Of a stretch of DNA of 64,000 nt, positions 1 through 64,000 are shown piece by piece; the stretch's first letter is position 1, and each line of letters starts with the position of its first letter. Both the position numbers and the translations under genes were made by a program. Below the pieces are notes generated by a model. That model was not told the DNA's origin and did no database searches. It saw only the letters and a program-made list of their open reading frames with translations. Where the stretch lies: contig NW_015169174.1 of NCBI RefSeq assembly GCF_001447785.1, positions 585,729-649,728 on the forward strand, given 5' to 3'. Origin of the DNA: Gekko japonicus (taxonomy: Eukaryota).

Positions 1-2374
1 TGTGTGTAAGCTCAGCACCCAAGCCACATATATGAGCAAGCATCATAACAAGACTAGAAGAGGCTGGCATACTACATACCCAGGAGACATCACTGGGGGA
101 CAGCACAGTACAAGTGTCACATCTGCAGAAGGGAACAGCATATACAGCATTTTGCTTTTTTGTGCTGTTGGAAGCAAGATGCCATATATGCCGTATAAAC
201 ACCGCTCCTTAATTTCTTGTCTGAACATGTCCTTCAGGCACAGCTGTGCCCACTCTCTTTCTCCCTCCTGCCCTGCCAGAGCCCTTGGAAGACAAACTGC
301 CATTTGCACAAAAGAGGCATTCTGCAAGAAAATGAAGAGGAATCAGCATTTTCTAAAAGGACCCACCACCAGGACTGGTAAACATATGACCAGTTTGCCA
401 TGGACAGTCCAGCACCCTGAAGACTGTCACATGATACTGGAAAGTGTCGGAACAGTCTGGGGTTGTGTCACAAGGGCTATTTCCTTCCCCCAGAATTGTC
501 TTTTGGTTTGAACTGGGCAAAGCCAGAGCAGACTTCGAGCACCAACCTTACAAAACTGGCCCCACAGCTCAACAGCAGGAGGAAGAAAGGAGTCTCCGGG
601 GGGGGGGGGCAACATCAACAGCCGTCTTGGCACTGTTCCCCCTGTGCTGCCTGGCTCAGCACTTTAGGGAGGGGCCATGCAGCTCAGCAGACAGGAGGGT
701 TATGCTGAACAGGCACCAGCCTTTGAGTTGGCTGATAAGACCAGGGCTTATAAGGCAGCTAGAGTGACCAGATCCAAATGAGGACAGGGCTTTTCTCCCC
801 CCCCCCATATGGCAATGGGCCATGACAAGCTAGACCTGTTGAAATTAAAGCTGCCCAACCTCTCACCTCGACTGCACCTGCCCACCTTAGAGGCAGCTCA
901 GTAACCTTCCTCCTACTGATGCAAAGGAGGTGGCAGGACAGGAACCTCATGCACAGGATCTTACCTGGGAGCCCTGGAACATGATCTCCCCAAACTGGCC
1001 TTTGTATCTGAGTACCTCTGTCTTCTCTAGGGGAAGTGGGAATGCTGCACCCTCGAGCTGCACAGTCTAAACTTAGGCTTCCCGGGTGTGTACTCAACTT
1101 AGGTTGCTCTGCAGGGACACATCTGGGCAACACCTCCTGAGCTGAACAAACAAGCAGGCCTGGGTCATTGGGGGGGGGGGGGCGGGGGGTCAATTAAAAA
1201 GAGGGGAGGAGCCACTGCATGCAGGTGGCAAGCCCAGCCTCATGGAGGCAAAGGAAGAGGATGGAAGACACAGAGTTGTAGGCTTTGCAGGATTGCTCTT
1301 ACAGTCCCAAAGACAGAATGAGGTAGGGCTTCCATCAGTAGGTTAAACAGAAAGAATGCATCTCCTGGGCGTGCACCTCAATGTGTGGGGACAAAAGCCT
1401 GCCTCGAGCCAGAAGGATGATGGCACTGCAGTACTGCCAGGCAACAAGCATAATCAAGTACACACAGAATTCATTCCCACAAATGAGCCAAGTCAGCAGA
1501 CAGACTGTGGCCCCAAACACCTGCTTGCCCAGGTCTGGGACCTGCCAGTATCAGCCGGCCCCACATTACCATCACCGTTAAAACACCAATCACCTCAATA
1601 CAGGTTTCTGGTCTACCTATTCACTGTTCTAGACAGCAGGGCTGGCACTATTACCACCGGGATGATCCTCACTCTAAAATCCTTGCCTGCTATTTTAAGA
1701 TTGCAGTTTCCCATCCATTGTTGTCAGACCCTCTCTGGCAAAAGGCTCCAAGGTGGCTCAACTGATCTATACTTACAAAGCATCAGTTGAAAGGCCATAC
1801 CACAATGGTGGAGATCAGTGGCTTGATTTCACATTGGATGACCATGGCCCTCCAAATTCAGGTTTTTTCAGCTAAGGTAGGCCAGCATCAGTTGACTTCA
1901 GAATAATTATGCCAATGGCTGCCACAGGCGTTACAACTGGGGGGGGGGGGGGGGTCCACTATCACTTTACAGCAGATCAGCCAGTGGCACCAACGAAGAC
2001 AGAGCAACCAGAGAGGTCAGACACAGAAGACAATGAAGGGAATGTACAATTTCAAGAAGAGAGGTCTGAAAATATTCACTACTTTTTATACTGACAAGCC
2101 TGTAGCTGGAGTCACACACAATCTTTTAAAGAAGATGTTCAGCCTTCATTAGGCCTATGATGTTCCCACCTCATTAGCACCCTTTTGTGCAGAGCCTCTT
2201 TCACACACCTATCCCAAGCCAGCGCTTTTTAAACTGGAACGCATGGCCTGTGCACACAGGCGGAGGGCATAAACAACTTTCCCACTACGTTTTTCAAATC
2301 AACCAAAGACCACAGCAGTCCTACTGTCAGCCTTATTGCTGCTAGACTTATAAACATTATTTTCCAGATCACAG

Positions 2375-2566
2375 TAGGGTTGTGATTCTCCAAGTGGCGC
2401 TTGAAGTTCTTCCAGAATTACTACTGATCTCCTGACTGCAGCAATCAGTTCCCCTGGAGGAACTTCAAGTGCCACTTGGAGAATCACAACCCTCCCCAAT
2501 CCCTCCCCTCCTCAGGCTCCACCCCCAAATCCTTAGGAATTTCCCAAGCCAGAATTGGCATCCCTG
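2375..2566 (-). mobile_element. hAT-like MITE, TAGGGTTGCCA-terminus family (degenerate)
   Basis: Reverse-complement similarity to the copy at 11341. Confidence 0.6.
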
Positions 2567-5500
2567 CCACCAGGGATCTCTGGAAAGGAGTGAAGATACC
2601 ACTGCAGGCCTAGGTATTTTGAACAGGAGACTGATCCTCACTTTCCCATCCACATGACAGCCACCTGGGCTGTGCTGCAACCTTGCCCAAAAGGTCAGTG
2701 TAAAGGAGATTCTGGAAAGAACACAAAACAGCTGGGAAGAACTGTGGAGGCACATGAAAGCACCATGATGCTGCTGCGGGTAAGCAGGAAAAAGAACCTG
2801 CTCCCCACAACATCCAAACAGGCGTGAACTACTTGTGAATGACCCCAGTGGCTGTAAGAGACAAGGCTTGAAGCATAGGAGCTTAGCAAGAGGAGGAAGA
2901 TACAAAGAAGTGGAACAGGATCTGGACAGGTAAAGAAGAAGCTGCCTGGGTGGTGTAGCAGCTAGGCAAGGGATCAAATGCCCCCACTTCAGAGAAAGTT
3001 AAAGCCTTATCCTATGCATGTCTATTTATAAATTAGTCCCCCTGTGTTCCATGAGTCTTAATCTGGGGTAAGCATGCATAGGACTACAACTTTTGTTACA
3101 CAAGTCAGTCATCATTAATTTAAATCCCATAAATTTCAACAGGATTGAAGTGCAATTAACTTCCCTTGTATAGAGACCTGGAGGGGAGGGGATGCTCACA
3201 AATGCCTGAAAAATCTAGTAAATTCAGGCAAGGTCAATTTTATACAGTCTGTAGCTCACTACAGATGTAGAGGACCACTTATTCTAGCACTACATACTTT
3301 GCCTGATTACTTGCAAAAGCAGAAAATATATTGCTGAAACTACAATCCCTGGACTTGGAGCTTAGATGAATATTGTAGTGGGCAACAAAACATTTAGGGT
3401 GATCTTATAAAGTCTGGTCTTACCAAAGCTAAGTTTATGTTTTCTGCCCCTGCTGGTCATCCAGCACAACCCCCAACCCTGTGCCTTCCTCTAAACACAT
3501 GATATGTAATCCTGCCTGTGAGTCTTTTATGGATCAGATGTAGTCAGACTCCTTTCCAAGAAGGTGTAGCTTACAAGTCCTGCTCTGAACCTACTTATCC
3601 ACCCCACTTCCTGTTTCTCTTTTTCTGCCTCCTACAAAACAGTAATTATTGCTGGGAGCAACACACAGGCATTTGCAGTCAGTGGCAGAGTACAGGCATG
3701 AGTCAGTCCTGCAGTCCCTTGGTGGGGCCAGTTTCTGGTTATCATAGGGTGTACTTTGGAGTCATATTACTTTGCAGAGAAAAAAAATTTCAGTCAGTCA
3801 CATAACATGGCACTCAGACAAGCTAATGAGTTTCTTCCAGGGTGGGTTCACACACTATGATTTTGGCATATGTGTCTGCATGTACAATGTGTAGATTGGT
3901 AACATATGGGGCTGACTCATCAGTAGCCTGTGAAATCCAGAAGAGCGAACAGTCATAAGATTTCATAGGCCTATCAGTAAATCAGGCCCATGTGGTAGCA
4001 ATTTACATATTCCATTTCCCCATGCTCAGAGAAAAGAGACAGAAGCCTAAATCTGCAATAACATAATGTTCAAAATGGCTTTGAGCCTCAAAAAGTTGGG
4101 AGAGGAAGACATCAGTATCACTCCACCCATCATGTAAATGTAGTCATCTCTAAGGTGAAATGCAATGACTGACTAACAGCATTGGCCCCATAATTTAGGG
4201 CCGGAAGCAGAGATAATACCCACTAAGTTGACACTGAAGCATAATTAGAGACCAAAAATAGTTTTGGAATTTGGTGAAGGCACTAGGGCTTAAGATCCCA
4301 GTCATTCTTGTGTTTCATGAGATTTTCAGTGACTTTAAACAGTCAATGTGGTATCTCCTCCCCCACATGAGAGAAGAGTCCACTTACAAGAACTTCCCTG
4401 CCAGTTTGGGCATTCACACAACTCACAACCTTACATATTTTAAAAGTCCACATTTGCTGAGACCAGAACACAGGAGAAACCCAGCAGCTACAGGGCAATG
4501 TTTTGGCAGTGCTGTTTTCAATGGACACGACACGCTCAGATGATTAGTAGACGGACATGTTTCCACAGTTTCTTGAAGACTCAGCTGAGCTTACACTGCC
4601 TGCGTTTGCAAAATGCCAGCTATACATCACTGGGAGTGCCGGCCCAACTTTTTATAAGCAGTTAAGATAAACGCTACCAGGAAGCTTTAGAACAGCTCCC
4701 AATTTCTGTGGGGAAAAGGGTTTATCCCCTGAAGAAAGTAAGAGCTACTTTCTGTGCAAATGGCAGAGAGGAGCAGTATAAACCTATTGAATACATAGGA
4801 AATAAATAAAAGTTTGACATGCTTATAGTCTATCCTTTTAAATAAAAGGGCTGGCCACAGGAGGCAAAAAGGGGGGAAGTATTTCTTTTAGAATAATATA
4901 TCATTTCCAGAGGGTACCCCTCCTCAGTTGTACCTGTCTACTATAAAAGGTATGAAGCCAATAAAGTCTTATATCCTTTCCCCAATACACAGCCAAGTGT
5001 TATGATTTTTCACCATCAAGCTATTCCAGAGCTCTCCACAGCAGTGAGCCAAACAAGACTGCAAATTATGTTAAATATTTTGTTTAAAAGTATATGCTGA
5101 ACTCTTTCCAGAAATAAACTTTAGAAGAGTAGCTGCAAGTGCCCTGGCCTATATCTCCTGCACACTATAGACAATGATTTATTGTGGGTAGGCACATTCA
5201 TAGTCAAAAAACATAGGCATGACGTGAGCACCCAAACACCATATAAAGTAGGTTGTTGCCAATGAAAGTTCATGCCCAATAAAACAGCTATTAAGGCACT
5301 GTAGCACTTTGGCCAAGAAATCCTGTGATGCAAAATACCGCTACAAATAAGTAAAGCTCTCAGGAGACTGAACGGCAATATACATATTAACAAGCCCCAC
5401 CCTATTTTACCATGGGCTAGATCCTGCTCCTTTCCCAGGAATATGCAAAATGGCATGAATTCAAGTAGGCAGCGTGTACTGCCAATGGGGTCTAGCACAG

Positions 5501-6341
5501 GAAAGTTATATTTGAGGTCTCAATGTATCTTGGAGGGGCACTTCAGGACAGTCAGTGTGATGTTACTGCCCAGAAACTGCAACACAACCTTTTCTACAGT
5601 ACACTTCCTTCAGGTAAAGAAGAGCAGGTACTCTCTGGCCAGTCTGCCCATTTTTTATACACTTCTATTCAGGATCATTGCTATCTCCCAAGTTGGAAGA
5701 TCTCAGTTTTGTGGCACTAGAATATGGTGTTATTGCACCATTACATTATCAGTAGTTTTTTTAAAAGTTCTTAAGGTTTAAAAAACAGTTCTTAAGCTGC
5801 CAGCACAGAAAATATAATTTCGAATCTATGCTTTCATTCCCCCAAAGACTTCTCTTTTGCTGAAACGTTGGGATTGGTTTCTGTCGCCAAAAATCCTACA
5901 TCAGTATGTGTATACTGATGCCAAGTACTGCTGATGAGCTTGCTGGGTTAAGGCTGTTTCTGTTATTGATCCAACTGATGCAGCACCAGAGGAGAGCGAG
6001 ACAGATCAGAGCCATTATGAGAGGGTACCAATTGTGTTCTTGATTGATGTAGACTAAGAAAAGTCAGACCAGGCCACAAAGTCTTGTGCACATGGGTACA
6101 ACCACCACACAGAGTAACATTAAAGCCTATGCCAGGACCATTCCTCTCATCCTGCAGAAGAGTTAGAGGGCCTTGAAGCTGGAATTCAAAGAATTGTAGA
6201 GGTAGGAGAGGCCTTTTAAAACAATCTAGTCTAGTCCAACACTCTGCTCAGCACAGAAAATTCAGAGTCAGAATGTCCCTGAAAGATAGTTGTCCAGCAT
6301 TTGCTTGAAAACCTCTAATAATGGCGAACCCCCACCTCAAA

Positions 6342-6545
6342 AGCCAGTGTGGTGTAGGAGTTAGACTGGTGGACCAAGATACAGATTCAAATACCCACTC
6401 TGTCATGAAGCTCCCTGGGTGACTTTAGGACAGTCACACACGCACACTCTGCTTAACCTACCTCACAGGGTTGTTGTGGAGAAGGGGAGAATGGTATATA
6501 CTTCCATGAGCTTCTTGGAAGAAGGGCAGGATAAAAAAATGCTTG
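6342..6545 (+). mobile_element. Older tRNA-derived SINE (Squam3/MIR-like)
   Basis: GCCAGTGTGGTGTAG head; AACCTACCTCACAGGGTTGTTGTG core. Confidence 0.7.
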
Positions 6546-6994
6546 AAATATATGTCATCAGTTCTATTATACTGCTCTCACTGTTAGGAAGTTTCTCCTA
6601 ACATTCAAGTGAAATGTCCTTTCCTGTGATGTAAGCCCTTTAGAAGATCCAGCTCCCAGGAGCAGCAGAGAACAAATCTTTGTCCTCTTCCATGAGGCAG
6701 TCCTTTGGGTATTAGAAGAGTGCGATCACATCTGCCCTCACTCTTCTCTTCTCAAGGCTAGACATACTCAGGTTATTCAAGTTCTCCTCATAGGTTATCC
6801 AGACCCCTAGGCATCTTTGTTGCACGCCCCCAGACCCGTTACGATTAGTCTACATCTTTCTTTAAACAGTGGCACAGGGAACTGGGCACAGTACTCAGGA
6901 TGAAGCTGAACTACTGCATACGAAATCTCTAAGATGCCAAGCTCTGCTCCTCCCCCCACAAGGAAGCAAGCAGAGCCAGTCTTGGATCAAACCA

Positions 6995-7190
6995 GATAGG
7001 TCTAGGTGGGCAGCCGTGTTGGTCTGAAGCAGTAGAACAAAGGTTGAGTCCAGTGGCACCTTTAAGAACAATAACGTTTGATTCAAGGTACGAGCTTTCA
7101 TGTGCAAGCACACTTCCTCAGATAGCGCATACCTTGAATAAAACTTTGTTGGTTGTAAAGGTGCCACTGGATACAAACTTTGTTCTATTG
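6995..7190. mobile_element. Penelope-like pLTR fragment with inverted arms around a minimal hammerhead motif
   Basis: Arms ~7030-7090 and ~7129-7190 are inverted repeats; minus strand reads CTGAGGA-AGTGTGCTTGCACAT-GAAAGCTC. Confidence 0.75.
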
Positions 7191-7879
7191 GATGAAGCCA
7201 GTATTTCTGATTCTAGCTTTAGAGAGGACTACTTTCTTTTCAGTTCCGTTCCGTTTTTTACATTTTACATTTTTATACTTCATCCTCTCCTATACAGTCT
7301 CAGAGCAGTTTAACATTCTACAGTAATGCCAGTTAGGGTACTGGTGTGAAGGTATCTGTCAAAAGACAAAGTCTTAAAGTGGCTGCTGTAGACTTTAGGG
7401 CCAGCTTTTGATCAGATACCATATAGGAAGGTTGCTTTTCTGACCTGACAAGGCTCTGGTCCCAAATCATTATGACCTGTCCAGTGAACTGAGTTTTGAT
7501 TCAGCTTACTCTAGGAGCTCATGGCCTGAAAGTGGCCCCCACCCACCCAGTGCACCTGGGTCAGCAGAGGCACAGAAGTCCACACCTCCAACTCATCTGG
7601 TGAGACAGGATGGACCGGCTCTTATATAAAGCAAGAAGCTTGAGTTTCCGGAATATCCTACACTTTTGCTAGATACCGAGTTAGGGGGCCTGGAGAAACT
7701 GGACTGCTGGGCGTGGTGGCAGGGGGCTTATATTAGCTATAGGACATGAAATTCATCTCCCTCCCATCTCATGGGACACAGGGACCACAGTCACTCATAC
7801 CACTTAAAACTGACACACTCCACTCCCATAATGGGGGGCAGTATACACAGTCCTCGCCTACACACTGATTTGGGCCACA

Positions 7880-9030
7880 GTACCCGTCCGGACGGTACTA
7901 AGAAATCTTACGTACGTTCAGCCTAAGCACCATAATATAGCAGCACCCCTACTCCCAAACTTGGCACTACTCTCCATGCCCGGCCGCGGTGCCTGCGTGG
8001 GCCCAGGGGAAGGGGAAGTGCCGCTCTCCAGTGAGGACACTGTGGGATTTCAGGGGCCAGATCGCGCCAGATCCCAAAGGCCCAGCTCCCCTGTCCGGTA
8101 GGACTGGGGAGGGTCTGGGGCGGGGGGGGGCGTATTTCGGTGTCGCTCACCTGCTCGCTTGCGCGGGTGCCCTGGGGTGGTCGGCCGCTCCCTGCGTTGT
8201 CTCCCCACGCAGCTGCCCATGGCGGCACCCCCAGGCTGCGATTCCAAGGGTTCCTTGCGCCTGAGCCCTGCTCAGGGCTCTCCCGCTCCGCATGGGGCCG
8301 GATCCCCAATCCGCCGTCCGGACAAGCACGCAAACTTTCTGCAGGGCGGCTCCCACCGCCGCCGCCGTCGTCGCCGCCACCACCTCCTCCTCCTCTCAGG
8401 CAGGTTTGGAGTCTTGCGGAACGGGAGGCGTGAATGAGGCGCTGCTGTTTTGATCAGGTTGGATCCAGCCGAGACAGGCCCGGCGACTCCGATGCTCGCT
8501 GCTGCTGATACGGTCGCAGCCCCGCCGAGAGCTGGGCTCTGAGCCGGGGAGGGTCCCCGGCCCCGGGAGACACTTCGGGCTCCTCCTTCTCCAGGTGAGC
8601 ATGTGACTCGGCGGCAGGAGCCCGGCCCCCGCTCCGCCTTCTCTCTGCCAGCCGAGCCCTGGAAGAGGATCGGCCGTGACCCTAGCCACAGTTCTGCAGG
8701 GAGGAGCGGGCGAGACTGAGGGGAGACACGCCGGCCGGCCCGCCGGCCCGCCCCGGGTAGTGGCGGTTGGGGATTAAACGGACCTCAGCACAAAGTTGCC
8801 AACCTCTCTGCCGATTCCGCTCTTCTCGGAACTCTCCACAGGCTCGACCTCAGGCAGGATTTCAGGAAACCAGATTTGCAAGGGCCCAACTGTCCTGGTT
8901 AAAGACGCAAGGGAAGTCGATCGGCCTGACTCCACACAGGGCCCAAGCAATGTAGACTACCGTTGCAAAAGGCAAGGTTGTTGGGGTTCGGAGCCTTTGG
9001 ATTTCGGGGCAGCTCGCCGTGTTGGCAGTG
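7880..9030. promoter_or_regulatory. CpG island / UBTD1 promoter
   Basis: Dense CpG and GC-rich sequence with a (GCC)n-like tract around UBTD1 exon 1; boundaries approximate. Confidence 0.8.
8151..8220 (-). CDS. UBTD1: UBTD1 coding exon 1 (MGSCVGRQRRERPTTPGHPRKRA-G); rest of gene lies left of window
   Basis: Matches recalled human UBTD1 N-terminus MGNCVGRQRRERPAAPGHPRKRAG; GCCGCCATGG Kozak; donor CAG|GTGAG; synteny with MMS19. Confidence 0.93.
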
Positions 9031-9594
9031 GAAGGCCGCTGCTCTCCCCTTGCATGGTCCTTCTAAAACATCTGAATGGTGCCACTATAACCCTCCCAAA
9101 TGGGGGCACATGTATACAAGCTTGTGGCATGACTTTTCCGGGATGGTGGTCCTATAACACTTTCTGAAAGTCAGTTCTGGCTTAGTTTAAACTTTCAGTG
9201 TACTGGTAGCCTGATTCTGTGCAAAGTTAGGCCTGTTGACCTCTGCATAAACTTGGGCTGTAAGGAACAGAAAATAATAGATTGCTCTAGCCTCTATCTA
9301 CAAGATCGTCCCATCCCTATTTTGATTCTGAACAAAAAAGGTTAGCACCAGTAATTCTTATTCAGATAACGACTGAGTCCACATTGGTTTCCCTTTGTAC
9401 CAAAAGGGAATTTGGGTCTTTATCACTGATGCAGTCCCACCACACTTATTCCTGTCTCTTTCCTTTGCTCAGGGAGAAATATTAGAAATGCCTCTTATCC
9501 TATTTAAAAAGTGTATGCTACACCCATTTTTGTGTCGTGAAAGGTATTACAACTGCTCCTTGCTTCTCACTGAAGACTTTACATGTGTGCATAA

Positions 9595-9775
9595 GTGCTG
9601 TCAAGTTGCAACTAACTTATGGCAACCCCTGGAAGGGGCTTTCTAGGCAACTGAGAAGCAGAGGTGGTTTGCCATTGCGTTCCAATGCAGAGTCTTCCTT
9701 GGAGGTCTCCCATCCAAGTACTAGTCCTACTTAACTTTTGAGATCTGACAAGATCAGGTTATACCATGCCACCTT
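9595..9775 (-). mobile_element. 5S rRNA-derived SINE
   Basis: Minus strand has 5S-like AGTACTTGGATGGGAGACC; tail resembles the copy at 36475. Confidence 0.75.
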
Positions 9776-10289
9776 CCCTCCCTGAAGATTTTTACAAGCT
9801 AGCAATTTAACTAGCAAAGGCAGATAGCAGACTATGAAAGACAAATAGGTGGAGTGGGCAGAATGACCTAGCTGAGACTTAGCTAACACTAAAGGTCATC
9901 AGATCAGACACATTCCAAAGATTTCAGGGGTTTTTTTTCTTTTTATTGTTTGTGGCCCTAGTGCAGAACATCCTATTCATGTTTGAGTCCATGTTAATCC
10001 ATTTGCATTTTTATTGCATCAGGGCTTTTGCAGTACTGAGTTTGGAATCTGATTCTCTTACATTGTCCAGATGCAATTCCAGGTCCTCCCAACCATATAA
10101 TATTCACAAAGAAATTGCCTTTTAGATAATACAAGTGAGGGACAGGCAAGAATTTCAGGGGGCATCTCATTTTCCCTGCAATTCCCCTCCCTCACTATTT
10201 TTCTCTTTGGCTCCCCGGACAGCCTCTGTAGACTTTCCCTTTTTCCTGCTTCCTGCTCTCCTTTGCACCTGCCAGCCAGTGTTTTTTGG

Positions 10290-10455
10290 TTTCCATATTC
10301 AGAGGCAGTAAACCTCTGAATAGGAGTGCTGAGAGGCAAAGAAGGCCATGGCCTCTATGCCCTGTTGTTGGCCTTTCAGAGTAACTAGTTGGCCACTGTG
10401 TGAACAGGATGCTGGATTAAATAGCACACTGGTTTGATCCAACAGTGCTCGTTTT
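10290..10455 (+). mobile_element. CR1 LINE 3' UTR fragment
   Basis: TTGGCCACTGTGTGAACAGGATGCTGG motif shared with the CR1 3' ends at 25172 and 60288. Confidence 0.6.
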
Positions 10456-11340
10456 GTGCCTCCCCATCTTCAATGTTCCCTCCTTCCCTCTCCCTGGCAG
10501 CCTCTCCCCCCTAGGGAAATGTCTGTCTTAGTTGCATGGTGGCAACTGTCCAAGGGCTTGGCCAAGTTGCATGGAAAGTGAGTTTCCAATGGTTGCTGCC
10601 TGGCCCATCCCCAGCAAAGCCTCTTCTACCAGAGGACATGGCAAGGGAAATGAGGTTGGCCTCCTGGCCTCCTAGCCTCCCCCAGAGTTTTGCTTTACAG
10701 AAACCAAGGCTTGGAAGGCTAGTCAGCAAACCCCAAAATGGCCACACAGATCTCAAAATGTAATTTCAGCAGGTATTCCTTTCTTAAAACCTCAGGTATT
10801 GTTTCTTTTATTTTAGGGAGCTTTAATCCACCAATATATTTTACTTTCTTAGATTTCAGATTTTTCAGCAAACTTGAGGCTTCCTTTAGGTTTGTGGGGA
10901 AATCTCACCTGTCCCTGGATTTATTTTGTGGATTTTTTCATCCATGCTCAGGATTAGATATATGATAAAGATTAGGTGCTCTTTGAAAACAAGAACTAGT
11001 AAATAAATTACATGTAAAAAGAATAACCCCAATTCAGTGTCTATCAGGCTTTTTGAACTGGGGCCCTCTTCTAAATTTACACTACCTTCCAAGTTCCCAC
11101 CACTTCACGGGCAGCCATCTCTTCATCAAGCAAACACACAGAGTTCGTAAACACAGCCGCATCTATACAGCTTACGGAACAAAGATCCATAAAAATCTGT
11201 GGACTGGCCATTACTTGGAAGTGGCATTAGAAGGGTTGAGTTTTCTCCCCCCCCCCTTTTTCCCCCTTCCCCCTTCCCTTCCTTTTTGTTAGCATTAGAA
11301 GGGAACAGGGCAGCTCACTTCCTAAAACCAGCCATCCAGG

Positions 11341-11579
11341 TAGGGTTGCCAGCTCCCCCTTGGCACTGGCATGAGGGTAGGGTAGTCAGCTCCAGGTTGG
11401 GAAACTCCTGGAGATTTGGGGGTGAAGCCTGGGAAGGACAGGGACCTCAGTAGGGTACAATCCCATAGAGTGCACCCTCCAAAGTATCCCTTTTCACCAG
11501 GGGAAGTGATCTCTGTTGTCTGGAGATGAGCTGTAATTCTGAGAGATCCCCAGGTCCCACCTGGAGGCTGGCATCCCAA
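11341..11579 (+). mobile_element. hAT-like MITE (TIR TAGGGTTGCCA)
   Basis: Termini TAGGGTTGCCA / TGGCATCCCAA; 8-bp TSD CATCCAGG / CATTCAGG. Confidence 0.75.
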
Positions 11580-12069
11580 CATTCAGGGAAGGAGGCAGGA
11601 GGGGGTTCCTTCTGGCTCTCTGTAGCTTCCATGGTTAGTGTCACAAGTAGCAGTTTTGAGGCTGTAATACTAAATTTCTGCTGCTAGAAGAAAAATGCTC
11701 TAGATCTGCAGGCCGTGAGATCATATTCCTACCTGCAACACACCTTTCCAAATGTCTTGCAGTCCCCTCAGGTCACAGTTTGAGAACCCCAGCCCTGTCC
11801 TAATTTATGCTTGTGTTTGCACAGCACCTGGGGCCAGAATTCCACAGAGAAAAGAGGATCTGTTTCCTTCCTTCGTTCTAGGTTATCCTCAAAGCAGAGT
11901 TTGTCTGGCATTTGTAGCTTTGCCTTTTGTACTCTGGATGAGTCAATGAAAAATAATTCAACTGTATAGCACCAAATTAGTTTTTAATTACTTAAACATG
12001 GAGGGGGTGTCTCTTAAACTGTCATAATTTATATGTACATTTGAAATACGAAAGGCTTTTGTACCAGCA

Positions 12070-12155
12070 GGTTATACCCAGAATTAAACTGTGTTGCCAC
12101 TGGACTCAAAACTTTGTTCTGTTGCTTCAGACCATCACGGCTACCAACCTGAATC
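12070..12155 (+). mobile_element. Penelope-like pLTR remnant
   Basis: Reverse complement of ~6996-7060. Confidence 0.6.
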
Positions 12156-12279
12156 CATACAGTCCGTTGACACTTTGAAATCTGTTGTGATCATTCCTCA
12201 TACACTTATATTGGCAGAAAGAAAGGCTATGGCGGCAAAAAAAGACTTTATTTTTTGCTTTCCCAGTAAATTGGGCCTA

Positions 12280-12930
12280 GTAAAAGCGAGCATTTAAACT
12301 ATGGCGGTAAAACCTCGATCCTCTCCTAATCGGATTTAAACGCCTGCCCTGATTTTTGATAGTCCTATTTACTGCCTCCCGCAGGCCACGCCTCTGCCTA
12401 CGAACTGTACACTCTGCTATTACGGTCCGCCACTACCTTTATCCCTTCGCACGTGACGGAGAGGGTGCGCACGCGCAGTTTGCGCTTCTCCTCCTCTTCC
12501 CCCCCCCCCCTTGTCGTTTTCAGATTATGATGGCGGCTGGAGGGGCTGATGTTGATGCAGGCGCGCCTGGTTCCCAGCTCCAGCCTTGGGAACGGGAAAG
12601 CGCTGCCCGAGAAGCAGCTGAAGGTATGGGCATGCAGAGGACAGGGGAATGGAGCAGACGAAAGTAGAAATCGGCCGGAGACCAGACGGCATGCTACTGC
12701 GGTCTCTGTGGGAAATGAGGTGGGGCTTGCAGGGAAGGAGGTGGCGGCGCAAGGCTCGTCAGAAGACTGATGGGAGTGCGGGAGGTGGGAAAAGCGGAAG
12801 GAAGGCGGAGTTTCGCGAGCCATTGGAAGGCGGGGAGAAGATTTGGGGGGTGGGGTTATACGGGGCGGAAGGCTGGCTCAGATTCGGACTGCGATGGCCA
12901 AGTGTATCATGTAAAGTAATGAAAGCATCG
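12280..12930. promoter_or_regulatory. CpG island / MMS19 promoter
   Basis: CpG-rich; E-box CACGTG 12450-12455; NRF1-like TGCGCACGCGCA 12466-12477; boundaries approximate. Confidence 0.8.
12527..12623 (+). CDS. MMS19: MMS19 exon 1
   Basis: ATGATGGCG... in CpG island; phase-1 donor GAAG|GTATGG compatible with exon 2; peptide divergent from human. Confidence 0.8.
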
Positions 12931-15900
12931 GAGGAGGTACATCTTGCCTTTGCCTGACCACAGAGTGCCACTGTGCCAGCACTATCAAGACACAGCTGGG
13001 AGTGATTAATTAACTATGGCTAGTAACGTGGTTTAGTAGTGAGGGCAGGCACCATTTTAATGGGGTGAGATGTTAGGATGTGATTCATAGCATGAGCAAC
13101 TAGGGGCAAGTTGGGGTTTTTCTTCCTCCTGATGGTTTCAGAGATGATGAGCAAGAATGACATATCAAGGCAGGTATAAAGGTGCTGCTGTGCTCTAGCT
13201 GCTACCTAGAGATGAAAACTGTATGTATGTTGCCTCAGTGTTTTATTCACCAGGATGTGACCAGCAGAGAACTGACATACACAAAATTAGTCCCCTTTGC
13301 CTTGAATAAATTAACTCACTATGGCTTCTGTTCTGTTCAGTTCACGAATACGGTTTTGAATCTCACTTTGACACTGAAAAAACAAAGGAAAAGCCACCCC
13401 TTAAACGTCATCTGAACATAAAAGGTTAAAGGATAATTAACCCATATTTGCGTTCGTCAGTAGTTTCCATCTTGTAAGCTTGTATTTCTGCTCTTTGAAA
13501 CACTGTCCCATTTACTTCCCTAAGAGAGTTACAGGATTACTTTAGGCTCAGATGACTTATTTGTGGTACGGTGACCACTGATGAATTCATCATGGCTTGA
13601 CTGCAACTTGATGGATAACTGTCCTGTTGTATCTAGCCATTTAGTAAAGTGAGCTTTTGCCGTGCTCCTGCTACCCTGTGTTTTCAGTTTGTGGGATCTT
13701 GCTAAGTCTTGTATTGCCAATAGTTAGTCATAGCATCCTGTCACAATGTAAGGTGGGTTTTATCATTCCTCCAGCAACAACTCATTTCCCCAACAACAAC
13801 AGATTGCGTGAGTGCGGTGAAGCTCATCTCACCATCTGGCCAGATATTACAGGCTCTCCTTGCAAGAGCAAGCACTCTATCGTGTCCTTAACAGTCATTT
13901 GAACCCCCTTTTGGCTTAAAAGAAAGTTGGCAGCAGTAACTGGCATCTGGCTAGCTGTTTGAACTGTGAAAAGCTGCCTGAGTGAGCAGCTTCATTTGGA
14001 GTTGGAAACGAAGAGAAAACGCATTGTGATTGTGTGAGCTGGTTTCATAAATGGGTCCATACAATGCGATTTTGAACTTGACTCAGCGGAAAAGTACAGC
14101 TAGTAAAGACCAATACTTGCAAGAAGCTTGCATCATTTTAAATTTCTTTAGTGACTGATTAGGCCCCCAAAAGACCACCAATGTACTAGTATGACACCAC
14201 TAGTCTATATCCTGTGGCTCCACTGCTGAGGGAAATATGTGACAAAAACTCCCCCAACAGGGTGCAACAGAATCCATAGCAACCACACCAGCAGTCACCC
14301 TTCACACCACTCTGTGACAGGTAGAGTGAGACAGCCAGCTGGCGCACTCTCTCTGTTATGCAGCTTGCAGTGATGCAGGAGCTAGACCCAAACGAGAGAA
14401 CTGGCAGCCCCACAGCAGGGCAGCTGGAAGTACACTGGTCATTGCAGGCATTGGTTGTGTGGTAGTCTTGGCAGGTGGTTGGCAATGTACTGTCTCCCCC
14501 GATGGATGGCTGCCTGCAAAGAATCCAAAAATATTCAGGGACAGTTATGGGTAACATTTCACACAGGACACCATGCTGTCAGCAAGATGCCGTGCCAGTG
14601 TAACGCCCTTGCAAGTAGCATGACTACTACACACAGAGCACAACTACTGTGCAGGGTAGATAGCAGCCACTCTGATCTACTGCTGACCAAGCACCCAAGA
14701 TGCCTTACAGAATCACAGCCCCAGTTGCCAGAACAGACACAGTTCCAGTGGAAGACATGGGTAAAGGTTGGCTGTGAGAACCTTCAAGGTACAGGAGGAA
14801 GCTGCAGACCTTGCAGGTGGACCCTATATACAGACTTGCTGCTGGGGTTGCCAGCAGGCCTGTCAGCAACCCTATATGCCAGCATACCCTTCAAGCTCCT
14901 TCCCCTTTTTTTTGCACTGTACCCACTACTAGCAACTGTTGAGGGAGGGAGGGTTGGTTGGGCGATGTACAGAGTAAGTGCAGGGGAGAAGGAGAGTTAT
15001 TGTTGCCACAGTTTAGGGCAACCTACCCTTCCTTGCCTACCTGTGTGGGTTGCATTGTCCTTGCATCCCCACTGGGAAGCATGGAGGCTTCCATTGGATG
15101 TTTGAGATGGAATGCCATTGTGAGACAATGTTGGCTTTTTGTGCAAAGTGCCCTTCTGGGGGGTTCCTATCACCTAAGTCTTTCTGTGGTATTCTGCTTG
15201 ACATGATGCTGTAGCCTCAGGTCATGTGCCCTGTCATCTGAGCTATGGGAGTCCTGGCTGGGGTTTATGTAGTTCACTGAAAGACTGTGGTTGACTGCAG
15301 ATTTAGTTGGTATCCTGACTTACACTGATGTTTGAAGTGGGGGGGGGGGGCTTGAAGGTGAGATGGGAGGAGGACACCTGGATTTTCATTAGCATTGGCC
15401 TCTGTGGGATATTTTAGAGATGTGGCATTGTTTTCAGTGGCATAACATGCTGTCATTAGGGAAGCAGCTGGGACTAGAAAAGTTTAGGAAACTGTCTTAG
15501 CCCCTCTCTGCCTCTGAAAAGCCCCTGACATCACCCCATTCTACACCGGCACGCCAGAATTACACCAGCCTGACACTGGCACACTTGATGCCAGTGCATT
15601 TCTGGCATACACCTGCATAGGATTTAGTTGCTATTCTTACTGTCCATAGGCAGGGCAAAGGATTGTACTGTAAAGGACCTATGGAAATATACATCTGAAG
15701 ACAGGTGAAGTATTGGGTTTGATGTTGAATGCACCATGTGCTGCCTGACTTCTGAATTGTCTTAAAAATACTTATTCCCCCCCCCTTTTTTGCACTGACT
15801 TGTACATAAATTTAATTCCCCCCCCCAGGCAATTACATGGTTGTGTCAGTAAAGAAAAATACATAAATTAGCAAGATCAGGTGGTAGTCAGTTCAAAGGA

Positions 15901-18900
15901 CTGGTGATGAAATAATACAGAAAGCACTACATCCTGTGTGGCTTAGGTTCTTTGAGGTAATCTCAGGGGAGCGGTGGCGCAGGCAGTTAAAACGCCTGCA
16001 CTGTAACATCACCCGAGCAGCCACTATGGCTGTTCGAGTCCCACCGCGGTCGAGGTGAGCTCTCGACCTTCGTCCCAGCTCCCGCCTACCCAGCGGTCTC
16101 GAAAGCAACCTAATTGCAAGTAGGTAAATGGGTACCCACCCTTAGAGGGGTGGGGGGCACCCTGTGTGGTCGGCTGAAAATGGCGGAGATAGTGGAGACG
16201 GCGGCAGTGGCGGCAACGATGGCGGCGGCGGCGGCAATCCTGGCGTGGACGGCATTGGTGGTGCGGCGAGCAAGGCGGCGGCGAGCAAGGCAAGGTGCGC
16301 GTTAGAGCGATCCCTGGCGGCAGAGAAGGAGTACACCGAGGGCTGCCGTGAAGAGAGAAGAAAGGGGCGTGCGAAGATGCCGAGTTCCGGAAAGAAGGCG
16401 GAGCTGCGCGCCTAAGGAGGAGATCGCCACCACTGAACGCCAGAGAACGCCAGAGAAAGAACAACCCGCTGGACCAGGAGACCCGACCATGCCGAGCCAA
16501 CAGAGAAACAGCAATAGCCACCACAGAGGGGGTGCCGGTAGGTTGTCCCACCCACCCCTTCATACATTGTGGCCCTAGCTAGGAACACAGGTGATTAGCA
16601 CCAGAAACCCTGTAAGCCGCTCTGAGACCCTAGCCATGGGACAAGAGCGGGATATCAAGTCTAATGTAAAAAAAAAAGAAAAAAGAGTAAAGTGGAAACA
16701 AAAATTAAGAATGTGGTAGATGTATAAATAGTATTACACAAAAGAAGAGATCTCTTTCTTCAACTAAAGAAGAAGAAGAAGGGGGTAGACGTATAAATAG
16801 TACTTCAGAAAAGAAGAGCTCTTTTTCTTCAACTAAACAAAGAAGAAGGGGACAATTGGCTCAGATGAAACTCTGGAACTCAATACTACTAGATGGTAAC
16901 AAGGCCAAGTACTTAATCAGTGTTAATCACTGTTTCTGATATGATACTGTGCATGTATCATTTGTATTTGTGACAATGCTGTGCTCAGCACCATTATAGC
17001 TACAGCTTTTGCTGACACCCAAGCCTCCGTCCCATACTTTTCCTACCACCAGCTCTCCTGCTCAATCACGTCCTTCACTTGTGTGTCCTGCTCTTGTCTG
17101 CTTGTAGTTGCCTTCAGCCCTTTCCCCAGTGGCACTGGGCAGTGCAAGCAGCAGGGAGCATAAGTGGTAGAGCGCTAGCAAGTGAGTGTGCATTGGAAGC
17201 AGCGGGCCCTGTAGCTGCCCCATCTCAGGGTGTGCTGACGCCAGCCCTTGTGTTATCGGTGCATCCTTTCCTGTGTCCCAATATGCAAGCATTATTTTTT
17301 TTCTGCCTTCTCTCTAAGGCTGTAACAGCCCATTGTTTCTGTACAGGCACAACCTGCTTTGCTAATTGAGTGAACAGTATGCTGATCACAGTTATGTTCC
17401 TCTGAACTATTTAATAGACTGTACCCCTGCACAGGGGAGACAAGACACAGTAGTAAGGAGTTTTGTGATGGAGTACTTTTTTAAATGAAAGCTCTCCATA
17501 GAAAGTACTGGACCAACCTTTAAGTACAGAAAAGGTGTTCTTTGAAAACCAGGAGTGTCATGTTTCCAAGAGGTGTGTTCAGAAAACACATCTTGGAGAT
17601 CGTGTGCTTTTGAGAGTAAGGTAGTGATAAAATGAGTTATAATTGGTTTGTTCATGCTGCTCCTCTAGTTCTCTAACAGCTGTTTGTGCCTGGCTGATGG
17701 GTAGCTGAAGGGCTGCTGTACTGTGCCTATGCAATCCGCCCACTGTTTTGTCTGTTTATATTGTAGGTTGTGCTTTCAGGTGACAAACTGTTTCTTACTT
17801 TCTCTTAGTTTGCTTTCTTTTCCCCACTTCGAATGAGGTAGATTTTATTAACTGCTCAGCAGATAAAAGACATTTACGGTATGCTTCTGTTGTAGTGGGC
17901 ATATTGATGCCCTTTAATTATTTTTCTTGGGTTGCAATTTCTGTACTTAAAGTTGTGATCTACTTAAAATATGGTTTTAAAAAATCTTGTGTAAAACTTG
18001 AGTTTGGAAAAATAATCCAAATTACAGTGATTAAATTCATTTTTGGCATCAGTATTTACTATCACAAAAATAAAAAGTCTATTTCATCTGTTGTATAAAT
18101 TAGGCTCTGGTGCAAAATAAGTAAATGGATGTGGATGGTTGGAGTGTGCTATGTTTACCACTGTAAATGGAAAGCAGGTTATTATGAAAATGTTTTCGGG
18201 GGGGCTTTGCTTGCCTGAGGCTTCTTGACTATCCCAGTCATGCAAATAAAGATACAAAACCATGCAAGCCCATCTAAGATGCATTTCTGCCTGCATGCAT
18301 GGACCTGTGTTTTAAAGGTAGCATGATGATCTGGCGAGCCACTTTCCTTGAAGACAATGCTAATCTCAGGGGAGTAACTAATTGGAAGCTTGGTGTGACC
18401 TGCATGCTGTAGCTGCTTCTGTTTATGGTGCTTAGTTATTTGAATGTGTGATTGGACTGTGGGACACAGGTAAAGTGATCTGCCTGGTATCTTGGAGATG
18501 GGGTAGAAGAATTAGTTGAAAGTCCTCAAATCCCTGCATAGCTCACTCATGTCATTAGACTTTAGAAATAGACATAGATTGCTTCCTTCCTCACCATTCA
18601 TGTGCCCTCTTGCTTGGTTATACTATAATACTATCCCACCTATCTGTCTTCTCCCTTTATAGCCAAGAGTCAGCTGGGATAGTCCTGTATCACTGTTTCC
18701 AGCCTTAAAGGGCCTGAAGAGAGAGCGCATGTTCAAGTTATTATTATTGCTGCAGCACTTATTTTCTGTGGTTAGAAGGAGCGCTGAAGGGTATCCCAGT
18801 TCAGTGGCACATGAGCACATGAAGCTCCCTTATTGGTCTATCCGGGTTAGTGTTGCCTGCTCTGATTGGCAGCAACTCTCTAGTGTCTCAAATGGAGGTC

Positions 18901-21900
18901 TTTCATATCAGCCGCTATCTGATCCTTTAACTGGAGATGCCAGGAATTAAACCTGGGGCCTTCTGCATGCAAAACAGGAAAGGTACCACTGAGCTACAGC
19001 CTTATCAAAGACAGCCAAGAGAGGATTGTAGTGCTCTTTCTTGCTAGGGGCAGCTAACAATTAGGGAGGAGCACGTCACTTTCCCCCTCTTGAGATTGCC
19101 TTGAGATAAATGTTTCTCAACTCATGGTCACATGAAGATTCCTAATACTGAGTCAAGACTATTTGACCTATGTAGCCATTGTTGTCTGCTTCTGACAGCA
19201 GCTCTCCAAGGTCTGAGGTGGAAATCTGTGTAAGCAGGAAGGTGATAAATTGCACTGAGCCTTAAAATACATGTATTCCAATCTCTAAATATTGTTTTAA
19301 GAACTGCTGCCAACTTTAGCGGAGTAAGCTACAGGGCCGAATTTCATCTTGTGTCTTCTTTTTTTAGGAGTGAAAGCTGGGACCTGCACCATATTGGATG
19401 TTGTGGAAACCTTGGGGTAAGTGGAACTTTGTGTGAGATCCCAGCCGATTCATTGTCCCAAGAGAGGACTCCTTGCTTTTCTGTAAAGTTCCCTGTAAAT
19501 AAAATGTTTGAAAAGTGGGGATGCCATGGTCCCTGTGGCTCTGGACTTGATGATGAAAGTAACAGCCCAGATGCTAATATGAATTTCAACTAAATTTTAT
19601 TTATTTATTTATTTATTATTCGATTTATATCCCGCCCTCCCCTACGGCTCAGGGTGGCTAACAATTGGGGCAAAAGCCATAATTAAAACAATTAAAACAA
19701 GATAAAAACATAACAATAGTACAACAAAGTCCTGGTGCTCTGATGTTCCAAGATGGGTTCCGGTAGGGTGGATCCGGACCAACGACGTTAAGTTCCAAAG
19801 CAGCAGATAGCTAGTCTTCTTCCCAGGGCCCGCTTGCACCCTGATGGTATCTCTGCCAAATTTCAGCGATGGTGCTTTGATGGAACAGTAGCAGCGGCGG
19901 CTCCTACTCGAAAGCCTGGCGGAAGAGCTCCATCTTGCAGGCCCTGCGGAACTGTGCAAGATCCCACAGGGCCCGGATCTCCTCCGGGAGCTCATTCCAC
20001 CAGGTAGGAGCCGCCATCGAAAAGGCCCTGGCCCTAGTCTCGGCTAATTTGACATCCCTGAGGTCTGGGGTAGTCAAAAAATGTTGGCCCCCCGACCGTA
20101 GTGCCCTTGGGGGAACATATGGGGAAAGGCGGTTCCTTAGGTATGCCGGACCCTGACCATAAAGGGCTTTAAAGGTAAGAACCAGCAGTTTGAAGCGGAT
20201 CTGGTATGCTATAATCCAAGACATCCTGTTACTTGCTCTCTAGAACTTCCCAGTATGTCCCTAATAGTCTGGGAGGTGAGGTTGCCTCTGTGGCCCACAC
20301 CAGGGTGACCTTGATGAAGAACATAGTGGTACTAGCTCCTCCCTTGAAGAGAGACTTCAGGATTGTTTGGAGGGATAGGCTGTTGGCTGCCTTACATGGT
20401 GGAGCCCAGAATCAGGGCAGCTGAGAGCTCTGAGCCTGGAAACCCCTGGTTCAAATGTTGCCTTCAGGTACAAACCCGCTGGCTTTTCTTGTCATAGGCA
20501 AGAGAAGCGCCTCTGGGGCTTATGGTCCTGTTTAAAATAACAAGGAATTAAGCTCTAATAAGAAAATAGTAGACTGAAGCCAGAATACTGTAATGGTGAT
20601 ATATCTCGGAAAGAGAGGAAAAACTGTGGTAGTAATTTGAAGCATTTCAACATGACTGGGAGTATTCACAGTTGGAAAGGAGAGTACTCCCATCTCCCCA
20701 TCACACTATGCTGCATTTATGTTTTTTACAGCATCAAATATATTTGCCAGTTTTGAATAAATGAGGCAGAGGAGTGACGGGAGCTGCCAAGGAAGTGACT
20801 ACTTTCTCAGCCTCCTTTTCTGACTGCAAGAGGAGGACTGTTACCACTAAAAACATATATTCTTTCCTTTCCTCCCTGCCATAAGGTTGAAGGGCAACAC
20901 TGAAGCCAACACAGGCAGAGCGAAGAAGAGTACTGCTGTCTGCCTTAGACCCTAACAAACACTCTCTCTTCCTTCAAGGGAGCCCAGACATTTTGAAACT
21001 CCACTGGACACTCCTACTAATTTCTAGAAATGCTTATGATCCCTCCCCCTGATTTTGGGGTTCTATATAATTGTAAATGTTTACTAGAGTGGAACTCATG
21101 TCACAGTCCAAGGTTCTTCTGGAACTATATTTCCTTGAATGCACACACACAAATGAAAATGAAATAACCTCTTAAAGATCCACCCTAGGAAAACATTTTT
21201 AATTGCTGAATGTTTTTATACATTTTAAGGTTTTATACATTGCAGAAAAGTGTTCTGGTACTGCACACAATCAACTTTTAGGTGTAAATGTTTTTTAAAA
21301 ACTTCTGCAAATAAATGGTTAGTTTTGAAGGGGTTTTTATTTTGTTTGTTATATTACAGAGAAATGGAATTGCACAATTCTCCCACATAACCACCTCCCA
21401 AATTGAAACACCTGCAAATCTCTCTGTATCTGTGGCCTTTTTAGCATGCAGAGGGTTAGTTTTGAAGGGATTTCTTTTATTCTGTTAGGCTTCTGTGGAA
21501 AGGCAACAAAGAGAAATAATTTCTTTTTAGAAAAGCCATGTATTTACATTTTTAGACTATATAAAAGGAGTAAATATTTTTGTGTGATATCCATGATCAG
21601 GTTTCTGAAAATCTGGAGGTTTTTTGTTGGAAGGCAAGTGTAGTGGAATCTAAGTCATAATAGATTCAAAGAATTAGAGGAGAATTGAGAGGATCCTTGC
21701 ATCTATACTGACGCTCCCCAGCCCAATGTTCCAGACTAAGAGAAATGACAAAAGCAAACGGAGTGAATGAAATGCCTGAGTATGATGCCATTCTTAGCTG
21801 AGCATCAAAGAGTTCTGGTTAAGTGGTTGACTGTTAGGGTTCTTGTTTGTATGCCCTTGTTATAGTGTGTTATATGGCTGATATCACAGGTCAAGTTGTT

Positions 21901-24900
21901 AGTCTTTGTGAGTGAAGGTGAAAGGGACTGCTCCCCATCCATCAGCCCAATCGTGCTTTTTGGAAAGAGGGATCTTGGTAATCTGCATTGGACACTGTGG
22001 AGCAAAACACACAATTTCTGTTCTGTTGTGTCTCATGATTCTCTGTGAAATGCATGCTCCTGATCTTCCCCACGCTCTCATGTTTGGCACATGAGCAGGC
22101 AGCACCTAGAAAATAGCTAGCAGGATCGTGTCTTTTTATTTATCTGGAGAGAAGTCCCATTTACCTGGGCAGGCTCTCTTCTGAGTAAGCATGCGTAGGA
22201 TGAAGGTCTTTGGAAAAGCAATCCTAAGCAGGTCTGTTCAGAATCCTAGGCAAGTCTGTTCAGTCTGGCTTAGCCCCAGTAAAGCATTCTTATAGGATTA
22301 CACGGTAGGCGATGTTGAGCCAGTCATTCTCTCTCTGCCTAACCTACCTCATAGGGTTGTTGTGAGGAAGAAATACAGAAGGGAGAAAATGTGCCCACTC
22401 CAGTTCCTTGGAGAAAGAGCTGGATAAAAATGTACTAGATGGAATCATCCTGGCCCTGGCTAAGCACAATGAGGGAGAAAGCTGGGAAGAGAAACTGGGA
22501 AAAGATGGCTTTTTGAATAATAAAATTGTTAATTGTGATTTCTGTGTAGGGAATGCATTGTCTACATTATGATGAAATTCCGGATTCATGGAACCATTCC
22601 TTTATAGTGAGCGAGCAATACCAAGCCTTGTTAATCATTGCTGAGTAATCAGCCTCCCATCTGTTCTCTTCATGAAATCCTGCACAGAAAATAAAATCTT
22701 TGAGCAGCTGATGCTGAGATACTGTGTTTGGAGTGAGCTTTACTGTTGGCTCCTAGAAAAATATGGCATATGCTTAACATTAGGTTGGAGGAAGTTCCTC
22801 CAGCCTATGGAGTCTTCCTCCAATTTAAGTGGCCCTTCCGCCAATGAAAGAGCTACCTAAATTGGAGGAAATATCCTTTGGGTAGAGAAAGCCTTCAAAT
22901 TGTGCTCTGTAGAGTGTTAACATTCATACCACTGGTTGGCTATTAAACCAGATTCAGTGTTCAAATCCTGCACACATAATATCAATATATCTCATTCTCG
23001 ATGTGGCCCCATCTGTGGATACTTAAATCCAGAGATTAGATCCATGGACAGACAAGACTGATCTTTCTACAAACCTGAGAAAAGCCCCAAGTTTGCAGAA
23101 CAATCTGAAATAATAATCTGCCCCCAAATGATAGAAGCAGCATCTGTAGCTTGAAGAAACAGATGCCCTTGGTGGTGCCCTTGCCACCCACCCACAGCAG
23201 TATTGCCAAGCCTTCCAGCCTCGGTCTCTGTCGGTAAAAGGTAGAGGGAAGGGGCAGGGCCATTTCCAGGGTATTTTGGCCTATGGGGCCAAGCCCTGAG
23301 TGAACACCAGAGAACTTGCTGCCACGTCACTTTAATGACTTACCCAGGACTCGCTGCTTGCTACTGTTCAGCAGCAGTCACACCACAAAAGCCAGTGTGG
23401 TGTAGTGGTTAGAGTTTTGGACTAGGATCTGGGAGACCCAGGTTTGAATCCCCCTTCTTCCGTGGAAGCTCACACGTTCTCAGCCTAACCTACCTTGCAG
23501 GGTTGTTGTGAGGATAAAATGGAGGAGAGGGGAATGTTCTAAGCAGCTTTGGCTCTCCATTGTGGGGAAAGGAATATAAATGAAGTAAATAATAAATACA
23601 GCTGAAGATGGAGGGGGCAAGTAAAAGTTGGATAGGTGGGAAGGGGGAAAGGAAGCATGGAAAGGTGAGCATATGGGGGTTGCCAGGAGGAGAAAAAATG
23701 GAAACAGTGTGGGGAGGGAGGATACAGGGGGAAATGAGGTGCCTCTAGGAAGTCCTTGCAGGTTCTCCACTGCGCCTGAAGGCCAGCACCATGCAGCATC
23801 TGGAACCAAGCAGAGTTTCCCCAGGGAGAGGGAAAGCTGAAGACCACGGTACATAAAGGTAGTTTGGCTGGTTGGTGGGAACAAGAGAATGAAGCAGGAA
23901 AAGAGGAGAGAATATGGGGGCTTTCAGAGAAGGGAGAACGGAAAGAGCAAATAGCAGGAGAGAAGAAAAAAATGAGATGCTCCCCACAAGTCCTTGCGGG
24001 TCCCTCACTTGTTTTCTATTTTTCCCCCTTTTTCATATGTGGTCTTTGAAATCTTTCTTTGTGTTCTGTCTCCAACACAGATCCCCGCTTGAGAATGCAG
24101 ACCCTCAAATGCGTGCACGGGGCCTTCAGATGCTCTCTGAAGTCCTGCTCCAATGCTACTCCCTACTTCAAGAAAAAGAAGGTGGGGTCATATATGATGT
24201 CTATACACTGAGCTGATTCCTCATTCCTTGCAAGGCAGATGGAGTGCTGCCTCAGGTCTCAGCTAAAAAGAATTGCACCAAAGATGGTTATCAGCATCTA
24301 GAGGCATTAGGCAGGGCTAATTCAGTGGCAGGGCGGCATTGGACACCGTATGTAATCCATATGAGCAACAGAGGTGTAGTAGATTCTGCTGACAGCCTTG
24401 ATATTATTATAAAACACTTACACTGTTGGCTAGTTTAGCAGAGACATTTACTGGCTTTGTGACAGTTCAGGTCTGTTGAAAGGATCTCATTGGAGTGTTC
24501 TTTTATTAACTAACATGGGTGATAAAAAGCAATTCTCTCTGTTGGGGGTGGGAGGCATGGAAGAGGTTTAAGCAGAATCTTTGAAAGGGTCATGATGACT
24601 GCTAGGGAGCTGTTTCACTGTTAGTTTTTGACATTAAAAAAAATATATATATTTTTTTACTTTTACTCTGCCTTTATGCCTAAGGGCCCCCCAAAGAGGC
24701 TTATATCATTCTCCTCTCCTCCATCTTGTCCTCACAACAACCCTGTGAAGGCTGAGAGTGTGTGACTGGCTCAAGCTCACTCAGCAATTTTTCCGTGGCG
24801 ATGTGGAGGTTTGAACCTGGGTCTCCCAGATCCTAGTCTCACATTCTAACCACTGTACGATGCTGGCTCATGTGACATTGGACAGTGTCTGGGGCAGTAC

Positions 24901-27900
24901 AGAGAGGGAGGGCTTGCCTGAACGGTATGATTGTCCTGTGGCACTGCAGCCCTTGCCTGAGTTTCCCGTAAATATATGTAAGACTAGCCTCAGTCCTAAA
25001 AGTCGCTGTCCTTGTTGGTGCGAGTCAGTGAGTGCTTTCTCAAAGGTTCCCCACTGTAGTGTGTCCCACCGCTCTGTCTCAACATATTAATTGTTAGTTT
25101 CTCATCCCTTTAGTCCAAGGGACTGAGGATCAGAGGTGCCCTGAACCGACATCCTGGACTCAGCAACGTTAACATAAGAACATAAGAGAAGCCAATGTTG
25201 GATCAGGCCAAGGGCCCATCTAGTCCAACACTCTGTCACACAGTGGCCAAAAATACCAGGTGCCATCAGGAGGTCTAGCAGTGGGGCCAGGACACTAGAA
25301 GCCCTCCCACTGTTGCCCCCTCCCCCAAACACCAAGAATACAGTGCATCACCTGCCCCAGTCTGTGAGTTCCTATCTATACCTTGTGGCTAATAGCCACT
25401 GATGGATCTCTGCTCCATATGTTTATCCAGTTCCCTCTTGAATCTGTCCATGCTTGTAGCCGCCGCCACCTCCTGTGGCAGTGAATTCCATGTGTTAATC
25501 ACTCTTTGAGTAAAGAAGTCCTTCCTTTTATCTGTTCTACCCGACCACTCAGCAATTCCATTGAGTGCCCATTAGTTCTTGTATTATGAGAAAGGGAGAA
25601 AAGTACTTCTTTCTCGACCTGCTCTATCCCATGCATAATCTTATAAACTTTGATCATGTCACCCGTCAGCCATCGTTTCTCCAAGCTAAAGAGCCCCAAG
25701 CACTTTAACCTTCACTGTGGAAGATGAGAAGTACTTGCCGGCTCCAGAACCACTGATTTCGGGAGCAGTGTTGAGAGACCTGAGTCAGATTGAGGTGACG
25801 AGAGAGGAGGTCCTATGACTGATAGACAACTTAAAAACTGATAAATCACCAGGCCCGGATGGCATACATCCGAGAGTTCCATGTGTTAATCACATTCTGT
25901 GTGATGAATGACCTTATCAGAGTTTGTAATGTTGCTTTCTGGAATGTCCGATTTCACCCTGTTTCTTTTGTCATGATGGTACTATTTGCACATTTAATCT
26001 GCCATCTGTCAAAGAATTTTCCGTCTTATAGGTGAGCTGGGGGGGAAGAGTATAGCTGGGCAGCTTATAGTGACCCAATATTGTCCACCTTCTTGCTAGT
26101 GGAGGGTCCAACTTATTCCATGCTAATTGCCCTTTGCTGAGTGTCACTTCCCGCTATCATATCTGATGATGCTTGTCTGTTCCAGTGACTCACCTAGTTT
26201 TATTCTTCGAGAACCGACTGAAAGATCATCATGCTGTCATTCCCTCTGTGCTGCAGGGACTCAAAGCACTGGTAAGAATTTGTTCTTCTCACCACACTTA
26301 ATACAGTGAAATGCATGACAGTACTTAGGAGGTTGCCATGTCTATTTGTCACCATAGTTGGGGTGCTGCCCTGTCTCCAAAGGTAGAAAAGCTCAAAGCA
26401 GTTCATTAATTGAAGGGCAGCAGATCAGCAGTTCTGCCCCATTTAAACATGATCAGTAAGAGAAGAGGTTGGAGAGGGTGATCCGAGTGACTTAAAGGTG
26501 CTGGGAGTTGGTGAAATGGTGATCTCTTCTGTCGTCTATCCCTCGGACATGGAGCTCAGACTTCATAGTGCTTGATTGTTTCCTTTTTCATGAGCGGGAC
26601 ATTGTTACACTGCTGATTAAACAGCTGACTCACTTGGCTTGTGCCCATGGTATTGGGTGGTGAATCAGTCCTTGTAGCTTACAAAGTAGTGTTCAGAGAT
26701 TCTGGGAGCTACTGCAGACACCCATTCCCTAATATTAGTGGGCCCTGAATTTTTGTGATGTTTCCTATTTGTCTCTAGAGTATGTGTGCGGCATTGGCTC
26801 CAGGCCTGGCAGTGTCTGTTCTCAAAGCCATCTTCCAGGAGGTTCATGTCCAGGTGAGTTTGGGGGAGCTGTGTTGGACTGGTCATTTGGACCTGAGATC
26901 CCTCATCTGTGCTTCTTCCTTCCTTTTCCACAGCAACATGTGAACAAGGTTTCTGCCTGCTGTTGCCTGCAGTGCAGGACGGTAGGCATTACCCTTCTTT
27001 GCTGGGACCTTCTCATCCATTCTCTCTCTGCATGAAGAGGATTGAGGCACAGAGTCAAGAACTGAATGTTCTCCCCTGACCTCTGAAATGTGTGGGAACA
27101 GCACTAGGAAATCTGAGGTCCAAGGAACCTTGGATGCTCCCAGAGCTTTTGGTTGGACTACCCCATCATTTGAATTTTCTGTTCCTTGGCCCCGCACAGT
27201 AGAGTTTCTTTGTTTATAACCCCTTCCACTTCTGAGCTGCACTTCTGTTTTGCATCCCCTGGTAGAGAATAATGTTGTGATTTTAAGAAAGGGAAAAAAG
27301 ATTATCCCAGAAATTATCGGCTAGTTAGTTTGATGTCAATTCCAGGAAAGATTTTAGAACAGATTGTTAAGGGGTCTATTTGTGGACATGTGGAGAAACA
27401 CACAGTGATTGTTAAATCTCAGTGCAGCCTTTTTAGGAATAAGTCATGTCAGACCAACCTGGTCTCTTTTTTCAATATAGTTACTAGTTTGGTGGATCAG
27501 GGGAGGGCTGTGGATATTAGTAGTCTATTTGGATTTCAGCAAAGCTTTTGACATGATGATGTTCTTGTTGAGAAGCTGGTGAGATATGGACTAGATCGCC
27601 ATTTAGACTTCTGATTCTATTTCTGTATCCTTTTACTTTCCTTCTTGTATGTATAGCAATTTTAAAAGTTTTATCAGTTATCTGTTGAGGCTTTTCATTT
27701 CTTATGGCTACGTGCATAGTCTTTGCACATTCTTTCTTGATAATATCTGTGGTTTCAGCACATAATTCTTCTGGTTCCCATTCACTTGAACTTAGTAATG
27801 CAAATCTGTTTGTTACTCGATCTTTAAACTCTTAGGATTGTTGTTTATATTGTATATTGGTACTATGAATGTTTGATTTTTTTTCTTTAGCTTTATTCTA

Positions 27901-30900
27901 TTGTTCGATATTAAGAGAGTCTAAACTCATTACAGTATTGCTCTCAGCTTTGTTGTGCACAAATCCCCTCACCGTGTGAAGGTGTGTGTCCAAGATGGCG
28001 GTTCCCCACCTATCCCCTCCAAAGGAATCGTGACCATTTTAGAGGGTAGTTGTTTCTGATAGATAAGGCATGGCTATGTTCACTTGCTCTGAATCTTGGA
28101 GTTAAATCTGAAACTTCCTGTGCATGTAGTATTCTGAAGCAGAATAAATTCTGTCCTCCATTCACATCATAACTAGACGAATTTTGGATTTTATGTGGAA
28201 TAGTAAGAGATTCAGAGCGTCTCTTAGCAAGAGCAAAAATAAAGGCAGGGAGGGGATATTATGGCATGATGAAGCATTCTGCCTTCTATTTATTTATTTA
28301 TTTATTTGTCTGTCTGTCTGTTACCCTGCCCCCCCCCCCACCGAGGCAGGCTCAGGGCGGCTTACATAAAACCACTAAAACAATATATATCTCAGTATAA
28401 AAGTACATAACAAACAGTTTAAAACCATTAATGTGTCGATGGTGTTATAATGTAATAAAATACATTTAAAAACACAGTCAGCGGTACATATAACACATTC
28501 AGCGGTGCTACTACTCTAGGTGGCCTCTAACTCTAGGTCGGCACAGGGCCCACTGATAAGACACTGCTCCTATCAGAATGCCTGCCAAAAAAGCTCTGTT
28601 TTCACAGCCCTACAGAATTGTGAGAGGTCTCGCAGGGTCCTGATCTTGCTGGGAAGCTCGTTCCAATAGGTCGGAGCTGCCAGAGAAAATGCCCTGGTCC
28701 TGGTCGATGTCAGCCTGGCATCCCTCAGACCAGGGAGGGCCAGGCGGTTTTGTACATATCAGAGCACTGTCCATCCATGCACGTGCCTGCTCGTCTGTAT
28801 GTATAGACATTTGAACTAACTTTTATCTTGATCACCTTTCTGCCAAATGGGTACTTGGGCAATATATAAAATACGAATGAAATTATAAAATACAAGCAAC
28901 AAACAAAAAATAAATATAAAAGCTAGAAGAAAGTGTGCCTATGTTAATGGCTTATTTCTCATCTGTGCGTTTATCTTCTAGTCTCTGCTGCAGCTGGATC
29001 GCCATACAGTCTATAGTATCATCACTAACTTCATGAGCAGCCGAGAGGCAGGTGAGATGGAGAGCTGTGGGAAGGGATTGAGTTGGAAGCAGAGATTCAT
29101 TTTGAGTACCTTGATATCTTCTCTATCTGCTGCTGCTTTCCACAGAACTGAAGAGTCTGGGTGCTGATTTCACCTTTGGCTTCATCCAGGTGATGGATGG
29201 GGAGAAGGACCCTCGCAACCTGTTAGTAGCCTTTCAGATTGTGCGAGACATCATTGTAAAGGGCTATGCACTCGGTAGGTTACTTACTAGGCTGGCTGAC
29301 TGGCTAAGGGGAGAGCCCTGGGTGGCAAATGGTCAGTTGGTTAGGCCTCTTGCCCATGCTTGCTGGGTGTAATATTGGGGTGGAAGGGCAGATCTTGATC
29401 ATGAAATGCCTGTGGAGGCATCTGACATGAGAACTGCTTTCAAGCCCCTGGACTGTTTCTTCACCCAGTTAGTGAGCTGTCATAAGAGTAGCACCAGATG
29501 TTATGGACCCTGGCTGGAGCCTCCATAGGTCCACAGAAGTTCCCAAAGAACCAACACAAGAGATCTGGGTGTACTTACAAGCAGATCTTTAATAACGCAT
29601 CAGAGTTATCAAAGCAGGTTCAGGCTAAGCTATAATCAGCTGGCCTTGAGAGTGCCACACACGGACAGCAAAGCTCGAGAACAAGAGCATAACTCAGACT
29701 AGGTGTCTTATACCCTAAATGCTGGCTGTGAGCCCAAAGAATGATTAATTAAGCTATCCCCAACACTTGGATGAGCCAGGCCATCTTGCACCTGGCTTCC
29801 AGTGGGGGGAAGAAACAACCCAGGCCTTGAAGATAAGCACTGCTAACAAGCACGAGAGGGAAAGTTCCCCTGAGAGCAGCTAATACAGTCCTCTCTCAGG
29901 CCCCAGGGCAACTAAGCACCAGCATGTAGCAAAGATGGAGTCACCTGGGCCAATACGCCTGATGGGCTGCAGATGAATAAGCCAGGTCATACATCTTCTC
30001 AGCTTCCACCCTGTGGTTTAGTTTGGATTTGTAGTATACAGCCTCTGCCCATCCTGAGGACTCACACTGCTGCCGTCTGCCTTTCAGGGCCCTTTGTAGA
30101 GGAGCTGTTTGAGGTGACATCCTGCTACTTCCCTATCGACTTTATTCCTGTGAGTGAGTTCATCTGGTGCTGTCAAACTTCTTTCGTTTCTAGTCATCCC
30201 TCACTGCTGGGCTATAGCTGTTGCAGCAGAATGACTGCTGGTGCCTGGGGCTGAGGGTGTCTGTGATGAGATTTTTTTTCCAGCGAAACACAGCCTGTAA
30301 CAGGGAGGCTTTTAACAAGCAGAGTTTTTAGTCTCTGATTCTGTTTCAGCCTCCAAATGATCCTCACGGAATCCAGAGAGAAGACTTGATTGCCAGCCTG
30401 CGGGCAGTGCTAACCTCCACCCCTGCTTTTGCTGAGGTAGGATAGTTACGTAGAATGGATGAGACCTCTCCTTCACATCTGTCCCGTGGTCTTGTGGGAT
30501 TGCTCTGTTCTTTCTGATGTGAGCCAGTTGTATAGGGTGTGATGTTCATTATTTGATTTGTGTGGACTGCATTCAAAATGTATCAAAAGAAAGATGTGCA
30601 GCTTTCTACAATAACTTGAGATATTTTCAAAAACTGGGAAGATGTCATGGCACCTGAACATAGTATATTATACAGTATGTATACACAGCTAAGATCAAGT
30701 ATATTGTAGAGATAATATACCTTACTTTTGTAACTAGAATCAGCTCCTTTGAAAATGCAGCTATCAGGCCTTGCAAGTTTTTTTGGCTAAGGGTGCAATT
30801 AATATTTTTAAATCACTTTTTCAAAACAGTTTAGAGTTACTGGGATTCTTAAAAGCTCAATAAACTGTCTAAGAATGCTTTGTGGAGGGGTACATGCCCC

Positions 30901-33900
30901 CCCTCGCCCCATAGATTTCAGTGAAGTCCGGAAGTTATAGTATTATCCCTTTCTGTAGGTTATATGTTGTTTGTGGGCCCTGCCTTGATAGGGGTTCTGG
31001 TCTTCTGGGATATATTTTATTTATTTATTTATTTTATGACATTTATACCCCGCCCTCCCCGCGAGCGGGCTCAGGGCAGCTTACATAAGGCACCGAGTGT
31101 GTTCAGTATACAGATTACATGATACAGAATACAGAGTTAAAACAGCTTAAAACAGCTTAAAATCAGTTTTACCACAAAGCACAATGAAGTTTCCATCTTC
31201 TCCCCCCCCCCCCAGTTCCTGCTTCCGCTTCTCATTGAAAAAATGGATTCTGATGTACAAAGTGCCAAGATGGACTCCCTACAGACAATGGTAAGAGCAC
31301 TACTGAAACATAACAAACTCCATAACTGAAGTCAAGGATTGCGTTGTCTTGCCTCTTCAGCTTCCCTCAGGGCCAGGCACACAGGGTTTTTGTCTTCCCC
31401 CGCTTCAGTGTTGGCTTCTCCTTCATGATAATTCAAAGTCTGAGGTCTCTGCCGGCCACAGTAGCTCCTTCACTGGCCACTGAGCCCCTTCCCTTCTTAA
31501 CCCGTTCTTACAGAATGCTGCCTGCATGATCTACGGACAGAAAGAGCTGAAGGATTTCCTCTCTAGCCTCTGGTCATCCTTGCGCAGAGAGGTGAGAGGA
31601 ATGAGTTTTGTACAGGAGGTGGGGTGGGCTTTGTTTTCTGGGCAAGTGTATGTAGCCTTTGTTTCTGCTCTTTGTCTAGAAATGTCATCAAAGGGGCATT
31701 TCGGCATGGCACAGTACCGTGTAGTAACTGNNNNNNNNNNNNNNNNNNNNNNNNNNNNNNNNNNNNNNNNNNNNNNNNNNNCGGTTGTTGCATTCTCTGT
31801 GTAGTTTATATACAAGGCACACTCTTAAGTACAGAGCTGATTCTCCTTCCTTCCCTTCCTCGCCCCCGGGGCCAGGTGTTCCAGACAGCAAGCGAGAGGA
31901 TTGAATCAGAGGGTCTGTCCACTTTGCGTGCTCTCTCAACATGTTTGTCCCGCTCAGTGCTCAGCTCAGATGATGAGGATCTTCTGGATTCTTTCCTTAG
32001 AGGCATTCTGCAGGGTAACCTCCACTGAAGCAGTATACCTTTGACAAGAGATGGTGTGGCGAAGTGGTTAGAGTGTTGAGTTAGGATCTGGATGACCAGG
32101 TTTGAACCCTTGCTCTGCTGTGGAAGCATACTGGGTGACATTGGACCAGTCACACACACTCTCCTAACCTACCTCATAAGGTGGCTGTTGTGAAGATAAA
32201 ATGGAGGAGGGGAGAGCAGTGTTGTAAGCTGCTTTGCATCCCCATTGGGGAGAAAAGCAACATATAAGTACTTAATACAGACTGGACAGCCATTTGACTG
32301 ACACTCCATTCACACAATTCTATTTGGAGTAAATGACAGCCTTGTAGAGGAAGGAGACATCTGCTCTCCTGCTTTAGAGGAAGGAGTGGAAACCACTTCT
32401 GGCGTTAACTTGGGGAAGAAGCAACAGAGAATAGACTCTCTACTAAGCTTTTAAATGCTGAAGATGAACAGCATCTTATTATAGTAAAGTACTGTTGCTT
32501 CTTGGTGGGATTTTAGCAGGGACTTGGGGCTTCTGTTATCTCTCTCATACACGCTCTTGTCTTCTTCAGATTGCAGGCACCACCTGTGTGAGCCTGACAT
32601 GAAGTTGGTGTGGCCGAGTGCAAAGCTCCTGCAGGCGGCTGCAGGGGGTTCCTTGCGGGCCTATTACCAGATCACAAAGAGTGTCTTTCCATTACTGGTG
32701 GAGCAGTATAATAAGCATTTGCAGGTGAGTGGGATGGGCTTGTGCTGGAGTGGAGAGTAATGGCATTGAAACTGGGCAGCCCCAGTTGCAGATTAGGGAA
32801 AGTTTGGTTGCGACTTCTTCTGCATTTGCTTTGGCTTGTGGCCTACATAGAACAGTGATAATGCTGCAATGGTCAAGCTATCTCAAATAAAATAAAATAT
32901 TATCAAAATATATATTTATCCTATGGTGTACACAATGGTGATTAAAAACATAAGATCTGAATATCAGACTGCATAGAACATCAACATGAGCTTTACATAA
33001 GCTGTAGTCGATGATTTCACATACACAGTTGATGAATATATCAAATGATCAACAAGACCACACACATTTCAGCCTCAAGGGCATTCGTCAGTGGTTAGTA
33101 ATATATAGTTATTTCAACAAGACACACATTCAGAAGTGAATATATAAATCCAGACCAGGAGTTGCTTTCTCATATGTTGTGCGGTTGTTGAAAGTTTATA
33201 AAACAGGCCATGGATCCCTTCTCGTGGTAACTGCACTCACACAACAAAATCTTCAATGATATAAACAATCTGGTATAAAATTTCCAGTGCCTCTGGATGT
33301 GTGTGTTGTCCTCAACCGAGAGTTGCAATAAAGTCAGCTACATAGGGCAGTGGCCTTGATCCATGGCTGTTCTTCTGTGCTCTTGACCTGCTTAATCCAG
33401 TTTGTGTCTTCTTAATCTCTTGTAGAGTAGCCAGCATAGGACAATCTTGGAGGTGCTGCTTGGTTTCTTGGAGCTGCGGCAAAAGTGGGGTCATGAGGAA
33501 GAAGGTGCGAGTTGGCTTCCTGTTACATCTGTACTGGTGCCTCGTAACTTCTAGCATAACATTAGTTCCTAGGGCTCGGTAGCCCATTAATACTGCCTTC
33601 TTCTCTCCATCTCCTCCAGATAAGAGTCCCCTGCTTTGCTCTAAAGATGCTCTGTGCTCCATGGTGTTTTCGGCACTTGTTGAACCCAACGTGCAGCTGC
33701 AGTTGGTTGGGATCCGAGCGTTGACCTTTTTAGGATTATTACAAGGTGTGTGGCTCTCTATGTGGATTGAGTGGTGCCCCCAGGAAGTGTTATGTATTAC
33801 TAAAAGATTTCTCTTCTGGTGTGTTTCTGCCTTACTAATACATACTTGCAGTGTGTAGTCTGGCATATTCTACTACATGTATACAGCCAGACAGTTGGAT

Positions 33901-36900
33901 TTCATGCAGTTGGATCCTCTTCCAGTTTATGTTGTGCTAGCTGGCCTATATGGGCACTACAGGGATTACAGAAGGTGGTGTACAATACAGCAAGAAAGAA
34001 AAAGCAGTACTCTATTGCATGGGCAAGGAAAGAAACATGAATTCAGTCTCTCCTGTTTCAGGGCTTCTGGACCTCCCGGACATGGATAGACTTGTGAACA
34101 GCCTGGCACAGTTCATCCTTCATGAGGAAGATTCCCAGACCAGGTGAAAGGCAGGGGCAAATTTGGGCCTAGTGCTGTGGTCAGGGGGAACAGTAGGTGT
34201 TAGAGCCTGGGATTGATTCCTTCCTAACAACTGATACCATTGTGTCCTGTTACTTTTTTAAGAACTGTAAGCAGCAAACTGCAATGTCTCTTCTATTGTT
34301 CCTGATTAATGAGGGTTTAGGCTGTCAGGGTCACTTCCAAGATGTTTATGAGTACATGGAATGAACCAGATGTCATTAGATTGCGTGTTGTCTCTGTGAT
34401 TGGTCACAAGCTGTCCTGTAAGATATAACATGCTATTAAAATGAGCACACAAATCCAATATCTACATTTTCTTTCTGAATAAGAATGCTAATGCATTTGA
34501 ACTATCTGACTATCAAGGACAACAAACAAAACTGGTGATTCTAAATATTTACTCCTTCCTAAACAGTTTATTCTTTGTTGCAACTTTTGTTCCTTAATGG
34601 ACAGTTGGTGCTATGGTTTATACATTAGTGTCTCAAAATCCAGCCCTGATGGTTAAATATAGTTCATGATACTTCACCATAGAGACTCCACAGCACCTTC
34701 TCAATCATTCTGTTGCTCAGAATTTGAACTTCTGTCTTTAGGTTGTTGCAGGTTAGCTTCTTGTGACACATTCTGCTACTGACCTAAATCTTCTGTTCAG
34801 CCCTTGACATGTAGGATGACCAAACCTGGTAGTCCTAGGACAGCTCCCAAACAGACTCGGTGACACCTTTTCCTAGTCTCTGGAAGTGGGAGCATATACC
34901 CCTGCCCACCCCCTGTCTGGTTCCCAGATGAACTCAGCTGGAATGAGCACAGAAAAGTCCAAATAATCTGCATCACTGTCTAACCCATCCTCCTGTCCAA
35001 AAAGTACTTGTAATAAATATTTTACAAAATCCAGTGCATACAACACACAGTATTACACTTTTCAAAAATTAGCTTTTCATTTATTCTATTTCAGTAAAAT
35101 TGACTTGCTACATAAGGATAGGAGAGGGCAGAGCATTGAAAAACAGTTACCCCCCCCCCTGGGGTGTCTATTGGCAACATTTAGCCACAAGAATTCCTAT
35201 GGCAGTTCACAACAAAAACAATAAAATGAATTAGTTACACTGAAAGGTGGCAGCACATTTGGTTTACGTGGGTGATGTGTAGCCCTTCTCCCCAGCCCTC
35301 TAATTTCATATAACCTTGGCTGCCATTTGTTATGTTTTGTAATGATAAAAAATATCATAAAAGACCTTATGCTTTATTTTTGTGTGTTTACTGTTTAGTT
35401 TTTGTAATTCAGTCTCTTTTGAAATAGCTGCTTTCTTTAACTCTGGCAATGAGTGTTTGGCTCCAGCTCTTTCTTTCGCGCTCTTACCTTTTCACCTTCC
35501 TCTTAATCCCTATAGCTTGGCTGCCATGGAGGCTGCAGGCACCCTGACTCCCTTCTACCCAGAAGCCTTCAGCAGGTGCTTGGTTCAGAAGCTCTCGGAG
35601 GGTCTGCAGTCAGGTATAGCATACTATTGGGTGGGCTTAGCAGAGGTAGGCAGAGTTCCTCCTCTGCATTACTTTACTAAGCATGTGTGAAGAAATGCCT
35701 GGTGTCTCCCCTAGTGACTACAGATGCTAACTGCAGTGTGCCTTTCACCTACCTCTCTGTAGGGTCTCTCTGGTTTGAAGCCTATGAAGTAAATCAAATG
35801 GGCAGACTAGTTTTTAGACTATGGCTGATGTTCCTTACATCTATGCTCTGGAGGGGATTGTGGTGGCACTTTGCTGGCCTGTTCTTTCAGACAAATGCTT
35901 TGCTTGGCTGCTGTGTTCTATGTGCTGCATGTTTCAGAACTACGGGAGGACAGCACTCAGTTCCAGCAGGACCGTTGCCTGCAGGCCTTGGCAGCAGTGT
36001 CCACCCACCCAAGTATAATGAAGGAGACTGTTCCAGTTCTTCTCCAGCATCTCCAGAAGGTGCAGAAAGGTAACACAAGAATTGTATGGGACAAATGTGA
36101 GCAGCTCTGGTCATTGTTTCCTAATGGAGAAGGGTAATAGGGGTGGAATACAGAAATGGCTTAGAGCCAGATTTATACGTATAGTTCCTTTGTCAGGGCA
36201 GGGACATGAACTCTGATCTGTAGGTCCCTTCCAGCCCCATAACTTTCTAATTTCTAAAGATGAGAGAAATTGGCCAAGAATGTTAGTGGAAAGCCTGGGT
36301 TGGCATGGCCTCTGGCTATCCCAGTCACAGCCTACCTCCCATTGGTGCTATGATGTCTTGATGTTCTTAAATGGCCATGGAGATTTGGAGATTGTATATC
36401 AGTAACTTCAGATTTTAAGGAATTGGTGATCACTATGACTTGTTAGATTGGTGTGGCCATTTTTAACGTGCACTAACCTGGATAGCCCATAGTAGCTCAA
36501 TCTCATCAGGTCTCGGAAGCTAAGCAGGGTTGGCCCTGATTAGGACTTGGATGGGAGACCACCAAGGAAGTCCAGGGTCAAGACACAGGCAATGGAGAAC
36601 CACCTCTGTTCACCTCTTGCCTTGAACCCCCTATGGTATTGCCATAAATCAGCTGAAACCTGATGGTATTCTGCATACGTATGTTTTTAATGCATTATTT
36701 TAATTTGCAGGCAGCACGCAGGCAGGTGTCCAGTCTGTGGTGTCTGTGTGCCAGAGTTTGAAGCAGATGGCATTGCAGTGCCATCAAAATGCTCAGAATT
36801 ATTGGTACTTTCATCAGGCTGTGGTGCCCTGCTTGATGGGCTTAGCAGTGCAGGCTGCTATGCAAGGTAAGGTCAATGAATGGGCAAAGACTGGGGCTTT

Positions 36901-39900
36901 GGATCCCACTGTAAATTTCCGCTCATGGAAGGGGTGTGTACTTCTCACTGCAGACCCACAGTGGGGCCCTCATGCTGTTCCTGGGAGTCCCCAGTCTTCA
37001 AAAGAGCAGCATTTTGGGGAGCAGAAGGGGGGAAGTGAGGACATCTTGGTCTGCTGACAGAAATGCCTGTCATTGGTCAAGATTTACCACAGGATCCAAG
37101 TCATTATGCTCCCTGAATCGGACCATGCTTACAGCCTGAATCTGGGAGCAAGGGTGTTGTGTTTTATACTTTGGAGCCCAGAGTGCCAAGGAGGGACCTG
37201 GCATGACCTAAATCCATTCTTCCTAGCATCCCATGTTGGCTCCTATACTTCATTCCTGCCCTACAGAGTAGGGCTTTACCCACCTGGGGTCACTTTTCCA
37301 TGGCACAGGGCCTCTACTGTTGGTTGAGCTCAAGGGGAGGGGTTGTAGCCAATGCTCCCTCTAAGCTATGGAGCCCTGTGAGCAAAATTTCTACTTTGTG
37401 AGCTACCAGCATTAAAGTTGTGAGCAGGTGATTTGGCTGCTGCATTCATTAGTTTGCTCTGGAGCCAGCCTTCCTGAGCTAAGACAAAAAATGTGTGAGC
37501 TGGAGGCTAAAAAAATGTGAACTGACTCACACTAACTCAGCTTAGAGGGAACACTGGTTGTAGCTCAGTGGTAGAACAGTTGCTTGGCATGGAGAAGGTC
37601 CCAAGTTCAGTCCCTGACCTCTCCAGTTGAAAGGTAATAGGTGATGTGGAAGACCTTTACCTGAGGCCCTGGTACCAGTCGGAGTAGACAATACTGACCT
37701 TGATAGACCCATGGACTGATTCAGCTTCACAAGTGACCTTTTTGCAGATGGCAGATCACCCCTTAAGGAAAGAGACGAGATACCCAAGTGCATCCTTCTC
37801 CTGACTCATCTATTTTTCTCTGACTGCTTTCAGAAAACACCCACACAATGTTAAGCAAAGTGCTGCTTACGGAAGAAGCCTTATCTGCCATGGTGCTGGT
37901 AATCAGCGCTGCTTGTATGTACTTAAGTCCAGAGTGAGTATTGGTTGCAGAAAAGGGCTTTTCCGGCATCCCTCCCATCTCCTAATCAACCAGTGTGTGC
38001 AGTTCCCTGTCCCAGTTTCTCTGCCTTTTCTAGACAGGGGCAGGCACTACCCTGACCTGCTAGCCAGCTTGATGCGAGTTACTGGGGTTAGGATGGGTGC
38101 TGGCAGTCTCTCTCCCTTTCCTGGGCACTTGTAGTGTGCTGTTGAGGCAGTATCCTTCCTGTTTTTCTCCATGCCAGGCTGGCTGCCCAGAGTGTCTCCA
38201 AAGCGGTGCCCCTCTTCCTAGATGGAGAGCTCTCTTTCCTCCCTGGAAACAGCTTTCCCAGCACCTTCCAGCCCTTTCAGGTGGGTTGGGTGAGTGGAGG
38301 CATGGAGGAATGTGTGCATAGAAGAATGTGGCCACTTCTTCCGGGTTCTTCAGTAGGGAAAATAATGGTGTTTCTTCCACAGGATGGGCAGCGCCCAGTT
38401 CAAACCCAGAAAAAACTTGTTGCTCTGCTCATGGCCTTTGTGTGCTCCTTACCAAGAAACGTAAGTGCTGGGAGTTGGGGAAGGGGGGTGTCATGCAGCT
38501 GAGAGAGGCTGGATCTGGCCATTCTGCATTCAGCCTGAAACGTAGGCAGCCAGTGCCGGGAGCCAGCAGATGGTGTAATTCTCCACCGCCTAGCTTGTAG
38601 GACTGCCTTTAATCTCCTCATCTTTACCCTGAGCTCTGGTTTCCCTGCAGGTGCCAATTCCTCAGCAGGACCGATTACTACGAGATCTGCTAGCCTTGAG
38701 CTGCTCCTCTGACTGTCTTTTCACTGCCACAGCCGCTGCCAAATGTTTTGCGGGCTTGGTTAACAAGCACCCAGCAGGTAACCACCGGGTGAGACAGCAT
38801 GTGTCCTAATGATGAGGCGGGAGGTAAGGCACGGCTGCGATGGATGGGAAACACCAGAGCTAGGCTGTGCTGGGCTGATGTTCTTCCTGGCTTGTAGGAG
38901 ATTATTCAGGAACAACAATCAGTCACTTTTCCTCTGCCCTTCTTAGGGCCTCAGTTAGATGAGCTCTTGGGAGCAGCCATGGACAAATTGGAACAAGGCC
39001 TGAATGAGGGTCCCCACAGAATCCAGGCTCTCACTCTGCTGCTGTGGGTAAGTCTCCGCCATTCAGCCACATTATCTCTGCTGCTAGGACAGAACTGAGT
39101 GTACTTCTCTCTTTGTGCAGGTGAGCAAGGCTTTGTTGTTGCGCTATCACCCACTAACCACACACCTGACTGACAAGGTGAGCTGAGGGAACGGAGAGCC
39201 GATAACCCTCCTCCTGCTCTCTCGGCTCATCTGATGAGCCCTCTCCTCCTCTTTTACAGCTGCTCATGCTCTTGGGAGACACGGTCCTTGGTCCGGCAGT
39301 GGGAGATGGCTTTGCCTTGCTCATGGCCGACTCTCCAGATGTGCTGGGCAAGAGTTGCCATGCTGACATGCGCCTCATGTTCCGCCAGCGCTTCTTCACA
39401 GAGTGTGTGCCACAGCTGGTGCAGGGTTTCCACACAGCTGCCCCTGGTGAGAACCTTCCTGGTTGTCTTGCCTTGTGAAATTAGAGAGCACGTTAAACAT
39501 TCAAAATGGTCTGACGTGGTCAGAGCACTCATCTTTCATCTGCAGAATTTATGAACTTCTAGTGTGATATTCCAGACCTGCTTTTTCTATTTGTAATTTT
39601 TGTTTATATCTTGGTTTTCTCCCCATGGGGACCAAAAGCAGCTTACAACACTAAAACAAGCAGGGGGAAGGGGGAAGAGGCTTCAGAAAACAAAGCAGGG
39701 CTCCCCTCTGTCTCTTTCTTCCTCTGCTGGTAGATCTTCCTCCCCACTGTAGGCTGCACCACTTCAGCACACCTAGACCTGGGATATTCAGGTGCTGCTG
39801 AATCAAGAGAACACTTGCAAGTTCCAAGTGTGCCCAGGCTTACCTCTGTGTCAGATCCCTCTTGGCAGGGTCTTCCATGCACTTGCAGGATTGAGTTTCT

Positions 39901-41590
39901 GTCTGTCTCTCTCTCTCTCCCCTAGGTGTGAAAGCAAACTACTTGAAAGGCCTCTCTCATATACTCAACCACCTGCCCAAGCCAGTCCTGGTGACAGAGC
40001 TGCCTACCGTAAGTGGGGCTAATGTGGGGGGCCAGGTCCAAGGAGTTTTTGTCTGTGATGAGTTACGTAGCTATATGGGTTGCCCACCTTTTCTTTACTG
40101 AGAGCTGCTTCTGAGTACAATAAAATATCCCCAGCTATTCTCCTCCCCACCAGCATGTTCCCACGTTTTGTTCTGTCCTAAAAATGGGGCATGGACTATA
40201 AACAGTACCAGGAATGGAATTATCACCACGCAGCACAGAGAAAACTCCTATGGAGTAAAGGTTTAAGGGGGGGGGGGAGTCTAGATCAGTCTTTTTTGTG
40301 GAATACATGAGCGATTCTGTAGCTACTGTTTGTTCATGAGCCCCCCTGGTGTTGGATACCCCCTGGTGTAGCGGAAGAATTGTGGTGTGTCCCTGACTTA
40401 TTTTTCTTATCTCCACAGTTGCTCCCCCTGTTGCTGGAAGCCCTGTCATGTTCTGACCATGTGGTCCAGCTCTCAACTTTGCACTGTCTACAGCCACTGT
40501 TGCTTGATGCGCCACTGGTTGTGAGTCTGCATGTTGATACACTTGTGGGCAAGTTCCTCACCCTAACAGACAGCCCAGCCATGGTGAGTCCCAGATGGCT
40601 GCTCCCCCTTGTGCAGCCACATAGTCTCCCTTTCCACCTTGGAAGTATCACTGATGGCTATTTTTTTGCATTGCAGGCAATTCGCATTGCTGCACTTCAG
40701 TGCCTCCATGCACTTGCTTCCTTGCCCACCCCAGTGGTAAGTGGTAGGAATGCCTGTGGGTAGTAACATGCTGGTTATTCTCCCTGGGTGGCGCATTCCT
40801 CTTCCGTGTATAGGGCTTGCGGAACCTATATCTGCTTCTGTCCTGTTGCCTTTACTTGGAGAACCTTGAGGAGGCGGGAGATGCTATAGGAGCCTCATTA
40901 ATACATCTTTCAATTTACGGCCAGGTGATCCCCTACAAGCCACGGGTGATCCGGGCACTGGCTAAACCTTTGGATGACAAGAAGCGGCTGGTACGGAAAG
41001 AAGCTGTGACAGCACGAGGAGAATGGTGAGAGCGCTGGGGGACAGCGGAGAAACTGAGGCATTACCTCTTTTACATACCCGTATGGCTAGTATCCCTCAG
41101 TGTTTAAAGCACACCCTGTACTTTAAAGAGTGGTGGACTAAATATACAGTGCAAGTGTGACTATGTGCATGCAGGAGCAGAGAGGTTTGGATTCGTGATC
41201 TGAGATTTCTCCCCCTACCCCTCTACGGTTGTCTAATCCCAGTTATTCTTGCTCTGCCAGTTTAGTGAGAGCCAGTTTGGTGTAGTGGTTAAGTGTGCAG
41301 ACTCTAATCTGGGAGAACCGGGTTTGATTCCCCACTCCTCCACTTGCACCTGCTGATGTGACCTTGGGTCAGTCATAAGCTCTGGCCCAGCTGTCCTTGA
41401 AAAAGAGCAGTTTGTGTCAGAGTTCTCTCAGCCCCACCCACCTCACAGGGTGTCTGTTGTGGGGAGGGGAAGGGAAAGGAGTTTGTAAGCCGCTCTGAGA
41501 CTCCTTTGGGTAGTGAAGGGTGGGGTATAAATCCAATCTCTTCTCTTCTTCTTCTTCTGCAGGTTTCTTCTCGGGACCCCTGGCAGGTGA
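12527..41590 (+). CDS. MMS19: MMS19 cytosolic Fe-S assembly (CIA) targeting factor, whole gene span; 31 coding exons, 3066 nt, 1021 aa
   Basis: Exons join in frame with GT-AG sites; peptides such as GFIQVMDGEKDPRNLL, EELFEVTSCYFPIDF and LDDKKRLVRKEAV match human MMS19. Confidence 0.97.
15966..16684 (+). mobile_element. Chimeric SINE-like element: Sauria/Squam1-like head, GC-rich cargo, L2-type tail, A-tail
   Basis: A box TGGCGCAGGCAG; B box GTTCGAGTCCC (16032-16042); head aligns by eye to the Sauria SINE at 57851-58185; tail TGTAAGCCGCTCTGAGAC shared with the SINE at 41267. Confidence 0.8.
16715..16851 (+). repeat. 69-bp tandem duplication (2 diverged copies)
   Basis: GGTAGAYGTATAAATAGTA...TTTCTTCAACTAAA at 16715 and 16784. 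Confidence 0.8.
18813..19002 (-). mobile_element. tRNA-derived SINE (Squam2-like family)
   Basis: Minus strand GGCTGTAGCTCAGTGGTA head; similar copies at 37334, 48335 and 49500. Confidence 0.7.
19368..19416 (+). CDS. MMS19: MMS19 exon 2 (VKAGTCTILDVVETLG)
   Basis: 49 nt; TAG|...|GTAAG. Confidence 0.93.
19595..20212 (-). mobile_element. L2 LINE 3' fragment
   Basis: ORF2 C-terminus-like IRFKLLVLTFKALYGQGPAYL...RAFSMAAPTWWNELP; (TAAA)n tail; many CpGs intact. Confidence 0.88.
23392..23597 (+). mobile_element. Squam3/MIR-like SINE
   Basis: GCCAGTGTGGTGTAGTGGTTAGAG head; core motif; AATAAATA tail. Confidence 0.75.
24081..24181 (+). CDS. MMS19: MMS19 exon 3 (SPLENADPQMRARGLQ...QEKE)
   Basis: 101 nt; AG/GT flanks; homology. 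Confidence 0.95.
24655..24870 (-). mobile_element. Squam3/MIR-like SINE
   Basis: Reverse complement of the same family. Confidence 0.7.
25172..25712 (-). mobile_element. CR1 LINE 3' end
   Basis: GLFSLEKRWLTGDMIKVYKIMHG peptide; (TTCTTATG)n tail. Confidence 0.9.
25714..25878 (+). mobile_element. CR1 ORF2 fragment in opposite orientation
   Basis: Translates to ...IDNLKTDKSPGPDGIHPRV. Confidence 0.8.
26186..26271 (+). CDS. MMS19: MMS19 exon 4 (HLVLFFENRLKDHH...LKAL)
   Basis: 86 nt; AG/GT flanks; homology. Confidence 0.95.
26779..26853 (+). CDS. MMS19: MMS19 exon 5 (SMCAALAPGLAVSVLKAIFQEVHVQ)
   Basis: 75 nt; AG/GT flanks; homology. Confidence 0.95.
27275..27597 (+). mobile_element. CR1 reverse-transcriptase fragment
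   Basis: NYRLVSLMSIPGKILEQI...KSCQTNL...LDFSKAFD (frameshifted). Confidence 0.88.
27600..27910 (-). mobile_element. RTE/BovB-like LINE fragment
   Basis: Minus-strand peptide ...VTNRFALLSSSEWEPEELCAETTDIIKKECAKT... resembles the RTE ORF linker. Confidence 0.6.
28287..28770 (-). mobile_element. L2 LINE 3' fragment
   Basis: (TAAA)n tail with GTAAGCCGCCCTGAGCC; ARAFSLAAPTYWNELP-like coding remnant. Confidence 0.8.
28982..29051 (+). CDS. MMS19: MMS19 exon 6 (SLLQLDRHTVYSIITNFMSSREA)
   Basis: 70 nt; AG/GT flanks; homology. Confidence 0.95.
29146..29274 (+). CDS. MMS19: MMS19 exon 7 (ELKSLGADFTFGFIQVMDGEKDPRNLL...)
   Basis: 129 nt; AG/GT flanks; homology. Confidence 0.96.
29499..29957 (-). mobile_element. 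Putative solo LTR
   Basis: Termini TGTTA...AATACG; 5-bp TSD CCAGA / CCTGA; minus-strand TATAAG and ATTAAA. Confidence 0.55.
30088..30149 (+). CDS. MMS19: MMS19 exon 8 (PFVEELFEVTSCYFPIDFIP)
   Basis: 62 nt; AG/GT flanks; homology. Confidence 0.96.
30350..30436 (+). CDS. MMS19: MMS19 exon 9 (PPNDPHGIQREDL...FAE)
   Basis: 87 nt; AG/GT flanks; homology. Confidence 0.96.
31013..31170 (-). mobile_element. L2 3' tail fragment
   Basis: (TAAA)n tail plus GTAAGCTGCCCTGAGCCCG. Confidence 0.7.
31216..31290 (+). CDS. MMS19: MMS19 exon 10 (FLLPLLIEKMDSDVQSAKMDSLQTM)
   Basis: 75 nt; AG/GT flanks; homology. Confidence 0.96.
31514..31591 (+). CDS. MMS19: MMS19 exon 11 (NAACMIYGQKELKDFLSSLWSSLRRE)
   Basis: 78 nt; AG/GT flanks; homology. 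Confidence 0.96.
31731..31781. other. Assembly gap (N run) in MMS19 intron 11
   Basis: N characters. Confidence 0.99.
31876..32014 (+). CDS. MMS19: MMS19 exon 12 (VFQTASERIESEG...GILQ)
   Basis: 139 nt; AG/GT flanks; homology. Confidence 0.96.
32053..32270 (+). mobile_element. Squam3/MIR-like SINE
   Basis: Head and core motifs as at 23392. Confidence 0.7.
32570..32724 (+). CDS. MMS19: MMS19 exon 13 (CRHHLCEPDMKLVWPSAKLL...KHLQ)
   Basis: 155 nt; AG/GT flanks; homology. Confidence 0.96.
33426..33504 (+). CDS. MMS19: MMS19 exon 14 (SSQHRTILEVLLGFLELRQKWGHEEE)
   Basis: 79 nt; AG/GT flanks; homology. Confidence 0.95.
33620..33745 (+). CDS. MMS19: MMS19 exon 15 (KSPLLCSKDALCSMVF...LGLLQ)
   Basis: 126 nt; AG/GT flanks; homology. 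Confidence 0.95.
34062..34143 (+). CDS. MMS19: MMS19 exon 16 (LLDLPDMD...EEDSQT)
   Basis: 82 nt; AG/GT flanks; frame continuity. Confidence 0.93.
35516..35613 (+). CDS. MMS19: MMS19 exon 17 (LAAMEAAGTLTPFYPEAFS...)
   Basis: 98 nt; AG/GT flanks; homology. Confidence 0.93.
35938..36069 (+). CDS. MMS19: MMS19 exon 18 (...CLQALAAVSTHPSIMKETVPVLLQHL...)
   Basis: 132 nt; AG/GT flanks; homology. Confidence 0.92.
36475..36670 (+). mobile_element. 5S rRNA-derived SINE
   Basis: TCTCGGAAGCTAAGCAGGG...CTTGGATGGGAGACC followed by non-5S tail. Confidence 0.8.
36711..36866 (+). CDS. MMS19: MMS19 exon 19 (...VCQSLKQMA...WYFHQAVVPCL...)
   Basis: 156 nt; AG/GT flanks; homology. Confidence 0.94.
37334..37730 (+). 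mobile_element. Squam2-like tRNA SINE interrupted by the hAT MITE
   Basis: Rejoined head GGGGAGGGGTTGTAGC|TCAGTGGTAGA. Confidence 0.7.
37350..37556 (+). mobile_element. hAT MITE (TIR CARTGYTCCCTCTAAG) nested in a SINE
   Basis: Perfect 8-bp TSD GTTGTAGC. Confidence 0.88.
37834..37933 (+). CDS. MMS19: MMS19 exon 20 (...KVLLTEEALSAMVLVISAACMYLSP)
   Basis: 100 nt; AG/GT flanks; homology. Confidence 0.93.
38178..38280 (+). CDS. MMS19: MMS19 exon 21 (LAAQSVSKAVPLFLDG...FQPFQ)
   Basis: 103 nt; AG/GT flanks; homology. Confidence 0.95.
38383..38460 (+). CDS. MMS19: MMS19 exon 22 (DGQRPVQTQKKLVALLMAFVCSLPRN)
   Basis: 78 nt; AG/GT flanks; homology. Confidence 0.95.
38651..38777 (+). CDS. MMS19: MMS19 exon 23 (VPIPQ...AAAKCFAGLVNKHPA)
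   Basis: 127 nt; AG/GT flanks; homology. Confidence 0.95.
38947..39047 (+). CDS. MMS19: MMS19 exon 24 (PQLDELL...QALTLLLW)
   Basis: 101 nt; AG/GT flanks; homology. Confidence 0.95.
39121..39177 (+). CDS. MMS19: MMS19 exon 25 (VSKALLLRYHPLTTHLTDK)
   Basis: 57 nt; AG/GT flanks; homology. Confidence 0.95.
39260..39446 (+). CDS. MMS19: MMS19 exon 26 (...MFRQRFFTECVPQLVQGFH...)
   Basis: 187 nt; AG/GT flanks; homology. Confidence 0.96.
39926..40008 (+). CDS. MMS19: MMS19 exon 27 (VKANYLKGLSHILNHLPKPVLVTELPT)
   Basis: 83 nt; AG/GT flanks; homology. Confidence 0.96.
40419..40583 (+). CDS. MMS19: MMS19 exon 28 (LLPLLLEALSC...SPAM)
   Basis: 165 nt; AG/GT flanks; homology. Confidence 0.96.
40677..40736 (+). 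CDS. MMS19: MMS19 exon 29 (AIRIAALQCLHALASLPTPV)
   Basis: 60 nt; AG/GT flanks; homology. Confidence 0.96.
40925..41025 (+). CDS. MMS19: MMS19 exon 30 (VIPYKPRVIRALAKPLDDKKRLVRKEAVTARGE)
   Basis: 101 nt; AG/GT flanks; homology. Confidence 0.96.
41267..41557 (+). mobile_element. Young Squam3-like tRNA SINE with (TCT)n tail
   Basis: Highly similar to inverted copies at 47880 and 51132. Confidence 0.9.
41563..41590 (+). CDS. MMS19: MMS19 exon 31 coding part (WFLLGTPGR*)
   Basis: Matches human C-terminus WFLLGSPGS; acceptor TGCAG; TGA stop. Confidence 0.93.
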
Positions 41591-41862
41591 AGACTTGCAC
41601 TGCCGATCCTGACTGACAATCTGACCTGTCCCCTCTCTCCCTGTTAAGGCATTGGCTTTGATGGCAGTGGGGGGGCTAGCTTTCTCTGCAAAGCAGCGAA
41701 ACCTCTTAAGGAGGAAGACTCTCCCTTTTGTGGCCTGGCAGAGTATGAATTGCAACATGCGCGTCCAGTAGGATGGAGCAGCTAGCCACAGTTCCTGCTG
41801 CAGGGCAGTAGTATGTGGAGGCACAAAGACCCAACAGGGCGCAGTGTGTGTGGGGCCAGAAG

Positions 41863-41868
41863 AATAAA
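41863..41868 (+). terminator. MMS19 polyadenylation signal
   Basis: AATAAA ~270 nt after the stop codon. Confidence 0.6.
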
Positions 41869-43714
41869 TACACCTGTTTGCTAACAACCTTGGTGGAGAA
41901 GGTGCCTGTTGTAGAGGAAGGGAGGTGGAAGAGAGTGGCCCTCTTCGTCATGCTACATTCTTAACATACTTTCGTTCTAGCAAAAGTAAAATTGTTTTTT
42001 TCTCCTTTCATGTGATGCTAGAACATAACTCACCCCTCATCAGCTTTTGAGCCAAATCTTACTTATGCATCCAAGTTGGTGTGTGTTTTGTTTTTTTTAC
42101 CCAGTTAGGTGACTCTTACAATACTGTTGTGTTTTTCTTCCCTGGGAAATACTGGCTGATGGTCATTTGAAACAGCTTCACAATTGAATAATAGGCAGTG
42201 TTTTCAGGTGGTGAGTGGGAAGAGCTGGGCTTGGGTATGTCTGAAGCTTGCTGTTGCTTCTGCCATTTCTGTTATACTGGCTGCAGAATGTGTAACCTGT
42301 TTAAAGAGACCCTAGACCGGTGGGCCCTTCTCTGTGTAGGCTCAGTATACAGGAGCAAGGCACTAGTATTATATGATAGAACTGGCAGAGGACTGATCTT
42401 CTGTGGCACTTTCCTGGATAAGTCTGGCATGCCTACCTACCCTTCTGAGGCTGCTGAACAGCATGTCAAGTCTAGTTTAAGGGATGGGGGGAGGAGAACT
42501 TTGGGCTTATATTTCAAAAAATATTACTAGTGCTAATCTGAATTTTATATATGACATAAGATACATCAGGTACACAGGACTACATTTCTTCTGCTTTGAA
42601 AAATAAATTCAAGAACACAGAGCTGCTGTAGAAGATGTGTGAGTGAAACTGCAGACCTGGCACAGGTGTGTTGGTGGAGTGTTGACAGCTGCTAGGTGTT
42701 CCACCTCAGTAATCCAGTTCATACTTTTGGCAGTGAGTGTTCCATGTTGAATCCCGCCACTTCTCATTAAAAGTCTTGGGATGTGGTGCTGGAGAAAGGC
42801 TCCCCCCCCCCATTTGAGGACTTAAGGCTGCAGGTGGAGTAAATAATACTGATATAGATCGTTATTATTTGGTCTGTTTTATATAAACGTCAGTTCTGAT
42901 AAGAGAATGACATAGAGCTGACTAGAATGTCAGGAGGGTGTCATTGAGCTGCATACATTCTGTGCTTGGAATAAGGCATGAAAGTTTGCATTTGAAAGTA
43001 CTCAGACTATTTTCAGAATATTTGAAGGGAGAGAGTACAAAGTAGGAAATTCTTCTCTTTGGAACCCTTACTAGATGGTTCTTTGTGTCTTGTTAAGTTA
43101 GTAACTCAGTTAATACAAAGATGCTGGGTCTCAAAATTAGTTAATACCACAATTATAGATGTGGGGTCATTAGATAGGGGAGTTGCAGAATGGGTACTAC
43201 TTATGGGGTAGGGATATAACCCCTCTTCACATTTTAAGTTTTAAGTGCTCAGATTCCCTGGTGGTTATACAAAGATCAGTTCTGAAAGCAACATCTTCCT
43301 TCACCCTGTTGTACAATGAGTTCCAGCTGAGTAGTGGTAGCTTACTGTGTATACACACAACTCATGAGAGAAGGAAAGACTCTTGTTTCTAGGTGTACTA
43401 CTGGGGCTAGTGTCTGTTCTTCTCAGTTAAAGGGGAAAGGAACCTGCAAAAAACAGTTGGATCAGCAATGAAAGATATCAACAGCTGCTGTATGCAACCA
43501 GCAGCTGTTAACTCTGCTTTACCATCTTATTGTCTGATAAGTGTTCATAGAGGAAAACAGGCTGTGTATCAGTCCTACAAGGCACATGTCAGCACAGTTG
43601 CATGAGCTAGAAGATCCAGCAGTTCCCTGACCAGGTTTTGCTCAACTGTTGCCATCACCCTCCTCCTTTACCCCTTTGAGACCAAGCTTAAAGACATGTT
43701 AATATTAAAATGGT

Positions 43715-43720
43715 TTTATT
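43715..43720 (-). terminator. ZDHHC16 polyadenylation signal (candidate)
   Basis: AATAAA on minus strand ~390 nt after the stop codon. Confidence 0.5.
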
Positions 43721-43800
43721 CCTAAATGTTAAAAAAATCCCTGCCTTCTTACAAGGAGAGCAGCAAGACCCTGGAATGCCAGCCTCCTTGAGAGTAAGGG

Positions 43801-43848
43801 NNNNNNNNNNNNNNNNNNNNNNNNNNNNNNNNNNNNNNNNNNNNNNNN
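43801..43848. other. Assembly gap (N run) in ZDHHC16 3' UTR
   Basis: N characters. Confidence 0.99.
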
Positions 43849-44107
43849 CTCTAGGCAGGCTAGAACGTGTGTGCTTGGGACACCAAACAGGGAGGGCAAA
43901 GGAGCATCCCTGTTGCCCTCACAGCTGCCTGCAGCTGGGGCTTCCTCCGCCTTCCTCCTCAAACCACTGGGAGCACGTCAGTGTTGATGAGCCACTGTGT
44001 AGTTCAGCCAGCCATTTTCTAAGGGAACTTTCTGCTATGCTTCTCCATGGAAGTAAGGTGTAGCTTACAATCTTCCACACATTTGTACAGTGTGCCTCTT
44101 GTTCAGT

Positions 44108-44222
44108 TCATATTGCTAGGAGCGCAGTCTTCTGTTCAGGAACACAGGGAGCAGTATCCCAGTTCAATCCAGATCCCTTGGGTGGATGAGTGGAGGGCAA
44201 CAGAACTCTGGTGACCCAATGC
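44108..44222 (-). CDS. ZDHHC16: ZDHHC16 last coding exon (HWVTRVLLPSTHPPKGSGLNWD...LLAI*)
   Basis: 115 nt to TGA; homology. Confidence 0.95.
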
Positions 44223-47200
44223 CTGCAAAAGAGAATGGAACCTTAAGAGAGAACTACAGGGAGATATACAGAAGCTTGTTTATATACCCTGGTCTATAGC
44301 AAAGCGGTTATGATGCTGCTGTTGAACCCAAAAAAGGAAGCAGCTAAAGGTGATGTAGGACCCCAGTTCCAGATTTCCTCTCCTTCCAACAGCACCATAC
44401 CTCTTTCTCTCAACACCCAGGAACACCTTCCAGTTGCCCAAAGGACCGTAGCTGTATGGGTTTCGAAACACCTAGAGCCAAGGAAGATGGGTCATGAAAT
44501 AGCACTTGGGTAGTTGCTTCTAACACAGCCACCCTTCCATTTAGCATAGCAACCCCTATTCAGAGAGGCCATTGCTAAAGCCCACCCAAATGGCCAGACA
44601 GGTGGTGCAGCAACTCACACTCTTCACTTGGTATTAAAATGTATGTCCTACCTATTTTATATAAAACTGCAGTCTGTTTTCAGCACACTAAAATGAAGGG
44701 CAAATAGAACAACACTAAAGATAAAACTAAAAACAGCTGAAAGTTCAGCCTCTCTCCCTCATCACCTTCCCCTTCTTCTGGAGCCTCTTTTTCTCTTTGC
44801 GGTTGATGTGTCTTTCAATGCTGGTCTCACCCCGGGTGATGAGGACAGTGTGCCAGATCATGAGGGCTCCCAGGGCCAAGGCCACTGAACTGGGGGAGGA
44901 AAGAGGAAAGCTGCAACAACAAGTAGGCTGATATAGCCACAGTCAAGATACCGTAAAGGTAGCAAGAGTTTCAGACTAAGATATTTGGGTGTGTCCTCTT
45001 TGGCAGAGGGTAGCTAAGCAAGAATGATGAATCACCCTGAAAGTGCTTTGGGAGGGGCCTTTCTCCTTCTTTTCTCCCATGACTACTCAAAACCAAAAGA
45101 TCACCTACCTGCAAAGGACCCAGGCGTACACAACACTCTTGTGGAAAGCTCTCTGGTGGAAGGTGAAGGTAGGTGGTGGTGTCTGACCATAAGTCTGCAA
45201 AGTAAAGGACATGTTGCCCTATTCAGATGCAAAAACTCAGACAGCTGGAACCCAAAGTAGCAAGATGTAGAAGGGGCTTTCTAGAACAAACAACCAGACA
45301 GACTGCACACTAAATAGACAGCTACCTTCTAAGAGACAGGGACTGCAATGATCATGATTCAGAAACTGGGCAGAGCATGGGGACCAGGGCTGGGGATTTG
45401 CTTCCCTCCCATCGTTGCTTTCTAAATAAGGACAGAACATATCTACTCTTTGGGACTCCCCTGTGGGGAAGAAGCCTTTTCTACCCAGTCAGGGGAATCT
45501 GACTTATTACATTCAGTGTTCTAGATTCATTCCTAGGAGAAAAGCAGGAAGGTCCTGTACCATGCTCTGTCCCGTCTCTGACTTGAACAGATGAGGAGCA
45601 GGTACCCCACCTGATTGGCTGTCACTTGCAGTCTCTCCTTGGCAAGCAGTTTCATTTTCTATCGGATGGAAAACAGGCTGCCAGTTAAACACACTCATTT
45701 CTTGATCTACTCACCCCAGCTGCATGTGGCAGGACCAGAAATGAAGAGCCCCTTTCTCCCCCTGCCACCAGCAAACACCCCAGAGCTTAGCTCAACCAGG
45801 AACCTCACCTCAATGGCAGCATAGGCCTCCCAGAACATGTCCCAGCCGCTGATGCTGCTGTAGATGCAGCCCATGGTCATGAAGAGGCAGAAGGAGAAAA
45901 AGTAACGATGGTTGAAGTGCCCAACGCAGTTATTCAGCCATGCTGCCCCGTGGTGTTAAAGGTCTGTAACTGCAAGCAAAAAGCCAACCCTCCCGAAAGT
46001 GCAACTAAGGACATCATTCCATCCCATCCTGTTCCTACAGTATGTAGTGGTGAGTGTGTTGTTGGGCTAGGATCAGGGAGCTCCAGATCTGTGGAAGTTT
46101 GCTGGATGACCTTGGGCTAGCTCTCAGCTAGATGTGCCTCAAAGGGTTGTGGTGGTGAGGATTAAATGGAAGAGAGGAATAGGACGTTGTACACCTCTTT
46201 GGGGTAAATGCATTCTTCCTTGCTTTACAAAGGGAACAATAGCGTGTTTTGAGAGCTGCTCTTTTAAGCCAAAATTCAGCAAGCCAGAAGGAAGCTCTAG
46301 GGTGGTGCTTCATAGAGGAAACATCGCAAGTGTGAGACCAAATGGTTAACTCTGAAGTACTGGTGAGGTGTACCTCACACCATACAAACTTCCTCCTCTT
46401 TGATGTCTCTTTGAGACATTCAGCCTCAGGAGACCCCTATATTCCCTTCACTGTAATAAGGAGTCTGTCGGTCGCTAGGGGCAGGTGGCCCAGACTCTCC
46501 TGGACTGCAGGACACTAGCCCTTCCCCTGAGTTCAAAGTATGAGCTTGTCAGTGAGATGAAAGGATACGGCAGTGATGGTCCATCTTCAGCACACACCTG
46601 TGGGAGGAAGGTAGCATTGATTCTGAGTGCTGTTGTACAGAGGATAGAAATGAGAGATGGGAGTGCTGACAAGGCAGCACAGCTAAGGTAACAGCCACAA
46701 TAGATCTGGCACAGCAGTGCGGTGATAGAGGGAGGGAGAAATGGGAGATCAGCTACTGTATGGGTACTGTATGGGTTCATCATATACATTCAAGCAAGCA
46801 GTAGATTTCCACTTAGGTTGAGCTCCTTATTGCCGTCTATACAAGCCCCCAGTCCTACTTCCAACTGCCTTGGGGAATATTACCTGTGCTAAGAACACTC
46901 CTAGAGCTAAGACTACAGGTATTTTGTAGATCTGTAAATGTACAACATGTAGAATTTAGTATCCAGCACATAATTCAGCTTCTTGATAATGTTAGCTTTC
47001 ATTATAAATAGTAACGAAAGCAAGTCTCAAAAACTTTACTGCTCTCAGTGGTATTACAGGCTTTAAAATTGGTGACAGTGCCTAAGAAAACCTAAAAGGG
47101 TAAAGTTGATCCAAATCTCCAGTAATCAATTAACAAGGCTTCAATGCTCCATATAGTTCCTTCTCGTTCCCTGCCTGCTTTTCAGGAACTATGCAAATTG

Positions 47201-50021
47201 CAACTCTGCTCAATTTGCATAGCGTATTCATGTTACAGAATTTCTTCCTTATACTTTGCCATCCTTGCATAGTAGGCCGATCTCCTAGCACAAACTGTCG
47301 GTGTATCCAAAAGGACCATGATTGGAGCTCTACTCACAAAGTAGATTTTTTCCCCTCCTCCCTCTTGCCTGTGAAAAGCAACTCCTGGGAGTTGGGGACC
47401 ATCAGGAGCAGTATGGGATTTAACACTGTCTGTAGTGGAAAGGGGAGAATTAGCAAAAATTACCCTCCAACAAGTAGAAGCACCCTTCTGCTTAGGGAAG
47501 AGGGACAGTGGATCCAACCGTATTAACTGATGCTACTGTATTATATAACAGCTGGACCTCTCAAAGGGAGAATCGGATGGATTTATAACTGCAACATTAC
47601 ACGCTTACTTAGTCTTCCTAGTCACATTCTTAACAGAGAACACATATTGCGTGGGCAGCCTGCTAAGCACTTATACCGTACTTCAATTCTAAAGCATAGG
47701 TTGTTCAAAAAAAAAAAAAAAAGATTCAGTCCTGCATTGGAAGAAACTCAAATTTCATGGCCAAAATTAAACAGAATATATTGACTAAAAGGAATATGTC
47801 ACTCTCATTGGGATGCTTTAGTCTGAAGCAAGTTGGAGGAAACTGAAGGGTAAGAGCAGTACAGGAAGGGGAATATGGAAAGAAGAGAAGAGAGATTGGG
47901 TTTATAACCCGCCCTTCACTACCCAAAGGAGTCTCAGAGCGGCTTACAAACTCCTTTCCCTTCCCCTCCCCACAACAGACACCCTGTGAGGTAGGTGGGG
48001 CTGAGAGAGCTCTTGACAGAAACTGCTCTTTTTCAAGAACAGCTGTGCCAGAGTTATGGCTCGCCCAAGGTCATCCAGCAGGTGCAAGTGGAGGAGTGGG
48101 GAATCAAACCCAGTTCTTCCAGATTAGAGTCTGCACACTTAACCACTACACCAAACTGGAAACCAAAAGATTTGTTTAAATCCTTAGCAATGTGTACCAG
48201 ACACATGATTCTACAACAGATTTCATAAAACATGCAGATGTAATTTCACAAGGCAAACCAGCCTAGCTTTCAGCATGCTAATAGATGTTCCAAGAACCCC
48301 TTATGCAGAAATAAGAAATACAACCTGCAGATCCTGTGGGAGGCTCAGTGGTACAGAATTCATCCCAAGCCCACTCCATATAAAAGCACTTCAGGTACTC
48401 ATGCTGGGAAAACTTCTGCCTTGAGACTCTGGAGCCACTGCCTGTCTAAATATACAGTACTGGCTTTGATGGACTGAAGGGCTGGCTCAGAATAAGGCAA
48501 TGCCATATGTTCATATCCAAGGTTCAGATCTAGCTTATCCAAAGATATATGTTCAATTGGTTTTCATATCTGTTTTTAAATTCAGTAGCTGTATTTTGCA
48601 AAGGATTTAAGGTTTGCATATATTTCTCTGAAGTATTTCTACTGAGATTAATGTCGAAGAACAAAACTCACAATACACCAGGGGAGTGAGAAGCATAAGG
48701 ATACCCTCATTCTGACATAGGGAGAACGCCCACCTGTTGCAGATGCTGCAGTGGTGGGTCCTGGCAGGCTTCGGGGCAATACATTTCCTGCAGATGGAGA
48801 CAGCAGCGATGTCACTCCTGGACTGCTAGAGGAAGGAAACAGCAGGGGCTCTTCAGCATTCTGTTGCAAGGATGCTGCCACCTAACACTAACTCAGAACA
48901 AGCTGGAGTCAAGAACACTTGGACCCAGGCATTCCAGAGCCACACATAAGGGCAGCTCCAGGCCAGCCTTTCCCTTTTGTCGTTTTGCAAGGCATGAAAT
49001 GGTGGGAAATCCTGCCAAGCAGCCCTGCTTCAGATATCAGCATAAAAAAGCCCCCCTGAGGCATCAAAGTCCTGCACCCCCTGCTGAAAGAAGAAGAAAA
49101 TTGAGGCCTCAGCTGCCCTACCTGTGGAGGGTAACCAGGCTGAGTAGTGATGGCCATGTAGTAGTGGAAGACAATCATGACGAGGTTCCAGTGGCCATAA
49201 ATGAAATGCCAGAAGATCCAGGGAAGAGGGTAGGTCCGCAGAATGAGTGGCAAGAGGCACACATACACGATGCACACCACTGAGCTGGTCAGAATGATCA
49301 CCAATGCAACAAACACCTGTTTGACAGATCAGGGAAGGGACTAAGTCACTAGCACAGTGTTGCTGGATGAATCCCTTTGATAAAGCTTGCTTGGACACCC
49401 ATTAGCCCCAAAAGCACAACAGCTTTGGGGAGTGGACAAAGGATTATGTGAATCCATCCCATCTCCTCCCACATCTGTATCTCCCCCTTGCTTGGCAGGA
49501 AGGGTTGCAGCTCAGTGAAAAAGCATCTCCTTTGCGTGCAGGAAGTCCCAGATTCAATCCTCAGCATCACAAGAATCAGGAAGTGGGTGATGTGAAAAAC
49601 CTGGCTGAGACCCTGGAAAGCTGCTGCCAGTCAGAGTAAACAATGCTGGCCTTGATCATCTAGGACAGCTTCATGTGTTTCAAGTAGCTACTCAAAATGG
49701 CTGGGGGCAGCATCTCTAAAAGTCAGAGCTGGAACTGCCTCCCATAGACTTTTAGGCTCCGCACCTCTTCCTACAGGTACTTACCACTCCAAACCAACGG
49801 GTGATGTGATCCACCAGCCAGTAGACAGGCTCAAAGAGAGCATCAAGGGCAGTGTCACTATCAATGAAGGAGTTGTACAGCAGAGAGCGCACACACAGAC
49901 GTCCATATAGCCACAGCTGCCACACCTTCTGAGTTGGCCAGAACCGGTGGCGCTGACCTATCCGCAGGCACCTCAGTAAGAGGCGCATGACAGCAGAGAA
50001 TATCCACCGGCGAGTCCTCAT
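44108..50021 (-). CDS. ZDHHC16: ZDHHC16 palmitoyltransferase, coding span; 10 coding exons, 1128 nt, 375 aa
   Basis: Intact DHHC-CRD ([44 protein letters not shown]); exons match recalled human ZDHHC16. Confidence 0.97.
44401..44471 (-). CDS. ZDHHC16: ZDHHC16 coding exon 9 (VFRNPYSYGPLGNWKVFLGVERK)
   Basis: 71 nt; AG/GT flanks; homology. Confidence 0.96.
44766..44889 (-). CDS. ZDHHC16: ZDHHC16 coding exon 8 (SVALALGAL...RGETSIERHIN...KGK)
   Basis: 124 nt; AG/GT flanks; homology. Confidence 0.96.
45109..45194 (-). CDS. ZDHHC16: ZDHHC16 coding exon 7 (TYGQTPPPTFTFHQRAFHKSVVYAWVLC)
   Basis: 86 nt; AG/GT flanks; homology. Confidence 0.95.
45611..45658 (-). CDS. ZDHHC16: ZDHHC16 coding exon 6 (KMKLLAKERLQVTANQ)
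   Basis: 48 nt; homology to KMKQLDKNKLQAVANQ. Confidence 0.92.
45809..45942 (-). CDS. ZDHHC16: ZDHHC16 coding exon 5 ([18 protein letters not shown]...AYAAIE)
   Basis: 134 nt; homology. Confidence 0.96.
45943..46568 (-). other. ZDHHC16: U12-type (minor spliceosome) GT-AG intron in ZDHHC16
   Basis: 5'ss GTATCCTTT; branch CCTTTAAC (45955-45962) ending 12 nt before the exon; no polypyrimidine tract. Confidence 0.9.
46569..46597 (-). CDS. ZDHHC16: ZDHHC16 coding exon 4 (CVLKMDHHC), followed by U12 donor
   Basis: 29 nt; donor GTATCCTT. Confidence 0.95.
47880..48159 (-). mobile_element. Young Squam3-like SINE
   Basis: Reverse complement of 41267-41557. Confidence 0.9.
48335..48513 (+). mobile_element. 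Squam2-like SINE (degenerate)
   Basis: GGCTCAGTGGTA head; family tail ...AAGGCAATGCCATATGTTC. Confidence 0.55.
48734..48822 (-). CDS. ZDHHC16: ZDHHC16 coding exon 3 ([29 protein letters not shown])
   Basis: 89 nt; TAGCAG tandem acceptor. Confidence 0.95.
49122..49316 (-). CDS. ZDHHC16: ZDHHC16 coding exon 2 (VFVALV...PGYPPQ)
   Basis: 195 nt; AG/GT flanks; homology. Confidence 0.96.
49500..49681 (+). mobile_element. Squam2-like SINE
   Basis: Head and CTGAGACCCTGGAAAGCTGCTGCCAGTC body. Confidence 0.65.
49785..50021 (-). CDS. ZDHHC16: ZDHHC16 first coding exon (MRTRRW...FEPVYWLVDHITRWFGV); exon starts at 50037
   Basis: Acceptor CCCCAG just upstream of 50037; donor GTG|GTAAGT. Confidence 0.93.
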
Positions 50022-50837
50022 TCCTGCCACTCAAATCCTGGGGAAGGAGGGAGGCAGCTGCATCAAGACCACCCTCTTTGTAACTCAGACATTTCAAGAG
50101 TGTGAGCAAAGGCTTGAAGCCTGGCATTCAGGAGCCTGTGCTGGGCTTAATTCCCTGGCATTACAACAATAAGGAGCCACTCGGTGCTACAGGGATGAGG
50201 AACAGTCACTGCCAATCCAGAATACTGTTTTAGATGCGACTTTGCTAACATTTCTGTCTACCCCCCCCCCCCAAAATGGAACTGCAGATCTTGTGTGGCC
50301 AAAGATGCATTAAGTTCAAGAGACAGCATGTTGACCAGACACTAGGTGCCAAAGGGGCATATTTAGTGAGAGTAAGTTCTGGGATCCTTTCCCAAATGTC
50401 ATTGGATTGGATCCTATAGAACTTTTCTGCTAACTGTATAGTCCAAGGAGCCTTGGACCAACTGAAGATCCTCTTACAATGGAGGAAAATGTCACCATTA
50501 GTGGAAAACATTCTGTAGGAGCCAACCTGTTGTATTAACTAAGGACAATCATGATAAAGAGAAAGACAAAATGCCACAGAGGAAACTGGAGATATAGACA
50601 CTATTCATGCACTAAGCAAGTCCCAAGACCTGTTAGCAATCCCCAGAGTTGGGGAGGGAGAAGAGGTAAATTAAGGTCAGTGATAAAGATTCACCCAGAA
50701 TACATAATGTGTTACAGAGCTGGGCACTTGTAGATTTCAGATGGCTATCACACAGGGAAAGGCCTGCATCCTTCCTCACACCCCTTCCTGCTCATTTGCA
50801 TTACTGTAGAATACCTGCGGTTTGAGAAGCACACTAA

Positions 50838-50966
50838 GGCTGCGGTCACACACACTAAATAATCCTCTTTCAATGCACTTTTCAACTGGATTTTACTGTG
50901 TGAATTGGCAAAATCCAGTTGGAAAGTGGATTGAAAGTGGATTATTTAGTGTGTGTGACCGCAGCC
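50838..50966. mobile_element. Palindromic MITE, PIF/Harbinger-like
   Basis: 129-bp near-perfect palindrome GGCTGCGGTCACACACACTAAATAATCC...; flanks TAA / GAA. Confidence 0.75.
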
Positions 50967-51131
50967 GAAGTAAGAAGGAGACACACATTCCCAAAACCAA
51001 GTTCAGTCATGCATTTTTTTTTGGGGGGGGGGGGGTTAGCCTATCCCCTTGTCCCCTTAAAATGGGACAGTTATCCCATTTAAACCAGTCTACTGTGCCT
51101 GACACGGCCAAAAAGACTCAAATAAGAAGCC

Positions 51132-51404
51132 GAGGAGGGGGAGGAGATTGGATTTATACCCCGCCCTTCACTACCTGAAGGAGTCTCAGAGTGATTTACA
51201 ATCCCTTTTCCTCCCCACAACAGACACTCTGTGAGGGACATAGGGCTGAGAGAGCTCTCTCTGAGAACTGCCCTTGAGAAAACAGCTCTGAAAGAACTTA
51301 TGACCGACACAAGGTCACACCAGCAGCTGCATGTGGAGGAGTGGGGAATCAAACCTGGTTCTCCCAGATTAGAGTTTGAGCCCCTAACCACTACACCAAA
51401 CTGG
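51132..51404 (-). mobile_element. Young Squam3-like SINE
   Basis: Reverse complement of the 41267 family. Confidence 0.88.
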
Positions 51405-52220
51405 TTGAAAGAGGGGCTGAAAGAATGATGGAGCTTACCTGTTTGCATGAACCCTGGTGTCGAGCTGCAACTAATGTAAGAGCAAGAAGGAACCTGAGCT
51501 AGGCCAGCTCTGGAGAAAGCTGATCTTGGCCAATTAATATTAACCAACAGTGGTGATCTTGTGAACCTCAAGGGGTGGTGGCCTTAAGTAAGGAGTGACC
51601 CAGCAAGGAGTGGCAGGCAGGAACAGCACAAAGGGACCGAGAATGACAATGGAGCACCTCATAAGAGCAGGCTTGAGCCTAGCCTAGCAGCAAACACAAT
51701 TTCCAGACTTCACTCAGTCTTACTGAGACAGCCCCCCCCCCCGCCCCAATCTACTCATTTCATATCCTTGATTTACATTTCAGGAGGCATTCTGAAGCTA
51801 CGCCAGCCAGGGTAAAACATGTTCTTGTGCTACCAAAAGGGAGCATACTCTCTCTTATTAGTCTCTCATATGAAACCTAGCAGTACTGTTTGGTTCATCT
51901 TAAGGACATATCATCCAAAAGAAGAGATTCTGCGGGCTGCTAAAACACCAGTATGATATACAGTAGTAATTTACAAAGTTAAGCTGGGTAGGACTGCTGC
52001 ATAGCCTCCAACACATTAACACATTTTTAGAAGAAAGGGATCAGTGTGGAGCTGTATCCGTCTACAGTCTGTTAATTCTCAAATGATAGAAACTCCAACA
52101 GAATTTGGCTATATGTGGTGTATATATGGCCAGGTTTTTGTATGGGCAATACACCAGACCCTGTCCCCCTAAATTCCTCCCTAAGACAGGAGAGTTTCTT
52201 ATATTAACACACCTAATGAT

Positions 52221-52314
52221 TAGTGTTCCCTCTAAACCGCCCACAACTTTAATGCCAGGAGCTCACAAATTAGAATTTTTGCTCACAAGAGTCCACAGCT
52301 TAGAGGGAGCATTG
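52221..52314 (-). mobile_element. Internally deleted hAT MITE (same family as 37350 and 56103)
   Basis: Both TIRs present; TSD CTAATGAT / ATAATGAT. Confidence 0.75.
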
Positions 52315-53199
52315 ATAATGATGTGGTCACTCAGTTTTCTTACAGGGGAATATTCTGAAGCACAGTTTCAGGGTTCAGGCTCACATGGGGCCAGATGCTG
52401 AGCGCTCAGCTCCACTAGCCTGTTCATATGGAGATTACAGTACATAATACACACACACAGGCATTGTTGCTGAGAGCAGTCAGATCACCCAGCCTGTTCT
52501 CTGCCAGCTGGGCAGAGTTGGCATAATTCCTAGGCGCAGATTAAGGGCAATCTTTTTAAAAACCGGCAGCATCACCCTTCTAGCAGATGGCAGCACAGAA
52601 AATCTTCACCAGTGGAAGAACATTAATAACTGAGAGATGCTCATCAGACCTGCGTGGGTGAAAATCAGAATGCACTTTGTAGTGGGAGACCTCCCTGAGG
52701 GACATTTTAGTCATTCTGTATGAAAAAAGGTCAGCCAACGTTGTAATGCCACCCTTGTCTGAAGCTCCAGCTTCTCTACTCCGATTCGTGGACATGACAC
52801 AACCCGGATAACGGTTACTGAGAGGGTATTTGGGGTGGGGGAGGGAAGTCGGGGCATACCCTCCACCAACCTTTTCAGACTGTCTATAAACCCAGAACCA
52901 TCGAAACTTTACATTCCACGGAGGTCCATTGAAACACGCACGCTGAGGGTATAGTCTCAGAATAGCAGAAGAAGAAGGAACTAGGCAACGTCTGCGGGAG
53001 CGAAGGGGACCGACATCCAGTTGTGTCTCACAACACAACGCACAACGGCATCCACAGAAACGCTGGAAAGGGGGGGGGGGGGGGGGGGGAGACAACAGTA
53101 TCTCAGCAAATAGCAATAGGCTGTGCCCCTAACAGCAATGGAGAAAGGGAGTACCCCGGTAAGGGGAAAGGACGGTCTCTTTCAAAGCATGCCGGGCTA

Positions 53200-53900
53200 A
53201 AGGCGACTTACCCCAGTATGCACCGCAGGGACACAGCGTGAGAAGGATCCGTTTCTCACCCGACGCCTCCATTCTCTGAGACGAGACAAACGGCTCTCCG
53301 GTCACCGCATCCACCCAGACATCTCTTATCCTGGTCACCCTTATCCAAAGCTTATCGCGCATGCACTCCCCCGAATGGAACTACAAATCCCATCGGGTAT
53401 CGCGCGACTCGGTCATGCTTTCTCCCTCTAGCGTTACTTTTTCTCAGTCAGTTGACTCAAACAACAGGAAAAAGTGTGTGGGGAGAGTCACGTGACAGAA
53501 GGACTAACTAACGATGTGGGTGCCTACAGCTGCCCCGAGTGGTAGGAGGTCTGATTGAGGAGGAAGTGGGCGCTGTAGCCTCGGTTTCCGTCGTCCCTGA
53601 CTGCAGCATGGCTCCGGCGCGGTTTTGCGTTCCTGGTGGGTGAATGGCGGCAAATGTGTACGGGGTTGTGGGGAGGAAGGCTGAGGTGGGCCTTTAGACC
53701 GAATGAGAGTCGGACATCCTTCAGGGGATTCTGCCGGAGAGAGAGCGCGTCTTGCGCAGAACAGCCGCAGTTTAGGTTAGAATGGGAGATGGGCTAGTAG
53801 TGAGTGGAGAGATCCTCTCGCGTAGGCGCGAAGTGCTTTAGGAAGGGGATTAAACAGCGGAAAGAAATAGGTTGCTGACCGGGGGCGGGGAAAGAACTAA
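53200..53900. promoter_or_regulatory. Bidirectional CpG-island promoter ZDHHC16/EXOSC1, including the ZDHHC16 non-coding first exon
   Basis: ZNF143-type ACTACAAATCCCA 53380-53392; GTCACGTGAC 53487-53496; GCGCATGC; minus-strand donors GTGAG (53255-53259) and GTAAGT (53206-53211). Confidence 0.85.
53608..53635 (+). CDS. EXOSC1: EXOSC1 exon 1 (MAPARFCVP)
   Basis: 28 nt; AGCATGG context; donor G|GTGGGT. Confidence 0.92.
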
Positions 53901-56900
53901 AAGAAGGCAAGGCAAGACACGCGGAGAGCTGTAAATCTTTCTAACTCGGGTCGGTAATCCTGGGAATAATCAGGAACCCGGGTGAAAGAGATGCGGGCCT
54001 TGGGGTGACGCTTCTGTGCCTTCTGGCAATAAAGGAGAACTGTAGTGCTTTGCAGTTGTTGTACCTCCTTTTATTCGTAGTTCCAGAGGGTTTTACCCTG
54101 TTGTAGGAGAGTACAATAAATATCAGATCTAAAGACGGATGAAATATGGAACCAATTAACAACTGTAAGTGGTGGGATATGTGAGATGTTAGCACTTATG
54201 ATTAGTCTGGAATCGAGGCTCCTTTGTTCAGTGAGTGTGAAGATACAGTCTTGAATTTGTGAATTAATTCTAATTCAGCACTTTGGGCTTAGATCTTCCC
54301 AGTGAAATTATTTTGAAGGTGAACAATAACCTTTAGATCAGCCACAATATGGTTAATCTGTGCCGCCCACTTCTTTCTGAGCCTTTAAAAAAAAGTTAGA
54401 TTGTGTCTGTTTATTTTTTTACATAGGAATTGTCCCTGTTGTCCCATATAAAGAGACATTGTGGATACCTGATGGCATGTATTCAATTGAAGGATGTGCC
54501 CAAGGTGGTATGGCTGATGTTATTAGCATGGCTGTAATATTGCCTGAGTATATATGGGGACAAAACTGGCATCTAGATTTATTGCTGGGTTTGATTCCTG
54601 TGTTTGAGTCTCTGTTAGGCTTTCCATAGCTCTTGATGAAAAGCTGTTTTGGGTTAACAAGGAAAGTTTTGCCACCCAAACGGGAGAATATCATTTTCCA
54701 GGACGATGCTTTGGACTGGTTTATGTTGTGAGCTGTAGGTGACAATCAGTGGTGTTCTATTACTTCTCCTTTGGGCCTGTAGTGTAGCAGGGTAGTTCTG
54801 AGAATAGTATGGCTTTGTTGATCTGCTTTTTTACTTTATTGAATGGATATTGTAAATGCCTGTTGTAAACCCTTCAGGTGTAAATCTCTGTCTGAGGGAT
54901 TGGAGCAAATGAGATTGTAATGTAGTGGTTGGTTATAGGCAATGGATTGTTTTATATGCTCCAGGTAATAACTGGAGACATGCAGGCATATGTGGTAGAC
55001 AATGGATTTTCAGTATAAAGTGGTGTTCTTGTGTCAATTGCATAGTTATTTAGGGGTGTCCAGAAAATGTACCTGTTCCATGGAGGTGTCCATGCTCAAG
55101 TTGGTGGATTGAAAGTTGTTGATGTCCTGTTGAAATCTCTTCATCTTCTTCAGGAGCTGCTCTAGCCTCTCCCATAGATGGTGAGCAGGCTGTCCCCCCC
55201 CCCCCCACGCTCTGTGAGACCTAAGACAAGGAGGAAGATCAGCCATACACCACTGAAGGGAGTGCTGGTGCTTTTGGTATTTTCCTAGTGATGAGAAGCC
55301 TTCCCTACTTCCATTGCAAAGATTGGAGGGGGGGTAGGTGAGAAATAGCACTTTACAAATATCTTCCTCTGATGTATCTGAACATGCAGAATAATGCAAT
55401 AGGAGCCTTGCCAGATCTGGGACACTTAGGCTAGTTCTGCTTCTACTATGTTCTACTTTGCACCGGCTTCACCTGTTTCATTTACTGTGGCTTTTAAATA
55501 GTTTATGGTGAATACTATATAGGCCAGACTTCACAAAGCTGTTTCAATTCCTTCAACACATTATGTTTCGCCAGATACCTTCTGGAAGGGTCTGGGCACA
55601 CAGTCTATCACAGACAGGCAGACTTGGAGTTCCAGCACTGACTTCACCTTTGTATTGTATTCCCCAGGAGAGAGACTCTGCAGCTTAGAGGAAGGAACCC
55701 CTGGCAGTGGCACCTACACTCGTCATGGCTCTATATTTGCCTCTCTGGCAGGTTGTTTCATGAAGAAAAGTGAGAATGGCATGGTAAAAATGAAGCGAAT
55801 TGGGAGCAGTTGGGTTGGATATGCTCAATGTTTTAATTCGTGAGTGGGGCAAGAATCAGTGTGTGGTCTTCTGGAAATCCAAAGCTGGCTTGTTGTTCTA
55901 GCAGACAGCTTGATGCAATGCAACCAGTGGATAACAGTCCAGTTTTCTGTGCTTTTTTACAGCTGCCTGTGGTCTCTGTAATGAGGGATGTAGATTCTCA
56001 ACTTCTACCTGATGTTGGGGCCACAGTGACATGCAAGGTAATCCTGGCAGATCTTGCTAGACAAGATAGAATTGTCCTTAATGTCCTAAGAAGTGAACAG
56101 ACCAATGTTCCCTCTAAGCTGTGGAGTCTTGTGAGCAAAAATTCTACTTCTCGAGCTACTGGCATTAAAGTTGTGAGTGAGCGATGTGGCTACTGCATCA
56201 ATTAGTTTGCTCTGGAGCCATCCGTCCTGAGCTAAAACAAAAAGGTGTGAGCCGGAGGCTAAACAACTGTGAGCTAGCTCACACTAACTCGGCTTAGAGG
56301 GAACACTGGAACAGACTAGAAAATCTTGAGTGCTGCAAACCTGATTGTTGTGTATGGGCAGTGTTTTGTTGTGTTCTATTCATACACAGGCTTTCAGACT
56401 ATTTCCATGAGTCCCTGAGTTTCTTCTCTAACAGGCTAAGTGGGTCCTGGCAGGCATCTGTCCTCAGCAGATGGGGAGGGGGTGCAGGAAAAAGAGGAAA
56501 GATGCTAAGCAGTAAGATATGGCACGTGTTCCTTCTACAGAGTGTGTCATGTCCTAAATTGACTGTTCTTGATTTGCTTAACCTGAAAGTCATCTTGAAC
56601 AGCCTTTCTCTTTCTTACCCTTCTTCCCAGGTTTGCAGCATTAATTCACGTTTCGCAAAAGTCCACATCTTGTACGTCAGCTCTACACCACTGAAATCCC
56701 CATTCCGTGGAACAATACGGTAGGAAGAGATTTTGGCAAGGGGAGATTAGGCTTCTATCTCCCTTATACATAAAAGCCAGATGTTGGTGGCACTTCTCTA
56801 GAACATTCCACACGCTCCGGAACTGGTTGGCGCCCTGGTGTGTCACTCAGAATATGTCCCTATCCACTGGCTGCATTGCTTGAGTCACGCCTCCAACATT

Positions 56901-59614
56901 CTAAACAGTTTGCTGATCCTCTCCCCCCCCCCCAGCCAGTCAGAACACAGAGGTTATTAGCATGTGCAGCCTCATTGGCCTTTGGCTCAGAACACAGAGG
57001 TCATTTGCATATGCGACAATGCTTTTGCCTCTAACATTCTAAACAGTTTGCTGTTCTGAGGTAAAATGTGTCCAGTCTCCAGGTGATCAGAATTACAACT
57101 GCTTTCCAGATAACAGAGATCAGTTTCCCTGCAGAAAATGGTGGGCTCTGTATCCTTATATGCTGTTGAGGTAGCCCCCATATGACAGCCAATGTGACGT
57201 AGCAGTCAGATGATTAGCTGGGAAGGAGATAGGGTTGCCAACTCCAGGTGGGAAATTCCTGGCGATGTGAGGGATGGAGCCTGGAGAGAGTGAGGTTTCA
57301 GGAGATGTGGGACCTCAGACAGGTACAAAGCCATAGACCCCACCCTCCAAACCAACCATTCCCTTCTGTGAAACCATCGTTGTCAATCTCCAGGTGAGGG
57401 CTGGAGATCACTCAAAATTACAGCTGTTCTTTAGGTAGCAGAGATCAGTTCCTCTGGAGAAAATGGTGGACTCAGTGTCATTATACCCTGCTGAGGTCGC
57501 CACAGCAAATTGACACTGAGTGTCCATGGCTGGGGCACCCGCCCAGAGCCTCTTTCCAGAGGCCATTGTATTTATTTCCACAACGGAACTTTTTCCTAGT
57601 CTCTTTTAAAGACCATTGTTTTATTCTCACCCTTTGCATTTGAGTGCTAATGAACATAAAGGGAACAGTGATTTTTTTACTTTCAGTACCTGCCAGCAGT
57701 TCATGGTTTACTTTAGGAGCCCCAAATATTGCTGAACCTGTAGGCACTTTTGACATTTTGAAAAACAGAGGTGCCAGCACAAAATAGCTGCCTTGAAGGC
57801 TGGGGCCAATGACAATATGTTCAGAGGTTCCAACCCAAGCATCCTAGTGTGGTAAAGGTAAAGGTTTCCCTTGCTCGAAAGTCAGTCGAATCCGACTCTA
57901 GGGGGCGGTGCTCATCTCCGTTTCCAAGCCGAAGAGCCAGCACTGTCCAAAGACGTTTCTGTGGTCATATGGCTGGCATGACTAAACGCCGAGATGCATG
58001 GAATGCTGTTACCTTCCCACTGAAGCGGTACCTATTTTTACTTGCAGTTTCTTGCTTTTGAACTGCTAGGTTGGCAGGAGCTGGGGCCAGAGACGGGAGC
58101 ACATGGTGCTAGGGTCTTGAACTCCCAAACTACAGACCTTCCGGTCTGCAGCTCAGCATCTTAACCTCTGAGCCACCGCGGCCCCATACTATGATAGAAA
58201 CATGCAAAAGTGATGCCTCCTGGCCTCTTCTGCCACATTTCCTGCTGCAGTGAGTTGGCGAAAAGCCAGGATTGGCACTTTGTTCTGGGGAAGAAAGAAG
58301 TGGGTGCCCATAAACACATAGGAGGGAAGCATGTTGCCCATACACACCAAGCTGGGGATCACCGGTTTACTTGATCCAGAGCAAGTTTACCTATTAAGTT
58401 AGCTAACCCTTCCTTCTAAAGCAAGCTAATCACATTACAATCAGTTCACTTATAGAGTTGGACAGCAGGCAGAAAAGGGGATGGCAAGGGTAAGGTCTCA
58501 ATGTCTCCCTTTACAGGAGAGAAGATATCCGAGCTACAGAGAAAGACAAGGTCAGTGGAATAAACATCTCAATTACAGCATATGATGAGTGCACTAATGC
58601 AAACAGGGCCAAGAGTGTTTCTTTCTGACACTAATACACGTTTTATTAATTTATTAGAACATCTATCACCTGTCTTACCCTCTCCCCCAAATTATGTTTG
58701 AAGTATGGATAATTTCTTAATGAAAACCCAAACCATGTGGAATAACAGGCTGTTCAGCCATTCTTGAGAGTATCTTAGCACAATTTCTTTGAAATGTTTC
58801 TTCATGCATAGTGTAGGCTTGCTTCCATGTACATTCCCTGTGATGTAAGCCCCTTGGACTAGTCATACAACTTTGTTTACCTTGTCTTTCTTTCCCACAA
58901 CACTGGCAGGTAGAGGTTTACAAGAGTTTCCGCCCAGGAGACATCGTTCTGGCCAAAGTTGTATCCTTTTTCTGTTGTTTCTTTGATGCTCAGCTTAAGA
59001 ATCTTTAACTCCTAGCTGGAGTGAAAGCCTTCAAGCAGTTTTCTTTAACCTAGCCTGTGGGACTAGATCTCATTGGGGGATGCACAATCCAACTACTTGC
59101 TGACAACAGCAGAAAATGAGCTAGGTGTAGTGGTGGCTCATAGTGAAGCCGGTAAGAACAGTTTGATTCCACACAGATTGAAATGTATTGCGCTTGCTGA
59201 CGTCTTCCAGGCCACAACCTTTTGAGCCCATGGATAAGTAGGAAGCACTCTGCCTGCCCTAATAACATGACTATCACCATTGGTAGGAAGAATAGAATAA
59301 GATGAAGTAAATACAAGGAAGTATGATACTCTTATGATAATGAGACAGGTGTAGTGTTTTGAGAGCTTTGCAGAAACAGAGCAGCTAAATTTCCCTCAAG
59401 GTAGCATGAGCTGCAGCCGGAATTGGTAATAGGGTATCTTAACTAGTAGAGGACTCGTGCTTTTGCGGGAGAGGTATGTATTATAACACTTTTTGTTTTG
59501 ATCTTAGGAGTACAGATGGTGCCCATCAGCTGGTGTGAAATGCAGTGTCCTAGTACACATGCCAAGGAACTGCGCAAGGTAGCCCGGGTGCAGCCTCAGT
59601 TTCTGCAGACCTAA
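53608..59614 (+). CDS. EXOSC1: EXOSC1 (Csl4) RNA exosome cap subunit, coding span; 8 exons, 585 nt, 194 aa
   Basis: Peptides PGERLC, FAKVHILYV, KSFRPGDIVLAKVISLGDAQSNY, MVPISWCEMQC match human EXOSC1. Confidence 0.97.
54190..55160 (-). mobile_element. Degenerate Penelope-like element (RT C-terminus plus GIY-YIG region) in EXOSC1 intron 1
   Basis: Remnant peptides ...NLSMDTSMEQVHFLDT... and ...KSRCQFCPHIYSGNIT...; boundaries approximate. Confidence 0.75.
55668..55783 (+). CDS. EXOSC1: EXOSC1 exon 2 (ERLCSLEEGTPGSGTYTRHG...ENGM)
   Basis: 116 nt; homology. Confidence 0.96.
55963..56037 (+). CDS. EXOSC1: EXOSC1 exon 3 (LPVVSVMRDVDSQLLPDVGATVTCK)
   Basis: 75 nt; homology. Confidence 0.96.
56103..56308 (+). 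mobile_element. hAT MITE
   Basis: TIR CAATGTTCCCTCTAAG / CTTAGAGGGAACACTG; perfect 8-bp TSD GAACAGAC. Confidence 0.9.
56631..56719 (+). CDS. EXOSC1: EXOSC1 exon 4 (VCSINSRFAKVHILYV...FRGTI)
   Basis: 89 nt; homology. Confidence 0.96.
56840..57060 (+). repeat. Unclassified interspersed repeat; inverted copy at ~62170-62335
   Basis: Shared AACATTCTAAACAGTTTGCTG, GAACACAGAGGTCATTTGCATATG and GTCCCTATCCACTGG. Confidence 0.7.
57230..57500 (+). mobile_element. TAGGGTTGCCA-family MITE (rearranged)
   Basis: Left TIR and body similar to 11341. Confidence 0.6.
57851..58185 (-). mobile_element. Sauria SINE (Squam1)
   Basis: tRNA-like head; CCCAGCTCCTGCCAACCTAGCAGTTC body; (ACCTTT)n tail. Confidence 0.88.
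58517..58550 (+). CDS. EXOSC1: EXOSC1 exon 5 (REDIRATEKDK)
   Basis: 34 nt; homology. Confidence 0.95.
58910..58960 (+). CDS. EXOSC1: EXOSC1 exon 6 (VEVYKSFRPGDIVLAKV)
   Basis: 51 nt; U12 donor GTATCCTTT. Confidence 0.96.
58961..59066 (+). other. EXOSC1: U12-type GT-AG intron in EXOSC1 (106 nt)
   Basis: 5'ss GTATCCTTTT; branch TTCTTTAAC 59041-59049; no polypyrimidine tract. Confidence 0.9.
59067..59151 (+). CDS. EXOSC1: EXOSC1 exon 7 (ISLGDAQSNYLLTTAENELGVVVAHSEA)
   Basis: 85 nt; homology. Confidence 0.96.
59508..59614 (+). CDS. EXOSC1: EXOSC1 exon 8 coding part (VQMVPISWCEMQC...QPQFLQT*)
   Basis: 107 nt to TAA; homology. Confidence 0.96.
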
Positions 59615-59843
59615 ATAGTACCTACCCCAAGATGTACAACAGGTGTTGGGAAAACTTAACTCAGGGTAGAGAGAGATGAGGGACACTGGAAAGGAAACTG
59701 TCCTCTGAGCTACTGCTGAGTGTACAAGACAGCAATGAAACTCCCATGTACACTTTTGCCTCTGGAATGACCTGGGAGAAAAAGAACCTTAACTACTCTT
59801 GTTCACTTCATTTTATGTCCTAATTGTCACTGTTTTATAAGCC

Positions 59844-59849
59844 AATAAA
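59844..59849 (+). terminator. EXOSC1 polyadenylation signal
   Basis: AATAAA ~230 nt after the stop codon, followed by GT-rich sequence. Confidence 0.65.
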
Positions 59850-60287
59850 CTGTTTTCCTCGGTGTCTGTACTTTCATGGTTTAAATGTTAGGGCCCTAGT
59901 AATTCCTGGCACCATGGCAATGTAAATGGATGTGGCGGCTTGTGTTTCTTCCTCCTTTAGCTGTAGTGTCTCATGAAGATCTCTCCAGAGGAAGCTGAAC
60001 TTGGTACTTCAGCCTGAACCTGTGTTGTAATGTTCATAACCTCTGCTGTAGTTTCCAGTTTCCTATTGCAGTAGTGCTTGGAACAGAATTGCATCTAGGA
60101 ACATCAACCTGGAATGTACTAATGGACTATTTGCATAGCCCATTTTCCAAAGGTTTTAGGTTGGGCAAGACTGTCTGACATGTTCTGTATCTAGATATGG
60201 ATAGCAGAAGTTCTGAAATGGGTATCTGTGGACTCTCCTTAATCCCCGGGGATAATAGGAGAATCTATTGTCTGTATGACCTTTAAT

Positions 60288-60980
60288 CACATAAGAGCCC
60301 TACTGGCTCAGACCAGTGATCCATCTAGTTCAGCATCCTGTCTCACACAGTGGCCACAGTTCCTCTGGCAGTCCAACAGCAAGGCATACAAGCCAGGGCC
60401 TTCCCCTGATGTTGCCTCCTGGCACTGGGATTCAGAGGTTGACTGCCTTTGAACATGGAGGTTCTCCTTAGTCACCAAGGGTAATAGCCAGTGATAGTCC
60501 TATCCTCCATGAATCTGTCTAATCTCCTTTTAAAGCTGTAAACACTTGTGGCCATCACTACATCCTCTTGTAGTAAGTTCCACTTTGCAATCACTTGCTG
60601 TGTAAGGAAGTATTTCTTTTTGTCTGTTATGAATCTACTTCCCATCAACTTCATTGGATGCCCTTGAGCTCTTAATATTTTGTGTGTAATTTTATAAAAC
60701 TCTCATCATGTCCCTCCTTAGTCTTCTCTTTTCTAAACCAAAAAGTTCTGGATTCTTCAGCCTTTCCTCATAGGGCAAGTGCTCCAACCCCATAATCATC
60801 TTGGTTGCCCTCTTCTGCACTTTTCCAGCTTTGCAATGTCTATTTGGAGAGGATGACAATAGCAAACGGCTACGACTTCATGGCACTTTCCATCTTGTCC
60901 TTTCTGAGATACGGTCGGTGACCAGAACTGCACAAATGTGGCCATATCATAGATCTATACAGGGCTATTATAATACTAGG
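60288..60980 (-). mobile_element. CR1 LINE 3' fragment
   Basis: MKLMGSRFITDKKKYFLTQQVIAKWNLLQEDVV; CR1 3' UTR motifs. Confidence 0.85.
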
Positions 60981-61337
60981 AGTAAGGCCCACTGTGGGAA
61001 GAAATACAAGCAGCTCTAGAAGGAAGCTCCAGGTGCGTGTCCCAACTGTGGCTGGTGGGGTGGCAGAGAGAAGGGGAAAATAGAGGGAGGCAAGCTGTGT
61101 TTATTTCCTTCTGCTTAGCTATAAGGCAGGACTGTCTCAAGTCATTTTGCTGCCCCAAGTGGGTAGTATGGGAGGACAGCCTCATGGTAACAGGTATGGT
61201 TCCCTCCACCCCTGACATATGTTGATTTGGGGTTATGCAGTGGCAGCTAAGGTAGAAAAGAAAACCTTCTGGGTTCCAAGGGTCTGGAAAGCGGTTCCAT
61301 AGCCAGTTACAGCGTTGCCAGCTCTGGGTTGGGAAAT

Positions 61338-61968
61338 ACCTGTAGATTTGAGGGGTAGAGCCTGGGGAGGGCAGGCTTTGGGGTGTGGAGGGACCTCAGC
61401 AGGGTATAATTCCATAGAGTCTATTGCCCAAAGCAGCCATAATCTCCAGGAGAACTGATCTTGGAGATCTCCAGGTGCTGCCTGGAGGCTGGCAATACTA
61501 AGGGGAGGGCCAGACCTGTAGATTTGAGGGGTAGAGCCTGGGGAGGGCAAGGTTTGGGGTGCGGAGGGACCTCAGCAGGGTATAATTTCATAGAGTCCAT
61601 TGCCCAAAGCAGCCATAATCTCCAGGAGAACTGATCTTGGAGATCTCCAGGTGCTGCCTGGAGGCTGGCAATACTAAGGGGAGGGCCAGACCTGTAGATT
61701 TGAGGGGTAGAGCCTGGGGAGGGCAAGGTTTGGGGTGCGGAGGGACCTCAGCAGGGTATAATTTCATAGAGTCCATTGCCCAAAGCAGCCATAATCTCCA
61801 GGAGAACTGATCTTGGAGATCTCCAGGTGCTGCCTGGAGGCTGGCAATACTAAGGGGAGGGCCAGACCTGTAGATTTGAGGGGTAGAGCCTGGAGATGGC
61901 AGGGTTTGAGGTACAGAGGGACTTCAGCAGGGTATAATGCAATAGTCCACTTCCCAAAGCAGCCATTG
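61338..61968 (+). repeat. 176-bp tandem array (3 copies plus a partial 4th) of MITE-derived unit
   Basis: ACCTGTAGATTTGAGGGGTAGAGCC at 61338, 61514, 61690 and 61866. Confidence 0.92.
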
Positions 61969-62060
61969 TAATAGCTGGGAATTTTTTTGTAGGGGAAATG
62001 ATGTGATGTGGCTGGGGAACACAGTGATTTCTGGGAGTTTTCCAGGCCCCACAGGGAGAT

Positions 62061-62150
62061 TGGCAACTCCAGTGACTGTTGAAGAGAAAATTGGGATATG
62101 TATTTTGGCAACTCCAGTGACCGTTGAAGGGAAAATTGGGATATGTATTT
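62061..62150 (+). repeat. 45-bp tandem duplication
   Basis: TGGCAACTCCAGTGACYGTTGAAG...TTGGGATATGTATTT twice. Confidence 0.85.
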
Positions 62151-63847
62151 TACCTCAGGACACATTCAATTACTCGCAACAGCAAACTGTTTAGAATGTT
62201 AGAGGCAAAGGGCTATCAGGCCACATATGCAAATGACCTCTGTGTTCCGACTGGCTATTGGAGGGAGAGGAACAGCAAACTTTAGAATATTGGAGGCGAG
62301 AGCACCCAGTGGATAGGGACAGCTTCTGAGTGACAGGTCAGAAGATCTAGCATGCAGTAGTAAATGCCATAACTATCCCCTTAGCTTGTCTGCATTTCCC
62401 TCCCTCTGCTAATGACCATGTATCATAAGTATTGCAATACAGCTACAAGGTAGACTGAACTGTCACTATGAAATGGAAATAAGGGAAATAGGGCAGCTCC
62501 TATGATGGGTTCATGATCACACCACTTTTTTTTAATATAAAGATTTTATTGTTTTTCCATTACTACACCAGTGCTACAGGGTTAGGGGAGTGGAACACTA
62601 ATACACTACAATTCTACTAGGAAATGGGGGAGTGGAGCTAACAGGTGGCACGATCTGGATTACATGGCTTTTTAACTAAATCACCAACTACTACTAAGAT
62701 AACATTGTAAATAAAAGTTTAAGAATAAAAATTAGCTTTCAATATCGTTTTACCAAAAACTGCTGTGGGTCGTGTGGAACGTTCAGAAAAATCACACCAA
62801 AAGAGAATTATATATAAGGAGAGAAAGCCATTTTATTTTCAGTCCCTTTTCTAATAATTCCCAGCACAGTTTGCCCTTTTCACTGCTGCTGTAGCAGCAC
62901 ACTGGGTAGAGGAGGGAAATAGTTTTCCCACAGCACCTAAAGTTAAGAGAACAGCCAGATACATTACTAGATAATCTAGCACTTTACAAATATGTTTCCT
63001 GCAATCCAGGTTGGAGATTCTTTGGATACTTGCAAGAAGTATCTTCAGTTGTTCTAAATGTTCATGTTACATGACTGCAACAGTTCTCTGTAGTTATAAG
63101 TGTAGTATTATCACAATGTATCATGCCCTTTCCTACCAAGAAGGTAGCTGCCCTCTTGCATTGAGGTGCAACCCAAGATAGAACAGCATAATTAAAACAA
63201 GGGGCTTCCCCCCCCCCCCTGAACTGCATCATTTAATTATTTTGTAGTAAGATTAAGCAGTTTTATAGTACAGAAGCAGTTAGGGCATTCAAAAAATTGT
63301 AGTAGTTATAATTCAGGATTTAACAGCTGAGAACTCATTGTTGTGTTTTGGAGATGTACAGCAGTAAAATGTGGGACTGTCTACATAGATACTGGTCTGT
63401 TCACAGACTAAAAAAGCACTTTCTAGCAAAAATGAATCTTATCTGGTAAGATTCATCAGTATCCAGGGAAGGACATTTTCAGTGGCCTCCCCTAAATTCT
63501 GGGACTTCTTGTAGAGGCAAGTATAATACCATCTCTGCAGGGTGTCCAGACTAAGATGAAGTTGTTTCTATTCCAGGAGGCCTTTCAGCTGATTGAACAT
63601 GGAATGGTGTTTAGTGGTTATATTTTAAAATTAAATTAAGTATAGTTTTAAGTAAGAGTATGCTCTTCCTCCCAGTAGAGTTGTCTGTGGGTTGTTTCTT
63701 AACAAAGGAGTGGTAACTAGCTGGCTACTCTGCTGGTCTGCGGTGAATCTCAATATTTACAGTATTTGCTCAGATGCAAGTTGTTTTCCCCCCACAGGTA
63801 TGCCATCAAAAAGTGACACAGACACAGCAGATATTGCACATAATTCC

Positions 63848-63853
63848 TTTATT
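63848..63853 (-). terminator. Candidate poly(A) signal of the next convergent gene (PGAM1 by synteny)
   Basis: Minus-strand AATAAA; gene identity from human synteny only, no CDS in window. Confidence 0.3.
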
Positions 63854-64000
63854 TTACTGAGACTAGGGCAAATTCAGCCATTGTACAGTGACGTGAGCTC
63901 CAGTGCAGACCCACCCTATGGCAGGTTGGGATACCACAGGGATTGTGGGGCTGAGAAGCAATACAGAATGATACACAGTATCTGGGCTTACTGGCACTAC

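What the first reader, a model, noticed from the sequence alone, without database searches (positions are those of the whole stretch)
15966..16684. Chimeric cargo-carrying SINE: Sauria head + GC-rich unique middle + L2-type tail
Seen: 15966-16136 has Pol III A/B boxes and aligns by eye to the Sauria SINE at 57851-58185 (CCCAGCTCCCGCCTACCCAGCGG...TGCAAGTAGGTAAATGGGTACC). Homology then breaks into ~475 bp of CpG-rich sequence. The element ends with TGTAAGCCGCTCTGAGAC...GCGGGATAT, the tail motif shared with the Squam3-like SINE and L2 copies in this window, plus an A-tail. The plus strand has no T-run of 3 or more over ~720 nt, compatible with one Pol III transcript, and CpGs are intact, suggesting a young insertion. 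Known: Sauria SINEs normally end in a BovB-derived (ACCTTT)n tail. Inference: a long SINE family that switched partner LINE from RTE to L2 and carries a cargo module; possibly undescribed. No TSD was found.
Basis: partly seen in the sequence, partly recalled or inferred. Interest (0 to 1): 0.78.

Follow-up and report, generated by a model that had tools for sequence, protein, structure and literature searches.

The report
Long composite SINE copy, gecko-type genome
This 719-base insert is one copy of a repeated, fairly young mobile element that joins a Sauria-SINE-like front end to a variable CpG-rich middle and an L2-type rear end; it looks like a new SINE family, not a new kind of element.

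Summary
15966-16684 (+) has a Sauria-like head, a CpG-rich middle (CpG o/e 0.82 against 0.04-0.17 in the flanks) and a stem-loop tail whose 18-nt motif also occurs exactly in two Squam3-like SINEs of the window.

It is not a one-off. About 1.9 Gb of raw genomic reads from the same species cover the flanks 0-2 deep. They cover the head about 2,400 deep, the middle 100-177 deep and the 3' part about 250-265 deep. So every module is repeated. The head is shared by ten to twenty times more elements than this particular middle.

Many relatives diverge in sequence right after 16163, and copies differ by 9-nt and 34-nt repeat-unit indels. Most other copies read T at 16671 and about half at 16675, which points to a (TAAA)n tail.

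No TSD was found. The lack of T-runs is no more than the T-poor composition predicts: 21% of shuffles also lack them.

Family sequences occur in two RNA runs, about ten times more per DNA copy than the head-only relatives.

Seven paper searches found no description. Dfam and Repbase could not be searched.

The scan's first readers noted the same architecture on other pieces of this genome: 28 notes match my word search.

Verdict: a real, multi-copy composite SINE-like family. Pol III transcription and mobilisation by an L2 LINE are inferred, not shown.

The parts
15966..16684 (+). Whole element, 719 nt
   Evidence: The limits are set by read depth: 0 in the bins up to 15929, rising at 15966/7, and falling to about 4 after 16677. 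567 genomic reads have loose, unlike, A-rich ends just before 15967.
15966..16047 (+). tRNA-related head, with an A-box-like site at 15975-15985 and a B-box-like site at 16032-16041
   Evidence: Read directly. The 5' end is shared with the Sauria-type copy. ARAGORN finds no tRNA. Genomic depth 1,160-2,400.
16048..16068 (+). 8-bp hairpin GGTCGAGG/TCTCGACC
   Evidence: Folds at -12.3 kcal/mol. Among reads of other copies the paired places change together in frequency: 16050 T>C 54% with 16066 A>G 58%, and 16053 A>G 63% with 16063 T>C 62%. This looks compensatory, but the changes are not phased read by read.
16056..16137 (+). Segment homologous to the Sauria SINE body
   Evidence: 74% over 81 nt to 58027-58103 (-), E 6e-06. 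Alignment.
16138..16162 (+). G-rich segment shared by several hundred elements, ahead of the point where copies diverge
   Evidence: Depth 1,111 in bin 16106-16149 and 465 in bin 16150-16193. 523 genomic reads run on unlike this copy after 16163/16164.
16163..16501 (+). Variable CpG-rich, T-poor body; this version has about 100-177 copies
   Evidence: - Depth 100-177.
- CpG o/e 1.07-1.08 in 300-nt windows.
- Short tandem repeats at 16199-16245, 16263-16291 and 16435-16457.
- Other copies carry an extra 9 nt at 16436 (49 of 163 reads) and an extra 34 nt at 16387-16390.
- No Pfam family reaches its cut-off for the 4 ORFs tested.
16502..16610 (+). 3' body shared by more copies than the middle; loosely resembles the LINE-derived region of the Squam3-like SINEs
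   Evidence: Depth 249-265. CCCACCCACC...TTGTGG aligns with the Squam3-like copies.
16611..16662 (+). L2-type terminal stem-loop (CCGCTCT / AGAGCGG)
   Evidence: Exact 18-nt motif shared with 41484 and 47931. The same fold appears in 5 of the 6 other tails compared. Aligns with the end of the LINE fragment at 19590-19720 (-).
16663..16684 (+). A-rich tail; (TAAA)n in most other copies
   Evidence: Other copies read T at 16671 (68 of 106 reads) and at 16675 (14 of 32 reads). Depth falls after 16677.

Best explanation
The insert is one moderately young copy of a repeated, non-autonomous retroposon family built from modules:
- a tRNA-related head and first body segment homologous to Sauria/Squam1 SINEs;
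- a G-rich, CpG-rich, T-poor central region that differs strongly between subfamilies and varies by repeat-unit indels;
- a 3' region ending in the stem-loop and (TAAA)n-type tail of L2-clade LINEs.

The likely mechanism is inferred, not shown. The internal A and B boxes would drive Pol III from the first base. The T-poor body would let the polymerase read through to the first T5 run, at 16822 in the flank. The L2 reverse transcriptase would recognise the 3' stem-loop and copy the RNA into a new site, usually without a target-site duplication.

Shown: the anatomy, the repetition of every module, the variable middle, and the presence of family sequence in RNA. Inferred: Pol III transcription, the L2 partnership and the direction of the tail swap.
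For: - Every module is repeated. Flanks are 0-2 deep, the head about 2,400, the middle 100-177, the 3' body 249-265 and the tail bin 142, in about 1.93 Gb of raw genomic reads of the same species.
- Pieces of another sample's contigs cross the module borders: 16141-16260 and 16535-16648 (table 8).
- All 20 runs that hold part of the stretch, from 8 studies, carry one species label.
- The head is homologous to the Sauria-type copy.
- The tail motif and fold are shared with Squam3-like SINEs, and with a LINE fragment that has an ORF end, a 3' UTR and a (TAAA)n tail.
- Section 6 of PMC7983390 says that the Squam3 3' region resembles the 3' terminus of L2-clade LINEs, that its tails are largely (TAAA)n or (CTT)n, and that TSDs are very rare. 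This fits the missing TSD here.
- RNA runs X21 and X23 cover the element at 36-213 and 5-43, and the 5' flank at 0 (the 3' flank at up to about 1.8 in X21). The RNA-to-DNA depth ratio is about 0.5-0.7 in the middle against about 0.05 in the head.
- 28 first-reader notes on other pieces of this genome match my word search, and the listed titles describe the same architecture. These are unchecked leads.
Against: - No other full copy could be read, so linkage of head, middle and tail within the same copies rests on continuous depth, a few short contig pieces and unchecked notes.
- In the middle, RNA reads are skewed 2-3 to 1 towards first mate on the + strand, in both RNA runs. In a library of the commonest stranded type this would mean RNA antisense to the element, which does not fit simple Pol III sense transcription. 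The library type is unknown.
- At 719 nt the element is about twice the 190-350 nt given for the described squamate SINEs (PMC10702118, Results passage seen).
- The absence of T-runs carries no weight beyond base composition.
- No tRNA or Rfam model matches the head.
- The LINE fragment at 19.6-20.3 kb could not be assigned to the L2 clade by any tool.
Confidence: 0.75

Rival explanations
1. An SVA-like composite retroposon transcribed by Pol II. On this view the CpG-rich variable middle acts as a portable CpG island or promoter, possibly antisense, and the SINE head is only a structural module.
For: - CpG o/e in the middle is 0.82-1.08, as high as the three other CpG-rich stretches of the window, which may be promoter CpG islands.
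- RNA depth per DNA copy is about ten times higher in the middle than in the head, and is strand-skewed only in the middle.
- Length and sequence vary between copies, with repeat-unit indels.
Against: - Tandem repeats cover only about 98 of the 474 nt of the middle, so it is not a true VNTR array.
- The A and B boxes sit at the distance from the 5' end expected for a Pol III unit.
- The family's 5' end is sharp at 15966/7.
- There are no TSDs, and most copies have a (TAAA)n tail rather than poly(A), so it is not L1-type like SVA.
Confidence: 0.12
2. The middle was captured from another repeated or expressed source, such as an rDNA spacer, the first exon of a gene family, or the 5' part of a LINE. 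Much of its DNA depth and RNA signal would then come from that source and not from SINE copies, so the true long-SINE family would be smaller.
For: - The depth of the middle, 100-177, is in the range of rDNA copy numbers (recalled).
- The RNA-to-DNA ratio is higher in the middle than in the head.
- The middle starts like a first exon, with an ATG in GC-rich context at 16180.
Against: - Depth never falls to flank level between modules.
- No high-agreement loose ends are listed at the borders of the middle in the RNA runs, where 32 or more reads would have been shown. RNA reads instead run on into head-like sequence at 16119.
- Rfam gives no rRNA or other match.
- No protein family or homologue was found.
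- Several sequence variants of the 34-nt insertion occur both in DNA and in RNA, so many loci are involved (table 5c).
Confidence: 0.08
3. A single-locus chimera: independent nested insertions, or a one-off template-switch retrocopy.
For: Within the 64-kb window there is no second copy, and no TSD was found.
Against: All three modules are 100- to 2,400-fold over-represented in genomic reads relative to the flanks. The majority-variant places show that this copy differs from a shared family sequence.
Confidence: 0.03

Closest known systems
Sauria (Squam1) SINE
   Same: - The 5' terminus and the first body segment (16056-16137) are homologous to the Sauria-type copy in the window.
- Both have a tRNA-related head with A and B boxes.
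- Both have a hairpin at the same place after the B box.
   Different: - It lacks the Sauria 3' half and the (ACCTTT)n tail seen at 57851. PMC13295347 (Introduction passage) says Sauria SINEs share part of their 3' end with Bov-B LINEs.
- It is twice as long.
- It has a CpG-rich variable middle and an L2-type end.
Squam3 SINE (Ther1/CORE-derived, L2-dependent)
   Same: - The terminal stem-loop is shared, with 18 of 18 nt of the motif.
- A (TAAA)n-type tail in most copies and no TSD. Section 6 of PMC7983390 reports tails largely (TAAA)n or (CTT)n and a very low rate of TSDs.
   Different: - The head and body are unrelated. blastn finds only the 18-nt motif.
- No CORE segment was recognised.
- Squam3 is 218-271 nt long.
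Hominoid VNTR composite retrotransposons (SVA, LAVA, PVA, FVA)
   Same: A composite non-autonomous retroposon with a SINE-derived 5' module, a GC-rich central region that varies in length, and a different 3' module. It is young and present in RNA.
   Different: - The SVA group has a true VNTR array, is mobilised by L1 (abstracts of PMC3287187 and PMC7353768, seen in the listing), and carries TSDs and poly(A) (recalled). The abstract of PMC4432496 (same listing) calls the group specific to hominoid primates.
- Here tandem repeats are a minor part of the middle, the end is L2-type and no TSD is present.
Anolis SINE2 and other tRNA-headed, L2-tailed lizard SINEs (recalled, not checked by any search)
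   Same: A tRNA-type head combined with an L2-type 3' stem-loop and an AT-rich microsatellite tail.
   Different: I could not compare sequences. From recall these are short elements without a long CpG-rich variable body.

Membership tests
SINE (tRNA-derived, LINE-dependent) | Internal Pol III promoter (A and B boxes) in a head derived from a small RNA | tested here: inconclusive
   Box-like motifs lie at 15975-15985 and 16032-16041, 57 nt apart, with the A box 9 nt from the 5' end (the consensus used is recalled). No tRNA is called by ARAGORN or Rfam.
SINE (tRNA-derived, LINE-dependent) | Dispersed, multi-copy | tested here: met
   Depth is 100-2,400 over the element against 0-2 in the flanks. 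The 5' flanks of other copies are heterogeneous: the loose-end consensus has agreement 0.33 over 567 reads.
SINE (tRNA-derived, LINE-dependent) | 3' region derived from a partner LINE, plus a simple-repeat tail | tested here: met
   The stem-loop and tail align with the 3' end of a LINE fragment that has an ORF end, at 19590-20300 (-), and with L2-type ends at 28.3 and 31.0 kb. The clade of that LINE was not confirmed by a tool.
SINE (tRNA-derived, LINE-dependent) | Short length (described squamate families are 190-350 nt) | tested here: not met
   The element is 719 nt. The range is from the Results of PMC10702118 (passage seen).
SINE (tRNA-derived, LINE-dependent) | Transcribed by Pol III and mobilised in trans by the LINE | not testable with these tools
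   RNA-seq reads cover the family, but they show neither which polymerase makes the RNA nor where it starts.
Sauria / Squam1 SINE | Bov-B-derived 3' end with an (ACCTTT)n tail | tested here: not met
   Homology to the window's Sauria-type copy stops at about 16137. The tail is L2-type and A-rich.
Sauria / Squam1 SINE | Sauria head and proximal body | tested here: met
   74% over 81 nt, plus the shared 5' terminus. The comparison was with one genomic copy, not with a consensus.
Squam3 SINE | Squam3 tRNA-derived head and CORE-like central domain | tested here: not met
   blastn of the element against the window, which holds three Squam3-like copies, finds only the 18-nt tail motif.
VNTR composite retrotransposon (SVA-like) | Central array of tandem repeats whose unit number varies | tested here: inconclusive
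   TRF rows cover about 98 of 474 nt, with at most 2.3 copies per unit apart from a (CGG)12 run. Copies do differ by 9-nt and 34-nt repeat-unit insertions.
VNTR composite retrotransposon (SVA-like) | L1-type insertion marks (TSD and poly(A)) | tested here: not met
   No TSD of 6 nt or more. T at 16671 in most other copies (68 of 106 reads) and at 16675 in about half (14 of 32) fits a (TAAA)n tail.

The most novel reading that the evidence does not exclude
Geckos may carry an L2-mobilised counterpart of the hominoid SVA-type composites. This would be a Pol III-headed retroposon whose hypervariable, CpG-island-like centre spreads unmethylated, transcriptionally active (perhaps antisense) CpG-rich DNA into introns and changes by repeat-unit gain and loss as it amplifies. 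It would be the first such composite outside primates and the first that depends on L2 rather than L1.
Probability: 0.15. Interest if true: 0.7.

Novelty: new member of a known kind. Interest (0 to 1): 0.45.

Why it matters
If the family is truly undescribed, it adds a fourth major SINE lineage to the three usually treated in squamates (Sauria/Squam1, Squam2, Squam3). It would also be a clear natural case of module shuffling: a Sauria front end revived on an L2 rear end.

Its youth, intact CpGs and presence in RNA would make it useful in three ways:
- as an insertion marker for gecko phylogeny and population work;
- as a test case for how L2 enzymes choose their templates;
- as a way to ask whether a mobile CpG-rich block alters methylation or transcription of host introns. 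Here it lies about 3.4 kb downstream of a CpG-rich, promoter-like stretch.

For genome annotation it matters in a plain way. Such copies can be mistaken for CpG islands or first exons.

Tried and rejected
- tRNA and RNA-family scans of the element found nothing. ARAGORN gave 0 genes. Rfam at E up to 1 gave only two chance miRNA-like matches, both outside the element at 17074-17168.
- A coding origin for the middle was not supported. Four ORFs, including a 179-aa frame on the - strand, gave no Pfam family above its cut-off; there were two weak low-complexity matches at E about 0.006. The 179-aa frame had 201 word candidates and none at E 0.001 or better among the 5.8 billion proteins. I take the long - strand frame to be a by-product of the A-poor - strand.
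- I considered a long-range stem around the middle, formed by the inverted repeats 16146-16160/16545-16559 and 16160-16170/16520-16530. Its pairing probability is only 0.04-0.13 in the ensemble, so I dropped it as a feature.
- The absence of T-runs as a Pol III signature is not significant.
- The TSD search found nothing.
- I looked for more copies in the window. Sensitive blastn found none. The other CpG-rich stretches (7.9-9.0, 12.3-13.0 and 52.8-54.1 kb) were read where needed: I looked at 12.2-13.15 kb and 52.7-54.5 kb and saw no SINE-like structure. The 7.9-9.0 kb stretch was not read.
- A metagenome-contig scan with a 21-nt stretch of the conserved segment gave 0 matches. That was expected for an animal repeat and says nothing.
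- I tried to name the LINE fragment at 19.6-20.3 kb. Pfam found nothing. The protein atlas returned only unnamed chordate clusters at 0.92-0.93.
- Literature: seven counted searches turned up no ~700-nt Sauria-head/L2-tail SINE. I read passages of PMC10702118, the outline and sections 3 and 6 of PMC7983390, and passages of PMC13295347. The other papers I saw only as listings and abstract openings. Supplements were not opened, and those of PMC10702118 and PMC7983390 might hold consensus sequences that bear on this. Dfam, Repbase and SINEBase could not be queried.
- Whether 15966-16684 lies in an intron of the gene that ends at 41590 was not tested. My translation of a possible first exon was out of frame, and I did not pursue it.
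Full report
**What is there.**
- It starts GGGGAGCGGTGGCGCAG. An A-box-like site lies at 15975-15985 and a B-box-like GTTCGAGTCC at 16032-16041.
- Its 5' terminus and the segment 16056-16136 align with the Sauria-type SINE copy that lies on the - strand at 57851-58190. blastn gives 74% over 81 nt, E 6e-06; the MAFFT alignment is.
- That copy ends in the (ACCTTT)n-type tail. PMC10702118 lists (AC2T3)n among squamate SINE tails.
- Similarity stops after GGTACC at about 16137.
- The next ~474 nt are G+C 0.63 with CpG observed/expected 0.82. The flanks have 0.04 and 0.17 and the whole window 0.24.
- The end carries TGTAAGCCGCTCTGAGAC...AGAGCGGGATAT, followed by an A-rich run.

**Is it more than chance?**
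- The 18-nt tail motif occurs six times in the window at up to 3 mismatches, against 0.07 expected. The matches are the element, three Squam3-like SINEs (41.4, 47.9 and 51.1 kb) and two ends with (TAAA)n-type tails (28.3 and 31.0 kb).
- Five of the six other tails compared (four, the LINE-fragment end) share the design: a 7-bp stem around a small inner hairpin, then ATA(T/A)AA.
- A 5'-truncated LINE fragment at about 19610-20300 (-) has the end of an open reading frame, about 250 nt of 3' UTR, the same kind of stem-loop and a (TAAA)n tail. I recognise its C-terminal peptide as L2-like from memory only. Pfam and the protein atlas did not name it.
- Section 6 of PMC7983390 states that the Squam3 3' region resembles the 3' terminus of L2-clade LINEs, that its tails are largely (TAAA)n or (CTT)n, and that TSDs are very rare.
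- The lack of T-runs is real but carries no weight. T makes up 13.6% of the element, and 21% of dinucleotide shuffles also lack TTT while 87% lack TTTT.
- No TSD of 6 nt or more exists.

The run search found 20 runs from 8 studies that hold part of the stretch, all under one coded species. I laid window:15666-16984 with one raw genomic run (X22), two raw RNA runs (X21, X23) and one set of contigs from another sample (X2), at 80% likeness. About 1.93 Gb of X22 was read. Summed over both directions, the depths were:

| Region | X22 genomic depth |
|---|---|
| Unique flanks | 0 to about 2 |
| 15974-16017 | 1,160 |
| 16018-16105 | 2,175-2,406 |
| 16106-16149 | 1,111 |
| 16150-16193 | 465 |
| 16194-16501 | 100-177 |
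| 16502-16633 | 249-265 |
| 16634-16677 | 142 |
| After 16677 | about 4 |

- With flank depth near 1, these figures are rough copy numbers at 80% likeness or better: thousands for the head, hundreds for the 3' body, and one to two hundred for this version of the middle.
- The family's 5' edge is sharp. 567 reads have unlike, A-rich, heterogeneous sequence just before 15967 (agreement 0.33), as expected for dispersed insertions.
- Contig pieces of X2 cross 16141-16260 and 16535-16648.
- A piece without differences covers 15876-15994. So the insertion is probably present in that second sample too, although only 29 nt of that piece lie inside the element.
- No read or contig skips the whole element, so I saw no empty allele. 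Flank coverage was too thin to exclude one.

**How the copies differ (all).**
- About 1,200 genomic reads stop matching after 16096/7. These are older or more distant head relatives.
- 523 reads stop matching after 16163/4 and run on into other G-rich sequences. The region after 16163 is therefore where subfamilies diverge.
- Within this copy's subfamily, 49 of 163 reads carry one more 9-nt unit at 16436, inside the (GAACGCCAGA)2.3 repeat found by TRF.
- About a third of reads carry a 34-nt insertion at 16387-16390 that repeats CCGGAAAG. It occurs in several sequence variants in both DNA and RNA.
- TRF rows cover about 98 of the 474 nt of the middle. The middle is repeat-prone but not a true VNTR array.
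- At 16179, 16193, 16304, 16322, 16374, 16395 and 16502, 83-99% of the reads differ from this copy. At three of these (16193, 16322, 16502) the majority reading would restore a CpG. This copy is therefore some 2% or more from its family sequence: young, not brand new.
- Other copies read T at 16671 (68 of 106 reads) and at 16675 (14 of 32 reads). With the neighbouring bases this gives GTAAATAAAT, so the usual tail is probably (TAAA)n and this copy's A-run is the odd one.
- In the 16048-16068 hairpin, the paired places 16050/16066 and 16053/16063 change in matching proportions (54%/58% and 63%/62%), from U-A and A-U to C-G and G-C. This looks compensatory but is not phased.

**RNA.**
- Both RNA runs cover the element, X21 at 36-213 and X23 at 5-43. 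The 5' flank is at 0; the 3' flank at up to about 1.8 in X21.
- The RNA-to-DNA depth ratio is about 0.05 over the head, which is shared with thousands of relatives, and about 0.5-0.7 over the middle. Per copy, the long family is therefore about ten times better represented in RNA than its head-only relatives in the same libraries.
- This supports transcription of the family. It says nothing about the polymerase or the start site.
- In 16194-16457 the reads are skewed 2-3 to 1 towards first mate on +, in both RNA runs, while DNA is 1 to 1.
- If the libraries are of the commonest stranded type, the excess RNA is antisense to the element. The only control I had, two or three flank reads, is too thin to settle this. 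I leave it as an unexplained point against a simple Pol III picture.

**What it is not.**
- No tRNA gene and no Rfam family match.
- None of the 4 ORFs tested reaches a Pfam cut-off.
- The 179-aa frame on the - strand has no relatives among 5.8 billion proteins. It is best explained by the A-poor - strand.
- The inverted repeats that bracket the middle have low pairing probability.
- Of the other CpG-rich blocks of the window, the two I read (12.3-13.0 and 52.8-54.1 kb) look like gene promoters, not copies; 7.9-9.0 kb was not read.

**Comparison with the known.**
- The papers I could read treat three squamate SINE families, Sauria/Squam1, Squam2 and Squam3, of about 190-350 nt (PMC10702118, passages; PMC7983390, sections 3 and 6).
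- The element fails the Sauria test at the 3' end and the Squam3 test at the head and core. It passes the general SINE tests except length, and its mode of transcription is unknown.
- Replacing the LINE-recognised end is a known way for a SINE to be revived (PMC7983390, Background).
- The nearest functional analogy for a SINE-derived front, a variable GC-rich centre and a foreign rear is the hominoid SVA group. Those have a real VNTR array and are mobilised by L1 (abstracts seen in the listing) and carry TSDs and poly(A) (recalled), none of which is met here.
- Seven paper searches, one of them for the motifs as letter strings, found no description.
- Dfam, Repbase and SINEBase were out of reach, and supplements were closed. 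I put perhaps four chances in ten on an automatic library already holding a consensus.

**Earlier notes of this scan.** 28 first-reader notes on other pieces of the same genome match my word search, and the titles listed describe the same architecture, with lengths mostly 588-738 and some windows holding three copies. They are unchecked AI notes and not independent evidence. Their number does fit the depth-based copy estimate. No second-stage result was visible.

**Verdict.** A real, repeated, fairly young composite SINE-like family: Sauria-type head, variable CpG-rich body, L2-type end. It is most likely an undescribed family of a known kind. The one-off reading is refuted. The 'cargo' idea and the Pol III and L2 mechanism remain inferences.

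Noticed in passing
window 16700-16851: Directly after the element's tail lies a 69-nt unit repeated 2.2 times (82% matches). It is not part of the family: read depth there is about 1-15.
   Followed up: partly
window 19610-20300 (-): A 5'-truncated LINE fragment. It has the end of an ORF (106 aa from 20224, stop at 19904-19906), about 250 nt of 3' UTR, a stem-loop like the element's and a (TAAA)n tail. It looks L2-like from memory. Pfam found nothing and the protein atlas gave only unnamed chordate clusters.
   Followed up: partly
window 41262-41556 (+), 47897-48155 (-), about 51130-51400 (-): Three Squam3-like SINEs with (CTT)n-type tails. The length and tail of the first two fit the 3B/3B3 subfamilies tabulated for gekkonid geckos in PMC7983390.
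   Followed up: partly
window 41564-41590 (+): The end of a coding exon translates FLLGTPGR*, right after the (CTT)n tail of the Squam3-like SINE. I did not verify the gene name with a tool.
   Followed up: partly
window 7901-9000, 12301-13000, 52801-54100: Three other CpG-rich blocks (CpG o/e 0.65-1.0). The two I read (12.3-13.0 and 52.8-54.1 kb) look like gene promoters or first exons. The one at 12.3-13.0 kb lies 3.4 kb upstream of the element on the same strand.
   Followed up: no
window 28290-28369 (-), 31020-31088 (-): Two further L2-type 3' ends with the tail stem-loop and (TAAA)n or (GACA)n(TAAA)n tails, without a nearby reverse-transcriptase ORF.
   Followed up: partly
window 16194-16457: RNA reads of two runs are skewed 2-3 to 1 towards first mate on the + strand only over the CpG-rich middle. 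Head, 3' part and DNA are balanced. This hints at a separate, possibly antisense, transcript class.
   Followed up: no
window 31731-31781, 43801-43848: Two runs of N (51 and 48 letters). Left as they are.
   Followed up: no
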